Assembly: GCA_036172245.1 (NCBI GenBank)
Contig: JAYWIR010000020.1
Location: 1,674,001-1,738,000 of the forward strand
Source: Raillietiella orientalis
Taxonomy: Eukaryota
Direction: 5' to 3'
Length of the DNA stretch: 64,000 nucleotides
Under the pieces are notes generated by a model, which was not told where the DNA came from, did no database searches, and saw nothing but the letters and a program-made list of their open reading frames with translations. Positions 1-64,000 of the stretch are shown in pieces (positions within the stretch are counted from its first letter, which is position 1; each line of letters starts with the position of its first letter). The position numbers were made by a program, and so were the translations under genes.

Positions 1-3000
1 AACAGAAAGCTCCGAACCCCAGGAAACTGTAGAAAAAGTATAAGAGATAAATGAAGCCAAAGCACAGAGAAAACTAATAGTACCAGCTTGCTTACATTAT
101 TCGAGGAAATGCCTGCTGACATTGTGATCATCCTCAAATCGTGAAACCATGGAATTTCCATGAGCATTTCGTCGTAAAGAGAAACACAAAGCTGCATTGA
201 ATGGTTTCCCTTTTTCCAGTGAGGGAGGCCACTTCAAAAAAAAAAGCAACACTCCTTCGTCGACTGAAAAATGATGCTCCGTCATGCAGGAAGAGTACCA
301 GTTTTCAAAAGTTCTCTCTGGGCGATGTGACGAATAGTCACAATGGTAACAGACGAGACGAATGTTTAGAAACCTTTCGAAAAATGGTGCTCTTTTCCAC
401 AGGATGTATACCGTGCCTTTTTATAATTTCCTAAAGACAATAGGGGATGCATGCATTGGAACCTTCTCGAAAGCACGAGTTCAGGTCAGAACAGAACATG
501 GATATCGTCTCGCCGTGGATTATCTTAAATGGCATTATTGTCACTCGTGAAGCCTTCTTTTTTCCCTTTGTAGCCACTGTTCTTATTTTCTCCCCATTAC
601 GTTCACATGATTCATGCGTCATCATAGCCGTTCTCAACATCCAGCAACAGAAGCTTTTTGCAAGACAGAGATTTGTTTTGTGAGGAAGATTTGTCCAGTC
701 ACTTTTTTAAATAGCATTTCCTGAAGAACAGGCAAACTCATGCAAGTTTCAGCAAATTAGAAATCAGTTCCACAGGATTAAGAATTCCTCTCTGCTAAGT
801 ATACGGGAATCACTAAGGAAGCTGTCTGCTATTCACAAGCTAGAAGACCAGAATGCCAGGATTCTCCATCTCCCATGAGTCTCGAGCATTCCTTAAACTG
901 TATGGAAGATTTGCGAAGCTGCTTGGTCCTAGCATAGGAATTCCGAGAGCCATCGTGCTCCGGGTATCCACGAGCTGTCAAGTGGACGTGGGTGCGCAGC
1001 GAGACTGGTGCATGTATCGAAGAAAAATGATCCAGATCTTCGGACCGGATTTTGCCAGCAGCAGCTGGTGCGTGAGTGTGGTGAAAATGAGCCCCCTTTG
1101 CTGACCTCACTAGCTGGTCTGATGAAGCAACTTCAGGAATAAGCAGAAATGAATGGCACAGCTGCTTATACTAGTCCCCTGAGGATTCTCAGGTCATGGA
1201 AGAGAAAGCGATAAATCTGTCCCTGGCAACAGTGTAGTGCCCTCCAAAGGAATCTGATTTCATCTGCGGAAAATGCCGCCCGAATTCCATATTTATAAAT
1301 TTGCCCAAGAACTAGTGAGCTAAACAGCAGTACAGATGTTGAGAGAACATTCGATATGTACCAGACCTAATACAGTTTGAGTGTTTCCTTAATGGTATTT
1401 TTAGATCTAACTTGCTTTTCAAGAGAAAGGCAGATAGGATGCACATGGTAAGAATCACGAGTCTATGCCAATCCATTAGACACTCTTCCGAACGGATCCA
1501 GAGAAGAGCACTCGCACATCACATCGTTGGTTGTGGAGAACAGAATAAAGCAAAGCAAAAGTTTCGCTCTTGCAGATGAGGGCAATCCGATGCCTACAGC
1601 GGGCAACCAAATCTCTCACTTCGCATCGGTCAGATCCATCACAGATCGCAACATTGAATGTTGATCGGGGAAAAGTAGGGATATGACTTCAAAGCTTTCC
1701 AGACTTGCTTTTCCTGGAGAAGAGTGGCTGTGCTAATTGCCCTTCAGAATCTTTGGTCATAGTTGGTACCAGAAATGTTCTCTTAGCGGACTCCCATATT
1801 CCCTGAAACAGACAATAAACCCAACTGAGTAACCATGGATAAGAATCCAGCTGTGACTCTTATGAATGAGAATAGGAAACAACAGACCACGAACGATTCC
1901 ATTGAGCTACCAAGGAAACAGCAAGCATGAAAAAGCTATTTATTATTTCCCGAATGGACTCTATTGTTTCTGACCGTGGAGATGCTCTCTGTGCGGAACG
2001 GATTTTTTACTCTTACCAGAAGGAGCTGGAAAAATTGAAAATACAGCTGATTATACATTATTATATTTTAAGTTCTTGAATGTATCGTTTGTAAAATGCT
2101 GTTTTCTGTCTTCATGTGCTTAATACGATACAGACATTTATTCTCCTATCTTCGTGGTTTCAAATTATTATGGGTTTCTCCTTGTTGAGTATGTTCTCAT
2201 TCCATTCCCTTCGAATTGCTCCACGTTATGATAGATTGGTAAAGCTGGAACAGCAACTAATCCTTTCAGGTTACCAGGCTTCCACCGTCTGGTAACAAAA
2301 TAGCATAGCACTGAGAATTCTAAATTTGTTTCCTCTATCATTCCGAATATCCTTTTGCTGTGTAGAAATGGCAGAGCTGTAATCTTACAATAGCCACAAT
2401 GGTTTTGAGGAAGCATTTCTAGAGCTCGCTTCCTGTTTCGCTTCTACTGATGCATTCGTTGAACTGAGAACGGCAAATGCAATCTGATTAATAGCTCCAG
2501 ATATCAAATAAATGTCACGATAGATCCTGAATTTAAGTGGAAGTGGTTGTTAAAGTTAGGTTTTGCGGTATCAACCGTCTGATGATACCTCGCATCCTGT
2601 TCAAGTGTCATTGCATTTTTGTGCCGATGTTAGTCTTAAGATGATGATCATAAAGCCTTGGTAGCTTAGTTGAAATAATGTTGATAGCATTTATATTCAA
2701 AAGTGAGAGATCTAGAATTTTCGGTATACGATCACCAGTTATTACCACTTTGTATTGGGATTGTTTTCAGAATAACTGATGTTTAATGCTACCCCTTGAG
2801 AGAGCTTGCTATTTATAAAAATTATTAATTAATAATTCCCACTCATGTTTATGTATGGATCATTATCTGAGTAATGTGGATGTAATAACCTGTACAGCAG
2901 CCATGGAGTAATTCACTGTATGTTGAATATTAAGTTAGATATATGGATTTCGATTTGGTATCACCATGGTAGACAATTGAAACTGACGCTACGCAAGCGC

Positions 3001-3157
3001 TGTAATCAGGTGCGGATAGTTTCGGATATCGGGTGTAATGTATGTGAATTGTAGCGGCATTATGTGATAATCTTTTATGAGAACAGTCAGTTTACATTAG
3101 TTTTGAAATACTGATTAGGAAGGAATGACCTAAAAGTAGCAGGTTACTAAGTTTCTA

Positions 3158-3343
3158 ATGGGTTCGAATCAACGTTATAATCTTCGTTGGAATGACTTCC
3201 ATTCAACATTGGCATCATCGTTTAGTACATTGAGAAATGATTCCGATTTCATAGATGTGACTTTAGCTTGTGATGGACAGAGTTTTGCAGCACATAAAGT
3301 GGTTCTTTCAGCATGTAGTGTATATTTGAAAAAATTATTAAAG
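3158..3343 (+). CDS. BTB-ZF transcription factor (Abrupt-like/Tramtrack-group BTB), common coding exon 1
   Basis: MGSNQRYNLRWNDFHSTLASSFSTLRNDSDFIDVTLACDGQSFAAHKVVLSACSVYLKKLLK is a ttk-type BTB N-half; AAG|GTTAGA donor, phase 0. Confidence 0.95.
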
Positions 3344-4013
3344 GTTAGAATATTTTAGTGTTTACATTTAAATTCTTGAAGTTCTGCATAAAAAAAAGGC
3401 TGTTTTTAAATTGCAGAAATTATCGTGTTGTTTGTTTACAAATGCAGAAAAATATGAGCTCTAATTGGTAGTTTGCTTTTCCGAAAAAATGAATTAAAGT
3501 GTGATGCGTGTTACAATTTTTGATTGATTAGAAGGATACTGCCTGTTTACACTGAAGTAAATAAAAACTGAATGTGTAAATTTCATCACCTGAAATACCT
3601 AATTTGCATCATGAAAAGTAGAAGTTTGCATACTGGTTTCTAATCAGTATGTAAAGTGCATGAATGAATTCTAATTATTGTTAATGAGCTAAAGCTATTG
3701 TTAATGAGTACCCTTGAATGTTTAGATTGTTCCCTATAGGGCCTAGGTTGAACTCATATTGTTTCTAATAACTGTGACCAGCCCATTATAATTTAATCAA
3801 GTTAAATTCAAGAAGACTTTAAGGCAGTATTGGTTGCTAACTACTTTAATAATAGAAACCATTTCCATAATAATTGGAAATGGTTAGTTTGTTAAGTGTA
3901 GTCTCAACAGGAGCTACTCTTAACCTCTGGTGAAACTAGAGATGAACTCTGGCGAGAAAGCAAATAATTTTCAATGATTTTGTTTTTCACATCTGAATGT
4001 GATCATTTTTCAG

Positions 4014-4205
4014 GCTAATCCATGCCAGCATCCAATTGTGATATTACGTGATGTTCGGGCAGGGATACTGAATTCATTGCTACATTTTATGTATCATGGT
4101 GCTGTTGATATCTCACAGAACCAGCTTACTGATTTCCTCCATGCAGCTCAGTTGTTAGAAATCAAAGGATTATCAGAGGACTCTTCTCCAAGTAGAGATC
4201 TACTG
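4014..4205 (+). CDS. BTB-ZF gene common exon 2 (BTB C-half)
   Basis: ttttcag acceptor; ANPCQHPIVILRDV...LLHFMYHGAVDISQNQLTDFLHAAQLLEIKGLS; CTG|GTAAG donor; 192 nt, phase 0. Confidence 0.95.
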
Positions 4206-7200
4206 GTAAGGTTACGAGTTCAAGATTGCTGAGATCTTTGTAGTATTAGGATTTCATCATAGTGCTCCAAAATTAAGACAAGCATGAAGACAGTCATTTG
4301 CCTTGTTATTGTTATTATTTATATTCATACACATAGGTAATCTAGAGTAAAAATCAAAGGTATTGTGTTTGCAGTAAAATGTATATTTTTTTTCCCTACC
4401 TGAACAGTTATTGAAGTTTTTTTTAAGCACCTACTCATTTATGTAGAGAAAATGTTCATCATTGTAAATGTTCATTCATTGTAAATGTAGTATTAAATAT
4501 GTAGATATTAAAATTTGAGTGTTTTTAAGAGAGCAATTTTACTAGTAACTTACACTGACAAACTTTTAAAAAAAATGCGTTGACAATTTTTGATTTTCTG
4601 CAGATACATTGAAAAACTTTGACATGGTTTCTGGGAGAATGAAAAGCTGCGTTTTAGAATTTTTGATTTCACTTAGTTTGGACATGCGGCCATGATTTTG
4701 GCCAGAAAAAACTTGAGAAATATAGAATTGTCAATTGTCTAACAGAATTAAAAGCATGCATAAGAGTTTCAGAGATCTTGGTTATTTAGACAGGTAAATA
4801 ATTTTGAGGAGTTTTCCAAATAATTGCACAGAAGGTGGTGACTTTTAATAATATATATGTTATACATGTTTATTTAAAAGTACAAATTTTTGTTTATAAC
4901 ATTATCTGTCAAAAAAGAGTGGTTTATGATGACACTGATGTGCCATGAAAAAGCATGACATAGATGTCTAAACACCTGTATTGTTCATGTTGTCATTCAT
5001 ACATGTCATTTTTTCTCATTCAATGTTTCCATGGTTTTATGGGAAAGTTATTTGATGGTCTCCTTTAAAACAAAAACAAAAAAAAATGCAGTGAAAGAAT
5101 TTTAGTTCCAAAGATATATGCAGTGGTAGTTTTCCTTGTACAAAAACGGCTTACAGCAAAGAATATAACGGTTTTATAAAGGAAGCATGGAAAACTCAAA
5201 AATTCAGGATGATTTGTTGATAAAGTTCCATGTTCAATAATTAGTAGAATCAGGAATGTAAAGAATTTTAACAGAATCAATTTAGAAAGCAGCTTATGCA
5301 GATAAATGTAGCAAATTATTTAAAAATGAAATCTGATACAGAGGATCAAATATGAGAATGCCAATCATCGTTTATCAAAGTGTTGCATTAATAAAAAATG
5401 ATGAAATCAGATTCATTAAATTTGTTGTATTAGTCATCATTCCAAGAATCTAGAAAATCAAAGTGCAGTTGGCTTGACAAGTTTAGCCACCAAGCAAAAG
5501 TGGATTCAGGTGCTTTTCATTGAACATTAGCATAAGAAGCAACTTGGCCATTAAAAATGAAAGGGAAATTTGCCATTTTTAGCTTTGATTATCAAGGTTT
5601 TATTCTCTTGGGATTTCTAGTTTCCAATTTTGAATTGGGCATTATACGTTCATTTGGATGTTTTGTTTTGTTTTCATTTCATCATTACCACATAATATCC
5701 AGATATGCTTGAGTTTGCAAACCTTCATTTACTTGGTGATCAAGCATTTTAAATTTATAGTACAGAAGTGTTGCATGCAAAATGCTTATAGTTTCTTGAG
5801 TGCACATCTTGCTGAAAAAATGAGTACTTTTTTGAAATTTTTTTGCCCATATGTGTGGGTACGTGTTGTTAAATACGTAAATTAAAGAAGCATGTTTTTC
5901 AAAGCTTTTGTGTTGTTACACAGTACAAGTCACCTTAGTTTTTATATTGGTTTTTCAGCTATGCTCTTGCTTTGTATCATGAAGCTTAAATCAGTGTTCA
6001 TTAAACATTTAATATGAGTCTTTTTCAATTCTTTTATGTTAATCTTTCAAATGTTCTTTCACAATTGAAATGCATGCAGAAATTGTTTGATTTTATCCTT
6101 AATATGGTATTTTTTGTATACAAGTAGCAGATCAAATAGTTTCATTTTTATATTGAGTCTTAATTTTCATTTCACTTTCCACATGTAAGGGTAGTAATAA
6201 TAATTAAATTTGTAGGGTTAAAAGGATTGGCAGTATGTAAAGAAACTGTACGATTTGTTTGAGTGTGTTATTAAATTCCTCCAAATTTACCATCATTACA
6301 TGTATCAGAATCTTTGGTTCACCTACAAATTTATAGAGCATTCATGATTTCTCCCCAGAATTGGTATGATGCAGGGGAGCGAATTAGAATTTTAGAGCAA
6401 AGAAGAAAGTATTACAAATATTAATAACCAGATACATCAGCTCCACTTTGTAAATTGGACACAGTCTGTTTAATATAGATGATTCTACACTTTATTAACA
6501 CTATAAGTGATAGTCAAAAATGGGAATATCGCACAGGCTGATCGGCAATGCTAAATTGAGGGATTGATCCCTATTTAGATTGAGTCACTTTTTGTAAATA
6601 ACTGTAAGTTTGAAGGTTAATTCTGTGAGCCACTAGAAAGAAATATAGGTGTTGAAGATGCATGATACAAGGAAGGTAGTAACTATTGAAAGGACTGCAA
6701 AACTTTAAGAATATTTAATAATTGCGTGATACCAATGTATTACCAATGTATTGTTCATTACTGAAAATTTGTTTTTGAGACTCTTTGTTCTTAGAAAGTA
6801 TTTTAAAGAAACATCTTCACTAGATGATCATATGTACAGTTCAAGGAAGCACAATACACTTATAAAACAAGAGTTCATGAGTATTCTCAACGAAATCAGC
6901 TTATGATTATTTCTTTGAGATTATGTTTTGGTAATTCATATTTAAAGTAAAAAATATTCATTTTCTTATTTCCATATAATGCAGACTAATTTTTAATGAG
7001 ATTTACACAATAGTGTATTGCATTATCCAAATCTTCTGATTGCAATATACGAGTATTACGCGAAAGGTTATTTAATAATTAATGAAAATGTAATTTTTGA
7101 AGTTTCAGGGATGAAAATTTTGTAACTATGTTTCGGAGATGAAAGTATATATTGAAAAGGGAATTTTAAACTGAACACAATAACATCGATGTTGCCAATA

Positions 7201-7356
7201 ATAAGTCTCAAATTTTTATTTCGATGTTACATAAATGCATAATGAAAAGAGCCTGAACAGATAATTTTTTGCTATGTGTTGTGTTTAGGATCTTGTTTAA
7301 TGTGAACGTTATACCTAATCCAATGATTGATTTACTTACTCTAATTTACTTTTTAG

Positions 7357-7954
7357 AATTCTAGCTGTCCAAACATTCACATACCAACCAGCCATAGTAC
7401 TGCATCTGTTAATTTACCCACTTCCCTATCTGCTGAATGTGCTTCTAGTCCTCCTCCTAAAAAGCAAAGACCAGTAACTCATCGTATATCATCAGAAAGT
7501 AGTTCGACTTTTCAATTGGGAAGTGGTGCATATAAGAGCAGTAGCTTGCCCTCAGAAATTGGGAAGACTGCATTAAGTGAAACCAACGATAAAGAAGAAA
7601 TAATCAGTGATCTCCATTCGGTTGTTGGTTCTTTGAAAGTTGGTCATACTCAGAGTGTGCAAAGTGGAGAACTTACAATTGCTAGGATTTCTAAACCCCT
7701 GGATGTTCAGGAAGACTCTTCCTCAACTCAGGAAAATCTGCAGTGTCCTGATAAAGGATTATCCAGTACAAATCAAAGTCAGCTTGAATCCAAAGACTTT
7801 AAAGAAGAATTTGAGTTGGATTATTCCGTTAATGCATTTCCCATGAAGCAAGAACCCTTTGATGGAGATACAGCAACTTCTTTTGAAGAGGAAGAAATGA
7901 TAGTGTCACATAGTCCTAAATCTGAAACTGTGATATCTGGATATTCTGATATTG
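7357..7954 (+). CDS. BTB-ZF gene common exon 3 (S/P/E-rich linker)
   Basis: ttttag acceptor in frame with ORF 7516-7959; contains PPPKKQR (NLS-like) and MKQEP (SUMO-consensus-like); ATTG|GTTAGT donor, phase 1. Confidence 0.85.
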
Positions 7955-10298
7955 GTTAGTGCTATTTTATTAATATTATTGTGCTATTTTTTGATTGATA
8001 TGGCTCTAGAAATTTAATAATAATTTGATAATCTAAAGTAAGTGAAAATCTCAACTGGGGATTTATTTTTGATGTCTATTTAAAGATTGAGCTTGTACTG
8101 ATTGTAATATTGTCAATCCTATTATAAAGATAATAATTGTACGTAAGATAGCATGCAGAATTCTTCATGCTATCTTCCAAAAAGTAATTGTATTGTATAT
8201 GCTTACACCAAATGTTATTTAGTTTGCATTTAACACATTTAAACCAGTGATGACCATATTAGATGCAAACTGTTTGAATAATGATAAAATGGATCAGTTT
8301 TGATCAGTTATGGCACTGATACTTTTTATTGCATCATTGCTTGGTAAAGGTGTGGTGTTCAGTTTCCTGTAAATTAAGAAATTATTTATATCTGAAAGCA
8401 TTTAAGAGTGCCTCATCTACAAACTGAAGGCATTAAAAAAAAGAAAGTGCATCTTTTAGTGGTGTAAAAGCACCTGCTGATTGTCTTTCTTTTTTCGTCC
8501 TTGAAGAATTTTCCAAGCTGGAATGAACAAATGATTAAGTAAGAAGAAATTCCAGGCATGAATATTCATGAAATTAATAAAACAAAATTCCATTTTTTCA
8601 TAATTACATTTACCCATGCAATCATTAACCACACAGTTTGCACTGTCGTTTGTAGCAGTGTATGTATACTTGACTCCTTCTGTCAGTGATTGTTCATGAT
8701 GCTTTGCTACAGAATGCTTGGTACTTGACAAATTTTTCGTTTTTTATTTTCTAGTTAGGCATAAAGTATGCTTACTTCACTTAAATGAATCAAGTACTAA
8801 TTAACGCCTTTCTGCATTAATTCTAACCAATTAATGTTGGGGCTCAGTCATGAAAAAAAAAAAAAAAGCCATAGGAATGTATTCATTTAATGCAGTCAGT
8901 GTTAACTCCGAATCATTTGAATTGACCAAAAACTTTATTCGGAAATATGCTGTCACTTAGAGAAAAAAATAATGCTGAAAAATGTAAAGTTGTGTGTTCA
9001 AAGGAACTGTGCTACTGGTGCTATTATGATATACAGAAGAATATGATGTAAGCATTTGCTTATGAATGGGAATCAGCATGAGTTTTTTTAATACTAGTAT
9101 TGAGTTTTCTGTTTGCATTACGAACTTAAATGAACATATAATATGATGAAGAATTTAATGTGTTTCCAAGTTGAAATATAGAAATCATTCCTAATTTCAT
9201 GAAAATTGAAGATACATCACTTCAGTGCATCTTATAACAGAATTAAAGTTAAAAATCGTAAAATGATGGCCAAAAAAATTAAAAAAAAGGAGCTCAGCAG
9301 CTCGGATCCAGTTTGGTGGTGAATGAGCATTTTGTGGAATGCTAGTGCTTGCTGTAAATTAATGATACGCATTTATCAGAAACTTGATGAAATGCATGGT
9401 GAATTTCAAAAATGCCTGAAAATTTGGGAATTGGTTTGGTATTGCATATGACCAAGCCCACCACTTTGAGTGCCTAATTTCCAGGTTTTGTAAATGCATA
9501 TCATTGATAATTCATTCTGGTAAATTGATGAGATATCGAATCCTTTTATAGGAATCGATTTGAGAATGTGTTATTTCTTTTGGTCAGGTGAATTTTGCTC
9601 TGTTTACTAATCAACTCAAAAAATTCAACATATGAATGGATCATACTGTTGATTGATTCCGTGACTATATAAATAGAGGAAGTTGCATTTTTAATGCCAT
9701 CTCACTTAGTTGAAATGCAAAAAGGAAGTGGAAAGTGCACTTGCATGTTTTTGTGAATTGATTGTGGAGAAGTATTTCTTTGTGCAAATTCGGCCTAGAA
9801 AAAAAAAATGGCAATTTTTTTCTAGTTTACATGAGCAATTATCGTATTTGTTTGGTTTTAATGAATTAACTTGATGTGAATGACCTCAGTTTATGCAAAG
9901 TGAATGTTTCATGGTATACAAGCTTTCACATAGGTATTTTTTTATGAAATCTTTTTTAAAAAGTTGCTGTTTAGTCATTACAAATGAGTTTGAAGGATTT
10001 AGTTCCGAATTCTCATGGGAAATCGGCAATGATTCCAAACTAATGTAAGCGGAAAAGAATTTTATGGAAATGCTTAATGTTAAAGATTCATTTTTCCAAG
10101 ACTGTCATTTAAATTTGGGGTCAAGATTGAGATTTGTTTTCTGGACACAAAGTTCCTTGAAACAGAACAGTGATACTGAAGGTGACTGTTACATTTTATG
10201 CTCGGTGTATCTTGAGTATTTGCCCTTCTTTTTCCTTCATTTTAGATGTTTTTTTTTTTTTTTTTTTTAACGAGCCTGCTAAATTGCTAATTTTCTAG

Positions 10299-10367
10299 GA
10301 GTTTCTGATCCAAATGCTGGAAGTCCGGATGTGAATAGTTTTCCTGGAACATCAGGAACAAATCAAG
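10299..10367 (+). CDS. BTB-ZF gene common exon 4 (last shared exon)
   Basis: ttttctag|GA...CAAG|GTAAGA; 69 nt, phase 1 to phase 1; encodes GVSDPNAGSPDVNSFPGTSGTNQ. Confidence 0.85.
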
Positions 10368-11074
10368 GTAAGAATATTTGCAGCTTATCCGTTAAATGGA
10401 TTGCAAGATTATTCGAATGCTAAGTTTTTTCTAAACAAATTTGGACATTCTTGCAATTGGCACTGAATTTGTAAAATATTCGATCGTCTCTATCAGGGTA
10501 ATATGTAAATAATCAAGTTATTTTATGATTTATCAGATCTGTGTGCTAACTTTATTATTTTTTCGTTGGTCTTTATGATCAAGTGCTTTTCTAAATACTT
10601 TTCTTTTTTGTTCTATTGACATTTTTATTGGATAATAGAGTAATAGAATTTTGAAAGTTCATTAAATCAGCACATAAGCATTATGACTTTCCAAGCATCG
10701 TAAATATCACTCGCATTAGAAGAGTTCCTTATACTATCAGTCAAGCTTGCATCTTCATATTCTTCGGTGTATTTTGTGATGCTTACGATAGATACCCGAT
10801 TCATAACATTGCAGGTAGATTTAAAAATTTGCAATGCAAATTAATGATGGTTACACAAAGGGTTTTAAAGTATTGATAGCGATAATGTGGGATTAAAATC
10901 ATTTGTCTTCTTTATTGCATTCATTAATGTTGTCATTGCTTAATTAATTTACTATAGTTTTTGTAATGCCTAACTTATGTGGAAGAATACTGTAATGGCA
11001 AATATCTAAAACAGATCACATTTCCGATCCAGTAAATATTCATATTTTTTAAAACTTGGCATTTTTCCATCTAG

Positions 11075-11322
11075 CTGTTCCAAGAGGAACAAGTACCAGC
11101 AGAGATCCACAAACATGTCCTTATTGTAAGAAAAATTTTTCTACACGTGGCAATCTCAATCTCCATATAAGAAATGTGCATCTGTTTATTGATGAACAAA
11201 ATTGGGTGTCATGTTCCTACTGCCCCAAAAAGTTTAAGACTAAGGAAAGATTGACAGTACATCAGTATTATGCTCATAATGTTCGTATTCGTCAACCCCG
11301 TTCTCATATGGGAATGAAATGA
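11075..11322 (+). CDS. alternative terminal C2H2 zinc-finger exon Z1
   Basis: ccatctag acceptor, phase 1; CPYC..F..L.LH...VH / CSYC..F..L.VH...AH; stop; AATAAA 11410. Confidence 0.9.
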
Positions 11323-11621
11323 GCACCAGTGATTTTGAAGTAATAGTTCTATTTGCATTCTTCTACACAAATTACATTGCTTAAATATTTACTTTTTGCT
11401 AAAACTGGAAATAAATAAATGAGATGGCGATACATATCTCTGGACATGGGTGGGAATTGAAATACATTTATATAATTGTCTATCTATTTTCAAGTATTTT
11501 AATAAGTTTTGCATCACATTTTTTTCATTGTGTGGACAACTTTTGAGAATTAGTGTTTAAAAAATAAAAGAGATAAATGGTTTGGTAGTTTTTAAGATAC
11601 TCCAATATGTTTCATTTTCAG

Positions 11622-11893
11622 TATATTGGTTTGGTGAAGGATTTAAAGCAAGTGATGCCAATGAGCAGAAAAAATTTTGTTGTTTGCAATGTGGAAAAAG
11701 ATTTCAGCTAAAGCATCATTTGAAGACTCACAATGAAATTGTCCATGTTACTAAGCCTTATGATGAATGGCAGCAGTGTTACGTTTGTCCTCGAAAATTT
11801 AAAGCTAAACATCAGTTGACAGTGCACTTAAATCAAACTCATCATATTATGTTACGTCAGTTTGCACATTCAAAACAGAATGTTTCTTTCTGA
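11622..11893 (+). CDS. alternative terminal zinc-finger exon Z2
   Basis: ttttcag acceptor, phase 1; CLQCGKRFQLKHHLKTHNEIVH / CYVCPRKFKAKHQLTVHLNQTH; AATAAA 12269. Confidence 0.9.
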
Positions 11894-12153
11894 AGTTGTT
11901 AACCATTGATTTCAAGAATTTCCACAACAGCTACAGAGTATTGAGTGAATCACACTGTATGAATTGAAACAAGTATACAGTTTCTGGTGGATTTTACTGA
12001 ATGGAACTGGCGAATATTTCTAGTTTTGTGAATATCGGATATATGTGAATCTTTTATTCAGTGGTTTTCTAAGCATGCAAGCTGTGTGTGTTTATTTTGC
12101 TTTAAACTCGTTAACGAGTATCATCTTTAAAGGGTATTTGGAATGCTTTACTT

Positions 12154-12186
<33 letters not shown>

Positions 12187-12350
12187 TTGGATACTAGATT
12201 GTAAGCTCCTCGATGATTGTGTTCTTGTTGTTTGTTCCACGTGTAGAAATCTTGGATACATATATAAGAATAAATTTTTTTTAAATCACTTTTGAAATTC
12301 CGAATTTATTCCCTACGATTGCCGACTAGAGATTTCTATTGTACTTGCAG

Positions 12351-12583
12351 ATAATCTAGCACACAGCTCATTGCAGTGCCCTCAGTGTGGAAAGTTAGTT
12401 CGTGGGAAAACTGTGTTAAAAAACCACATAAAGCACGTTCATTTATTAAAGTATATCGAGGACTGGAACTTTGTCTGCTCAGTGTGTTCAAAAAAATTCC
12501 CTTCGAAAGAAAGACTTTCATCACATGAAATTAAGAAACATGGGATGTACAAGCGAAAGTTTTTTACATGTACAAAATACTAA
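12351..12583 (+). CDS. alternative terminal zinc-finger exon Z3
   Basis: cttgcag acceptor, phase 1; CPQCGKLVRGKTVLKNHIKHVH / CSVCSKKFPSKERLSSHEIKKH; AATAAA 12726. Confidence 0.9.
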
Positions 12584-12775
12584 GATCTGAGTCCATTATA
12601 AAGTGTTGGTGCGTCGTTATGTTTCAGTTATTAAACCTTTTTACAGACATAACGTAACGTTATTTTCGTTCCAAGTAAAAAAAAAAAAAAAAAAAAAAAA
12701 ATGCTTTCGTTTTCAAATTATATGCAATAAATATTATTTTTAATGAGAAGGGTTAAAAAGTAGTTTTAATTCCAG

Positions 12776-13053
12776 GGTTTCAACAAAAGAATGAATATGT
12801 AACAAGAACAGATTTTAGCAGGTCTTGCACAATCTGTGGCCTGACCTTTTCATCACGTGGTAACTTAAAACACCATGAAGAGAATATTCATTTTCTTAAA
12901 CCTGAAACTGAATGGGATCGATGTAGTGAATGCAGTAAATCATTTCAGTCAAGACAAAGACTGCTTATCCATTTGGCTCGTGTACATAACATTTACCAGA
13001 GGAAGTGTACGCCCCAGATGTTTTTGAAATCGCGTCGTTCAGTGTTCTCATAG
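12776..13053 (+). CDS. alternative terminal zinc-finger exon Z4 (absent from the ORF track)
   Basis: ttccag acceptor, phase 1; hand translation GFQQKNEYVTRTDFSRSCTICGLTFSSRGNLKHHEENIHFLKPETEWDRCSECSKSFQSRQRLLIHLARVHNIYQRKCTPQMFLKSRRSVFS*; AATAAA 13227. Confidence 0.9.
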
Positions 13054-13289
13054 CAAAGTAGTCAGTTTTACTAAGAATTTTCTTTTTACCTTTTTTTTTT
13101 TTTTTTTTTTCTTCCCCTTCTTCCAGCGCTTTGTGTAATAATTTATGCATAAATTCATGATTTGAAAGTACGTGAAATCTCGTTCCTTATTTTCAAGTGT
13201 GATATATTGTTTTGCATTCAAATCAGAATAAAGTTTCCAATGATACTTATCTGAATAGATGTAGAGTTTGAATTTCGCCCTTTTTTTAG

Positions 13290-13567
13290 GTCTCTTAGGA
13301 TTACAAGCTATCGAACTCCAAGCATCCACAATACCGAGGGCGTTTCTATGTATTTATTGTGGAAAGAGTTTTAAAAGGAACCAGCATTTAAGGGAACATA
13401 TACAAAGTATCCATTTGGAAAAACCGATTCAAGATTGGGACTCGTGCAATATTTGTGAAAAGAAATTTAAAACGAGGCAGCGCTTATTAATTCACCGTGT
13501 TCAGTGTCATCGTGTGTATCAGAGAAAGAAGGAAGCAAGTACATACAAGTTCTCAAAGCATGACTAG
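13290..13567 (+). CDS. alternative terminal zinc-finger exon Z5
   Basis: tttttttag acceptor, phase 1 (second in-frame AG gives a start at 13299); CIYCGKSFKRNQHLREHIQSIH / CNICEKKFKTRQRLLIHRVQCH; AATAAA 13613. Confidence 0.9.
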
Positions 13568-13872
13568 AAAACCTACTCAACCATATATTTTGTGTTGAAT
13601 GCCCTATAGAATAATAAACCACGTTTATGTATAGCCAATAAGTCTAGAGTTAATAAAGTATTCTCATGGTCGTGATGATCATGCTCTCTGTTTTTAGAAT
13701 TAGGAGTAACTTTTTATAGTAGCTGATTGCCTCGTGCACTGTTGTACAAAGTATATAATTATAAATAAAACGAAGACCGTGGTGGAGTCTTGTTGACTGT
13801 ATTATATTTGAAAGCATTAAGTCAGGAAATCAGGATGACATGTTTGTAACAGCAATTATAACATCTTTTCAG

Positions 13873-14132
13873 AAATGAGAGGTTCGGATTTTAAGCCCAA
13901 ATACAGCTGTCCTCACTGCCGTAGATGGTACTCTTCACGAACTAGCGTTCTCACGCACATAAAAAATTTACATATGGAGATCCCCGAGCACTGTTGGGTG
14001 AAGTGTACATTTTGTATGCAGCAATTCAAAACGAAACAGCTACTTGGAGTTCATGTCAATAGGAAACACAACTTTTTCGTGAAAAAAGCAAGATCAAAGG
14101 TTGCGGAAAATGTTGTCAATAATAATGTGTAA
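13873..14132 (+). CDS. alternative terminal zinc-finger exon Z6
   Basis: cttttcag acceptor, phase 1; CPHCRRWYSSRTSVLTHIKNLH / CTFCMQQFKTKQLLGVHVNRKH; AATAAA 14172. Confidence 0.9.
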
Positions 14133-14908
14133 CTTGATGTTGGTTTTACTTGTAGTCTGGCCTGTCTTTCAAATAAAAGGTGGTGATTACTTATGCAAGC
14201 ATGAGCTGCAGAGATTCATCTCACGGTTGCTACTGACAACCCCTCCTCTGTACCCTTGAAGAAAGTTCCAATCTTGTGTTTCATTTCATATGTTTATTTT
14301 TGTATGTGTTTCATGTTTTGTTGATGCGGGCGGGTAGGTGTAGTTGAACGTACAGATGCTCCCAGTCAAAAGTAATTACGAGCGAAGACCTTAAAAGCTG
14401 TGTCCGCAAACGTACGCTCAATCAGGTGTTTTGTATTTCCATGATTTTTTTTCGGAACCGTGTGTACACACGCAATGGCATGTTACGTAACTTCCAAGCA
14501 CACGTTCCGTGCTCATGCGACCAGTGTTTGTGCATAGAGCCAAGTTTTTCGTTTGTTTGCTTGTTTTTTTTTTTTGTTTGTGTGTGTGTTTTTTTTTGTG
14601 AATGAAAAAAGGGAAAATAGCCAGGTTCAGCCAGTACCCCCCTCCCTCTCTCCCTGCCTCCCTTCCCTTCCCTCCCCCCCTCATAATGAATGATGGTTTT
14701 GCGCTGATGGATTTGCACGAAAAGGGGGGAGAGGAAATACGCACCTATTCCATTCGTTTCACATGTGTGTGTTGTCTGTTTTTATTTTTTCATTTTTTTT
14801 AAATCTTTGGTGTTTTCGTCTCAATTTCCGCACAGCGAAATTGAGGCTGTTAACAGTAACAGCAGGATTTTACTTTGAAGATTTAGTAATAGCAAAATGT
14901 GTTTTTAG

Positions 14909-15123
14909 GTCAGGCGAGAAACCATTCTTGTCCTTTTTGTGCGAAAGGATTTGGACTGCGTCACAACATGCTTTCTCACATAAGAAACATGCATATGTTA
15001 AAGCCTAAGGAACTGTGGGAAAAGTGCCACATATGTCAGAAAGAATACAAAACAAAGGAGCGCTTGGCCATTCACTTGATTCAGGCTCACGGGGTGTACT
15101 CTCGAAAGAGGAAGATCGATTGA
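14909..15123 (+). CDS. alternative terminal zinc-finger exon Z7
   Basis: gtttttag acceptor, phase 1; CPFCAKGFGLRHNMLSHIRNMH / CHICQKEYKTKERLAIHLIQAH; AATAAA 15288. Confidence 0.9.
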
Positions 15124-15648
15124 AGGGCGTGTCAGAGAAGATCGCCGGAGTCTTCAGCAGATTGTTTCTTGCGAGGAAGGACACGCCCTGCGTTCGCAGC
15201 CCTCTGCGCGTAATCGCGTTGGGATGGACGTTTCAAGGATGACTCTCTCTGCATCAGTTTTGTGGTCAGGGGGTTGCTCTCTAATGTAATAAAGCTTGTA
15301 GGTTCCTTGACTTTTATGTTTTTTTTTTTTTTTTCTTTTTTTTTTTTCTTGGCCCTCCCCCTCCCCCCAAATAAGAAGAAAGAAAGAAAGAAAGACGAAA
15401 ACCTGTCCCTGTTCTATTCTTGTGACTGGCTGCAAACAAAACAATCTTATGGATGCTATCTTTTGTCAAATCTCACCGTCAAACTTGAGTGTTTTAATTT
15501 TATTGGAATTTTTCTTCCGCCGTGGACACAAGTTGTACAAAGTTCCCCAACGAGGTGTTTCTCATTTCAATCTTAGTTCACCTGGAGATGGCGCCGAAAC
15601 ATGAACATCCACGATACATCGGCTTCAGAAAATTGCACTTTTGTCAGG

Positions 15649-15671
15649 AGAGAGAAAGAGAGAGAGGGAGG

Positions 15672-15702
<31 letters not shown>

Positions 15703-15705
15703 AAA
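15649..15705. repeat. (GA)n-rich microsatellite
   Basis: agagagaaagagagagagggagggagagagagagagagagag. Confidence 0.9.
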
Positions 15706-15935
15706 AGTAACACATTATAAAATAAGGGCATCTTTGTGAGCTGTGTGGACAAAAGTGTGAAGATTCCTAGTATTGTGTAACTTTTGCGTGTCACTTGTTG
15801 TTTGCATATATTCCAATGTACAGCAGCAATCGGAGGAGCTGTTAGGTTTGTGCTCTGTCATTTCTGTTCGAGTTTGTTGGAGTGATGATCAGAGGAGCTA
15901 TTATTTTGTTGTCTAACTAGACGTATATATTTTAG

Positions 15936-16159
15936 GGACTTTACCATGGACATCTGTTTCTTGCCATATATGTGGAAGATCGTTTCGTTACAAACAAAGT
16001 TTGCGTGTACATGTGCGCGAAATACACGAGTATATACCTGAAGACAAATGGATTGAATGTCCCGACTGTCCACGAAAATGGAAAACTCGAAGGCAGTTAG
16101 TCGCACATTTGAACCAAAGCCATTCGAAATACTTAACTCCAAGAAAACACAAGAACTGA
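15936..16159 (+). CDS. alternative terminal zinc-finger exon Z8 (absent from the ORF track)
   Basis: attttag acceptor, phase 1; hand translation GTLPWTSVSCHICGRSFRYKQSLRVHVREIHEYIPEDKWIECPDCPRKWKTRRQLVAHLNQSHSKYLTPRKHKN*; AATAAA 16276. Confidence 0.9.
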
Positions 16160-16195
16160 AATATGTAAAAACTGCACGTTTCAAAAAGATCATAT

Positions 16196-16288
16196 TATAT
16201 TTATATATGTATGTGTGTGTGTGTGTGTGTGTGTGTCTGTGTGTCTGTGTGTGTATGTATGTATATATATATATAAATAAACAAATAT

Positions 16289-16320
<32 letters not shown>
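16196..16320. repeat. compound (TG)n/(TA)n microsatellite
   Basis: tgtgtgtg... followed by atatatat... runs. Confidence 0.9.
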
Positions 16321-16458
16321 CAGAGGAAAAATAAATCATTATTTGGCATGTTTATATATTTTTTTATTTACACAGTATGCGTTCAGGATTAAGCAATATT
16401 TCTCGATGATAAGCCTTATGAAAATTCATGACTTCATGTGCTGCTATTTGCATTTCAG

Positions 16459-16673
16459 GGCGTTTTCCTTATTCAAGAAGGTTTGTTTGCCCATGCTGCG
16501 AAAAATCGTTCACAAGGCGCCATGATATGCTTTTACACATTAAATACACTCACGAAGACAAACCATTGGATCAATGGGAAAAATGTCCTGTATGCCTCAA
16601 GGTTTACAAAACACGTCACCAACTGACCGTTCATTTGAACCACACTCATCAGATTTTTCTTACAAAGCAATAA
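16459..16673 (+). CDS. alternative terminal zinc-finger exon Z9
   Basis: atttcag acceptor, phase 1; CPCCEKSFTRRHDMLLHIKYTH / CPVCLKVYKTRHQLTVHLNHTH; AATAAA overlaps the stop. Confidence 0.9.
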
Positions 16674-16729
16674 ATTATCCTTTTTTTCCTTTTTTTTTTT
16701 TTTTTTTTTTCTTCTCCCCCCCTCCCCCC

Positions 16730-16771
16730 TGTTGTTGTTGTTGTTGTTGTTGTTGCCGTTGCTGTTGTTGT
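16730..16771. repeat. (TGT)n microsatellite
   Basis: tgttgttgttgttgttgttgttgttg; explains the poly-C/poly-L ORFs in the track. Confidence 0.9.
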
Positions 16772-17128
16772 GGGAATTTCAGGTTGCATACATTCAGATT
16801 TACAGAGACATTAATTCGAGTTCGAAAATCTGTTTAGCAGCCCACAGTGTTCTGAGATTTGCTGGCACTGATAATAAATTATTTCAGTATGTTTTTTGGT
16901 TATTGTCATTGTGTGTTTTCCTGAGTGGAACAGAAAACATTTCTCATTCGCTTCATTTGAAATAAGCTTCGATTTGTTTTTTTTTTTTTTTTTTTTTTTA
17001 ATGTAATGGAATGGTTCGATTTCTTACTGATGTGTTCTGATTTCAACAATCTTTCATCTTGTTGGATTTTTATCATTTCTATAATATTTAAGGAGTAGTG
17101 AAATGCCTTTGTAATATTATCATTTCAG

Positions 17129-17334
17129 GCGCTTCGAGCGGCCATGGTTGTACGCTTTGTGGTAAGATTTTCAATGTGAAATACAAAATGATGTACCATT
17201 ATCGCAATGTTCATGCCTACCAGGACTGCATGGAATGCTTTAAGTGCCTCAAAGTGTTCAAAAATAAAAAGCGTCTTATCGATCACTTGAATCGTACTCA
17301 TCAAGTTTACCTGAAAAAAACCCGGAAATTCTAA
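17129..17334 (+). CDS. alternative terminal zinc-finger exon Z10
   Basis: atttcag acceptor, phase 1; CTLCGKIFNVKYKMMYHYRNVH / CFKCLKVFKNKKRLIDHLNRTH; AATAAA 17403. Confidence 0.9.
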
Positions 17335-17639
17335 TATATATATATATATATATATATAAAAAAAAAAAAACATTTGATGTATTTTTCAACAGGTCATTCC
17401 GAAATAAATGACTTTCTGGTTAATGATAACAGGTTTCTTGATTTGTAGAATAGATTGAGGTTCGAAGCAGATTCACTCTTAAGGATTCTTTAAGCGAAAG
17501 TAGTCTTGGTTGATTGATTGGTGCTGGCTATTTGATTTCATTTAATGTTGTGAGCTCAAAGTATTTAATGTATTCAATGAACTCAAGGTTTTATGATGTG
17601 AAAGAAATTAGAAAATATTGTTTACTTGTTATTTTTCAG

Positions 17640-17854
17640 GAACGTTAAATGGATATAGCTGTTCCATCTGTGGTAAGCTATTCAGTTTCAAGCATAATAT
17701 GCTATATCATATTCGAAATGTGCATACTCATGAGGAAGAGTGGCTTCAGTGTTTTAAATGCAGGAAGAATTTCAAAAATAAGAAGAGATTAATAGATCAC
17801 TTGAACCAGACCCATGGATATTATTTAAGGAAGCCTAAGTCGTTCTCTCTGTGA
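17640..17854 (+). CDS. alternative terminal zinc-finger exon Z11
   Basis: tttttcag acceptor, phase 1; CSICGKLFSFKHNMLYHIRNVH / CFKCRKNFKNKKRLIDHLNQTH; AATAAA 17861. Confidence 0.9.
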
Positions 17855-17949
17855 CTGTAGAATAAAAATTAAGCTGGAGTTTTATTTTTATTTTATTTTT
17901 ATGTTTGAATTTTCATGCCAGTTTTAATGGCATCCAGTCATGGGTGGAT

Positions 17950-19250
17950 CAAAGATGAAAATCTTTAAGCTTATGCTCATATAGGTATGCCATGAATTGC
18001 AACCGTTCAGCTTGACCCCGAACATCCAAAGCATTTGCGAGGTTGAAGCAAATGGTTTGCACACTCCTGTACCTTCGTTTCTGCCCTTGGTCATCACAGT
18101 TTGCCTGTGGATGCGTCTATTCCAAGCTGCTTTGAACATGGGAAAAATTCGCGGTCATTCCGCCGTTGCCTTCGGCCGTGAATCGACTGACATGGCCGAA
18201 AAGGGCACAGTTTGCGAAAGTAGGAAATTCAGGATGTTGCTCCCTTTCTAGTTGGTTGCTGGCTGTTTGTCCGATGCATCACTGAATAGTGATGCATCGG
18301 ACAAAGAATGTCTTTGGAGCACGACCAAAAAACCCGAAATGTTTTTCTCAGCATCCACGAGACCTCGTGTGTGCCTTTCTCGAAAGTACATTGGCGCGAT
18401 CCGAGGGAAACTCCCGAAATCTTTGCATCCTCACCTAAGATATGCGTGCGCCTAAGATGGTCGTTTCCCGGTGCTGTTCGAAGCATTCGCTGCTTGCACG
18501 TGCATTACTTGAAAATTATCTTGGCACTTAAAAAGCGTATTCTCTTGGTAGCATAGCGTCACCTTTGCTCCGGAGCTGCATCCTTAGGAGAGGAGTTCTG
18601 CACAAGGCTACCGACGTCTTTTCTTCGTATAAAGTTCGAGAGCTTTGGCTGCATCTTAATTTCTGCGCGTTCATCGACTTTTTCGGCTTTAGCCTTTGGT
18701 TGTCTTTCCTGAAAACTTGTTTCTCCGGAAACACTGAGGTTGTGGCAAGGACGGGAACGTGGCCACTGAAAATCTTGGTTGCCGAAAATCGCCTCCTCCA
18801 GCGTGTTTGTGGCCCCACCGTGTGTGGTCCGAATGGCATTCGTTAAGGATGGCATTTCATGAACGTAACACACGTTTGAGCTCTTTGCATGACCGGAAGA
18901 TACCATCGATGCCTTCGAACTCCTCTTCTCCAGATAGTCTTCGATTCAAACCTGTCTCGCATCCAGGTCGTTATGCAAACGGCACCGGAACAACGTTTTT
19001 TCAGCTTGTTTTGCCAACTTTGCAAACTCTCGTGCTTTTCGGTCCTGAAGAAGTGCTGGCCGTGATGTCTTCCTAAGCTTGCGTTGCGCTGGACCGGCAT
19101 CCTGTTCCCGAATTTACGCGCGTGATCGCCCGCCAGCCGGCATGTTTTTCGTACTATACTTTTTGCACTTTTTTGTTTCACTACGATTTGCAAGTTTTGC
19201 AAAAAGTGCCTGCAATACCCGGTTAAAAAAAAAAAAAGAAAACAAAAGAA
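17950..19250 (+). mobile_element. highly degraded non-LTR retrotransposon 3' fragment (tentative)
   Basis: GC step after the BTB gene, KYIG (KYLG-like RT motif) near 18385, A-rich tail at 19225-19252. Confidence 0.35.
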
Positions 19251-21249
19251 AACACGGGTTTGCCACCAAAGAAAAACCAGCGTTTCGGATGCACACGAAA
19301 GATTTCCGATTAAGGTGCACAGCAAAGCGTGTTCTTTATTAAAAGTGCAATTGTGGCACTGCTTAGGTACTCTTTCCATGACACCTTCAGACGTTTGCTG
19401 ATGCAAGTTGGTACACTATCATCCACACTGAGAGCATCTTCTCATGCAACACTGTGAAGCGTTGCAGTTGATGCAACGGAGTCGTCGCGCTCAGGCCAGA
19501 ACGAGGAATGTCGGAATTCCAGATATTTTAACTGAGCTGCGATTTTTTCATCGAAGCAAAATGACACTCGAGAACAGAGAACCTCAGGTTTCGAGGACTC
19601 ACTCAAGACTCAAGAAGGGAAATGTTGCTTATGGGAACTGAAAACTCCGAGCAATTTCGTGGTAGGCAAGTGGGACGTGGCAGGAAGAAATAATCCTGGC
19701 TCTAATCGAAGGTGGCTCTAACCTACTTGGCAGTGCCGTTCAGCCAGGGAGTGTGCATTTTAAATTGCATACACATTGGTGGGATTATGGAGATACCAAA
19801 GCTGCCCCCACGAGGCTCGCACCGCAGCACACGCGACTAGCGCGATGGCTGTAATGCAGGAATGTCGTGTAATTTACCACAAAAATCATATCTCACCACT
19901 GTATATCAAAATAGCACGAAAAGTCCAATGTGTTCTTTTGATTCAAAAATTGCACCTAGTGTGTCTTATAAATGGAAACCAAAAAAAAAAAAAAAAAAAA
20001 GGAAACAAGAGGGGGATCTCACAAAGAATATCTCTAAAACGGCATCTTTCCCTAATAAGCGATTGCTGCACTGCTTAAATCCCGGGTCTCAATTACCGTG
20101 GGAAGTTAAATCCAGGAGGAAAGGATGCAAAAAACATCCGAGGTGCCCAATCCGCTCTTTGACCATCGCGGTTTGTTTGCGTTATGTGATCTGCGATTAT
20201 CCCGACCCTTGGCCAAGTGCCTCTTGGCAAAGTAATTTTGCTTTCCTGATTTGTTTGTTTGCTGCTGATTTCACGACGGGGGGGATTTACGTGCAGGGCT
20301 GTATCGTGTTTGTGCTTTACCTGGTAGTGATCAAGACGCAAAAGGGATGCTGCATCCCTTCACCTGGGGGTTCGTGCCTTGAACCCACAGCCTGGGCTTC
20401 CCCATTTCAGAGCTCTTGAGCGCTCACAGACCTCGGCAGTCTCTCACACTCTCGAAGTTTTGGATGAACGAAGTGGTGTTTTCATGCAAGGGAAGTTGCA
20501 GTCTCCGTTCCTTGAACTTTGAAGTTTATTGATGCCAGCATCCCTTTCTTCAGGCAGTGAATTCCCGCCGGTGGGCAAGAAATCACCTTTTCCATTTTGG
20601 AATCGGTAAACGCTCAGCTGCGTTCATTACCCATTCCTGTTTCAATTCTAGTTTGATGAGGACCCAGCTTAATTTCCGTTTTATCCATGTTATAATTCCC
20701 AGGTTCCCCCGCCGTCCCTATTTCAAGGTTCTGGATTGACCTTGTTTCACTTGATGACTGGCGCGTTACCCCCGTTGTCGCGAATCTTTGCGAACGTATC
20801 CGATGCACGTGCACACGTGTTTTCTCGAGCATATGCACTTCCAACTCTCGTCTCATTTTCGAATTTGCCGGTGAAGCCATGGTCGCAGCATAATTGCTCC
20901 CTGTTTATCATTACAGTTCGGTGGAGTGTAGAATTTCTTTTCTTTTTTTTTCTAGTAACGGAAAAATGGGGGTAATGGAAAAAGTGGCAGCTTTAAGGAT
21001 TTGTTCTTTCTGTGGGACTACAAATGTCTGTTTCTTTGAGTTAGAGGTCGTAGGAGACCATGAGTAATCCTACAGTACACAAGTGGAATGGTTGTGAAAG
21101 ACATAACGCAACAACAAATCAAAAGATAACCCTAACCTACTTGGCAATCGTTTAGTTGAGTTTTAGGATCAGTTGAGTACAAAAGGAAGGATCGAGAGAC
21201 TCAGGAGGGAACGATAATTTACACATTGATAACTTCGCAAAGTTCAAAT

Positions 21250-21700
21250 TGGCTTGAAATTTTTCCCCAAGTCATGTCAGGATCCCTCAGTTTGTGGGAT
21301 CCCTGTACCGATCCTAATTGCAGCCTGTGCCCTTTGCCTCATGCACTACCCAAACTGGACACGTTGTTGTGCTTCTGGGGGCCTCAGCCAGACCTTTACC
21401 AGAGGTGGGGTTCCTCAGGGACACTGCTTACGAACCAGGTCCGGATGTGCCAAACTTCACGACAACGCAAATGCCATGCTGTCCGAGCAATCTTCAACAC
21501 AGCAGCTCTCGTGGAATCGGCGCGGAGCTCGGTGGATGACAACCCTGGCTGCATGGCGAGCCCCAGACGGCTTTCTACCACAATCATCACGTGATCAGGG
21601 AATCGCAGGAGGCTCGAGAAGCTGAGCGATTCGGAGATTGATGCTGGCCCCAAAAGTAGCGTCCCTGCCGTCGGACACGGATCGCACGTTACGGACAGGT
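21250..21700 (+). mobile_element. degraded reverse-transcriptase fragment
   Basis: TRGGVPQGHCL (GVPQG motif) followed by SVDD (YADD-like) in another frame. Confidence 0.45.
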
Positions 21701-23149
21701 CGAAAGTGCCTCTGATGCAAAAGCACGACTGCATTTATATAACGCCTTTTTTCATTCTTCATTTTGCTTGCGCACCCTTAGAAAGGATCCGATGCTTCCC
21801 GTGCTTCTCAAGGAACCGGCGGTTCGTATTTCTTTCCCAGTGTTTCCACTGGCAAAACACACATTTCCCGTGTGCACTGCTGCTCTAACGTCGTGCTTTT
21901 CCAGTGGCACGTGATTACTCATAGAGAGAGGATGTCTCCTAAAATTCCATCCACGAGCTCTCTAAATATGAGATCGTATTTTTTTCCCCCCCTTTTTCTG
22001 AGACAGGTGCCAAGGAAGAGACCAAAGCACATATGGATTCTGCCGTTTTACAGTTTCACTTCACGAAAGGATGTAATCCTTGAATTGCAACTTATTGCTC
22101 CCCATTGTGAATGCTTAGTTTTCAGTTTGGCCCGTTTGATGTGGAATTTGCTTTTTTTTTTTTTTTTCTCCAATGAGCTGGACGTACTGCCATAGAAACG
22201 GATGCTTATGTGTTTACTTTAGGTATAAGAAGGTTCCGACCAGAGTTCAGATTTATTTCGTCAAAATAATTATTCATATAAGACTGGCTACTTTCGGACG
22301 CTTTCCTTTTCACATTCTTTCGAATTCCTTTATAATCTGCAATTTACTCTCAATTGTGAAGTGGTCTAAAGGGGAATGCAGCTTTTCAGGTGTTAACGTA
22401 CCTTTGGAAGCACGTTGATCGCTTTCATTTAGTGTTTGGGGGGGGGGGGAGGACATGTAAGTGTTTCCCCCTCCACTGAAACCATACAAGTTCCTTGTAC
22501 TCATTCCAGTGGCACAAGAACTGGGTGCAAAGAAGAGACATAAGACGATTCCCACTTAGCGCATCCGCATTTCTCTTTTCCGGAAACACATGTTCTGTTC
22601 ATGGGCACATTTTACATTTATGTGGCACGGGCCTACTGTGTTCAACATCGATGGAGATACAGAGGATATCTGTGTAAGATTTCTGCACTGGTCGAGGTTG
22701 CCAAATACAGACCGAAGTAAGGCAATCATTTACCTATCTGCTACTCATTTCCCGGCTTTAATCTGCAGATCTCTTCCTTTCGTGGTCAACGATGAGATTC
22801 CGATAGAAATATCCATTCTCATCCATTTGTTATTTGTTTTCACGAGGTCTTTGGTTCCGTTGAGGATACCGATAGTTTTGATCATCCTCTGCAACTTTTC
22901 TCCAGTGAGTTCGCTCATTTAATACGTCTGCTATTGTATTTATTTGAATTTTCGGAATGTTTCAAAGCTATGATTTTTGTACAGACCATGGGGTGAAGTC
23001 AACGTGAATGCTCCACAGGGAGCATTTCCTTCAAAATTGTACGAGGAAGGATCTTTCGAAAAGCAGGTCCGCATCCGTGTTAGAAAAATGCTGGATGCAA
23101 TTTCACGATCTCAATGGACCATCTTACACAATTCCGGAAATTTCAATAT

Positions 23150-23330
23150 ATTACCATTTATCGTTTATCCAAGTCATAGAATATTTCATGCTTGCATTTT
23201 CTGTCACCAACTCCATCTTTGGCTCCATATTCTTGAACGCTACAGGATTCCACGGCCTTCACGTAATAGCCAGAATCATTTGGTTTACTCTCTGCAAATT
23301 CTTACACTCTCTCTTACTCACATTCATGAT
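23150..23330 (+). pseudogene. COX3: NUMT: mitochondrial cytochrome c oxidase subunit III fragment
   Basis: SFIQVIEYFMLAFSVTNSIFGSIFLNATGFHGLHVI matches the COX3 signature EY...F.I.DS.YGS.FF.ATGFHGLHV. Confidence 0.85.
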
Positions 23331-23360
23331 CTTTCCTTTAAACTTCCTTTGTCGTACTGA

Positions 23361-25138
23361 CATGCCGACGATCTTCTGCTCCTGCTGCTTATGTCCGTTC
23401 CGAAATCCGCAGTCGAAAATCTTCTCGATCTGCTCGGTTGCGGGACCGGACTCCGGATTAACAGGGCGGAGTCGTCCGTGGTGGCAGTTGCAGCGGCATG
23501 GGCTGAACAGCCCGACTGGTTCCGCTTGAGAATCCCCACGGGCAGGTACTTGAAGTACCTTAGCGTTCCGTTGGTGGACTTCTGCGCGTCGGAAGCTTGG
23601 TCAGGTCGTCTACAGAAAGTGGAGTTGGCGATCGGCTCGTTCCTGGAGGGCAAGTTTTACTTGCCGGAACGGGCCGCGGTGTGGAACGCGTTCTCGGCTA
23701 CCATCCTCCACCCACTACTTTCTGTTTGCTCTGTCCCTAAGGATATTGAGAAGAGGACGAAGGACCTACTGCGCATCGCCCTGTGAGGCAACGGGAGGTC
23801 TCATGTGCCATTGTCGGACTTGTACGCTCTGCGTCCGAATGGCGGTCTCGACCTCCAGGAACAGATGGAAATTCAGCTGCGTTGCCGAACCCTGGCCATC
23901 GCGGTGAAGTATTGGAACACCCCTTGGTGTATCGCGGTCCGTCTCCTCGTCCGCGGTGTCTCCGGAACGGATGGACTTGCGTCTCATCTTCTGTGCCGCA
24001 GCCTGAAGAAAAGATGTGGCCTTCTTCTCGGGCGCATAGCCACCCTGGCGAAGGAGAACAGCTGGATGGTGTGCAGCCCCGCAAACTATAGCGCATAGCT
24101 ACAAGAAACAGTTGGCACTTGGGCGAATTTGAACCAACCGAGTGAAACGGAACTGCGTGCGATTGAGCAATCTCTCCCGCTGTTCGCTGCGGAAAGTCCT
24201 GGAATGTCTAGCCAGGAGCACCCAAGTGGAGATGACCCTCCCCGCTACGGTGTTGCGTTTCCTGAAGAGGGCGCTTGGCAGCAACCGAACGCCGAGGTGG
24301 CAGGTCTCCTGCCGGATAGCGGGCAAGGAGAAGCTGTTAAGCGGTTGGACCATGAGGGAACTGGCTGACGCCGCGACCCCCAGCGTCCTCTTGCGAGGAA
24401 TTCGGAGATGGGGCGAGCTGCTGGGCATCCCGCTGGATGACCTCATGTGGCTCCGGTATTTAGAGACACATCCACCCTCCCCCTCAAGTGGCAGGAATCG
24501 GCACTGCTGCTGTTGCACTGGGGTCTTCACTGCAACGCGCGCCGCCACCACTGGACGTTGGGGAAGGTGGGACAGAAGTGTGCAGTGTGCGGGGAGAAGG
24601 AATCCCTCCCCCACCTGTTAGTGGACTGCGCTGCCCTCCGGCCCTTGTGGGAACGTTTTGCTACGACCCTCCGGATGCCGGTCGGCAGTCCCCCCAGAGA
24701 CATTGTGCGAATCCTCTTCGTGCGAGACGCCCTGCAACCAGCCTCGGCCCTGGCAGCGCTCTGCTGCTTCCGAGGGATCGTGGCTGCGTAGAGCACAGCC
24801 AACAGAGGAAGTAGCGATAGGGACCCGATTGTACACGCGGGTCGCGAATCGCGATCCATCTGGGAGCTATGCAGAGGGACCTCTAGGGCATCCTGGAAAA
24901 GATGATCTCTTCCTCCAGCGGGCAGTGATCCCTTCCTGACCCAACAAAGTGTTTATTTTTTTTTTTTTTTCCTTTATTTTTCTTTTTGTTTTTTTCCCCA
25001 TCCCCCTCCGCTGCCGAAGAGCGTCGAGCCGGTCTGCGTACCGGCTTCCCGGCAGGCCTTATGAACTATTGGCCGTAGCGGGGCCTAGTACCGCAAATAT
25101 ACTATGTTTAGAAATAAACGCCCCGGCGTGACCGGGTC
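23361..25138 (+). mobile_element. Tx1/L1-type LINE, 5'-truncated and degraded (RT C-half, C-terminal CCHC, 3' UTR)
   Basis: HADDLLLLL, RYLKYL, GGL motif, CAVCGEKESLPHLLVDC; T-rich tract, 3' hairpins and AATAAA. Confidence 0.88.
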
Positions 25139-25147
25139 GCTGGGAAG

Positions 25148-25755
25148 GTGGATCCTTATTGTGCCAGGTGCGGGGAACGGGAATCCCTCCTGCTGTTAGT
25201 GGACTGTGTTGCCCTCCGGCCCCTGTGGGAACGTTTCGCGACGACCCTTTGGATTCCGGTTGGCAGCCCTCCCAGAGACGTTCTCCGGCTCTTCTTCGTG
25301 AGGGACGCCCTGCAGCCAGCCGCAGCCCTGCCAGCACTTTTCTGCATCTGCAGGATTGTGGCGGCCTGGAGTGAAACCGACGAAGGAACAGATAACAAGA
25401 GGGACGTCATCGAGTATGCAGTTGGCTTTTTGAGAATAGCAACCTAATGGTCCCATCTGGGGAGCATGCGAGAGGACCTCGACGGCATCCTGCAAAGAAT
25501 GGACCCTCCATTCAGCGGACAGTGATTCCTTCCCGGCCCTCCAGATTTTCTTTTTTTTCTATTTATGTTTTATTTTTTATTTTTGTTTTTTATATTTATT
25601 TATTTTTTCTTCCATCCTCCTCCGTTTCGGAGGAGAGTCAAGTCGGTCTGCGTACCGACGACCCGGCAAATCCGTTGTTGTGTTGGCCGTAGCGGGGGCA
25701 TCGTACCGCATCCGTTGTCAGTGTACAATAAACGTCCCGTTGTGACTGGGTGAAA
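25148..25755 (+). mobile_element. Tx1-type LINE 3' fragment, same family, tandem to the previous copy
   Basis: CARCGERESL.LLVDCVALRPLWERF; same 3' UTR ending ctgggtgaaaa. Confidence 0.88.
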
Positions 25756-26580
25756 ATGTCGAAGCGCACATCGCGTTGTCGACGGCTGGCTTCAGCAGGA
25801 AGGCCACTCCGCAGGGGTATTCCGATCCACTTCTCCACGGTAGCCGCCCTCCTGCGCTCCTCTCGATTTCCTGGACGTCTTCTGCCCTGAGAACGTGCGT
25901 CTATTGCAGAAGCTCCAGGTCGAATTCTCGCACTATGGCGGCTACGTCTCGCCTCTTGTCGTGGTCGCTCAACCCGTTGACGTTTCAACAGGTGATGCGC
26001 AATCGGCGGCAGGAGGCGAGCCCACGCATTAGTGTGTTAATGGTGGTGTGGAGGTGGCCGCCTCCCGAACAAGAGGCGGGTTGTCCGCTTCCATATCGAC
26101 GGAAGGCTCCTCGGGCGGCAGACTTCGTCGGCAGCAACATCCATTCCGCTGGACACAAGGACGCTAATCGGAGTGGAGTCGCGCGCAGCGCGACGCACAT
26201 CGGCTCCTCTTCCTTGCCCGAGGACATTCCCTTCTCCACCTGGAAAAGGGCGGCACGCCTCGGGCAAAGGGCCTTCCATCCAGCTTTCCGTTTGGACACG
26301 GCTACGGAGGGAGAGTTTCCGGTTTCAGCGTCGCACTCGGAAGTTGCTGAGCCCTCCGCTGTTGCCAGACACCTCAAGGCCTTCTTCTCGGCCTTGCCGG
26401 GCTACAGCAACATGGCTGCCCACTCTTCCGCGGCCTGCTCGAAGGTCGCAGTGTATCGATGGATACACTCTTCCTCCTCGCTGTCTGCGCTTACGTTCTG
26501 CAGACTCCTGGCTAGGATGGCTTCTTTGATTGGCTGTGAAGCGACTGTTTTTTCACTAGGATATGCCGCAGCATTTATTT
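25756..26580 (-). mobile_element. LINE fragment: ORF1 end plus AP-endonuclease N-terminus
   Basis: minus strand reads LRITC*NVNGLSDHDKRRDVAAIVREFDLELLQ*TH (WNVNGL...QETH motifs with stops). Confidence 0.75.
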
Positions 26581-26599
26581 GTAAAAAATAAACAGACAA

Positions 26600-29500
26600 T
26601 TACATTTTCTCATGCTGAACCCTAAGACTCCACGTCACAACCATTTGCTGGTTGCCGGTGCAAACACCGGCGAGGTCCATCCACTGCTCGGGGGTAGGGA
26701 TACAATAAATAAAAAGAAACAAAAAGTGCAACATAGGGAGGGGAGAAATCTCTAGGGATGGAGAGGGCGGGGAAGGGATCACATTGCGCGCGGATCGATC
26801 CTCTAGATCCTGTTCAGGGTCCTAACAAACTGCGTCCTGTTTGCACCCAGGTGGAGCCACCTGGATACGTTCCTTACAGAGATGCGCGTCCAGTGAATGG
26901 CATCCCTGCCATTCTGTCCTCTTCTGGATGTGTTGCCACAATGCCGCGAATGCAGCACAGCACTGCTGCAGATGCGGCCGGGGGCAAGGCGGCACGCGAG
27001 AAGAAGCGCCTGAAAATGTCCCTGGGGGAGCCTCCGTCAATGTTCAGGATTGTCGCAATACGATTCTAAAGGGGACGGAGGACGATACAGCCGACGAGAA
27101 GGTGGGGGGAATGTCTCTTTCTCCCCGCACCGGTCACAAAAGGCATCCACACTGCCACGTGTCCAGTGAGTGAGTAGTGCTTTGCATGGGAGTCCCCAAT
27201 GCAAGACGAGCAACGTCACCTCCTGCCACTTCATGGGGAGGGAGCCACTGTTCCAACACGCTCGGGGCCACTTCACCTCCTCCGGAGGTAATGCGAATAG
27301 CTCGCCCCAACGTAAAAGTCCGTTGGGCGGGACATTCGGGGTCGCAGCGTCCGCTAGCTGCCGAGATGTCCACGCCATGATCAGTTGGGTCCTGCCGTCA
27401 ATGACGCAGGACACTTTCCACTTTCTCTGCTCGTTGATGTCCCTAGCGTTCAACAGGAAGGGCAGCACTGGGGCAAGGGGGGTAATCTAGGCCCACAGCA
27501 GTTTGTCGTGGGATTGCACGATCTCCTGCAGTGTCCAGCGAGCGTGCCTTCGCAGGCAAGTGTTCTTAGTTCCGCTCGGGACGTGGATCTTTTCCCACGT
27601 GGAGACTGACTCTCGCAACCATACGGAGCAGTTCCGGGGGAGGCAGGAGATCCAGGCGTTCTCCCGAACCACAATGGCCACGTGACGCAGCTGAGGGCCG
27701 CAGTGCCTCAGCCTGCAGTCGAGCGTCACTAGAAACGACGAGAATCCGCCGAATCCGGAGGCTCGTTGGGCCAAGAGGTGTGCTGGAACGCACCAGGGCG
27801 TATCCCACAATTCCGCCGCAAGGGCGAGAGTCCACAATCGGAGCTGCAGCTCCATGCGGTCCAACGCAAGGAGGCCAAGTCCACCATCCCTACGTGGAGT
27901 GCACAAGTCTTTCAAACGCACGCGGACCTCCCTTTGCCTCACAGGGCTGTCCTTAGGAGTCCACTGCTTGCTTTCTTATGAATTGAGGGGCGGGGCAAAC
28001 AAAAAGCAAGGGGCGGAGGAGGGGTGCCACAAACGCATTCCACACCGCGGTCTGCTCCTGCAAGTAAAAATTGCCTTCATGGAACGGGCCGATCGCCAAC
28101 GATGCCTTTTGGAGACGGTCGGACCAAGTTTCTGCTACACAGAAGTCCCCCAACGGAACGCCGAGGTACTTGAAGCACCTGCCCGTGGGGATCCCCAAGT
28201 GGATCCATTCCGGCCGTCCAGCCCACACCGAGCCGACAGGAACGATGCACGACTTCGCCCTGTTCATCTTCAGTCTCGTCCCGCGGCGTAGCAACTCGAA
28301 GAAATCTTCGAGCGCAGACGCCGGGGTGGACCCGGGGAGCAGCAGCAGAAGATCGTATGCATAGGCCGACACGGCAGGCGTGCCAGGGCACGAGCTCGGC
28401 AAGGCAGCCAAAGTCTCCCTGTACGCTCTCAGCACCAACTCGAAGTAGATGCTGAAGAGCAAGGGGCTCATGCTGTCTCCCTGCCTGATGCCGCGGCGAA
28501 CGGGCACGCCGTACACGTGCCGCCGGCCTCTGAAACAAATGTCGATGGACGCGAAGCGCCAGCAGGGGCGCAGTTAGGACACGGTCAGGAAACACATGCG
28601 GTCCAGGAGCTGCAGCAGGAGTTCCTGGTCGAGGCAGCCGAATGCTTTACGCAAATCGACCGCGACCGCAAGAGCTCCCGTGGATTCCACCCATCCTTGA
28701 ACCCATTCCATCCCATGTCCATGGTCGACAGCACGCGTTCAATTTTTACGCGACATTCTTTTATGATTCCTCGTGGCGAGGATTTTCCTTTGCCTTTCGC
28801 GGATTTTTCCAGAGTGTTCGTTTTTTAATTTTTTTTTTTATTACAGCTGCTTGCCTTCCTCGTCGACAGTCTGTTTCGGAATCTCTTTCTCCGATTCCTT
28901 TTTCTGGTGCACGACTTTTTTTTTAGTTGGAAGTTGGTTTTTTGTTTCTTTTTAATTCCTTTTTTCTGCCTTCTTCCGCTTTTCTTCTGCGGGGGTTTCC
29001 GGCGTTCAGCGCCGACCTTAGGGCACACCACAGTCGTGTGGCCCTTTTCGCCGCATGTAGGGCATAATGCGTCCGGACATCTCCTTTTAAGATGGTCGAA
29101 CGTCTTGCAGAGCCCGCAAAACTTGGGTTTCCACACATACCACACATCGACATTTTCACTGCCGATCGGCAGTTTCTGAGGAAGCTCAGATTCTTCGTGC
29201 ATGGTGACGCGTGCCGCCAGAAGCCCACTGAAAGCTCCCTTGAATCCCAAAAGCATTGGGCTTGCTCCACATCGCGTGAACACGGAGTTTTTCGAGTTCA
29301 GTGCGGAGGGCATCTTTGGCCATCCGCACTGTCGTCCCGGTCAAATGGATCACTATGGTGCGATCCACCGTATAGGGCAAGAGATTGAGGCCCTCGAACA
29401 CAACGGGTTTACAGAGCAGTCTGTGAGTGAGGCCTGCATCTCTGCAGACTAGCTCTGCGAACTGTTCCCCGCTCAGGATAGAGAGGCCCACAGTATCTTC

Positions 29501-29800
29501 ATCTTCTATGCCCCATTTTCTCAGGGCATTTCCAAATTTTCTCCTCCGAATAGGGGAATATAAATTGCCTACCTTGCACAATAGGGCTGGGTTGTAGCCC
29601 TCTTGAAGGTAGGCCTCGATTTCTGCAGCTGCCTCTGTCGTTTCCGCTGCGACCACCGCGCTCCGTGCCCTCGCCGATTTGGCGGGGGACGTTCGTGTGG
29701 TGGGGCATGACTTCACCTCCCTAGCCTGGGAAGAAGTGGCCTTCAGGCTTCCTTTGGCCGGTCTTGCGGCCTTTTCAGGCATCTCTGCCATCTAACAACC
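26600..29800 (-). mobile_element. Tx1-type LINE with ORF1 (two CCHC knuckles) joined to RT, internally deleted
   Basis: ORF1 CGLCKTFDHLKRRC / CPTCGEKGHTTVVC; RT GIRQGDSMSPLLF, YAYD, KYLG; CDRCGEKET C-terminal finger. Confidence 0.9.
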
Positions 29801-32800
29801 GCGATTTCGCACCGAAATTCCAAAAGTGTGTGCACTCGCAGGAGCAACGCGTGCAGTTCCAGTGCAGGTGACCCGCATCAAGTGACTTTTTGAAACCTAT
29901 CTCGAGGCACAATCTGGTCAAAGAAACGCGTGCAGAATAGGAGCGACGGAAATCTTGAATCCCGTAGAAATGCCTCGGGAAAACAATACAGCGATAGTGT
30001 GTGCTCAAAATGTGAAATGTAATGATTTTAAAACTACATACTCACTGGAGTGCGGCAATTCGAAAAATTTCGAATGATCAGTTCTGAACTAATTGGTTTG
30101 TGTTTCGATTTTATATGTTTCTTCCGAAGACCGGGAAGCATGAAGTGTTCCTTCGAAGAGACACGATTGCATGGCTGCGGCCGTGGAAACGAACATCCTG
30201 TCATCTCCAGCAAATGAAATCCTTTGAGATCATTCCTTACTGAATCGAAGGGCCTTTCTGGCCTGCAAACTACGCGGAGGAAATTGCATGGTAATGGACC
30301 TAGCGCGGCATTCACTAAGTTGTTTTCACCACTACATGAACTTATCCAGAAAACAAAGCCCTCCTTCGCAGTGTCTGCCAAAGAACAGTGCTTGGGAAAA
30401 AGCAGGTTTGCGGCACATTTCCACTGAACAAGATTCGGCTATATTGCGCCACGCATAGCAACAGTGCCGCTTTACTCTTCCGGGTCTGAGGACTCCACTT
30501 TCGTCCCCTTTCTTACCATCAGCACACAAAGGAAATTCCCGATTGGCACCTCGATTCCACTTACGACCTCGTTTTCATATCCAGAATCCAGTTATCATAA
30601 GTGATCGCTCCCGATCTCATGCCAGCAAGCAGCACGGTTTTCCAAACTGTCCGCGCATTCCTCTTTTATCTGCAACTTCTTTAGCTACGCACGTCATGTT
30701 CACGGCTCTGTGTTGGAATATGTCAGAACAGAGAAGACCTTTTTGAACCGGCAATCAGAACCTTTTATTAAATAGAATTCGCACACCAATCCTATGTCGA
30801 TAAACAGTTGCCTTTGTACACGTCCCAACTAAACTAATGGCGGTTCGCTCTTGCAGTATACACTGCACCTTAGTCGAAAGCCCGCATTGCTCTTTCTTGT
30901 GGACTTTTCTTTTCTTTTGGGACAGGATCAGCACCAGGATTCGCAGATGCTGAAAATGTGAGCTGCTCTCTGATTCTTCATCGGGCGGTCAATGCCTCCG
31001 GAAGTTGCCACCCAGGATCAATCGTGCACGTCCGCCGTCTGGATCTCACTGAACTTCTCGCATTCGCCGTGCTTGGATCCTGGATCTCGTGCCGCGTTCC
31101 TTATCTGTCGGACACCCGACCAGCTTCCTGAGAGCAGTCTTCGAGTTCTCTTTCCGCTAACCACTCTGCAGATGTCGATCGCGTTCGTCCCTCTTCTTCC
31201 CAAACGGTCTTTGTGATGATGCAAAAAAAAGGAGATAAAAGAGAACGAAAAAAGCAGAGTTCCCGAAAGCTTTTCCTCTTGCCTGCTCTCTCGCAATCTC
31301 TGCCAGTCGAGAGCTGCAGGGCGCCTCAGAGGAACCCAAATTTTTCCACTTCATGGAACACTTCCCTCGATCCATAAAGGCGCATGAACTCCAGGGGAGG
31401 ACCGCTGTTGCCCGCGCAGCCCACGTGGAGGGATCTTCGTCCCATCTCGGTGCCAATGACGGCACGCATGACTCTCGCTTTTCTTTTGAGAAATCCAGTA
31501 CCCCAGAGTCCCAGCGGCACAAAGACCTTTTCTAGTGACTCCTCCGTCTCGCCTCCTATACGGTCCTGGCACCGCAGGGACATCCGTTTTCGGGATCGAT
31601 CTCCTTCGGGAAATGAAAGTTTTGCGGGGATCCAGCGAATCTCCCTCCACCCATCTGTGGGATACTCCTAGCGACCTGCGGGGCTCTTCTGCCGCCAAGC
31701 AAGCTTCGCGATGATTGGCGCCGCCTTCCCACTCGCCTCTTCTGATTTTCGTGCTCGAGTTTCGTGCCCTTTCCACGTGTAGAAGTGGTGACTTCACTCG
31801 AACCGCTTCTTTAGTTGGCTGCAAGCTTTGCTGGCCGCAGGAACACTTCTTTTCGTACCAACGTCGTTTTTCTCCTCTTCATCGCACTGATTTCGCTGGA
31901 AGTCGCGTGCTGTTCCGCCTGGAGCAGCTCACCGCTTCTCGGATGTCGCCTTGCCTTCTTGGTCTTCGATTTGCTATGTAGTACTCTTCGTAGGTTTGAG
32001 ACTGGAATATTCCGGCATTGCAACGAGGGCGCTGTGAACAAGGGAAGAGATTCTTTTTCTTTTCTTTTCGAGATTTCCGACAAATTGGCTGAATTTTTTG
32101 CTTTCTGGTTGTTCGGCAACGCTCCAGGTCTACACTTGGAGGGAAGTACCTCTCAAAAACCGATGGATTGTCCATAGACTTAGTGGTGTATCTTCAGGCC
32201 ATCCCTGCGTTCAGTGCAATGTTTGCAGATGGTTGTCTTTTCGTCATTGGAATTCTGGTGCGACGGGTTGGTTCCTGTAAGGAAGACGCTGCCTCGGATG
32301 GAGAGATGAGTGCCCTGGCAGCGTTGGAGGCATTCGGTCATTGGTCATTGCCCTGCGAAACGTCGACTCCGACTTTTGGTGTAAGAAAGAAGGCCTTCAA
32401 AGAGCAGCTGTAAAGTTGCGTAGTTTGTAGCAGTTCTCATGTGAGAATCGCCGTGTTTTAATGCGCTATCGAATGCTCCTGGGACCCAGTCTGAGAGAGG
32501 GGGAAAGGAGAAATGGGCTTTGATAAAATGACCTTACTGAAACTAGAGCCATGGAAACATTTATCCCTCCGTCCTGGTGAACGAAGCACGGACGTGCATT
32601 CCGTATTACAAGTGGTGCCCCCAAATCCACTCCTATTACTTCGTTAGTCCATATCCTTGAGGTTAGGAATTTGGCTTGAGGTAAAAAACGTGTCGTGGGC
32701 AGTTGCCTTCCGCAAATTTTCCATACTGAATAAATGAAGAGCAGAAAACGAGAGAGGAGGGAACCGGTTCCACTCTAGAATTCATAGCTTGGCTGGCCTG

Positions 32801-33203
32801 GTTTCCTGCTGTCCACAGCGATCGCTTCGCAAGCAACGAGCTTCGAGACCATCCCCATCCTCTCAATCGCTGGAACACACACAACCCAGTGCAACAGCAA
32901 TCACCACTGCAGATCTTCCTTCGAATCCAAATAAGAAAAACTATCAACTTACTTTAGTCTGCCGAGAGCGTGCTGTCACGTATCTTGAAACTTCCAGATA
33001 AATCGATTCTTGTTCCCTTTCGCAATCGGGTTCTTTAACTTTCCCGCGAACAAAACATCCGCGTTTAAAAACGTCCCCTACATCACAATATGCGAGGCAT
33101 TCGGAAACAGCACAAACATTCGCGATGCACACGACATGAAACACCATTCCTTCTTCCCAAAGAGATCCCACCAGTATCATACTTTTCCTGCAACACATCA
33201 TTC

Positions 33204-34061
33204 CTAGGCCAATAGTAACGATCTCCTCATGATGTGGGGAGGTTGAAAATACTTGATTGATCCTCGGTATTTTGAGTCAAATATAATACCATTTTTCAAG
33301 GACTCGATAAATCCGTGTTGGACACGTTCCTGGTTGTCCCTTGTGAAGTCTACAACGATGATTCTCTCGCCGTTGTAGATGTGATGCCGTTGCATCAGCC
33401 TTCTTGCAGCTGTGCATGTATATGGCATTTTTTTTTTGAGATATAAGAATTTAGCCATGGTCTTCTCCGCGTTTCCGACGGGGTCGTAGGACCAGTAGAT
33501 TTTTCTGTCGTTGGGATCGTGACGTATGATGTCTAGGATCTTTAATTGCCATTGCTTCCATTGCAAATTGGCAAGTGGGTTGGGATGAGTCCTGCTTCTG
33601 GACAAATGAAAGCATTCTATGGTATTTAAGTATAATCTGTTCGTCTGCGCCGTTTTCAATAAGTTGTGGTATCTGGGAAGAGATGACCTTGATACTAGTA
33701 GTGGCAACCCTGTGCTCACCTGTTCCTCGTAAGTTTTTGGTTCGGCGTCTTCGTTGAGTGCACCGAAAGTCCAGGTGTTTTTGTCCTCCTTCGTACAGTA
33801 CCGTAAGTTGCTCTGCGGACTGCCCTTGGCTTTCTCGAGGTGACTCTTGTGAAAGGGTTTGCGGTGCAAACCAGGCATGGTCCTTGGTTCCCGTAGCTGA
33901 ATGTATCCTTGTAGGTGAGGAGTTTCGGTTTCTCTGCCAAAGCAGGCAAGGTGGCGGTTGCATCTGCACCACTGCTTGATACTTTGGAAGTCCTCTTCGG
34001 GGTCTGATTGCAAAGTGTGACTCACCAGTTGAAAAATAGTCCGTAAGGCATGATTCGTCAT
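33204..34061 (-). pseudogene. rep: endogenous CRESS-DNA virus replication initiator (HUH endonuclease plus SF3 helicase), disrupted
   Basis: motif II TPHLQGY, HLEKAKGS, motif III YCTKE, WKQWQ, Walker A region DPVGNAEKT, Walker B IIVVDFTR, ESLKNGIIFDSKY...PPHI; motif I NW*VTLCN lies in an alternative frame from ATG 34051. Confidence 0.93.
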
Positions 34062-34137
34062 GTTTAGAAATTCACCGCAGGTATCACTGTGGTTCGGACT
34101 GTTTAGGGGGTTTATATACTTCGTAACTACGCAGTTA

Positions 34138-34169
34138 GCGCAACCTGGTCAGTATTACCCAGATTGCGC
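34138..34169 (+). promoter_or_regulatory. CRESS rolling-circle origin stem-loop with nonanucleotide CAGTATTAC
   Basis: GCGCAACCTGG (34138-34148), loop TCAGTATTAC, CCAGATTGCGC (34159-34169), 10/11 paired; nonamer 34150-34158; flanking CGCAGTTA repeats; minus-strand TATATAAA at 34111-34118 upstream of rep. Confidence 0.92.
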
Positions 34170-34387
34170 GCAGTTATCTATCCGACCCCGTGGGAAATTG
34201 TTATGTAAGCATATTTATTTTTAATGTCTGGCTTTTGTCCGCGCACGTGGAAGGCTTGGATACGCGGAAAAGCGATTTGCTTTCGAGGTGTGCGTGGCTG
34301 GTGGAACCCAGCCCCGTGAAAGGCTAGGACAGTCGGGTGGGCGGAGCCAGCCGGCTGGAGTACGAAAGGGAGGGGGGAGGGGAAAAA

Positions 34388-35283
34388 ATGGCAGTAGGCT
34401 GTCAACCAGCCGAACGGTGATGTTGCGTTCGTTATCGTCTCGAAAGCGTAAGCGCGTAGGAAGTGGTTAAAGTGACAGATTGCGGTCAGGCGATGGTACA
34501 TGCAAGAGGCGTCGTCGCCGTGTTCGAATCATTCGAAATCCTCGGTGGAGATGCTTTGCGTGTAGTAGAGCGAAAGGGTGCAGCCGGAGCGACGCATCAT
34601 GCGTCTCAGAGAACGGTTGATTCGGATCCTGTAAATCGTTCGTGGATGTTTATGTACAGGGAGGAGGCGGAAACGCTGTGGGATCTTTTAAGAAGGTCGC
34701 ATTTGGAACAGCTCGCGAGATATTATCGCCATGTAAAGTTGCAAGGCGTGGCAACCTTTGAGTCTCGGACTGACTATAGGAAACATGGCTGAAGAATTCG
34801 GGATGAAGGTTTCGTACCGGAACGCGCTGCTGTTCCAAAGTGCCGCTCAGAGCGAGCATTTTGGGAGAACGGATGGTTATGCGTATACGAACTTATGGCG
34901 GCCCACGAAGGGACATCGGGTTGTTGGTGCAAGTACTTTGGTGGTTTGCGGTGGTACGCAAGGGCGTATACGATAAAGAAAGAAGTGGTCGGAACAGCAG
35001 ATGTGGAGAAATACGCAAAGTGTGGTTGGGTCGATAGTGGAGAAGGCGTGAGTTTGGATTACGAAACTCGGATGCAAACAAGATGTGGTCGTTCCCATTT
35101 GATGAAGCATATGTCAGGTGTGGATATACCACACAATTTGAAAGAAGGTTGTTCACGCGGTGTGCGCCCAAAATCAGGAAAGTTGACATCTGGATATCCT
35201 ATCTACAGAATAACGCCCAAATATTATGTAGTATTTAAACACCTGAGAGATGCTGGATTGTACAGTTAAAGAAATGCAATAAA
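34388..35283 (+). pseudogene. putative CRESS capsid gene, frameshifted
   Basis: divergent from rep across the origin; basic N-terminal SSRKRKR; overlapping ORF pieces 34463-34792, 34758-34976, 34895-35269; C-terminal YRITPKYYVVFK; AATAAA 35278. Confidence 0.65.
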
Positions 35284-37779
35284 TACAAAAGCGATGAAAC
35301 CTTATTGAAATGAAACTTGTGAAAGGGGCGACAAAGTACTAAGGGAGGAGTCAGGCGAGTCAGGGGCTTGTTCTGGTCTAGGGCTTGAAGAACAAGCCCA
35401 TGGGGGAATGGCTCCATCTTCATTAACTTGCTATTTGGTTTTTTTAAAAACAAAGAAAAAAAAACAAAAATGAGATTTAGATGAAAGATGAGATTATAGC
35501 ACGACAGCACTTTACATGGCGCCTGCATGCCGATCTCCTTTTCTAAAAGGAAACACTCATGTAATGGGATCAGCATCTATACGACGTAAATCTTCAATCG
35601 GATAATTCACAGCACCGCTAGCCGTAAATTCTTCCTTCAAATCACTACTCCTACGTTCTAAAATCACCGTCCTTCTCCACCGACTTTCAAGTGGAAGCAC
35701 AAACAAGAATTCCCACCATCAGATATTTCCAGTTTCCGCGTCCAGGAATCAGACATTAGCTTCCCACATCTGAGAAGGTGGCCTGGTGAAAAGTCCAGCA
35801 ATACATCAATCAGTATTAGGAAACAAAATGTCATGCAACCCGTAGCAGCATTCCGGGATGCCCCATGATTCGAACGGAAGGCTCCATCAAACTTCCGATT
35901 CAACCAAATTACGGCCTGTCATGTAAAAGTTGACCTGGATTCTGATAACAGATTCACATCCTTTCCGCAGCTGTTCCCCATGGTCCTAGTTTTGCTTCAA
36001 CCACGTTTTTCCACTCCTGCACTTTCTCAGTACAGCCAGCGGGCAGCCCACAAGAAGCCAATTCAGTCTATGACCTGCACAAAAATCCAGCCCAGGTTTC
36101 ATGTGCTCCACGATTTCCTCTTCGTCCTTCCCTTCTTTAGACACTCCATAAGAAAACACTTCCCATTCCACACTGCACCACCGGCACATATCTTTTTTTC
36201 CCTTTTCCACTGCAGTTCCTACCCATCCTCACAATTCTGTCCTTCACATCGGTCATCACCTTGTTATGAACAGCAGTTACCGTTCCGCTCTTCACGTGCA
36301 CCTGGAAACAAGCACTTCTCACGAAAACCCTTAATCCTTTTTGTAGCACTACAAAGACAAGCCCTATTTTTTTTTTTTTTTTTTCGCACTTCCCATTACC
36401 GCCAGCAATCGTGGAAAACACTGAAATTCGCAGCACTATCATGTCTACCGTATGAGCGTCATCAATTCATTCATTGGAATGACAATTTGCTCATCCCACT
36501 CCCACACGGCAGCAATGACTTCCATCCGTCTGTGGCATTCAGTTCCAATTTCGTGAACATCCACGAGTACCGTGATATTTATCTTTCGAGAATCTCTCCG
36601 ATGTACATTCTTCCCAGAGCTGTGTGCCAGCATTTTCATTTGTACGCGGCGAATACGCTGTGGCTGTCGGGAAGAAGTGTGCTTATTGAGAAGTTCCACC
36701 GGAGAGGAGTCGAAGAAGAGACCTTGGGACTCACGTACGAGGAAGCCAAGTACCCGTCATGCTTCACGAATTGCACGTACCTTCGCTTCAGAATGTACGC
36801 CCTTCTGCGCGGTCATGCGAGAATCTGCAACTCTTCACTCTCGAGGGCATCAGAAACGCATGCCTCGCATCTCCGTGTGCTCTTGTGCTGCATCATCAGT
36901 CGGCCTTCTCGTTCATTATTCCCCCCATGCATCACCGCCACAGTCGTTCTATCTCTATAGCATTCGCTTCCCTTCCGCATCGTCCTTCCCTTTTTCTCGT
37001 ACCTCCTCCATGCCTTCCCCTTCCCTACCGGGGATGCACACCAGTTTCCTGCATTCCTCCTTCTCCTTCGGTTCCCGCTGCTCCCTATGTCTTCCTTTTT
37101 TGTTCCTCCTTGCCGTTTTTGCCTTCTTCACCCCCTCGATGTTCTTCGCCTTCTTTTCTGCTCTCGACCAAGCTGTTAGCCTCGAGTCCATTCCCACTCT
37201 CTATTTTGCTTTGTGCTCCATATTCTTATACTTCTACCCCCACTTCCACCCCACTCCTACCCTCCCCTCTAATCAATACTTTGTGCTGTTTAAGCATTTC
37301 TCTCATTCGAATTGTCCTTTGCGCGGTCTGTCATCTTTTTCGTCATTGCGCCAGTGTCACACGAGGCCTTCCCTTCCTTCTCCTCGCCTTGCCTTCTTTC
37401 TCCTCCTCCTTCCTGTTCCTGCTGCTTTCTGTCTGTGCATGCATCCGAAACGAATTCGTATAGGCAGGTGGGAACAAATGTTGGCACCTTCTACGTCAGT
37501 CCGTCAGCACGAAAGCACCGACGAGAACTCGAATTTGTCCAACGCGTGCACGCTGAACGGAGAATTCCCATCACACCGAAACAAACCAAGGACGGCAGCT
37601 GCAGCCATGGGAAAAGCACAGTTCTACTGCATACGACAGTTGGAGAATTTGTTGCTCAGCCCTACGAAATCCTACTGGAATTGCACTGCTTGAAACCGAG
37701 AGGATCAGTCATGCCTTGGTATCTTATTCCATACGCTTTGACTCGAATGTCCAGAGAAAGCAGGAGATTGGATGACAGA

Positions 37780-38150
37780 TTGCAGCCTCAGCATGCTGCT
37801 GTTGGTTCGGAGTTCTATTCTCTGGCTAGAGATGTGCCCGGTTCCTTTTGTTCTGTGAAGGTGGATCTCCATCCCAAAGGCGGAAATGTGCGCTATCTGC
37901 GCAAGAGGCGTCCTTGGTGAATTCAAACGTCTTCCTTGAAGCTGTGGTCCATGCGGCTGCCACGGATCCTTCGGAATTTGGTAAGCCCGGAACAGACTTA
38001 CGTCCTCCCCGAGTGGTCCTCGGATGTTTTCGTGCAGACACGGCTTGCGTTGCCATCCAGCTTGGAAGCGGAAGGAACCGCTGCTGACGTCATTCGTGGA
38101 TGTATACAGAAGGAAGGAACGTCGGGAGCCTTGGTGGACGCACATCGGCG
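37780..38150 (+). mobile_element. degraded LINE RT N-terminal fragment
   Basis: HPKGG...KLWSMRLPRILRNLVSPEQTYVLP resembles KLWVARLGRIAESVVSPEQSYAVP at about 50520. Confidence 0.6.
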
Positions 38151-39849
38151 TCTACGTGTACGGTTATACAATCAATTTTCGTCAATAAATACGACACTTC
38201 CATTCGCTTCTTCCTTCATAATTTGAATACTGCAAGCAGTTCACAATACCCACATCCAGATGTGGGTATTGTGAATTTCATTTTCATTGATCTGAACACA
38301 TCCGTGTAGTCAACGGTACACATACATTGGAGTGCACGAAAATTTTATGTTTTTACTTATCCTAAAAATTTTTTCCACCATATCCATTATATTGATGCTT
38401 TGAAATCTTTATACTTGTGTCTACGTGAAGAAATGTTGCTATCAACAATATTTTTACGTTATGTAATCTCTATAATACTTGCCATTCCATTCATTGATCT
38501 CTTTATGAATTTATATATTAGTATGTATAAGAAACAAGTGTCTTGATTTTGAATTTCTTTCGGTATTTAAGTTCTTGTAGATTCTATTTTGGAAACTTGT
38601 TTCCTTCGGAATATCGAACATTTTTTTTTTTTGGAGGATTCGCTTAGCTTATTGCTAGTGTAATAAAATAAGAAAAGCTCCGGAAAAGCACTTGGTTGCC
38701 AAGGAGTTTACAAGAGATGCCTTAGCGCAAGCAAATAGAAATTTACAGTCCAGTGCTTCAGCGGACCCTCGAGCTCTTCAGAAAATGCGTGAGAGGCTGT
38801 GGAAATTTGCAAGTCATTCCTAAAGTGGTTGCTCCGCGTCGCGACATAGGACTCGCATCCCATGCGGTCGCTGTGGATGAAGGGACATCTCTGGGTACGG
38901 AGGAGTGCTTTTGGTTAGCATGCCTGCCACCTGGAAAGCTGAAGAAAGACGTTGGTCTTCTCTGGAGAGCAGACAAGTGGGAGTAGAGGGAGCTCCTCCT
39001 CAGCATCGTGGGCTAGCGTTGTGACCATTCGTGGAGGCGCTGCCAACGGAGGCTCTTCATCTCCGTTTGCTCTGCAAAGCCACTGAATTCCTAATGCCCT
39101 AAATGCAGTTTCAACCACAGAATTTCTCACGTTCGGTGCACGTAAACTTTGTGATTTCTTTTGATGGATCGATCAAATTCCAGCATTTTGTTTCCTTCCA
39201 CATTTCGTTGGTGACGGTCAGCGTGGTCGAATATTCATAAAAACATAATTCTGCCTGCACTCTTATGTGGTTCTTGCGGTCGGTAAAGCCAACCGCAGAG
39301 TAACGTTCTTTTCGCTTTGCGATTTTCAGAACATGAGAACACATTTTGTTCGTGCAAAACGGCGATCGCCAAATATAGTCAGTTTGGAGCTGAAGTGAGT
39401 ACGTATTGATTCTTTCACGATTGCACAACTCCATAGTGGCAGTGAGAGAACGATAAAGACTTTATTTTATCATTACGAGGCAAAAGTCATTCAACACTAC
39501 TGTCAGCGCTTTCCTATAAAGTGCTTTTCATCGTGGGGCTGCAGGAATAACATCCAGCAAGTGTTATTCGCGGGAAAAATGCAATTTGCTGAAAATGGAG
39601 TCATCCTGGTGGAGATTACGGGATCTGGCATTTGTCTGGAAAAGAATTTTGGTTTACAAATGCGGTATTTCCATTGGAGAGTGGGAACGCTTTGCCTATC
39701 ATAGTTTGAATTTCGAAAACGTAGTGTGGCTCATTTGTGTAAGAAATTCGGATTCGTACGTTGCAAATTTCATTTTGAATGACCTCGACACAACCGCATG
39801 GTCAATAATACACATGTACTGAAGTCAGACAAAACGCAAATTCGGAGCA

Positions 39850-41330
39850 TGGTGGTGGTAACGCAGGTGAGTTGCGAATAGCTTTGATTGCCATTTGAGA
39901 TTCCACGAAGACGATAAAAAGTGCCCATCCTTTGCAGGATGCCGTCGAGGTCCATCCGTATGCTTCCCAGGTGGGGCCATCTGGTCGCAATCCGCAGGAA
40001 GCGAACTGCGAACTCCATGGCGTCCCTTTCGCTACTTCCTCTGCTCGCTTCTCTCTACGCTTCCACGATCCCTCCGGATCCTGGTGAGGTCGTTCTGGAT
40101 ACTCCTCAGGTGGGGCCAGCGGGTGGCTATTCTCATGAAGCGAACTGCGTATTCGGTGACGTCCCTTTCGTTGCTTCCTCCTGTGTCGATGTCGCTCTAG
40201 GCAGCTACAATCCTGCGAATGCAGCAAAGTGCTTCCAGAGCTGCGGCTGGTTGCATGGCGTCCCTCACAAAGAAAAGCCGTAAAACGTGCCTGGAAGGGC
40301 TGCCAACCGAGATCCGGAGGGCAACGCAGTCCATTACCAGGTGCGGGAGGGATTCCCGTTCCCAGCATCCAGTGGTTGTGGCGCGCGCTACAGCGAAGAC
40401 CCCAGTGCAACAGCAATAGCGCTATATCCTGCCACTCTGGGGGGAAGATCCTCGTATCTTTCATTACTGTAAGCCAATCTATAGGTTCACAGATGAAATA
40501 CCGAGTAGCTCTGCCCATCTCTAAAGTCCTCGCGGTTGGACATTCGGGATGGTGGCGGACGCCACCATCCTTTCCCCATGCTCCAACCACTCATTTTGTC
40601 TGTGGCTGCGATCTGGAAGGACACCAGCCACCTCGGCTTCCGGTTGCTGCCAACTTCCTTCCTTAGAAACGACATCTCGTAGCTTAGGGGGTCATCCACG
40701 CCCTCGTGCTCCAGGCGGGGCACTCCGATATGCTCCGCAGCGAGCAGAGGGCATAGGTGCCGACTCACAGGCACTTCCACGTCTCGTTTCTCCCCTCGTT
40801 GATCTTCGCCCACGTACCAACTCCTGGAAAGCACGTTCTACTTGACGCAACGGACCGATCACCAGCTGTTTTTTCTGGAGATGATCTGACTAGGGTTCTG
40901 GTGGACAGAAGTCCTCCAACGGAACGCCAAGGTACTTTATGTACCTCACCACGGAAATCCTTAAGTGGATTTAGTCAGGCCGTCCGGCCCACGTCGCACC
41001 AACTGCCACCACCGACGCCTTTGCTCTGTTTACCCGGAGTCCAGTCCCGCGGCTCAACAGCTCGAAAAAATCCCAGACTGCGGATGCCGGTGAGGGACAT
41101 GGGCAGCAGGAGCAGAAGATCGTCAGCATACCCCGACAGGGCCGGAGTACCGGGACACAAGCTTGGCAAGGTGGCCAGAGTCGCCATGTATGCTCTCAGC
41201 ACCAGTTCGAAACAGGTGCTGAAGTGCAGGGGACTCAGACCTGCCTGATGCCGCGCCGCACCGGCACGCCGTACACGTTTTGACTCCTGAGAAAGACGTT
41301 GATTATCTCCCAGCGCCAGCAAGAGCGCAG
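39850..41330 (-). mobile_element. Tx1-type LINE fragment (RT to C-terminus)
   Basis: FELVLRAY...PALSGYADDLLLLL; WQDIALLLLHWGLRC. Confidence 0.85.
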
Positions 41331-41399
41331 GCACGCCGTTAAGAAGGGGAGGAAGTCCATGCGATCCAAGAGCTCCAGAAGGAGCTCCTGGTCCTTGCA

Positions 41400-43010
41400 G
41401 TCGAACGCTTTGCGCCCTGCGGCAACCCCAGGGACGTCCTGAAAGCCCTCTTCGTTGCCGATGCCCTTCGGCCAGCGGCCTCGTTAGCAGCCCTGTGCTG
41501 CCTTTGCGGGATCGTCGCCGCCTGGAGCAAGGCTACGGGAGAACCACACGACCAGGGTGCCATCCAGCCAGCCTCCCAGTTCCTGAGGAGGGCGTCCCGA
41601 TGGCCCCACCTGGATCCAGCAATACAGGAGCTTGCCGGCATCCTGCAAAGGATGCAACGGCCCCACCAGCTACAGTGATCCCTTCCCTTACCCTCCCAAC
41701 TTTTCTTTTCTTTTTTGTTTTGTTTTTTGTTTTTCCCCCTTCCCCCTGCTGCCGTGGTGGACCGTACCGGACTGTGAACCGATGACCCGGCAGGCTCTGT
41801 GTTTCTTCGTGCGTGGCTGGAGCAATGGTCCAGCCACTGCACGTCTTTGTAAATGTTTATTAAACAATAAACGCCTCGGCGAAATCCGGGTGAAAATCGA
41901 ACGCTTGGGGCAGACGTGTTTTCTTGGTGCTCCTCGGTGCCGGGAACCCTCCTTCAAGTGCGTGGAGTTCGGTGGTTCGGTGGTCTATCAGGCAGCAATT
42001 CCTGACACGACCACCAATGAGTGCCAGGGGGAGGCAGCCACGTCGACCCCAGGGGCAATGGAGGTGGGGGCATCCGCCCCGTTCCCGCTGCAGCGCGGTC
42101 ATGGAGCGCCGTGGTAGCGGCGCCTACACCTGCAGCCGCATTGGAATTGAGTGCCTACGTGGAGTAAGGCTACAACCCCTCGTTGCTCTACAAGGCAGGC
42201 AACTTATATTCTTCACAGAGTGAGCGCTCTCAACATGCTCGAGGAAGAACTCTGTGCGATGACTATCCGGAGCGGGGGGAAGTACGTTGAAGTAATCCGG
42301 CAGCAGACAAATCCGGCTCATCGGCAGCTGAAAACCCCCGTTGCGATGGAGAACCGCAGCCTTCTATTACGGTGGACTCTCAGCTCCCTATTAAGGTGGA
42401 CCACAGCATTGTGGTGTACCTATTAGGTGTCACCACGCGGATGCGGAGGGAAGTCCTCCGCGCCGAGCTAGAAGAATACCGCACGGTCCACACGCAGTGA
42501 TCCATGCCTTCTCCCTTTGTGGAGCATGCTGGACTACAGTGCGGCCTTGCGGCCGCGCTTACCACCATCCGTGAGGGCTGTGGGCTTCCTCACAAACTAG
42601 TGGTCGCCGGTGAAACGGTCGACCTGTGGAAAGCCCAAATACTGTGGCTTTTGCAATACGTCGGGCCATCTTAAAAAGAGGTGCCCGAACGTGCAGTCCC
42701 AAGTATATGACGCAATGGGCCACACCCGTGAGGTGTGCCCAAAGGCAACAGTTCGCGTCGCACCTGCGACAAACGCAAAAAAGCGCGCGAAGCAATTGCA
42801 AAAAAAGCGTGCGGAGAAAGCTGCCGCGAAAGCTGTGCCACCCGCGCCCAAGGACAGGCCACATCCGAGACCCCGGCGGACAACGCCGAAAAGGTCGAGG
42901 AAAACGGCCAGGAGCCTGGATGGCAGGTAGCCACTTCCAAAAAAAAACAAAAAAGAAAAGCGTCAGGCTAAAAAACTCGCACAAAGCAGCGAAAATCCGC
43001 CTCCTAGCGA
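41400..43010 (+). mobile_element. LINE 3' end (41400-41897) followed by ORF1 fragment with CCHC knuckles (about 41950-43010)
   Basis: 3' UTR ending aataaacgcctcggcgaaatccgggtgaaaa; KPKYCGFCNTSGHLKKRC; degraded GYNP.LLYK.GNLYS shared with 29600 and 49900. Confidence 0.8.
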
Positions 43011-43199
43011 CGAAATGAAGAGCTGCAGAGTGGTCGTTTGTTACTCGGTTGCGTCGGGACGTTTATTAATAAGAGATCATCTGGGAACACAGTTCCCAGG
43101 GGAGGGGAACAGAAGTTAAGTGGAGGGTTTCCCGACACGCAGGTCGGGCATACTGAGAGCTCAGAACTGCAGGGAGGGGACAGTAAATAAATAAAAATA

Positions 43200-43960
43200 G
43201 TGGGCGGATAGGGGCAGGGGTCTGCAGCTTCAGCCGTTCCTATTCTCAGAACCGGCGATGAATGACGGCAATCTCGTCCTCACTTCTTCGTCGAGGTGTG
43301 GCCACCCGGCAGCCAGCTGCAGATTGCAGGCTGCACTGTCGGGGACCGATGTTGGGAGCGCTCGCAGCTGCAATGCAATACGTGGCGGACCCTGACAGTG
43401 GCGCGGCCGCAGCAGATGATTGCGACGACCGCTCCTAGAGAAAGACCGCCACGCGTGAAGAAGCGGCTCATCCAGTCCATTGCGGTGTCCCCTGGATGCA
43501 GGAGCGCTGAAGACAGCCTCCGCCACAGTCCCTGGAGGGCACCGCAGTCGAATAGCAGGTGCGGGAGCGATTCCACCGCTCCGCATTTTGCAAAGTTCGG
43601 GGACACGACTCCCCCGGACACCAGGTGCGCGCGCTGGTTGGAATACAGACCCCGATGCACCAGCAGAAAAGCGTCCTGTTTCCACCGAACGGGGAACACA
43701 GTCGTGTCCAAGCACGGGGAGGAAACCACGAGTTCTTCGGAGGGCACCCTCAGGAGTTCTCTCCACCGAAGAAGTCCCTTGGCACGAATGCGAGACGTGG
43801 CAGCGTCTGCCAGCGCGTTGGTCCTCCAACCGCTCAGAGGTCGAGATCCGCCTGCGAGAGCGCAGGTGAATTCCCACCTTGCCGGTAGGCCACTGTCTTC
43901 TCGTGCCTTTAGGGTAGACAGCACTTCGGCGAGGGGCGTAGCGGCCAGGCGAGTCCACTT
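43200..43960 (-). mobile_element. Tx1-type LINE C-terminal fragment (second subfamily)
   Basis: WKQDAFLLVHRGL...AKCGAVESLPHLLFDCGAL. Confidence 0.82.
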
Positions 43961-44129
43961 ATCCTAGTTTTGCATCGCCTCCTCCACTGGACAGTATGGA
44001 GAAAGGTTCACGCAACGGAGTTCCAATTGGGACACATCCTGTGGCGCTGCCCAGGACGATAAGGCTTCGTGCCGCCAGGCGCCCGTTGCTGGGGAACGGA
44101 ATGGTCGGGAGGGGCAGGGGGCCCTCGCG

Positions 44130-46235
44130 GTTGCGGTCGATTTGCATAGAGCATTCGACTGCTTCGACCAGAGGCTCCTACTGGAGCTCCTGGAACGCTT
44201 AGACTTCCCGGCCTCTTTGATGGCCTACCTGCGCTCCTGCTGGCGCGATGAGCTCATCCAGATCTCTTTCAGTGTACACACCGTGCATGGCATGCCAGTG
44301 TGACGCGGCATACGGCAGGGTGACAGCCTGAGACCCTTGCTCTTAAGTATCTACTTCGAGTTGGTACTGAGAGCGTACAGGGAAACTCTGGCGCACCTGC
44401 CTCGCGATTGTCCCGGTACGCCTGCGGTGTCAGCGTACGCTGACGATCTTTTGCTATTGCTCCCTATGTCCACCCCGGCTTCCGCAGTCGAGGAGCTCTT
44501 CGACCTGCTATGTCGGATAACAGGGATAAGGGCGAAGTCGTCCGTGATACCAGTTGGTGCGGCGTGGGCAGGCCAGTAGGACTGAGTCAGCTTAGGGATT
44601 CCCATGGCCCGGTACTTTAAATACCTCGGTGTACCGTTAGGGGATTATCTCCCTTCGGATGCGTGTGGTCCAGCTGCCTTCAGAAGGTAGAGACGGCGAT
44701 CGGCCCGTTCCAAGGTGGCAGGTTTTTCCTGCAGGAACGGACCGCGGTGTGGAACGCATTCGCGCCCCCCCCCCCCTCCATTCTTTACTTTTTGTTTGTC
44801 TCCCCACTGCAGAGACAAAAAAGCGGACGAAGAAGGACCTCTTACGGATTACCCTGTGGGGCAGAAGGAGGTCCCGAGTCCGGCTTATGGACTTGAGCAC
44901 TCCACGTCGGGCGGCGGTCTCGGCCTTCTGACGCTGGAGCAGCTGGAGCTTCAGCTCCAGTTTCGTTTACTCACCCTAGTGGCGAAGTATTGGAGCAAAA
45001 GCTGGTGCGACCCTGCACACTCCCTCATCGGTGGGCCACCGGCAGTCGTCCTTCCTTGCGCTCCGTCGTCGCCACCAATTCGGCCACTGCGGTTTGCAGC
45101 TGCGGAGAGTGGCTGATTTGATGAGGAAGAACGTGAGGTGGCTTTCCTGTTGCCCCGTTAACGGAACTGCTTGGCAGCAGGAAACCGATTGCACGTGGGC
45201 AAGGAGCAACTATCAATGCGCCGATCAAGATCGTAGACACCAGTTTGCGCGCAAACCGCCTCACGCTCCGGGAGGTCCTGGAGAAACCCCAAAAAAGAGC
45301 GTGGGCAAGGAGAACTCCCCTCGCTGCAGTGTTACCTTCCCTTGTGGACCACAGGGGCAGCAACACTGCGGCGGCATAGGAAGTTTATGCAAAAATTTCC
45401 GATACGGAGAAGAGATCGGGGAATGGAAAACGGGTCAGCTAATTAACGCAGCGGCCCCGATTACCACTCCTTTTGGACTTTTGCGTGGGGCGAGCTACTG
45501 GATGTTCCGTCGGAACAACTGATGTGGCTCCTGGTGCTGATGGACACCCGTACCCTCCCATTAAAGTTGCAGAAGTCGGCGCTCATGGTGCTGCACTGGG
45601 GTGTCCCGTGCAACGCCTGCCGGCACCATTGGACACTGGGGGCGGTCGACCCAAATTGTTTACGGTGTGGCGGGCGTGAATCCCTTCCCCACCTGCTAAT
45701 GGATTGTGTTGCCCTCCGGCCCCTTTGGAACCGCTTTGCCGCGGCCATCGGGATCTCCTGCGGTAACCCCAGGGACGTAATTAGAACCCTCTTCGTTTGA
45801 GACGCCCTTCGGCCTGCGGCCTCGTTAGCAGCCCTGTGTTGCCTACGAGAGATCGCCACCGCATGGAGCAAGGCAACGCGATAAGAGTGCTGTCCAATGT
45901 GCCGTCGAATTCTTGAGGATGGAGACAGGATGGCTCCATCTGGACACCCAAATGAAAGAAGAGCTTGCAGGCATCCTAGAAAGGATGTAACGGCGTCCCA
46001 GAAGACTGTGAACCCTTCCCTTGCCCGCCAGATGTTTTTTTCTATTTATATTATATTCTATTTTGCTTTTTTTTCTTTTTGTTTTGTCTCCGCCTCCTCT
46101 GCTGTCGTGGTGGACCGTACCGGTTTGCGAACCGGTGACCTGGCAGGCTCTCTACTGTTTGTTTGCGCGTGGCTGGACCACTGGTTAAGCCACAGATTCT
46201 CCACGTTTGATTCGAAAGAATAAACGCTCCGCCGG
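44130..46235 (+). mobile_element. Tx1-type LINE fragment RT to 3' UTR
   Basis: DLHRAFDC, GIRQGDSL, SAYADDLLLLL, KYLG, CLRCGGRESLPHLLMDC, aataaacg end. Confidence 0.88.
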
Positions 46236-46239
46236 GCCT

Positions 46240-46820
46240 TTGTGAGAAGCGAGTTGCCGAATGACGAAGCCCCAGAGTTGCTGACGGAGATGTTCCTCCG
46301 CCTCCGGATGACTAAGCCAATCCGCCAGCATCCTCCAGTTGTTCAACGGAGGCCCCTTGCCTGGCGGGAGGAGCTCGAACTGCAATCTGTGATGTCAGAA
46401 AGCCTGGATGGCAATCTTGCTCTCCTCCCCACTTGGGAATGCAGGTTGTCATCGAGGAAGAAGTGATCCAGCGATCTTTCCATCTCAGTTACGCCGACCA
46501 TCAAGTTGGCAGCGTGCACTGACTCGCACATCTCAATGGCCAGCCAGAGCTCCCTCGGGCAGCTCCAGTCGTCCGAAAGCAGGTGGACGTTGAAGTCCCC
46601 TGCGACAAGGTGCACCACTTGGGGACCGGAGATGTTGAGCCAGTGGCTCTTCACCTCGCCAAAGAATTCTTTTCTCTCGGCGAGGTAGAGAGAGCCACTC
46701 CGCGCGTAGACGTTCGTGACGACGAGATCGATGGGCTAGGACCACTTGATGACAATTTGGCCCACCCGTCCGCCATCGTCGAAACGAACGCTACGCACCG
46801 CTTCCGCCATTTTTCCTCTT
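46240..46820 (-). mobile_element. LINE AP-endonuclease fragment
   Basis: HLVAGDFNVHL, RSLDHFFLD, RLSD motifs. Confidence 0.75.
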
Positions 46821-46823
46821 GCA

Positions 46824-48760
46824 TTTTCACCCGGTCAAGCCGGGACATTTATTAAAACCTTCTGTATTTGAGGTACAAGGCCCCGCTGCGGCCAATAGCA
46901 CTAGGGAACTGCCGGGTGGTCGGTGCGCAGACCGACTTGACACTCCACGTCAGCGGAGGGGGATGGCGAAAAACAAAAATAAAAATAAAAGAAAACTGAA
47001 AAAAGAAAAAATCATATTTCTTTGGAGGGTCAGGAAGGGATCACTGTCTGCTTTGTGGGGTTTCCATCCTTTGCAGGATGCCGATGAGGTCCTTCTGCAT
47101 ATTTTCCAGGTGGAGCCATCGGGTTGCTATTCACAGAAAGCGAGCTGCATACTCTATGACATCCCTGTCTTTTGCATCTTCTACTTCGTCGGATCCACTC
47201 CAAGACGCCACAATACCGCGGATGCAGCTGAGCGCTGCTACGATATCGGCTGGTTGCAGGGAGTCCCGCACGAAGAGTAGCCGAAAAACGTCTCTGGAAG
47301 GGCTACATTCTAGGATCCCTAGGGTCGTACCGAAAAGTTCCCAAAGGGGCCGGAGGGTAACACAGTCAACTAAGAGGTGCGGGAGGATTCCCGTTCCCCG
47401 CACTTGCCACAGTTTGGATTCACTCGTCCCCTTGTCCAGTGGTGGCGGCGTGCATTGCAGGGGAGTCCCCAGTGCAACAGCATAAGCGCCGACTCCTGCC
47501 ATTTTAGGGGAAGGATCCTTCTCCCGGTTATCACTGGGGGCCACTTCAGGTCATCCGTCGAGATGCCGAGCAGCTTGCCCCATTTCTTCATTCATCGCGG
47601 AAGGACTCTCTGGGTCGTGGTGTCCGCCAGCTGTCCCATGGTCCAATAGCTCATCAACTTTTCTCTGCCTGAGATACGGAAAGAGACTTGCCACCTCGGC
47701 GTCCGGCTGCTAATGAGAACCCTCCGTAGGAAGGGCAGCACCGTCGCTAGGCAGGTCGTCTCTGCCCATGTGATCCTGGCTGGACACTCCAGGATCTCGC
47801 GTAAAGTGCAGCGGGCGTATCGGCCGCGTCGCAGGCTATCCCACGTCTCGTGGCTCCTCTGATTCACTACCACCCACGTGCCAACTGTTTCCTTCCAGCC
47901 ATGCGCTGGAGTTGACTGGGCTGCAGATCATCCACCTATTCTCCTTCGCCAGGGTGGCTATTCGTCCGAGGAGAAGGCCGCATCTTCTTATGTTCTTTCC
48001 TCGACATAAGAGATGAGATGCAAGTCCTCCCGTTCCGGATATACGTCTGGCGAGGAGGCGGGCCGGAACACACCAAGGGATGCTCCACAACTTCGCTGCG
48101 ACGGCCAAGGTTCTCCATCGCAGCTGAATTTCCATGCGTTCCAGCATCAGGTGGCCTAGACCGCCATCTCGATGCGGAGCGCACAATTCCATCAAAGGGA
48201 CTCGGGGCCTCCTCTTGCCCCAAAAGGCGATACGCAGGAGGTCCTTCGTCCTCTTCTTTATTTCCATGGGGACGGGGCAAACGAAAAGTAGGGGGCGAAG
48301 GATGTCTCGTCTCCCCTTCAGTTGAAGAAACGGACGAAGGACCTTCGGGGCCTCCCTCTGATCCAAAGGGCGATCCTCAGTAGGTCCTTTGTCCGCCTTT
48401 TCACACCGCAGGGTGGGCAGCAAACAAGAAGCAAGTGCGAAAAAGGGGGACCACGAACGTGTTCCACACCACGGCCCATTCCGGCAAGGGAAACTCCATC
48501 CAGGAACGGGTCGATCGCCTTCTCGGCCTTTTTGAGGCAGCTGGACCACGCCTGCGCCTGAGAGTAGTCCCCCAACGGCACACAGAGGTACTCAATGTAC
48601 CGCACCGTGGGGATCCTTGAGTGGAACCAGTCCTGCTGCCCTGCCCAACGGTCCTTCGACCTGGTGCTCCTTAAGGAGATACACGTGATCTCTGCGGATG
48701 CCGCGGCTAACGAACACGCCGTACACGTGCCGGTCGCTGAAGCAAATATTGATAAGCACA
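46824..48760 (-). mobile_element. Tx1-type LINE 3' half
   Basis: RDGGLG, WQESALMLLHWGLPC, CGKCGERE; 3' end reads aataaatgtcccggcttgaccgggtgaaaa on the minus strand. Confidence 0.88.
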
Positions 48761-48789
48761 GAGAGAACGTTCCAACCTGGACGAGCATT

Positions 48790-50110
48790 TCACGGAGGAA
48801 GAAGTCTCTTCAGCCATAGCGGTGCTCAAGAGGCGGAAGGTGCCAGGCAAGGATGACCTGTCTGCAGAGTTCTTCCAGTGCTTCGCAGCGGAACTCATCC
48901 CCCTGGTATTCAGCCTTTCATCACTGATGCGAGAGACGGGCAATGTGCCCGTCTTGTTCCTCTCAACAAGGGTTTTGTCAGTTCCAGTTGGCTGACGCCA
49001 CCACGCCTTGCAACGTTTCGAAGGGACTCCTTCGATGGAGCGAACTCCTGAGTGTGCCCCCCCGGAGAACTGATCTCTCTCTCGTGCGTAGACACGTCTG
49101 TGTTCCCCCTTCCATGGAAGCAGGACTTGATCTTGCAGGTGCATAGGGCTTACATTGCAACCAGTGTAGCAACATGTTTCCGGGAAAGTTCCCTCCCCGA
49201 ACTGTGGACGGTGCGGAGCAGCGAAAACGCTCCCGCACTTACTCTTCGACTGCGATGTCCTGAAAGGACTGTGGTGGAGGCTGGCTTCAGCTCTCCTCCA
49301 CCAAGGGGAGACCGCAAGGATTCTAATGCGCCGATTCTTCACTCCAGGCGAACTGTCGTTGGGTGCGGTTGTCGCAACGATCTGTTGTATCCGCGCCATC
49401 GACGCGACCCACCGCCAGTTGGAGTCGCAGACGATTTTTCAATAGGTCACTGGAATATTCGACGACAGCATGACGATGGCTGTCAGATTACCTCATTTTC
49501 CAGAAGACGTGAGGAAGGAGATCTCCGGCATCCAGCGCCTGTTCTAAAAGAAAGGAACGGCCGACGCCAATGAACCCTGACACCAACCCCTCAATTTTTT
49601 TTTATATTTTTTATATACTTATTGGTGGTCCCCTCCCTCCCGTTCCAGACTTTTGGATTTACCGGCCTTCGTGTCGCGGTTCCCTCCCTTCGTTTTTCTG
49701 TGCTCTTTGTCCGGGAACTTTGTTCCTGGATAGTTTAGAAATAAACGCCCCGGACCATTCGGGTGAGAAGCACATTAACTCCGCTCCGAACGGAGAGGCA
49801 CACAATCTCCTCTTGCTTGATGCCCATCTTAAGGATGGCATTTCCGAATTTCCGCGTGCTTAGAGGCGAATACAGATTGCTTACCATGTACAGGAGGGCC
49901 GGGTTATAGCTCTCCTGGATGTAGGCTGCAATTTCCGGGGCGACTTCGGGTGTCTCCGCCTCTGCCACTGCGCTCCACGCCCTCGCCGGGGTGGCGGGAG
50001 ACGATCGGGTGGTGGAGCATATCCCCACCTCTATAGGCTGGGGGACCGTGGCCTTCACGGCTCCCTTGCCTGAACATGCGGCGTATTGAGGCATCCCTGC
50101 CCTCCAACGG
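48790..50110. mobile_element. mosaic of LINE pieces: RT N-term and C-term/3' UTR (+, to about 49768) then ORF1 N-term (-, 49770-50110)
   Basis: PGKDDLSAEFFQCF; CGAAKTLPHLLFDC; YIQESYNPALLYMVSNLYSP on the minus strand. Confidence 0.75.
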
Positions 50111-50149
50111 CCGCGATAACACCTTCAGCCGACGGACGCCGAATAGTCA

Positions 50150-52640
50150 GACGCTAGCACTCCTGGTTGTATTCAGAGGTGCCTACGGAACGCAGTCTCT
50201 CCGAGCTGCTTTTCCCCAAGGATACCCCTGTTGTCGACGAATAGGAAGGCGCACGTTTCGACGAGCCCTTCACGGCGGAGGAAATCTCTTCCGCAATCGC
50301 GGGACTCAAGAGACGGTAGGCGCCAGGAGAGGATAGCTTGTCCACGGAGTTTTTCCAGTGCTTTGCGGTGGAGCTCATCCCCCTCGTGCTGAGTCTCTCC
50401 GCTGATGCGAAACACGGGCAATGTCTCCGCCTTGTTCCACTCAGCGAGGGTGCGTCTTGCGCCACCTCAACAACTGGCGTCCGATCACATTAGTGAATTC
50501 GGACGTCAAGTTGTTTTCGAAACTTTGGGTCGCGCGGCTGGGAAGGATCGCGGAGTCTGTGGTAAGTCCGGAGCAGTCGTACGCTGTTCCCAGAAGGTCC
50601 ATGGACGAGAACCTCCTTTTCGCGAGGACATGGCTGCAATTACAGTATCGCGTGGCGCTGGATGGTCGAACAACAGCGAGAGCTGCTAACGATCACAGGA
50701 GTAAAGGCAATCCACAGGAAGAAACGCCGGGAGTTTTCGCGGTCGCAGCCGACTTGCACAAGGCATTCGACTGCGTCAATCAGGACCTCCCTCTGTGGCT
50801 CTTGGAACGTGGCAAAGCTGCTTATTTACCTGAACTCCTGCTGGCGCCACACGATTACCAGCATCTTTTTCAGCGGCTGTCGCATTTACAGCGTGTCTGT
50901 GAGGAGGAGCATCCGGACGGGAGACAGTTAAAGCCTTCTGCTTTCCAGCATCTTCTTTGAGATGGTGCCGAAGGTTTATAGGCTGACGCTGGCCTTCCTT
51001 CCAAGCTCCTGTCCAGGCATCTCGGCCGTGGCAGCCTACGCAGATGACCTTCCCTGTTGCCCATGCCCACTCCGGCGGCCTCACTCGAAGATTTCTTTGA
51101 GCTGATCCGTCGCGGAGTGGGAGTGAGAGTCAACAGGAGCAAATGCATGGTCGTCCCGGTGGGAGCGTCGAGGGAAGGGCAGTCAGACTGGATCCGTCTG
51201 GGGATCCCTACGGGCAGGTACCTCAAGTACCTCAGAGTGCCATTGGGTGACTTCTCCGCTGCAGAACCGTGGTCGGACTGCTTTCAGAAAACAGAGAGTG
51301 CTCTTGGCCCGTTCCTCGGTGGCAAGTTCATCTTGTCGAAACGGGCAGCCATATGGAACAGCTTCGTTGTCTTCTTCGTATGCCCCTTGTTTTTTGTTTG
51401 CCCACCCTCCCAGGCAATCAAGATCGTGCGCAGCGTCTCCTACGCAAAGCGTTGTGGGGAGTTGCAAGGTCCCGGATCAGATTAAAACATCTGGTGACGC
51501 CGCGACAGGATGCCGGTTGACGATAAACAAAATCAAACTGCAGGTGCAGTTTCGATTTCTGGCACTATGTGCCTAACTCTGGTGTATGGTGCCTTCCTGT
51601 GCACCTTATTCTTCGGCGATGCACTGGCAGAGGACTATTTTCGTTTCTGCCTCACTTTCCGCACACCAGAAAAAGATTTGGCTTCCCGCTGAGGCAGCTG
51701 TCCTCGCTAATGGAAGCTCAACGTTGGATCTCCTGTCGCTCTTTGAGCATTAATGCGTGGCGCTAGGAGTCGATTGCGTCATGGACTGCTTCGGAAAGGA
51801 TGCGCTCGGAAGATCTTCGAGCCTGCGACTCCTCTTGAGTCATCCTCTGGAAGACATCATGCTCGGCAAGAAGAAATGGGATTGTCCGCCACACCACTTG
51901 CCGCAGCGCTGTCTGCTCTCAGAGCAAACAACGACAGTAGCCTACCGACTAGGTGGGAAGTCTCCTTCAGCATCTCAGGGGAGACGAAACTCCTTAGCAA
52001 CTGGCGGACGAAGGAGCTGGTGCATGCCACCACTCCTTCCAATCGGGCGAAGGGACTTCTCCGGTGTAGCGAACTCTTAAGTGTGCTCCCCGAAGACATA
52101 GTGGTCCTCTCTGCTTGTTTGGACAGCTCCGTGTTCCACTTGAGATTGCAACAAGATGTGCTCTGTTTTTACACTGGGGTTCCCACTGTAATCAGCGACG
52201 CAACATCGTTTCCGGAGGAGCTTTCTCTCCGAACCGCTCTAGGTGTGGGACGATCGAGTCGTTCCTGCGCCTCTTGCTTGAATGCGGTGACCTCAGAGAA
52301 CTGTGGCTGAGATTGGTTTCAGCCGTTTCGCTACAGGAAGACACTGAGATGGACCTGCTGCAGCGTTTCTTCATGCGAAGCGGACTTCCGGTTGGCGTGA
52401 TAGTCTCTACGATCTGTTGCATTCGCGTCATCGTCAATGCCCATTACTTCTTGGAAACGAGAGCGCAGAGAAAGAAGGTCCACTGTGAGACAGCCACCTA
52501 AATGGGAACAGCTGCAAGGTGGCACCACCTGGAAGAACAAGCGAGAGAGGAGATCGATGGCATTGATCTCCAGATGGACTTTTAAGAACGGCTGACCCCG
52601 GTGAACCTTGCCACCTCCCAACCTCCATTCATTAATTTAT
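50150..52640 (+). mobile_element. Tx1-type LINE ORF2 fragment (RT through C-terminal finger)
   Basis: NWRPITLVNSDVKLFSK, ADLHKAFDCV, AYADD, RYLKYL, RCGTIESF.RLLLEC. Confidence 0.88.
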
Positions 52641-54097
52641 TTATTTTCATTCATTTTTAGGTTGGATTGTTTGTTTGTATTGTTTTAATCCGCCATCCCC
52701 GTTCGCTCCGAAATTCCCCGGTGTTATGGCTTTTACACAGTGCCTCCCGGAGCCCACCCAAGGACCTCTCTCGAATCTGCTGCGGACCCGTCACCTGAAA
52801 CGGCTGCCGTGCTTGCACATTGCAATCGAGGCGAAGAAGTGACAAGAGGCACGATTTGTCAAGATCTCCCAGTTCTTTTATTGTAGTTTCCTGGGCCCAC
52901 GGCATGTCACTGATGAAACGATGCAGTGAAGTCTCTCCATTCCACATCGAAAAGCAGCTTGCCAAGTGCTTTTCAGGAAGTGATGGCATGATTACATCTT
53001 TAGAAAATGAACAGCCAGTTCTCTGCGTACTTATTTCCAGTTCCCTCGTGAATTTTCCAACTTCAGTGAGTAAAGGTTCATAATTTTCATGCATTCTGCT
53101 ATGGCATACAGGACGCAATCGAATTATTCAAGCTTATTTCAAAATATTAAATTGTAAAAGTAGCAAATGCGGTATTTATGTTTGCTTTGATCTGCTTCTA
53201 ATTGGCTGGCTTTAGTAAAAGTATCGGCACAAAGTTATGGTCGTGATCAGCTTTCATAAGGATTTATGTTAAATGGGAAGCTTACTCACATTCACAGTTC
53301 GCTATGATATTTTTGTTTTCCTCTTGTCCCTTGCACTTCTTTCGCACACGTTATGATGGAACTTCTCTGCTAAATGCATCACAAATTTGATTTTAATACC
53401 CATGAAGGTGAGAAATTTGCAAGGAAAGGAAAGAATCAAATGAGTGTTGTCGACACATCTTCGAAATTGATGTGATCCATAGTGCATGCAAATCAATAGT
53501 CATTGTCTCCTCTTGTGATACAAATGCCACCATCACCGCGGGGTTTAGTTGTGTGTTCAAAAAATGCAGATTCGTAGATCACTTTCGGTTCCAAGATTTC
53601 TACAATACCCATCACAGAATGCAAAAGTGGCTTTGTGGCTTATTGTGACTCATATATGTGGAGCCGTTACATGCTACTTTACACATGGAATTCAGTTTTG
53701 GGGACTTCAATCCCTCAAAACTGGAAGGAATAATTCCATTAATATTTATGCTGACACGCTGTATATTTAGCAAATAGCAGTGCAAGAGCAATTGCTTCAA
53801 ATGCTTCTTTCTCATCTAGAAATTGTGGGATTCAAATCTCTATAGTTGTTCGGCAAATCTGACAAATCACAATCAGCAGAATTATTGACAACTTGTTTGA
53901 AATTTAACTTTTTCACCTCCTATGCTAAATTTTCTGGTTTATGAAGACTTGAATCATCAGGAATGAGAATTGGTATTGGCTTTTTAAAAATCACCAGTGT
54001 CCAGCTTTCGATGGAACCAAGGTTACTTTGTCTATAAATATGTGGTGAAAGGGAGAATGTTGGGGTCATTATAACCAAGGAGTCGTAAATAGCTGCA

Positions 54098-55282
54098 GTT
54101 TCTCCCGGTCCTACAAGCAGTAGGTTGAATTTATTTAACAATTTGACAATTCATACTCATTCAGACATACTTCATCTCTGTATTCTCACTCACTTAATTC
54201 AGAGTTTTACAGATTGGGTTACTTTCGATGTTTATCTTTCCATAGGGTCACTGGGGGAAGGAGATGGGTTCACTTTTGTGGACAACGTTCGCGATCTGCA
54301 AGATGTAGCGGTATGACCATGCAGGTATGCTGCCACAGCGTCTGATCTTTGTGTCCGTCTTGATTATGTCCCTTCTTAATAGTCATCGACAGTGTCGTTG
54401 TTCCGGTAGTTTGACCGTTTGCCTTCCTAATCACGACACTTCTGATGAACTGGGCAATGGTGCTTCACCATGGTATTGTATCTGGAAATTTTTACGTTCT
54501 CATCGAACATTCCCGCTAAAATGTTCATTATGGTGGTCCCCTGCCGGCCAATCGCTGCCTTCAGCGTGCCCCCAGTCCTGGTGCAGCGTTGGGCAGGTGA
54601 GTACGTGGAGCTGGGTTTCCCTGCTGCCACACGCCTTTCAGAGCTCGTCTTCGATGTTTCCAGTCCAGTGTGCTGTTCTGCTACCACTCAGGACTCCTCC
54701 ATGGGTAAACAGGAGGAAGCTTTCTTGAATGTCTGGTCGTAGGCTGCCCATGAAGACCGCTTGCAGGTTCATCATCCGGATCCCGTAAAGGTTGGCAGTC
54801 ATGGCGAGGACGTCGTTTTTGCGGTAGTTGTTCATCATTACATCCCGTATTCTAACATTGGTTTCCAGGATCCAGGCGTTGCATGCTTGATGTTTCCCAA
54901 GCTCTGGAGTTTTGCAGATGAATTTCCCTCTCATGCTTTCCGCGTAGCGAAAGAGTCGCATCTTGGGGACGTTGCCAATCGTTGCGAACTGTTCACATTG
55001 GTGGATGGTCACTGCTGGATTCTGAATATCCACTTTCAGGTCTTCCTGAGTACTGGTACAAAATACGGGATAGCCATGGCCAGTTCTTCATTTCACAGTT
55101 CTTTGCTTCGAGATACTATCTTGAAGCGGTAGTTCGCCATCGATGACTGTTTACTTCTCCATGTGGAGTCGATGTTGCCAAGTTCCCCATGTTTGCTTAT
55201 GAGTGCCGACATCAGGCCACTCGAGTTGACCAGCTTTGAGTAAGCTCTGTAGGTTGCACAAAGTCATTGTTCCCATTCAGAG
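54098..55282 (-). mobile_element. 5'-truncated LINE of a divergent family
   Basis: LLFTHGGVLSGSRTAHWTGNIEDEL*KACGSRETQLHVLTC aligns with the C-terminal finger region of the other copies; minus-strand AATAAA near 54130; 16-bp direct repeats on both sides. Confidence 0.6.
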
Positions 55283-57290
55283 GTCGTAAATAGCTGCATC
55301 ACCAAGTGTTTTTCCCCAACAGGTCTCCGACGGATACGAGCTGCCTTTTTATGACCTTCCAGCGTCTTATTCAGAATTTGACATTGCATATAAGTACTAT
55401 AATCCCACCTTGTACATCAGGCATACTAAATACCATATCCTTCACCATCTATACTTGAGCCCACTTGCCATAAGAACTCACGTAAGGAGAACATAAAAAA
55501 TGAAAGCAACCAAAGTATAAAGTTTTCCTCTGCATTGATAATACAATCACTACAACTCTTTATACCTTGCACCCTTCAATAATCATTATTTCCTTGATAA
55601 TTTTTGCTATCTCACAGTCTAAATATTTCGGACAGTTCGCATTGATGGGACCATGACGTAACTCGTAAAATTTCGGTACTTGGCAACGCTGTTTTTCTAT
55701 TATTTTTTGCGTGATTTTATTTTTCTTCTTAGGTCGTAGAATACCATTTTCATAATCATTCATAACTGTCCAATAATTAGGAGAAAGACCCCAATACGTC
55801 ATTTCACGCTAGAGTGCCATTTCATTTCTCAGAAAACGAGTCATGTATTACAAGAAAAGTAGGATTTTTCCGAAGTTTTTCGAAAGATAAACGTGACATT
55901 TGTGTTACTCTATCACAGATTCCATGTATTCCTATCCAATGATTTGCATTCGACAGAAAAAGATAAAAAAATGGGAAAAACAAGTGATACTTTAGATTAA
56001 TGAATGCTTTAGTGAGAATGTAGTACAGATGTTTATGGTTATATTTGCAAATCAGAGCTCTTGTTTATTAACACTCATACAAATTCTTGTCTTGCAGAGA
56101 GGATGAAAACGATTATGTCGAAATTTTAAAGGAATCGGATACGAGAATAATTACTGAATTTTTGAGCTTTCTTGGTAAGGTAATGAAAGTAAAAAATGTA
56201 TTGACCCTCCTATACGAGGTAGTTAGTTATGGTTGTAATTTTATTGGTGATTTTCTAAAAAGTCATTCAGAATAGTTGCTTTAGTAAAATGGTGATACTA
56301 ACAGTAGGGAGTTTTGTATGTAAAATATTCCTAATAACTACAAATTTCAACATTGTTGTACTGAGATAGCTGCACTACTGCCACAAAATTTATGTGTGCC
56401 TCCTAAAAAACGTGTTCCTTTGTTTTCCTTCATAAACTATCTGATGTGCATCCTACTACGCAATCTATTTTCCCTTATCCTAATCAGATACTTCCTTTGT
56501 TGTTTTTCTGTTGAAATCACTCTGATGACCATCCTACATCATCACATCTTTTCTGACAATCCTGTGCACCCTTCTCAACTCGTAATGCAGTGTTCTGTGT
56601 TGAACATGAAGTTTATTTTCGCACTACCCACATGATTCTGATTGTAGTTAAATTAGCTGGATCCCAACACCCCTTTGTTTTTTATTCAGGTAGTTGACTC
56701 TGGGATGCAGATAATTTCCATCTTTGCCAGTTATCTATTTAATATAATCAAAAAAAAATTATTACTTTCAAATGATACGACCATACTGTCATTCTCTGTG
56801 CAGTTATACATACAGTTTCTACTTTGGTTGCAATTCTTTAAGATTTCAGGAATGTGCAAACTGATGATTGTGTCCAGTTTCATTACATATAATGTTACAT
56901 AATCTCATTATCTTTCAGCTGGTTTTCCTACATCCAAAAACAAAAAACACTCCCAATAACTTATCACCAAGTAAAAAAAGGAAATACAGTTCCCTGTTCC
57001 TCTGAAAAAAAACATCAATATTTGCAAAACATTTTGTGTCTTTTTTAAAAAAAAGGGACCAACTATATTATTGTTAATCTGGCAATGAAAGAATTTACAT
57101 AATCACTCCTTACAATAAATTATTTTCATGATTACTATATTTTTATATTTAAGGTTCCTCTGACAAACATTCTATGCAACTAATTTAAATAAAATTTTGA
57201 TATAAATTGCATTCTAAGAAATCTGTATTCAAATGAATCATTTCTAAAGTAGCTTGATAATCTTTGCTACCATAACTGCATCAAAATCAT

Positions 57291-59501
57291 CTAACTGGCA
57301 TTAGGTGTGCCAGAATTTTTGCTATAAGTTTTATCATACAACTTAATGTATTCCTTTTTGAGTTCCTCTCTTTTTGCAAAATAATCAGGATACTGGGCTT
57401 TTTCCAGTGGATGCCAGAAATCTAATACATGATCTGTAGGATATATTTCTCTCTGATAACAAATGCCTCCTGGGGAATTGTGCCCTATACACATTTTCAA
57501 AATCAGTTCAGCTACACAGAATGAATCTTACATTTGAATGGAAACGGATGTAAATTCTTCTTCAGTTCTCTTTCACCAGCAGCCAGCAAAGCTCTCGCCA
57601 AATTTATATCTCTAACATTCTTATTATCATCAAAGCGCTTTCTTAATTTTACAGCATGATAACGGAGTTCCCATCTGAAAATATTCAAATACATTTCAAA
57701 GAATTCAAAGGCATCTTTGGAAATCAAATCTTGCTCTATAATCCTCAACTCTTCAAATCTAATAATATTCATTTTGATCACAGTTATAACAACAATAAAT
57801 GTGGCATTTGTCTACTAAGCATGCTCATATTGCAAGGAGTAAATATTTAAACATTCTATCAGAACATCAAGCTTAACTCAAGAGAAATAGACAATAAAAA
57901 AATCAATAAAAAATACTGAACACAAAATACAGGACAACACATTCATCAGTATTGGTTAACATTTATTTATCTCTTCACAGTGCTTAGTAATCTTTAAAAC
58001 TGTACTGAAATTTGCGGAAACATCTACATTAATTGATATAGATACATAGATAAATATTTAAGTTGCTGATGTATGCTGTTTAAGCACCTTTGTGCAAATT
58101 TTTGCCGTTAGTAATTAATTGATTCATGGAATTCGGAGACATCTGTTTAAGCACATCACATGCCTACTTGGTTGAAATTGGTTAACAAGTCACAACAAAT
58201 GAAGAATTTCATCTTACTATAATCTACACAAATGACACTACAGACTTTCTGGAGAATTACGCAGAGAGCATGGTAAACCAATTCTGAAAGAACTTACAGC
58301 CTTCTTTAGAGATCTTAAGTGACACTTATCGATAAATGCTTTCAATCACTAATTCATTATTCCGAGAAACCAAAACAAAAAACAACCTGCATATTATTGT
58401 ATATTAACATATATCATATATTAACATTTGCCAAAAAATGCAGTTACTGGAGGAGACTGGGGTTGCGGGAAAAAAAAAATGATAGACATCTGTGGTTCAT
58501 GACAACGTCACTGGAAGATGGCTGTCATTTTGTACTTATTCAAGCCCCTTTTAGAGCTATGTTGCAGTTTTTAAATACTTTTTTTGAAAGTAATTCTGTA
58601 CACTTTGATCGCTTCTCGGCCTTTTGGCTAAGATCAAAGTGTACAGAATTACTTTCAAAAAGTATTTAAAAAATGCAACATAGCTCTAAAAGGGGCTTGA
58701 ATACGGAAGTACAAAATGACAGACATCTGTGGTTCATGACAATTACAATGTAAGTGATTACTCACACATACAGATCTGACAAACATATTGCTATAAAATT
58801 AATGTTTCCTGAGGCATGATAAACACTAAGAATACATCGATACGCCAATCCAAGTACAGAAAAGCTTGTTTCAGATTAGTATATGTATATACAATTCAAA
58901 ATGAGAGTGCACAAAAATGTGCACTCTCAAGACCGGGAGCTATCACAAAGATAACTAAATTCTAGGAATTAAATAATACTTATTATATTTTGATACATCT
59001 TATGCCTCGCCTTTCAGGATAATGAGCTTTCAGATTGTAAAGAGCCCTCTTGTATAAGCTTCTCACTTCATCGACATGCCGTACAACTCTTGTTTCAAGA
59101 TATGGAATTTTAATGGAAAACAGTAACTGATGAAATATTTTCATGATTAATTCAGCATTTGTATTCGGCAATTAACGTGGGGATATAGTAATACATCTTC
59201 AAATTGACTACAAAACAGATTTCTTTGCATTACAAACTACACAAATTCAGAGCTACCAGATTGTCACTTTTTTGTGCAATCTCAAAAGCACAACAACATT
59301 AATAACTTGAAAAAAGTCTTTCTCTTCAAAGAATAATTCCGATTTCCACTACTGGAATCTAGGGAATGCACACACATCCTTAAGACTTCCAGTATTATTT
59401 TAACGAATTCTAAATGTGCATAATTTTTTTGCAATGAACTTCAAGATTTTTTTCTAATGAATGTTATATACTAACTTCAGAGTTGTATAACTACTCACCA
59501 T
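57291..59501 (-). CDS. NDUFB9: NADH:ubiquinone oxidoreductase subunit B9 (B22, LYR family); exons about 59501-59499 (tentative), 59126-59011, 57674-57532, 57484-57291
   Basis: [10 protein letters not shown] (LYR motif), [45 protein letters not shown]; splice phases 0/2/1 are consistent. Confidence 0.93.
58522..58722. repeat. long inverted repeat (arms 58522-58610 and 58632-58722) with 22-bp direct repeats at 58484-58505 and 58721-58742
   Basis: ctgtcattttgtactt...gtacactttgatc / gatcaaagtgtac...aagtacaaaatgacag; DR agacatctgtggttcatgacaa. Confidence 0.95.
58608..58643 (+). pseudogene. U2: U2 snRNA 5' fragment (nt 1-36)
   Basis: ATCGCTTCTCGGCCTTTTGGCTAAGATCAAAGTGTA matches the conserved U2 5' end; the expected continuation GTATCTGTTC is absent. 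Confidence 0.92.
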
Positions 59502-60231
59502 TAAACTTGAATTCATCATGAAAAGATTTTTTTGAATTTTCATATGCCGATATAGCAAAGTAAATAGGAGATCTAGAAATCTAAAGCAAGATTATTTCGT
59601 GTATTTTATTTTTTGTGAATACAAGATTAAACGAATCTATCACGATATAAAATCTACGTAGTTTAGAAAGATTTTAATGCTGCATTTTTTGCAGCTAAAA
59701 TATTCTATTGTTATGTTCTATTGATTGTATTTAAAAAATAATAGGTTTTATTTTTATTATTTTTAAAAAAAAATAATGGATAAAACATATTTTCAATTAA
59801 AAAGCTTTTTTTTTTAAAAAAAAGCGCTTTTTAATTTAAGCGAAAAGTTTTTTGGTAGGATCTCTATGCATTTATCTATTGAGTAAGAACACAGACAATA
59901 GGAAGCATAACTAAACGATACAGGTATAATCTTAATTTTCATTAAATTTAGTTCAAAATCAACCATCCTACTGGAATGTATCAAAACTGACGTGAAGCGC
60001 ATCATGTATCTTTTTTCTTCACGTAAATTTTGCAATCCTTGCAGAACTATGAAAACTCTAGAAATCTCTGAACTTCAACCATTTTCCAAATATTAGAATG
60101 TGAAGAGCAATCCAATAGGCACAGTGCTTTCAATGACTGTTGATGTTTCTTATGATTTGAAATCGCTCTATCTTCTTTCCAGCCCAAAAGCAATCAAATG
60201 ATACAAGGAATACTAATGTAAGTTGAAAGAT

Positions 60232-63200
60232 GGGGTGTCATCGAATTCACACACGACAACGCAAACGATGTCTTACGCAGCAGCAACGGCGGGCACTAAT
60301 GCCCAACAAAACCGTGTTTTTGGTGAGCCAGAATCTGGAAAAATCGAAAATAAGGATGAACCGGTCATACGGACAAGTCCGGACGTGAGGCCTGTCAAGT
60401 TTAAAACTGGACTTATCCGTGTAAATAACATAAAAGAGGTCTACTTAGCCCTATTTAAGGCGAACGTAGATTTTGATCGAGTGCAGGCGATCATACCAAG
60501 TACAATAGGGTTCACTATTTATACGGATAGTGAAACCTTAATTGAAGAGTTAATTGAAAAGGGGATTAATATCCAAGTACGGTGGGTGCGAGGCATTGGC
60601 GAGATGCCGCACACCACAGTGTTCCTAGGTGGCGTTTGCATAACTAGTAATAAGCAAGCCATCTGGAGTTTTGTATCCAAATATGGCGAAGTCCTGGACG
60701 TAGAGTTACTTTGGAAAAGTGTTCTCAGGAAATATAAGGGCAAAAATAAAGTTGTTGGAGGGAGTGCAGATTCCAGGGTTGGCGCATATCGATGCCGACT
60801 CCCAGGATGTCTACGTTCGCTACAGGCAACAGCCCATTTTCTGCACAGGGTGCAAGTACTTTGGCCATAGGTCAGTACTTGTCCACGGTCTAGATGTTTC
60901 CGTTGTGGAAAGATTGGACATCAGGTTAGGTCGTGACAGATGCCGGAGGTGTGCGCCTTTTGCAAGGCTCCAGGCCACGCGAAGTGGAACTGCCCGGAGT
61001 TTGCAAATTGGCGAACTATGCGGGGTTTTTCCCCCGTGAGGGAAAGGGTCGAGAAACCGACCGAAGAGCCAAAAAAGGTAGTCGCAGAGATGGCGAGGAA
61101 GAGGGGCGTAGTCCCGAGTATGTCTTAGGACGGTTTTCTGGAAGTAAGGAGGAAAGGGAAAAAGGGGATACCCCCGAGGGTACAGGAAGTTCCCAAGGAG
61201 ACGGAAGAAGTAAAGGAAATAGTAGAGGAAAGCGAGATGGCGGAAAAAGAGGATAATGATAGTGTAGAGATAGAGAGTGTTACGGTAACGGAGGAAACTC
61301 TGCAGGTTACTGAAGACTCGGAAAAGTTAGCAGAAGATTCCAGCAAGGAAAAATCGAAGAAAAGAAAGAGCAGGAACGATTGCTCCGACGATTCTGCGGA
61401 GTCCAGGACGACATCAACAGGACGGTGGAGGTAACCCATCGTGAGAAGCTGGAGAACAAGCTTCTCAAAGTGAAGGCAGAGTACTGCGCAAGAGTGAGCC
61501 TGAAGAAGCTTCCAGCCAGTGCCAGTGAGAAGTCGGAACAAGGGACAGAGACCACCGACCTCACTGGCACAGAAAGTGATGCAGGAAGCGAAAAGCCTGC
61601 GGCTTCCGGGAGGAAGAAGATTTCTCCTCGGTAGATAAAGACCAGAAGAATAAAACAATAAAACTACCCACTTTGTGGCCTCGTTCTTATCAACCAGCAG
61701 GAGAATCAACATTACCTCCTGGAATATTAATGGATTGTTGGATCAAGGAAAAAGAAAAAGGATTGTGCGAAACATTGCCAAACAAGACATTATATGTTTG
61801 CAAGAAACCCATCAGATGGGACAGCAAATCACCCTTGAATTAGAACGACTTTTGAAAGGACAAATATTTGTTAGTGAAAGACAGAAGAAAACCATGGGTA
61901 TAGCGATTTTCATTTCAAACGAACTCGCCCACACCATTTTGGAAACCTTCGGCCCAATTTCGGGGCGAATTATCGTAGTAAGGCTAGCCTGGTCCGCTAA
62001 CGTTTATCTGTTTTTGGTGAACGTATACGGACCACACAAATTAAAACATCGGTGCGCGGAAACCTTGCACGAAGCACTCCGCAAACGAGCCGTAACAAAG
62101 GATATCATCATTATCACGGGAGATTTGAACATCTTGAATGAGATCACTCACTCCCAGGACACTAGAGGAAGAAGGGCATATCAGCGGTTGTCCGATGACT
62201 TCGGACTTCAGTGGCGAACAGCTAGCCACAAACCGATCGACCATATCTTGTATAGCTCGGAAATTGAAAACCGTACACAGGGTTTTCGGGACATGCAAAC
62301 TTTGCTGTCCGATCACCCGGTACGGTTCTCTCTTCGAAAAGAAACCCTCGGAGGAGCAAAGAAACTAGGGCGGCGCTCATATGCATGCCCACGTGGTTCG
62401 AAACGCTTCCCTGTCACCAGGAAGTCATCGAGGCGATTCTGCGAGATGCAATTGTCCGCAGAGTCGCCGACTGGGACAGACTGAAGCATAGAGTCCATCT
62501 ATTTTGTAATATGCAATTTGGCGATAAGAGGTTGAGGCAAGAAGCGTACCGATAGCTAAACACCCAAGACCGCTCACTCTCAAGGTACTATGAACAGTAT
62601 GAGAGTCTATATGTTTTCGAAATACAAAAGGGGAAGTGGGTGTCTTAGAAAAGAAAAACCTAGCAACAGATATCTTCTGTATACAATATGTATACAGTTA
62701 TAGTCGAAATACAACGGAAGACATCGTGGATGCCTTTGAAAGGCATTACACGGAACACTTCCGACGACAACACCTGAGCCAAGCAAGTGAAAATATTTTC
62801 TTGAAATACCTTGGAAAAAAGACGGATGACCTCCAATCGAAGAGACTGGAGGAGGACTTCACCGAATACGAGGTGAAAGCTGCGTTTCAAGAATTACGCA
62901 AGGACGTGGCAGCAGGCCCTGATAGTGTTCCCATCACGCACTACCAGCGGTACCTGCATGCCTACCTGAGTTTATTCCACCAGCTGACCCTCTCCATCCG
63001 AGAAGAAGGACAACTACCAGGATCCTTCTTCGAGAGTCGGATGAGATTGCTGCCGAAAGGAGGCGACCTAACACAGGTCGCTCAATAAAGGCCAATCTCT
63101 GTCCTGAACTCCTATGCCAAGTGGTTGGTGAAGATTTGGGCCAAGCTCTTAGGCAAGGTCACGCCAAATCTCATCTCTCCGGTCCAGACATGTGCGGTGC

Positions 63201-64000
63201 CCGTGCCCGGACGCCACATGTCGGACAATGTCAAGTGTGCCCAGGCCATCGTGGGACTAAGTCGACATGTCGACGAGAACCTGATGCTGGTGTTCACCGA
63301 CATGGAGAAAGCTTTTGATACCATCGACCATGGGATGCTGCTGAAGATTCTGGAAAAGCTGGGCCTTCCGGAATACTTCGGCAACTTCGTGAGGATGATA
63401 CTCCAGAAACAGTACTTCCGAATTAAGATTCATGGAGAAGAGACGGCAGCCATCCGGATGGAACGGCGAGTCCGCCAGGGCGACTCGCTAAGTCCAATGC
63501 TGTTCGTCATCTACATGGAGGCGCCATCTTCCTTCATCAACAAAAGTGGACGTCTCCAAGGAATCACTATCGATGATCAGAAGCTCACCCATCTGGCATA
63601 CGCGGACGATCTCCTCTTCTTTATTAAAGGAGAGCAGAATCAGCTAGCGTTCCTGGATGTGGTGGAGCTGTTGGAAGAGGGAATGGGCTTGAAGATCAAC
63701 GCCCATAAAAGTCAAATTTTGCCCGTGGGAATCCTGGATCTCTCTGCTCTCACCGGGAGAGGATTCTGAACGGTGGATAACGCCAAGTACCTAGGAGTCC
63801 ACATCGGTGACGAGTCGGCGTCGAAACTACTGTGGACACAAATCCTAGGAAAAACGGCGAACGAAGCTGCAAAATACACTAGATTGGACTTTGGTATGAA
63901 GAGAAAGGCGAACCTTTGGAATAGAATACTCCTTCCCAAGGTACTCTTTGGACCGGCCTTCGCCAGAACGAACAAGGATACCATAAGGGAAGTTGAAAAA
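60232..64000 (+). mobile_element. Tx1/L1-clade non-LTR retrotransposon, 5' part present, ORFs disrupted, continues past the window
   Basis: ORF1 from ATG 60268 (MSYAAA; CTGCKYFGH, CFRCG..GH, CAFCKAPGHAKWNC knuckles); ORF2 APE ITSWNINGL, CLQETH, GDLN, IDHIL, SDH; RT DMEKAFD, VRQGDSLSP, YADD, KYLG; several stops and frameshifts. Confidence 0.93.

Follow-up and report, generated by a model that had tools for sequence, protein, structure and literature searches.

The 64-kb window, meaning the whole stretch of Raillietiella orientalis DNA that was analyzed, carries a BTB–zinc finger (BTB-ZF) gene with four common coding exons and eleven alternative terminal exons, designated Z1–Z11 (Table 1). Joined together, the common exons form an open core of 348 aa that ends at one shared phase-1 donor (AAG/GTAAGA, at 10367), and Pfam BTB was matched on both exons 1 and 2. 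In PMC11426971, the TTK-type BTB is defined by an FxLRWN motif; the window BTB carries YxLRWN, an FxLRWN-type motif with a Tyr also found in Abrupt rows, and is therefore of the TTK type. According to the same source, isoforms of TTK-type BTB-ZF factors have either one C2H2 finger or two, in agreement with the two fingers encoded by each terminal exon here.

Table 1 Common and terminal exons of the BTB-ZF gene in the window.
Feature	Position	Strand	Characteristics
Common coding exon 1	3158..3343	+	ATG; N-terminal half of BTB (TTK-type, YxLRWN); phase-0 donor
Common exon 2	4014..4205	+	C-terminal half of BTB; phase-0 donor
Common exon 3	7357..7954	+	Linker, Ser-rich with basic SPPPKK patch; phase-1 donor
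Common exon 4	10299..10367	+	69 nt; PGTSG motif; carries shared phase-1 donor
Terminal exon Z1	11075..11322 (acceptor to stop)	+	AATAAA 11410, 11563
Terminal exon Z2	11622..11893	+	AATAAA 12269
Terminal exon Z3	12351..12583	+	AATAAA 12726
Terminal exon Z4	12776..13053	+	AATAAA 13227
Terminal exon Z5	13290..13567	+	AATAAA 13613, 13652, 13764
Terminal exon Z6	13873..14132	+	AATAAA 14172
Terminal exon Z7	14909..15123	+	Lowest-scoring acceptor of the eleven; AATAAA 15288
Terminal exon Z8	15936..16159	+	AATAAA 16276, 16330
Terminal exon Z9	16459..16673	+	AATAAA 16873
Terminal exon Z10	17129..17334	+	No Trp ahead of finger 2; AATAAA 17403
Terminal exon Z11	17640..17866	+	Stop ends at 17854; AATAAA at 17861

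Scanning all six frames of the complete window for C2H2 motifs gave 27 matches, 22 of which form 11 pairs at 11116–17815, all on the forward strand; the remaining five are isolated. When spliced to the shared donor, each terminal exon stays open to its own stop (11/11), giving isoforms of 416–440 aa. Using an acceptor score blind to phase, the phase-1 AG was the top-scoring site in 10 of the 11 exons, and in Z7 it ranked second after a non-YAG site. AATAAA lies between the stop and the following acceptor in all eleven cases (joint probability of 1.4e-7 from dinucleotide shuffles) compared to 5/11 in the reverse-strand control, and its density is 3.4 per kb versus 0–1.5 per kb for the four introns of the common region. 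A fold model of Z1 predicts two zinc-finger units with a pLDDT of about 90. Several terminal exons have no Met ahead of finger 1, and Z10 and Z11 are sisters (58% identical). No twelfth or decayed finger exon rose above noise, and a repeat search found simple repeats and finger-exon paralogy, nothing else. The gene model of four common coding exons followed by eleven intact same-strand ends was confirmed. This agrees with the initial annotation, which had described four exons sharing a single phase-1 donor and eleven further exons, each with a phase-1 AG acceptor, a C2H2 pair, its own stop and AATAAA, and commonly a Trp ahead of finger 2; the basic tail that it assigned to every finger exon is present in general and weak in Z9.

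The window BTB appears nearest to Abrupt, with moderate tree support. Its best identities, 61–68%, are all to Abrupt-clade rows (the top 12 of 65 rows), with 68% to Abrupt compared to 56% to a decapod multi-isoform gene and 49% to either Broad or lola. The domain was placed with Abrupt in three trees with support of SH 96 (after removal of 12 divergent or ill-aligned BTBs), 95/66 (after removal of two long branches, P0300 and P0270) and 85/88, and every free BTB tree gave this grouping with support of 85–98. In AU tests, a putatively lola-like row was rejected as partner (p = 0.003), while Broad (p = 0.11) and the decapod sister gene (p = 0.25) were not rejected; under a simpler model, no grouping was rejected and the decapod grouping outscored the quick free tree. 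The earlier view of the BTB as closest to Abrupt is upheld, and the domain is not lola-like; taken by itself, however, the BTB does not decide the ancestry of the gene. Orthology to lola or Broad was not found, given the equally low BTB identity to each and fingers that fall outside the sampled Broad classes (21–29% identity). Sequence searches of the PDB matched only vertebrate BTB, the CG6765 BTB and generic fingers.

Insect abrupt genes, as annotated in RefSeq, hold the nearest BTBs (Thrips palmi XP_034231616-624, Frankliniella XP_026292953-957, Odontomachus XP_032683502 and Ceratina XP_017891929). Alternative finger ends past the same donor are annotated in abrupt of thrips, ant, bee, beetles, stick insect, mealybug and butterfly, as well as the drosophilid Scaptodrosophila lebanonensis (XP_030383990.1), with up to four ends behind one donor among the sampled genes; 13 of 15 same-species isoform sets branch at that point. 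In Thrips palmi, four distinct finger tails start from one point with a GNN-coded first residue, as in the window. Also shared with the window gene are introns at the same three positions (judged from read-through gene calls, the comparison covering insect abrupt only), a phase-1 donor feeding alternative two-finger ends, a short last common exon with a PGPSG-like motif and a W-class finger pair. The insect sample contains at most four classes of ends (canonical, YECP-type and two W types), whose recognition residues are near-fixed; in contrast, the window has eleven W-derived exons with a diversified finger 1 and neither a canonical nor a YECP-type exon. The canonical Abrupt pair is nearly invariant from crustaceans to flies. 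In the open literature searched, no account of alternative finger ends of abrupt was found.

The finger exons belong to the W class of abrupt ends. Trp precedes finger 2 in 10/11 window exons and 8/11 insect W exons, compared to 0/43 other pairs. In finger trees built on 60–65 columns with long branches, the bootstrap being unsettled in one, the eleven window exons formed a single starred clade (99/98 with 65 rows and 95/87 with 37 rows) that joined the insect abrupt W exons (99/92 and 96/87); the finger sample was free of Lola finger exons, and a first, smaller tree did not settle the monophyly of the window exons. Profile searches with the 11 exons matched 88 longer proteins, nearly all multi-finger and uninformative, and gave two weak matches among 99 short candidates with no close relative, while the ESM Atlas yielded generic C2H2 clusters only. 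Because the eleven exons form one clade beside the W class, they point to a single ancestral exon duplicated to eleven. The ancestral abrupt locus probably already offered a choice among several last exons, used one at a time from a single phase-1 donor; in the window lineage, the Trp-bearing (W) exon was then probably duplicated in tandem to eleven copies, and the canonical and YECP-type exons have disappeared from this locus. The initial annotation had proposed an independently evolved isoform switch, which is not supported in view of the alternative ends already present in insect abrupt and the descent of the window exons from one class of them; its notion of a lineage-specific array survives in the eleven-fold expansion itself.

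The window gene is most likely a diverged paralogue in the Abrupt lineage. Among insect rows, the canonical Abrupt finger pair shows 98% conservation, and it is present in crayfish, yet tblastn of this pair against the 64-kb window gave best matches of 24–31% (E ≥ 7e-4) that fell only on the eleven exons. A less probable reading is that of a true abrupt orthologue with its canonical finger exon past the window end or lost altogether. The exon layout and the BTB both fit abrupt, and crayfish abrupt BTB is itself 58–60% identical to insect abrupt, compared to 61–68% for the window. The linker motif LLGQALE, present in 6/8 proteins checked, is missing from the window gene and from crayfish abrupt alike. 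As the crayfish BTB is equally far from insects, the divergence of the window BTB is no proof of paralogy; however, the absence of so conserved a pair from the 46 kb downstream of the array argues against orthology. Those 46 kb contain remnants of retroelements and, on the opposite strand, another gene. Somewhat more doubtful is that this is the sole abrupt gene, its canonical pair swapped for eleven expressed copies of a minor exon with new finger-1 specificities; if true, a conserved developmental regulator would have been rewired wholesale within one locus.

It is improbable that the BTB comes from another TTK gene, either the decapod multi-isoform sister or Broad, with a W-type exon shuffled in or of older ancestry. 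Both groupings survive the AU tests, the decapod gene is rich in isoforms (RefSeq X12 and X13) and finger-1 helices are alike in other TTK genes as well; however, the lower BTB identities to the decapod gene and Broad speak for Abrupt, and the four tail types sampled from the decapod gene all fall outside the W class (top profile score of 37 bits, versus 57–64 bits for insect abrupt W exons). Decapod and stomatopod genes with a BTB near the Abrupt clade (Macrobrachium XP_064106483 X13, Procambarus XP_045621549 X9 and Oratosquilla XP_076030067 X9) resemble the window gene in having many isoforms with differing finger tails, but their sampled tails show no relationship to one another or to the W class, in contrast to the window array, which is a single family. 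Drosophila lola, mod(mdg4), broad, tramtrack and fruitless likewise combine a TTK-type BTB core with many alternative 3′ DNA-binding exons, and 17 of 20 lola isoforms have different C2H2 ends according to PMC11426971. The window gene differs from lola in BTB lineage, as judged by the AU test on the putatively lola-like row, from the trans-spliced fly loci (lola and mod(mdg4)) in having no antisense finger exons and from the sampled Broad classes in its fingers.

The terminal exons are under purifying selection, with pN below pS in 55/55 exon pairs (mean pN of 0.42; mean pS of 0.90, saturated) and all Zn ligands retained even though the exons share only 26–58% identity. The initial annotation had predicted at least 11 potential DNA specificities; eleven distinct finger 1 recognition signatures were found among the 11 exons. 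In W exons from seven insect orders, the recognition residues of finger 1 are near-fixed, whereas they are different in each of the eleven window copies, and the recognition entropy is 2.6 bits in the window compared to 0.45 bits in insect W exons. Finger 2, however, is far narrower, with Arg or Gln at +3 in 10/11 window exons. The predicted isoforms would share the BTB multimerization domain and linker and differ in their two-finger DNA-binding modules, the finger 2 helix having been kept similar as finger 1 diversified. With a steady finger 2 and a varied finger 1, the isoforms probably read related DNA sites with one constant and one variable half.

Isoforms are likely produced by cis alternative last-exon choice, with acceptors and poly(A) sites in competition: any one mRNA would carry exon 4 spliced to a single finger exon, and cleavage would occur at the poly(A) signal belonging to that exon. 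There is a slim chance that ends of the same gene are instead trans-spliced from promoters within the array, like those of fly mod(mdg4) and lola. The CpG o/e ratio is 0.35 in the common region and increases to 0.75–0.8 in the last intron and array, a rise also compatible with ordinary 5′ gene-body methylation; two long spacers contain GC-richer and GA-repeat tracts, and the last intron has a single U1-like site, at 10815. Trans-splicing is established in two TTK genes, as given in PMC11426971 and PMC13490949. However, all 11 finger exons are in sense orientation, no more than 7.5 kb from the donor, and no antisense finger exon was found, so trans-splicing is not forced. It is very unlikely that only the first one or few finger exons are used, with the others being decayed copies or very small genes of their own. 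Transcripts would be cut short of the distal exons at every poly(A) signal upstream of them and the Z7 acceptor is weaker, but frames are intact in 11/11 with saturated silent sites, the acceptor phase is conserved and a Met ahead of finger 1 is lacking in several exons. A Dscam-type docking site found no support: the last intron has no shared complement for 10 selectors; a 19-bp stem (10628–10646/15898–15916, −18.2 kcal/mol) was equalled in 4/60 shuffled sets and is not significant; and a chain of linker exons is unsupported, with just two U1-like donors within the array. Overall, we consider it probable that the gene is an Abrupt-lineage BTB-ZF factor of the TTK type, likely a paralogue, in which a W exon was multiplied to eleven and is selected by cis last-exon choice.

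An array of alternative ends behind a BTB core is a textbook design. Abrupt is generally regarded as a factor with a single finger pair, and insect gene models give it several conserved alternative finger ends. The window gene is this known design carried further than in its insect relatives, to eleven copies. One abrupt end, near-frozen over seven insect orders, has radiated to eleven, with finger 1 variable and finger 2 steadier. The array is a compact natural series whose ancestral state is known, suited to asking how duplicated last exons provide a transcription factor with new DNA specificities.

The gene is real and well formed. Splicing the four common exons in silico gave an open core of 348 residues ending in the phase-1 donor, with the BTB domain divided between exons 1 and 2 (Pfam). 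Each of the eleven finger exons (Z1-Z11), once joined to this donor, was open through to its own stop, giving predicted proteins of 416-440 residues. Scanning the entire 64 kb in six frames detected 27 C2H2-like motifs, 22 of them forming eleven pairs, all on the plus strand from 11116 to 17815, and five isolated; no additional or decayed finger copy was found. A crude acceptor score that ignored phase ranked the phase-1 AG top for 10/11 exons and second, behind a non-YAG site, for Z7; the chance of a phase-1 AG in all eleven (~8e-5) refers to a different count from the 10/11 observed. AATAAA lies between the stop and the next acceptor in 11/11 exons (joint chance 1.4e-7), with none in the 707-nt last intron. 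The gene model of the initial annotation (four common exons, one phase-1 donor and eleven finger exons) was thus borne out. Pairwise identity among the finger exons is 26-58%, and they are old and under selection, as silent sites are saturated and pN < pS in 55/55 pairs.

Features of the window and their coordinates
Feature	Position	Strand	Description
Common coding exon 1	3158-3343	+	one of four exons forming the core
Common coding exon 2	4014-4205	+	one of four exons forming the core
Common coding exon 3	7357-7954	+	one of four exons forming the core
Common coding exon 4	10299-10367	+	closes in the phase-1 donor
Complementary stem	10628-10646 with 15898-15916		19 bp; spans the branch-point region of Z8
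Last-intron site	10800-10820		AG immediately before a U1-like GT (7/9 match)
LINE-like stretches	~18000-52500 and 60200-64000		GC-rich, full of broken fragments
Rep-like frame	33207-34148	-	open; Pfam Viral_Rep, E 1.8e-8
Exon-like frames	52660-53127 and 55563-55808	-	AT-rich, open, without a Pfam match; resembling exons of a further gene
LYR-family gene	~57294-59171	-	spliced; Pfam Complex1_LYR, E 7.6e-5; in an AT-rich, CpG-poor island
Endonuclease domain	61654-62481		Pfam; within a LINE-like stretch

The first BTB exon matched 94 proteins, the named ones mainly insect Abrupt (~70%). With 150 cluster representatives added, the comparison set comprised 65 non-redundant BTBs, of which the 12 nearest were Abrupt-clade rows throughout (61-68% identity; Broad, 49%). 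Free trees also grouped the window BTB with Abrupt (SH 96; 95/66; 85/88). AU tests did not reject as partner a decapod multi-isoform gene adjoining Abrupt (p 0.25), a grouping that outscored the quick free tree under a simpler model, nor Broad (p 0.11); a BTB that we take to be lola-like was rejected (p 0.003). Identities and free trees favor the proposal that the BTB is closest to Abrupt, but the AU tests leave Broad and the decapod gene as candidates, and support for the Abrupt placement is only moderate. The gene is a TTK-type BTB-ZF family member, with the Abrupt lineage as its most likely placement. The divergent Abrupt-clade BTB of P0300, an unnamed ENA protein with one unrelated finger at its C-terminal end, paired with the window BTB (SH 97); this pairing may reflect long-branch pull, and P0300 is perhaps another derived abrupt paralogue.

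Abrupt proteins among the 94 matches carry four types of finger-pair end: the canonical one, the YECP type in 15 rows, and two types bearing a Trp, in 4 and 5 rows. Same-species isoform sets part at one point, just past a PGPSG motif, in 13/15 cases. Thrips palmi has all four tails, whose first residue is Val, Gly, Asp or Glu, all with GNN codons because the phase-1 donor ends in G; the eleven window exons also begin with a GNN-coded residue. Scaptodrosophila lebanonensis, Anopheles and a long-legged fly, too, have the YECP-type end. Read-through gene calls place insect abrupt introns where the window has them: at the BTB midpoint, ~12 residues past that domain, and at the last donor. In the RefSeq gene models sampled, insect abrupt thus has four or more conserved alternative ends with fingers. 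RefSeq isoforms are usually supported by RNA data, and annotations often misname these models bric-a-brac, tramtrack or broad. Literature searches, supplements aside, found no paper on alternative abrupt ends, and the word "abrupt" is absent from the main text of PMC11426971.

In a tree of 65 TTK-type finger pairs, the window exons formed one starred clade (99/98, two supports per clade) joined to the Trp-bearing (W) exons of insect abrupt (99/92). A 37-row tree agreed (95/87 and 96/87, respectively); an earlier 33-row tree united window and W exons (93/95) and did not settle window monophyly. The reading of the eleven as one clade joined to the W exons is strong but not final, because alignments are short and branches long. 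A Trp two to three residues ahead of finger 2 occurs in 10/11 window exons, 8/11 insect W exons and 0/43 others. The 64-kb window holds no counterpart of the canonical pair, whose identity among insect rows is 98%, and within it the gene fails a strict test of abrupt orthology. The trees, the Trp marker and the missing canonical pair together argue that the array arose by local expansion of a single ancestral class of exon rather than as a novel design; its youngest pair is Z10 and Z11. The independently evolved isoform switching first proposed is not supported, as insect abrupt already has alternative ends and the window exons fall with its W class.

The spliceosome would select one of eleven acceptors after exon 4, and the transcript would end by cleavage at the chosen exon's poly(A) signal, as happens in broad or lola. 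Neither a shared docking site nor a linker-exon chain was found. Trans-splicing, established for mod(mdg4) and lola (PMC13490949; PMC4667647), is not required here because every finger exon is sense-strand and near the donor. Each isoform would retain the BTB, which in TTK proteins assembles hexamers and heteromers (PMC11426971), and add two fingers. A fold model of Z1 gave two fingers (pLDDT ~90 over both), with relative orientation unsure (pTM 0.45). At finger 1 helix positions -1, +2, +3 and +6, the eleven copies have eleven different versions (mean entropy 2.6 bits) vs 4 variants among eleven W exons sampled across seven insect orders (0.45 bits). Window finger 2 is narrower (1.8 bits), with Arg or Gln at +3 in 10/11. 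The simplest reading is that one half of the binding site would be shared by the isoforms and the other half would vary. Motif predictions call for caution because in vivo Abrupt peaks did not agree with in vitro Abrupt motifs (PMC3715428).

The site in the last common intron is a possible recursive splice site, or a finger-less 20-codon end without its own AATAAA. The stem is not significant (equalled in 4 of 60 shuffles). CpG o/e is 0.35 in the common region (3158-10367) and rises to 0.75-0.8 across the last intron and the array (10368-17866), which suggests methylation confined to the constant part. LINE-like sequence begins ~100 nt past the last finger exon; scans saw no such insertion inside the array. 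By its Pfam match, the Rep-like frame appears to be an endogenous CRESS-DNA-virus-like Rep among retroelement remains; the LYR-family gene is presumably NDUFB9-like.

Multi-isoform TTK genes are common (PMC11426971), and decapod gene models have about a dozen isoforms. The window gene, which from its sequence would work like lola and broad, is a known design in a new variant form; the array expansion is what differs. Should the host lie outside the insects, the W exon would be older than that group. The finding would weigh more if this were the genome's only abrupt gene and all eleven ends were expressed with distinct specificities.

Follow-up and report, generated by a model that had tools for sequence, protein, structure and literature searches.

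The element and its features

We analysed a 64-kb stretch of DNA (below, the window), in which positions 33204-35283 hold a CRESS-DNA element of 2080 bp that unites a rep gene, a replication origin and a putative coat gene. The coordinates of its features are given in Table 1. The first-pass annotation had described this region as a near-complete CRESS-DNA virus genome with its origin, and each of the sequence features named there was found in its place. The total of about 2.1 kb, taken there as typical of CRESS genomes, agrees with the size of the relatives: among 77 loci of at most 3.6 kb, out of 83 fetched, the median is 2152 bp and the range is 1891-3458 bp.

Table 1. Features of the CRESS-DNA element, in window coordinates
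Feature	Position	Strand	Evidence or remark
rep pseudogene, HUH nuclease and SF3 helicase, C-end missing	33204..34061	minus	ORF, Pfam, profile
Region between the two Walker motifs that fits another frame better	33383..33434	minus	profile score; paired frame changes implied
Altered Walker A, GNAEKT	33459..33476	minus	alignment
Motif III, YCTK (of YCTKE) with catalytic Tyr, intact	33789..33800	minus	invariant Y117 and K120
HUH motif II, HLQ within TPHLQGY, intact	33909..33917	minus	invariant columns H78, L79, Q80
TATA box, TATATAAA on the rep strand	34111..34119	minus	50 nt upstream of the rep ATG
Iteron-like CGCAGTTA, copy 1	34130..34137	plus	adjoins the 5' arm of the stem
Origin stem-loop, nonamer CAGTATTAC at 34150-34158	34138..34169	plus	folding and repeat search
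Iteron-like CGCAGTTA, copy 2	34169..34176	plus	overlaps the final base of the 3' arm
Arg/Lys-rich frame, putative capsid N-terminal arm	34420..34620	plus	R/K count
Frame of the putative capsid body	34460..35269	plus	ORF analysis, simulations
AATAAA poly(A) signal	35278..35283	plus	begins 9 nt past the plus-strand stop

The rep gene

The rep frame starts with the ATG at 34061-34059 and ends with the TAG at 33206-33204 after 285 open codons; the minus strand is free of stop codons over 314 codons, from 34148 to 33204. In 5000 first-order Markov simulations of the region, no open frame reached the length of rep. The product is a Rep, encoded on the minus strand as had been proposed. It matches the Pfam family Viral_Rep (PF02407) with E 1.8e-8 and 34.9 bits (cut-off 26), carries both HUH motifs II and III, and scores 160.1 bits (E 1.2e-50, profile positions 19-275 of 312) against a profile made from 13 homologs with the window's own sequence left out. 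Eight chains of solved Reps or Rep nucleases match it at E<=1, the best of them at 1.4e-5. From a protein collection of 5.8 billion clusters, 245 word-sharing candidates were retrieved, and 19 of these are homologs at E<=1e-3 (best E 4.4e-21, identities 24-37%). All 19 are encoded by contigs of 1,052-2,870 nt, a range that is the genome size of CRESS-DNA viruses.

The motifs were read from a MAFFT alignment of 14 rows, the window's Rep and 13 homologs. In the nuclease half, motifs II and III are intact in their invariant columns. Motif I reads IFQLVSHTLQS in the window against CFTLNN (uuTLNN-like) in the homologs, and MAFFT sets five surplus residues there; in any reading it departs from the canonical form. 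In the helicase half, Walker B (IIVVDF) and the block IESLKNGIIF are conserved. Walker A has the form G-x-x-G-K-[TS] in 12 of the 13 aligned homologs; in the window the glycine preceding the lysine is replaced. The profile can be followed as far as PPHIM (position 275 of 312); the last approximately 35 residues are missing, and with them the SN columns of motif C and the DRW columns, both of which are conserved. The missing end was found in no frame of either flank. Thus, among the SF3 helicase motifs that were sought (Walker A GxxxxGK[ST], Walker B and motif C), only Walker B is kept.

From Walker A to Walker B the alignment of the main frame is poor, and another frame there suits profile positions 207-223. 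With 33434-33383 (about 17 codons) taken from this other frame and an X placed at either break, the score rises from 162.7 to 175.1 bits, a gain of 12.4 bits that is partly accounted for by selection, as this is the best among 238 break pairs. The upstream break falls in a T10/A10 homopolymer at 33431-33440, and this frame change is possibly an assembly error.

As judged from these motifs, the helicase domain is recognisably derived from an SF3 helicase, yet broken. Given the change in Walker A, the frame changes and the loss of motif C and the C-end, it is predicted to be incapable of function as it stands. The rep gene is a pseudogene although its frame is open.

The origin region

The plus strand contains a hairpin with a NAGTATTAC-type nonamer in its loop, close to the 5' end of rep, at a distance of 77 nt from the ATG. 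The arms (34138-34148 and 34159-34169) are 11 nt long and 91% complementary, with one mismatch, and the ten-base loop is TCAGTATTAC. At -11 kcal/mol (z -2.77), the fold is equalled by 3 of 200 shuffled sequences. The string AGTATTAC occurs three times on the two strands of the 64 kb, against 0.97 expected; as it is expected only about once per window, its presence exactly in the loop of the hairpin is not a chance event.

The stem has a copy of the iteron-like repeat CGCAGTTA directly at each foot. Across the 64 kb this repeat was found three times, against 1.12 expected, and two of the three flank the stem. The TATA box that faces rep reads TTTATATAC on the plus strand. All these elements (the stem-loop on the plus strand, the iteron-like repeats on both sides, the TATA box) had been listed by the first-pass annotation and are confirmed here, as is the location of the nonamer on the strand opposite rep.

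This layout is common among the relatives. Hairpins were surveyed in the 71 contigs of at most 3.6 kb among 77 related virus contigs. A nonamer hairpin of the same kind is present in 62 of them, and none was found in the remaining 9. The nonamer lies opposite rep, as here, in 39 of the 62 and on the rep strand in 23.

Relatives of the Rep protein

The source lineage had been thought unclassified, and the Rep comparisons agree. The best identity is 32% over 219 columns. Single-protein scans yielded only distant loci and thus no closer relative, either in metagenomes (one locus from 49 pattern matches) or in viral contigs (five loci). Placement in a Rep phylogeny had been suggested as a check, after repair of the frameshifts; we placed the window's Rep as it is. 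The FastTree tree has 90 rows: the best Rep ORF (at least 230 aa) of each of 70 loci drawn from the 77 related loci, 19 database proteins, and the window's Rep. The latter has an end branch of 1.67 substitutions per column (median 0.4); with a support of 35 for its position, no sister group is supported.

The family profile matches solved nuclease domains with up to 100.8 bits. In the full-length solved Rep 7lar (314 residues) only positions 6-158, the nuclease and the linker, are aligned, and the helicase half has no match in this structure. PF00910 was detected in 6 of the 14 aligned Rep sequences. The solved Rep chains that are matched are presumably circovirus Reps. The lineage would thus pair a circovirus-like nuclease with a different SF3 helicase.

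This bears on the cyclovirus-like character ascribed to the element. The layout conforms to it, with the nonamer on the coat strand and rep complementary. The relationship of the Rep proteins does not: since the helicase half is unmatched to the circovirus Rep structure, the element is not a demonstrated cyclovirus. In addition, Circo_capsid is absent at E<=10. The term cyclovirus-like is correct for the layout only, and the element is not demonstrated to belong to Circoviridae.

The plus-strand gene

The divergent frameshifted ORF that had been reported, with its basic N-terminus, its YYVVFKHLRDAGLYS end and its AATAAA signal, is present on the plus strand. It consists of two overlapping parts. 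The first, from the ATG at 34420, reads MLRSLSSRKRKRVGSG, has a TAA at 34468-34470, continues as ...CKRRRRRVRIIRNPRWR... and ends with the TGA at 34618-34620. It contains 19 R/K per 45 residues, a value reached by 131 of 122,728 background windows of 45 residues taken from the six frames of the whole 64 kb (top 0.1%). In the putative coat proteins of the relatives the R/K median is 16 and the range is 4-24. The second part is a frame of 269 codons with a single in-frame TGA at 34790-34792, ending in ...YYVVFKHLRDAGLYS and the TAA at 35267-35269. Simulation gave a one-stop frame of this length once in 5000 runs, and a frame as long as the open 158-codon part 42 times in 5000. The basic arm and the body are in different frames, and at least one frame change is therefore required within 34460-34620. 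Besides this change, the gene has two in-frame stops.

The claim that this ORF encodes a capsid received no signal from sequence, profile, language-model or fold tests. Pfam searches at E<=1 with five plus- or minus-strand frames gave no capsid above the cut-off; the sole match, to the family Tymo_coat at E 0.31, fell below it and was rejected. The X-masked read-through frames had no Pfam match at E<=10. An exhaustive phmmer search with the C-terminal 158 residues (34793-35269) gave no credible homolog. Its four hits at E<=1e-3 are proteins of 1029-2256 residues aligned in four to seven short stretches each, and we consider them spurious; three of the four were judged for repetitiveness (P0020, P0021 and P0023; the fourth is P0022), and all three show evident repeats, with P0020, the best hit, owing its match to a repeated ...DMYAKCG... 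unit. A word-index search with the 269-residue read-through left none of 1012 candidates at E<=0.1.

Comparison with the relatives gave the same outcome. A tblastn search with 153 non-rep ORFs of the 77 relatives produced no capsid match in the region, and its best hit there (E 0.001) was discarded, the source ORF itself being Rep-like. In a search with HMMs of nine clusters of the relatives' putative coat proteins, the window frames rank 48th or lower of 327, and hhalign against these proteins gave probabilities of at most 1.3%, the same as for reversed and shuffled controls. Two look-ups of the plus-strand product in a language-model protein atlas returned no usable hit. Its single-sequence AlphaFold model (pLDDT 31.0, pTM 0.24) is too poor for a fold search.

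The first-pass annotation had held that, should the plus-strand ORF lack capsid similarity, the element ought to be reduced to rep plus origin. Such similarity is indeed lacking. On that reading the viral insert ends soon past the origin and 34420-35269 is host or mobile DNA. The blank capsid tests speak for it, as does a survey of animal genomes which, in its account of the new circovirus-related elements, derives all of them from rep and none from cap (PMC6069186). However, a one-stop frame as long as the observed one is rare in the simulations; the place, direction, length, Arg-rich start and AATAAA of the plus-strand gene suit a CRESS coat gene; a host or transposon ORF would be more likely to find a relative among the proteins searched; and the total length is that of one genome unit. 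The same survey, where it treats divergent invertebrate CRESS lineages, notes that their coat genes may have no homology to known ones (PMC6069186). As divergent coat genes may thus escape detection and the context fits, we do not follow the reduction to rep plus origin, which we regard as unlikely, and we infer that the plus-strand gene is probably a capsid gene. This assignment is made from context: the outcome of the frame simulations, the Arg/Lys-rich arm, the position of the gene across the origin from rep and divergent to it, the poly(A) signal, and a total length of one unit.

The open rep frame

The open state of rep requires an explanation. About 5.5% of the point changes in the frame would make a stop, and 285 codons are still open; this suggests that the neutral divergence since insertion is only a few percent, unless selection has acted, which gives a rough bound on the age. 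Such a frame is unexpected in an old fossil, and the insert could be very young or some constraint could have been retained.

One form of constraint would be use by the host, with rep as a domesticated HUH nuclease that has no helicase activity. Apart from the open frame and its absence from the simulations, it is favoured by the two frame changes that cancel out within about 50 nt, by the intact motifs II and III and by the preserved TATA box. On the other hand, Rep has a non-canonical motif I and an altered Walker A and has lost motif C along with its C-end, and a young insert accounts for the open frame equally well. We therefore consider domestication very improbable, and rep is presumably without function at present.

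Flanks and integration

At the level of the assembly, the element is contiguous with the flanking DNA on both sides, and both of its genes carry disabling changes. The window contains no N and is free of gaps. The same 64 kb contains a LINE-like endonuclease and reverse transcriptase, further reverse transcriptase fragments and a COX3-like piece, which is the look of repeat-rich eukaryotic nuclear DNA. The COX3-like piece, with about 51 residues, is too short to place the host taxon. The best named relatives of the LINE reverse transcriptase come from two plants (36% and 31%) and a wasp (30%), and are ambiguous with respect to the host taxon, which had been taken to be an arthropod. The observed/expected ratio of CpG is 0.86 overall, a weak hint on the host taxon.

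There is no second copy of rep in the 64-kb window, the flanks at 30-38 kb have no further copy in it, and the element has no terminal redundancy. No match to Rfam, no tRNA and no telomere-type repeats were found.

From the decay of both genes and the contiguity of the assembly we infer that the copy is integrated, as had been supposed, and is not an episomal contaminant. A virus misjoined to host DNA during assembly is scarcely credible: small circular viruses do often contaminate the samples that are sequenced, but a replicating virus would not have a Rep without motif C and with an altered Walker A, nor stops in its second gene, and both flanks continue without a gap.

Taken together, the data describe an authentic endogenous CRESS-DNA virus element, present in single copy, well preserved and of near-unit length, with a rep pseudogene, an intact origin and a probable coat gene. 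We assign to this reading a probability of about 0.78.

The way of insertion may be reflected in the arrangement of the element. The insert has its intact origin at the centre, and its ends would fall where the two genes converge, with the 3' end of rep cut off. An intact central origin together with ends at the gene convergence points to breakage opposite the origin and not to nicking by Rep at the nonamer. A double-stranded replicative form may have been broken there and then inserted by illegitimate recombination (end-joining).

The source virus and its significance

In CRESS-DNA viruses, Rep nicks the nonamer in the loop of the hairpin and replication proceeds by the rolling-circle mechanism. 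By analogy, the plus strand of the window would have been the packaged strand in the living virus, and the TATA box at 34111-34119 would have driven transcription of rep from the complementary strand. The Rep protein would bind the CGCAGTTA repeats, the tyrosine of YCTKE would nick the nonamer in the loop, and the SF3 helicase would drive rolling-circle replication. The divergent plus-strand gene with its Arg-rich arm would make the coat protein.

Most CRESS-DNA viruses are known from metagenomes alone, without a host. There are few direct proofs that a given organism once had a particular lineage replicating in its germ line, and an integrated copy is such a proof. Since rep, the origin and, very probably, the second gene still stand in the original order, the element records the whole genome plan of an unsampled lineage. 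The second gene would never be found by similarity screens. The element is therefore both a record of host association and the sole trace of the second gene of this lineage, and we consider it of moderate interest. A far-reaching combination, in which a lineage without a sampled living relative joins a circovirus-like nuclease to a non-circovirus helicase, has a coat family of its own, and has left a nuclease half that is kept by the host, is rather improbable when all its parts are taken jointly.

Comparison with known systems

The element resembles the genus Cyclovirus in its size of about 2 kb and its ambisense arrangement of two genes, in which the nonamer lies on the strand of the coat gene and rep is complementary. 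Among solved structures, the nuclease of the window is closest to chains labelled Rep or ATP-dependent helicase Rep. In contrast to Cyclovirus, the window has no Circo_capsid match, and the match to 7lar is limited to the nuclease and linker; its Walker motifs A and B belong to the YDPVGNxGKT / VVFDFxR type, common to unnamed metagenomic relatives. According to PMC6186406, CRESS genomes have eight kinds of layout, which do not follow the phylogeny.

The metagenomic circular contigs of about 2 kb (L001-L077; P0001-P0019) have the same Rep architecture, the same motifs, the same type of hairpin and nonamer, and the same size. Compared to L001-L077, the identity of Rep is 22-38% in the best tblastn segment, and the putative coat proteins of these contigs have no match to the window.

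Endogenous CRESS and circovirus-like elements (CVe, CEV) of invertebrates are likewise Rep-derived inserts from divergent unclassified lineages, and serve likewise as a record of host association. In the animal-genome survey, many of the invertebrate elements are derived from uncharacterised CRESS lineages (PMC6069186), and a tapeworm element is described as having rep and a partial capsid (PMC6186406). A non-systematic check of the literature, at the level of titles and abstracts, produced no published CRESS insert of near-unit length with its origin. Endogenous CRESS elements are already known as a kind, and 33204-35283 adds one, from a lineage without close sampled relatives. Unlike in the CVe and CEV elements described in these two papers, rep, a complete hairpin origin with flanking repeats and a probable second gene here stay together.

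Surroundings of the viral insert

The endogenous CRESS-DNA virus element (the viral insert) is surrounded by repeat debris: among the ORFs of at least 90 aa between 18 and 46 kb of the window, 3 of 133 have a Pfam match of any kind, and no host genes are recognisable. The decayed retroelement pieces have RVT_1 matches with E-values of 6.4e-8 and 2.5e-5, the second being below the cut-off, and a zf-RVT match (E 6.4e-4). A stretch similar to cytochrome oxidase subunit III lies in a GC-rich block and matches positions 167-217 of the 258 in the profile (E 2.9e-9). Insertion of a small piece of mitochondrial DNA may account for it.

The whole 64-kb window is a strong compositional mosaic. Blocks of low GC content (28-36%; 2-14 kb, 16-18 kb and 56-60 kb) adjoin blocks of high GC content (54-59%; 24-30 kb and 40-52 kb). 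The observed/expected CpG ratio comes to 0.60 over the initial 18 kb of the window, against mid-window values of 0.87-1.07.

Features outside the core of the viral insert
Feature	Position	Strand	Basis
Octamers AGTATTAC, two extra	6408-6415, 7052-7059	+	sequence occurrence
COX3-like stretch, short	about 23149-23301	+	PF00510
Decayed retroelement pieces	27956-28573 (-), 50406-50960 (+), 24441-24788 (+)		RVT_1, RVT_1 and zf-RVT matches
Nested hairpin	35347-35415	+	-15.6 kcal/mol (DNA parameters)
Two overlapping stop-free frames	35869-37693	+	363 and 378 codons
LINE-like retroelement	61654-63769	+	endonuclease ORF, then reverse transcriptase ORF

Right edge of the insert, long frames and extra octamers

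The nested hairpin, with core arms at about 35364-35399, starts 64 nt 3' of the AATAAA of the plus-strand gene, the putative capsid gene. This sequence could belong either to the 3' intergenic region of the virus or to the host, so the right-hand limit of the insert is provisional. The long frames further right had no match in the Pfam search. The block that contains them is rich in pyrimidines, with GC skews of -0.28 and -0.20, and the frames are probably compositional rather than coding. The two extra copies of AGTATTAC, the octamer also present in the loop of the origin stem-loop, are 644 bp apart within an AT-rich block and probably reflect chance or a repeat component.

LINE-like retroelement

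Both ORFs of this element have Pfam matches, the endonuclease ORF to Exo_endo_phos (E 8.4e-18) and the reverse transcriptase ORF to RVT_1 (E 4.7e-27). The top named relatives of the reverse transcriptase come from two plants (36% and 31%) and a wasp (30%).
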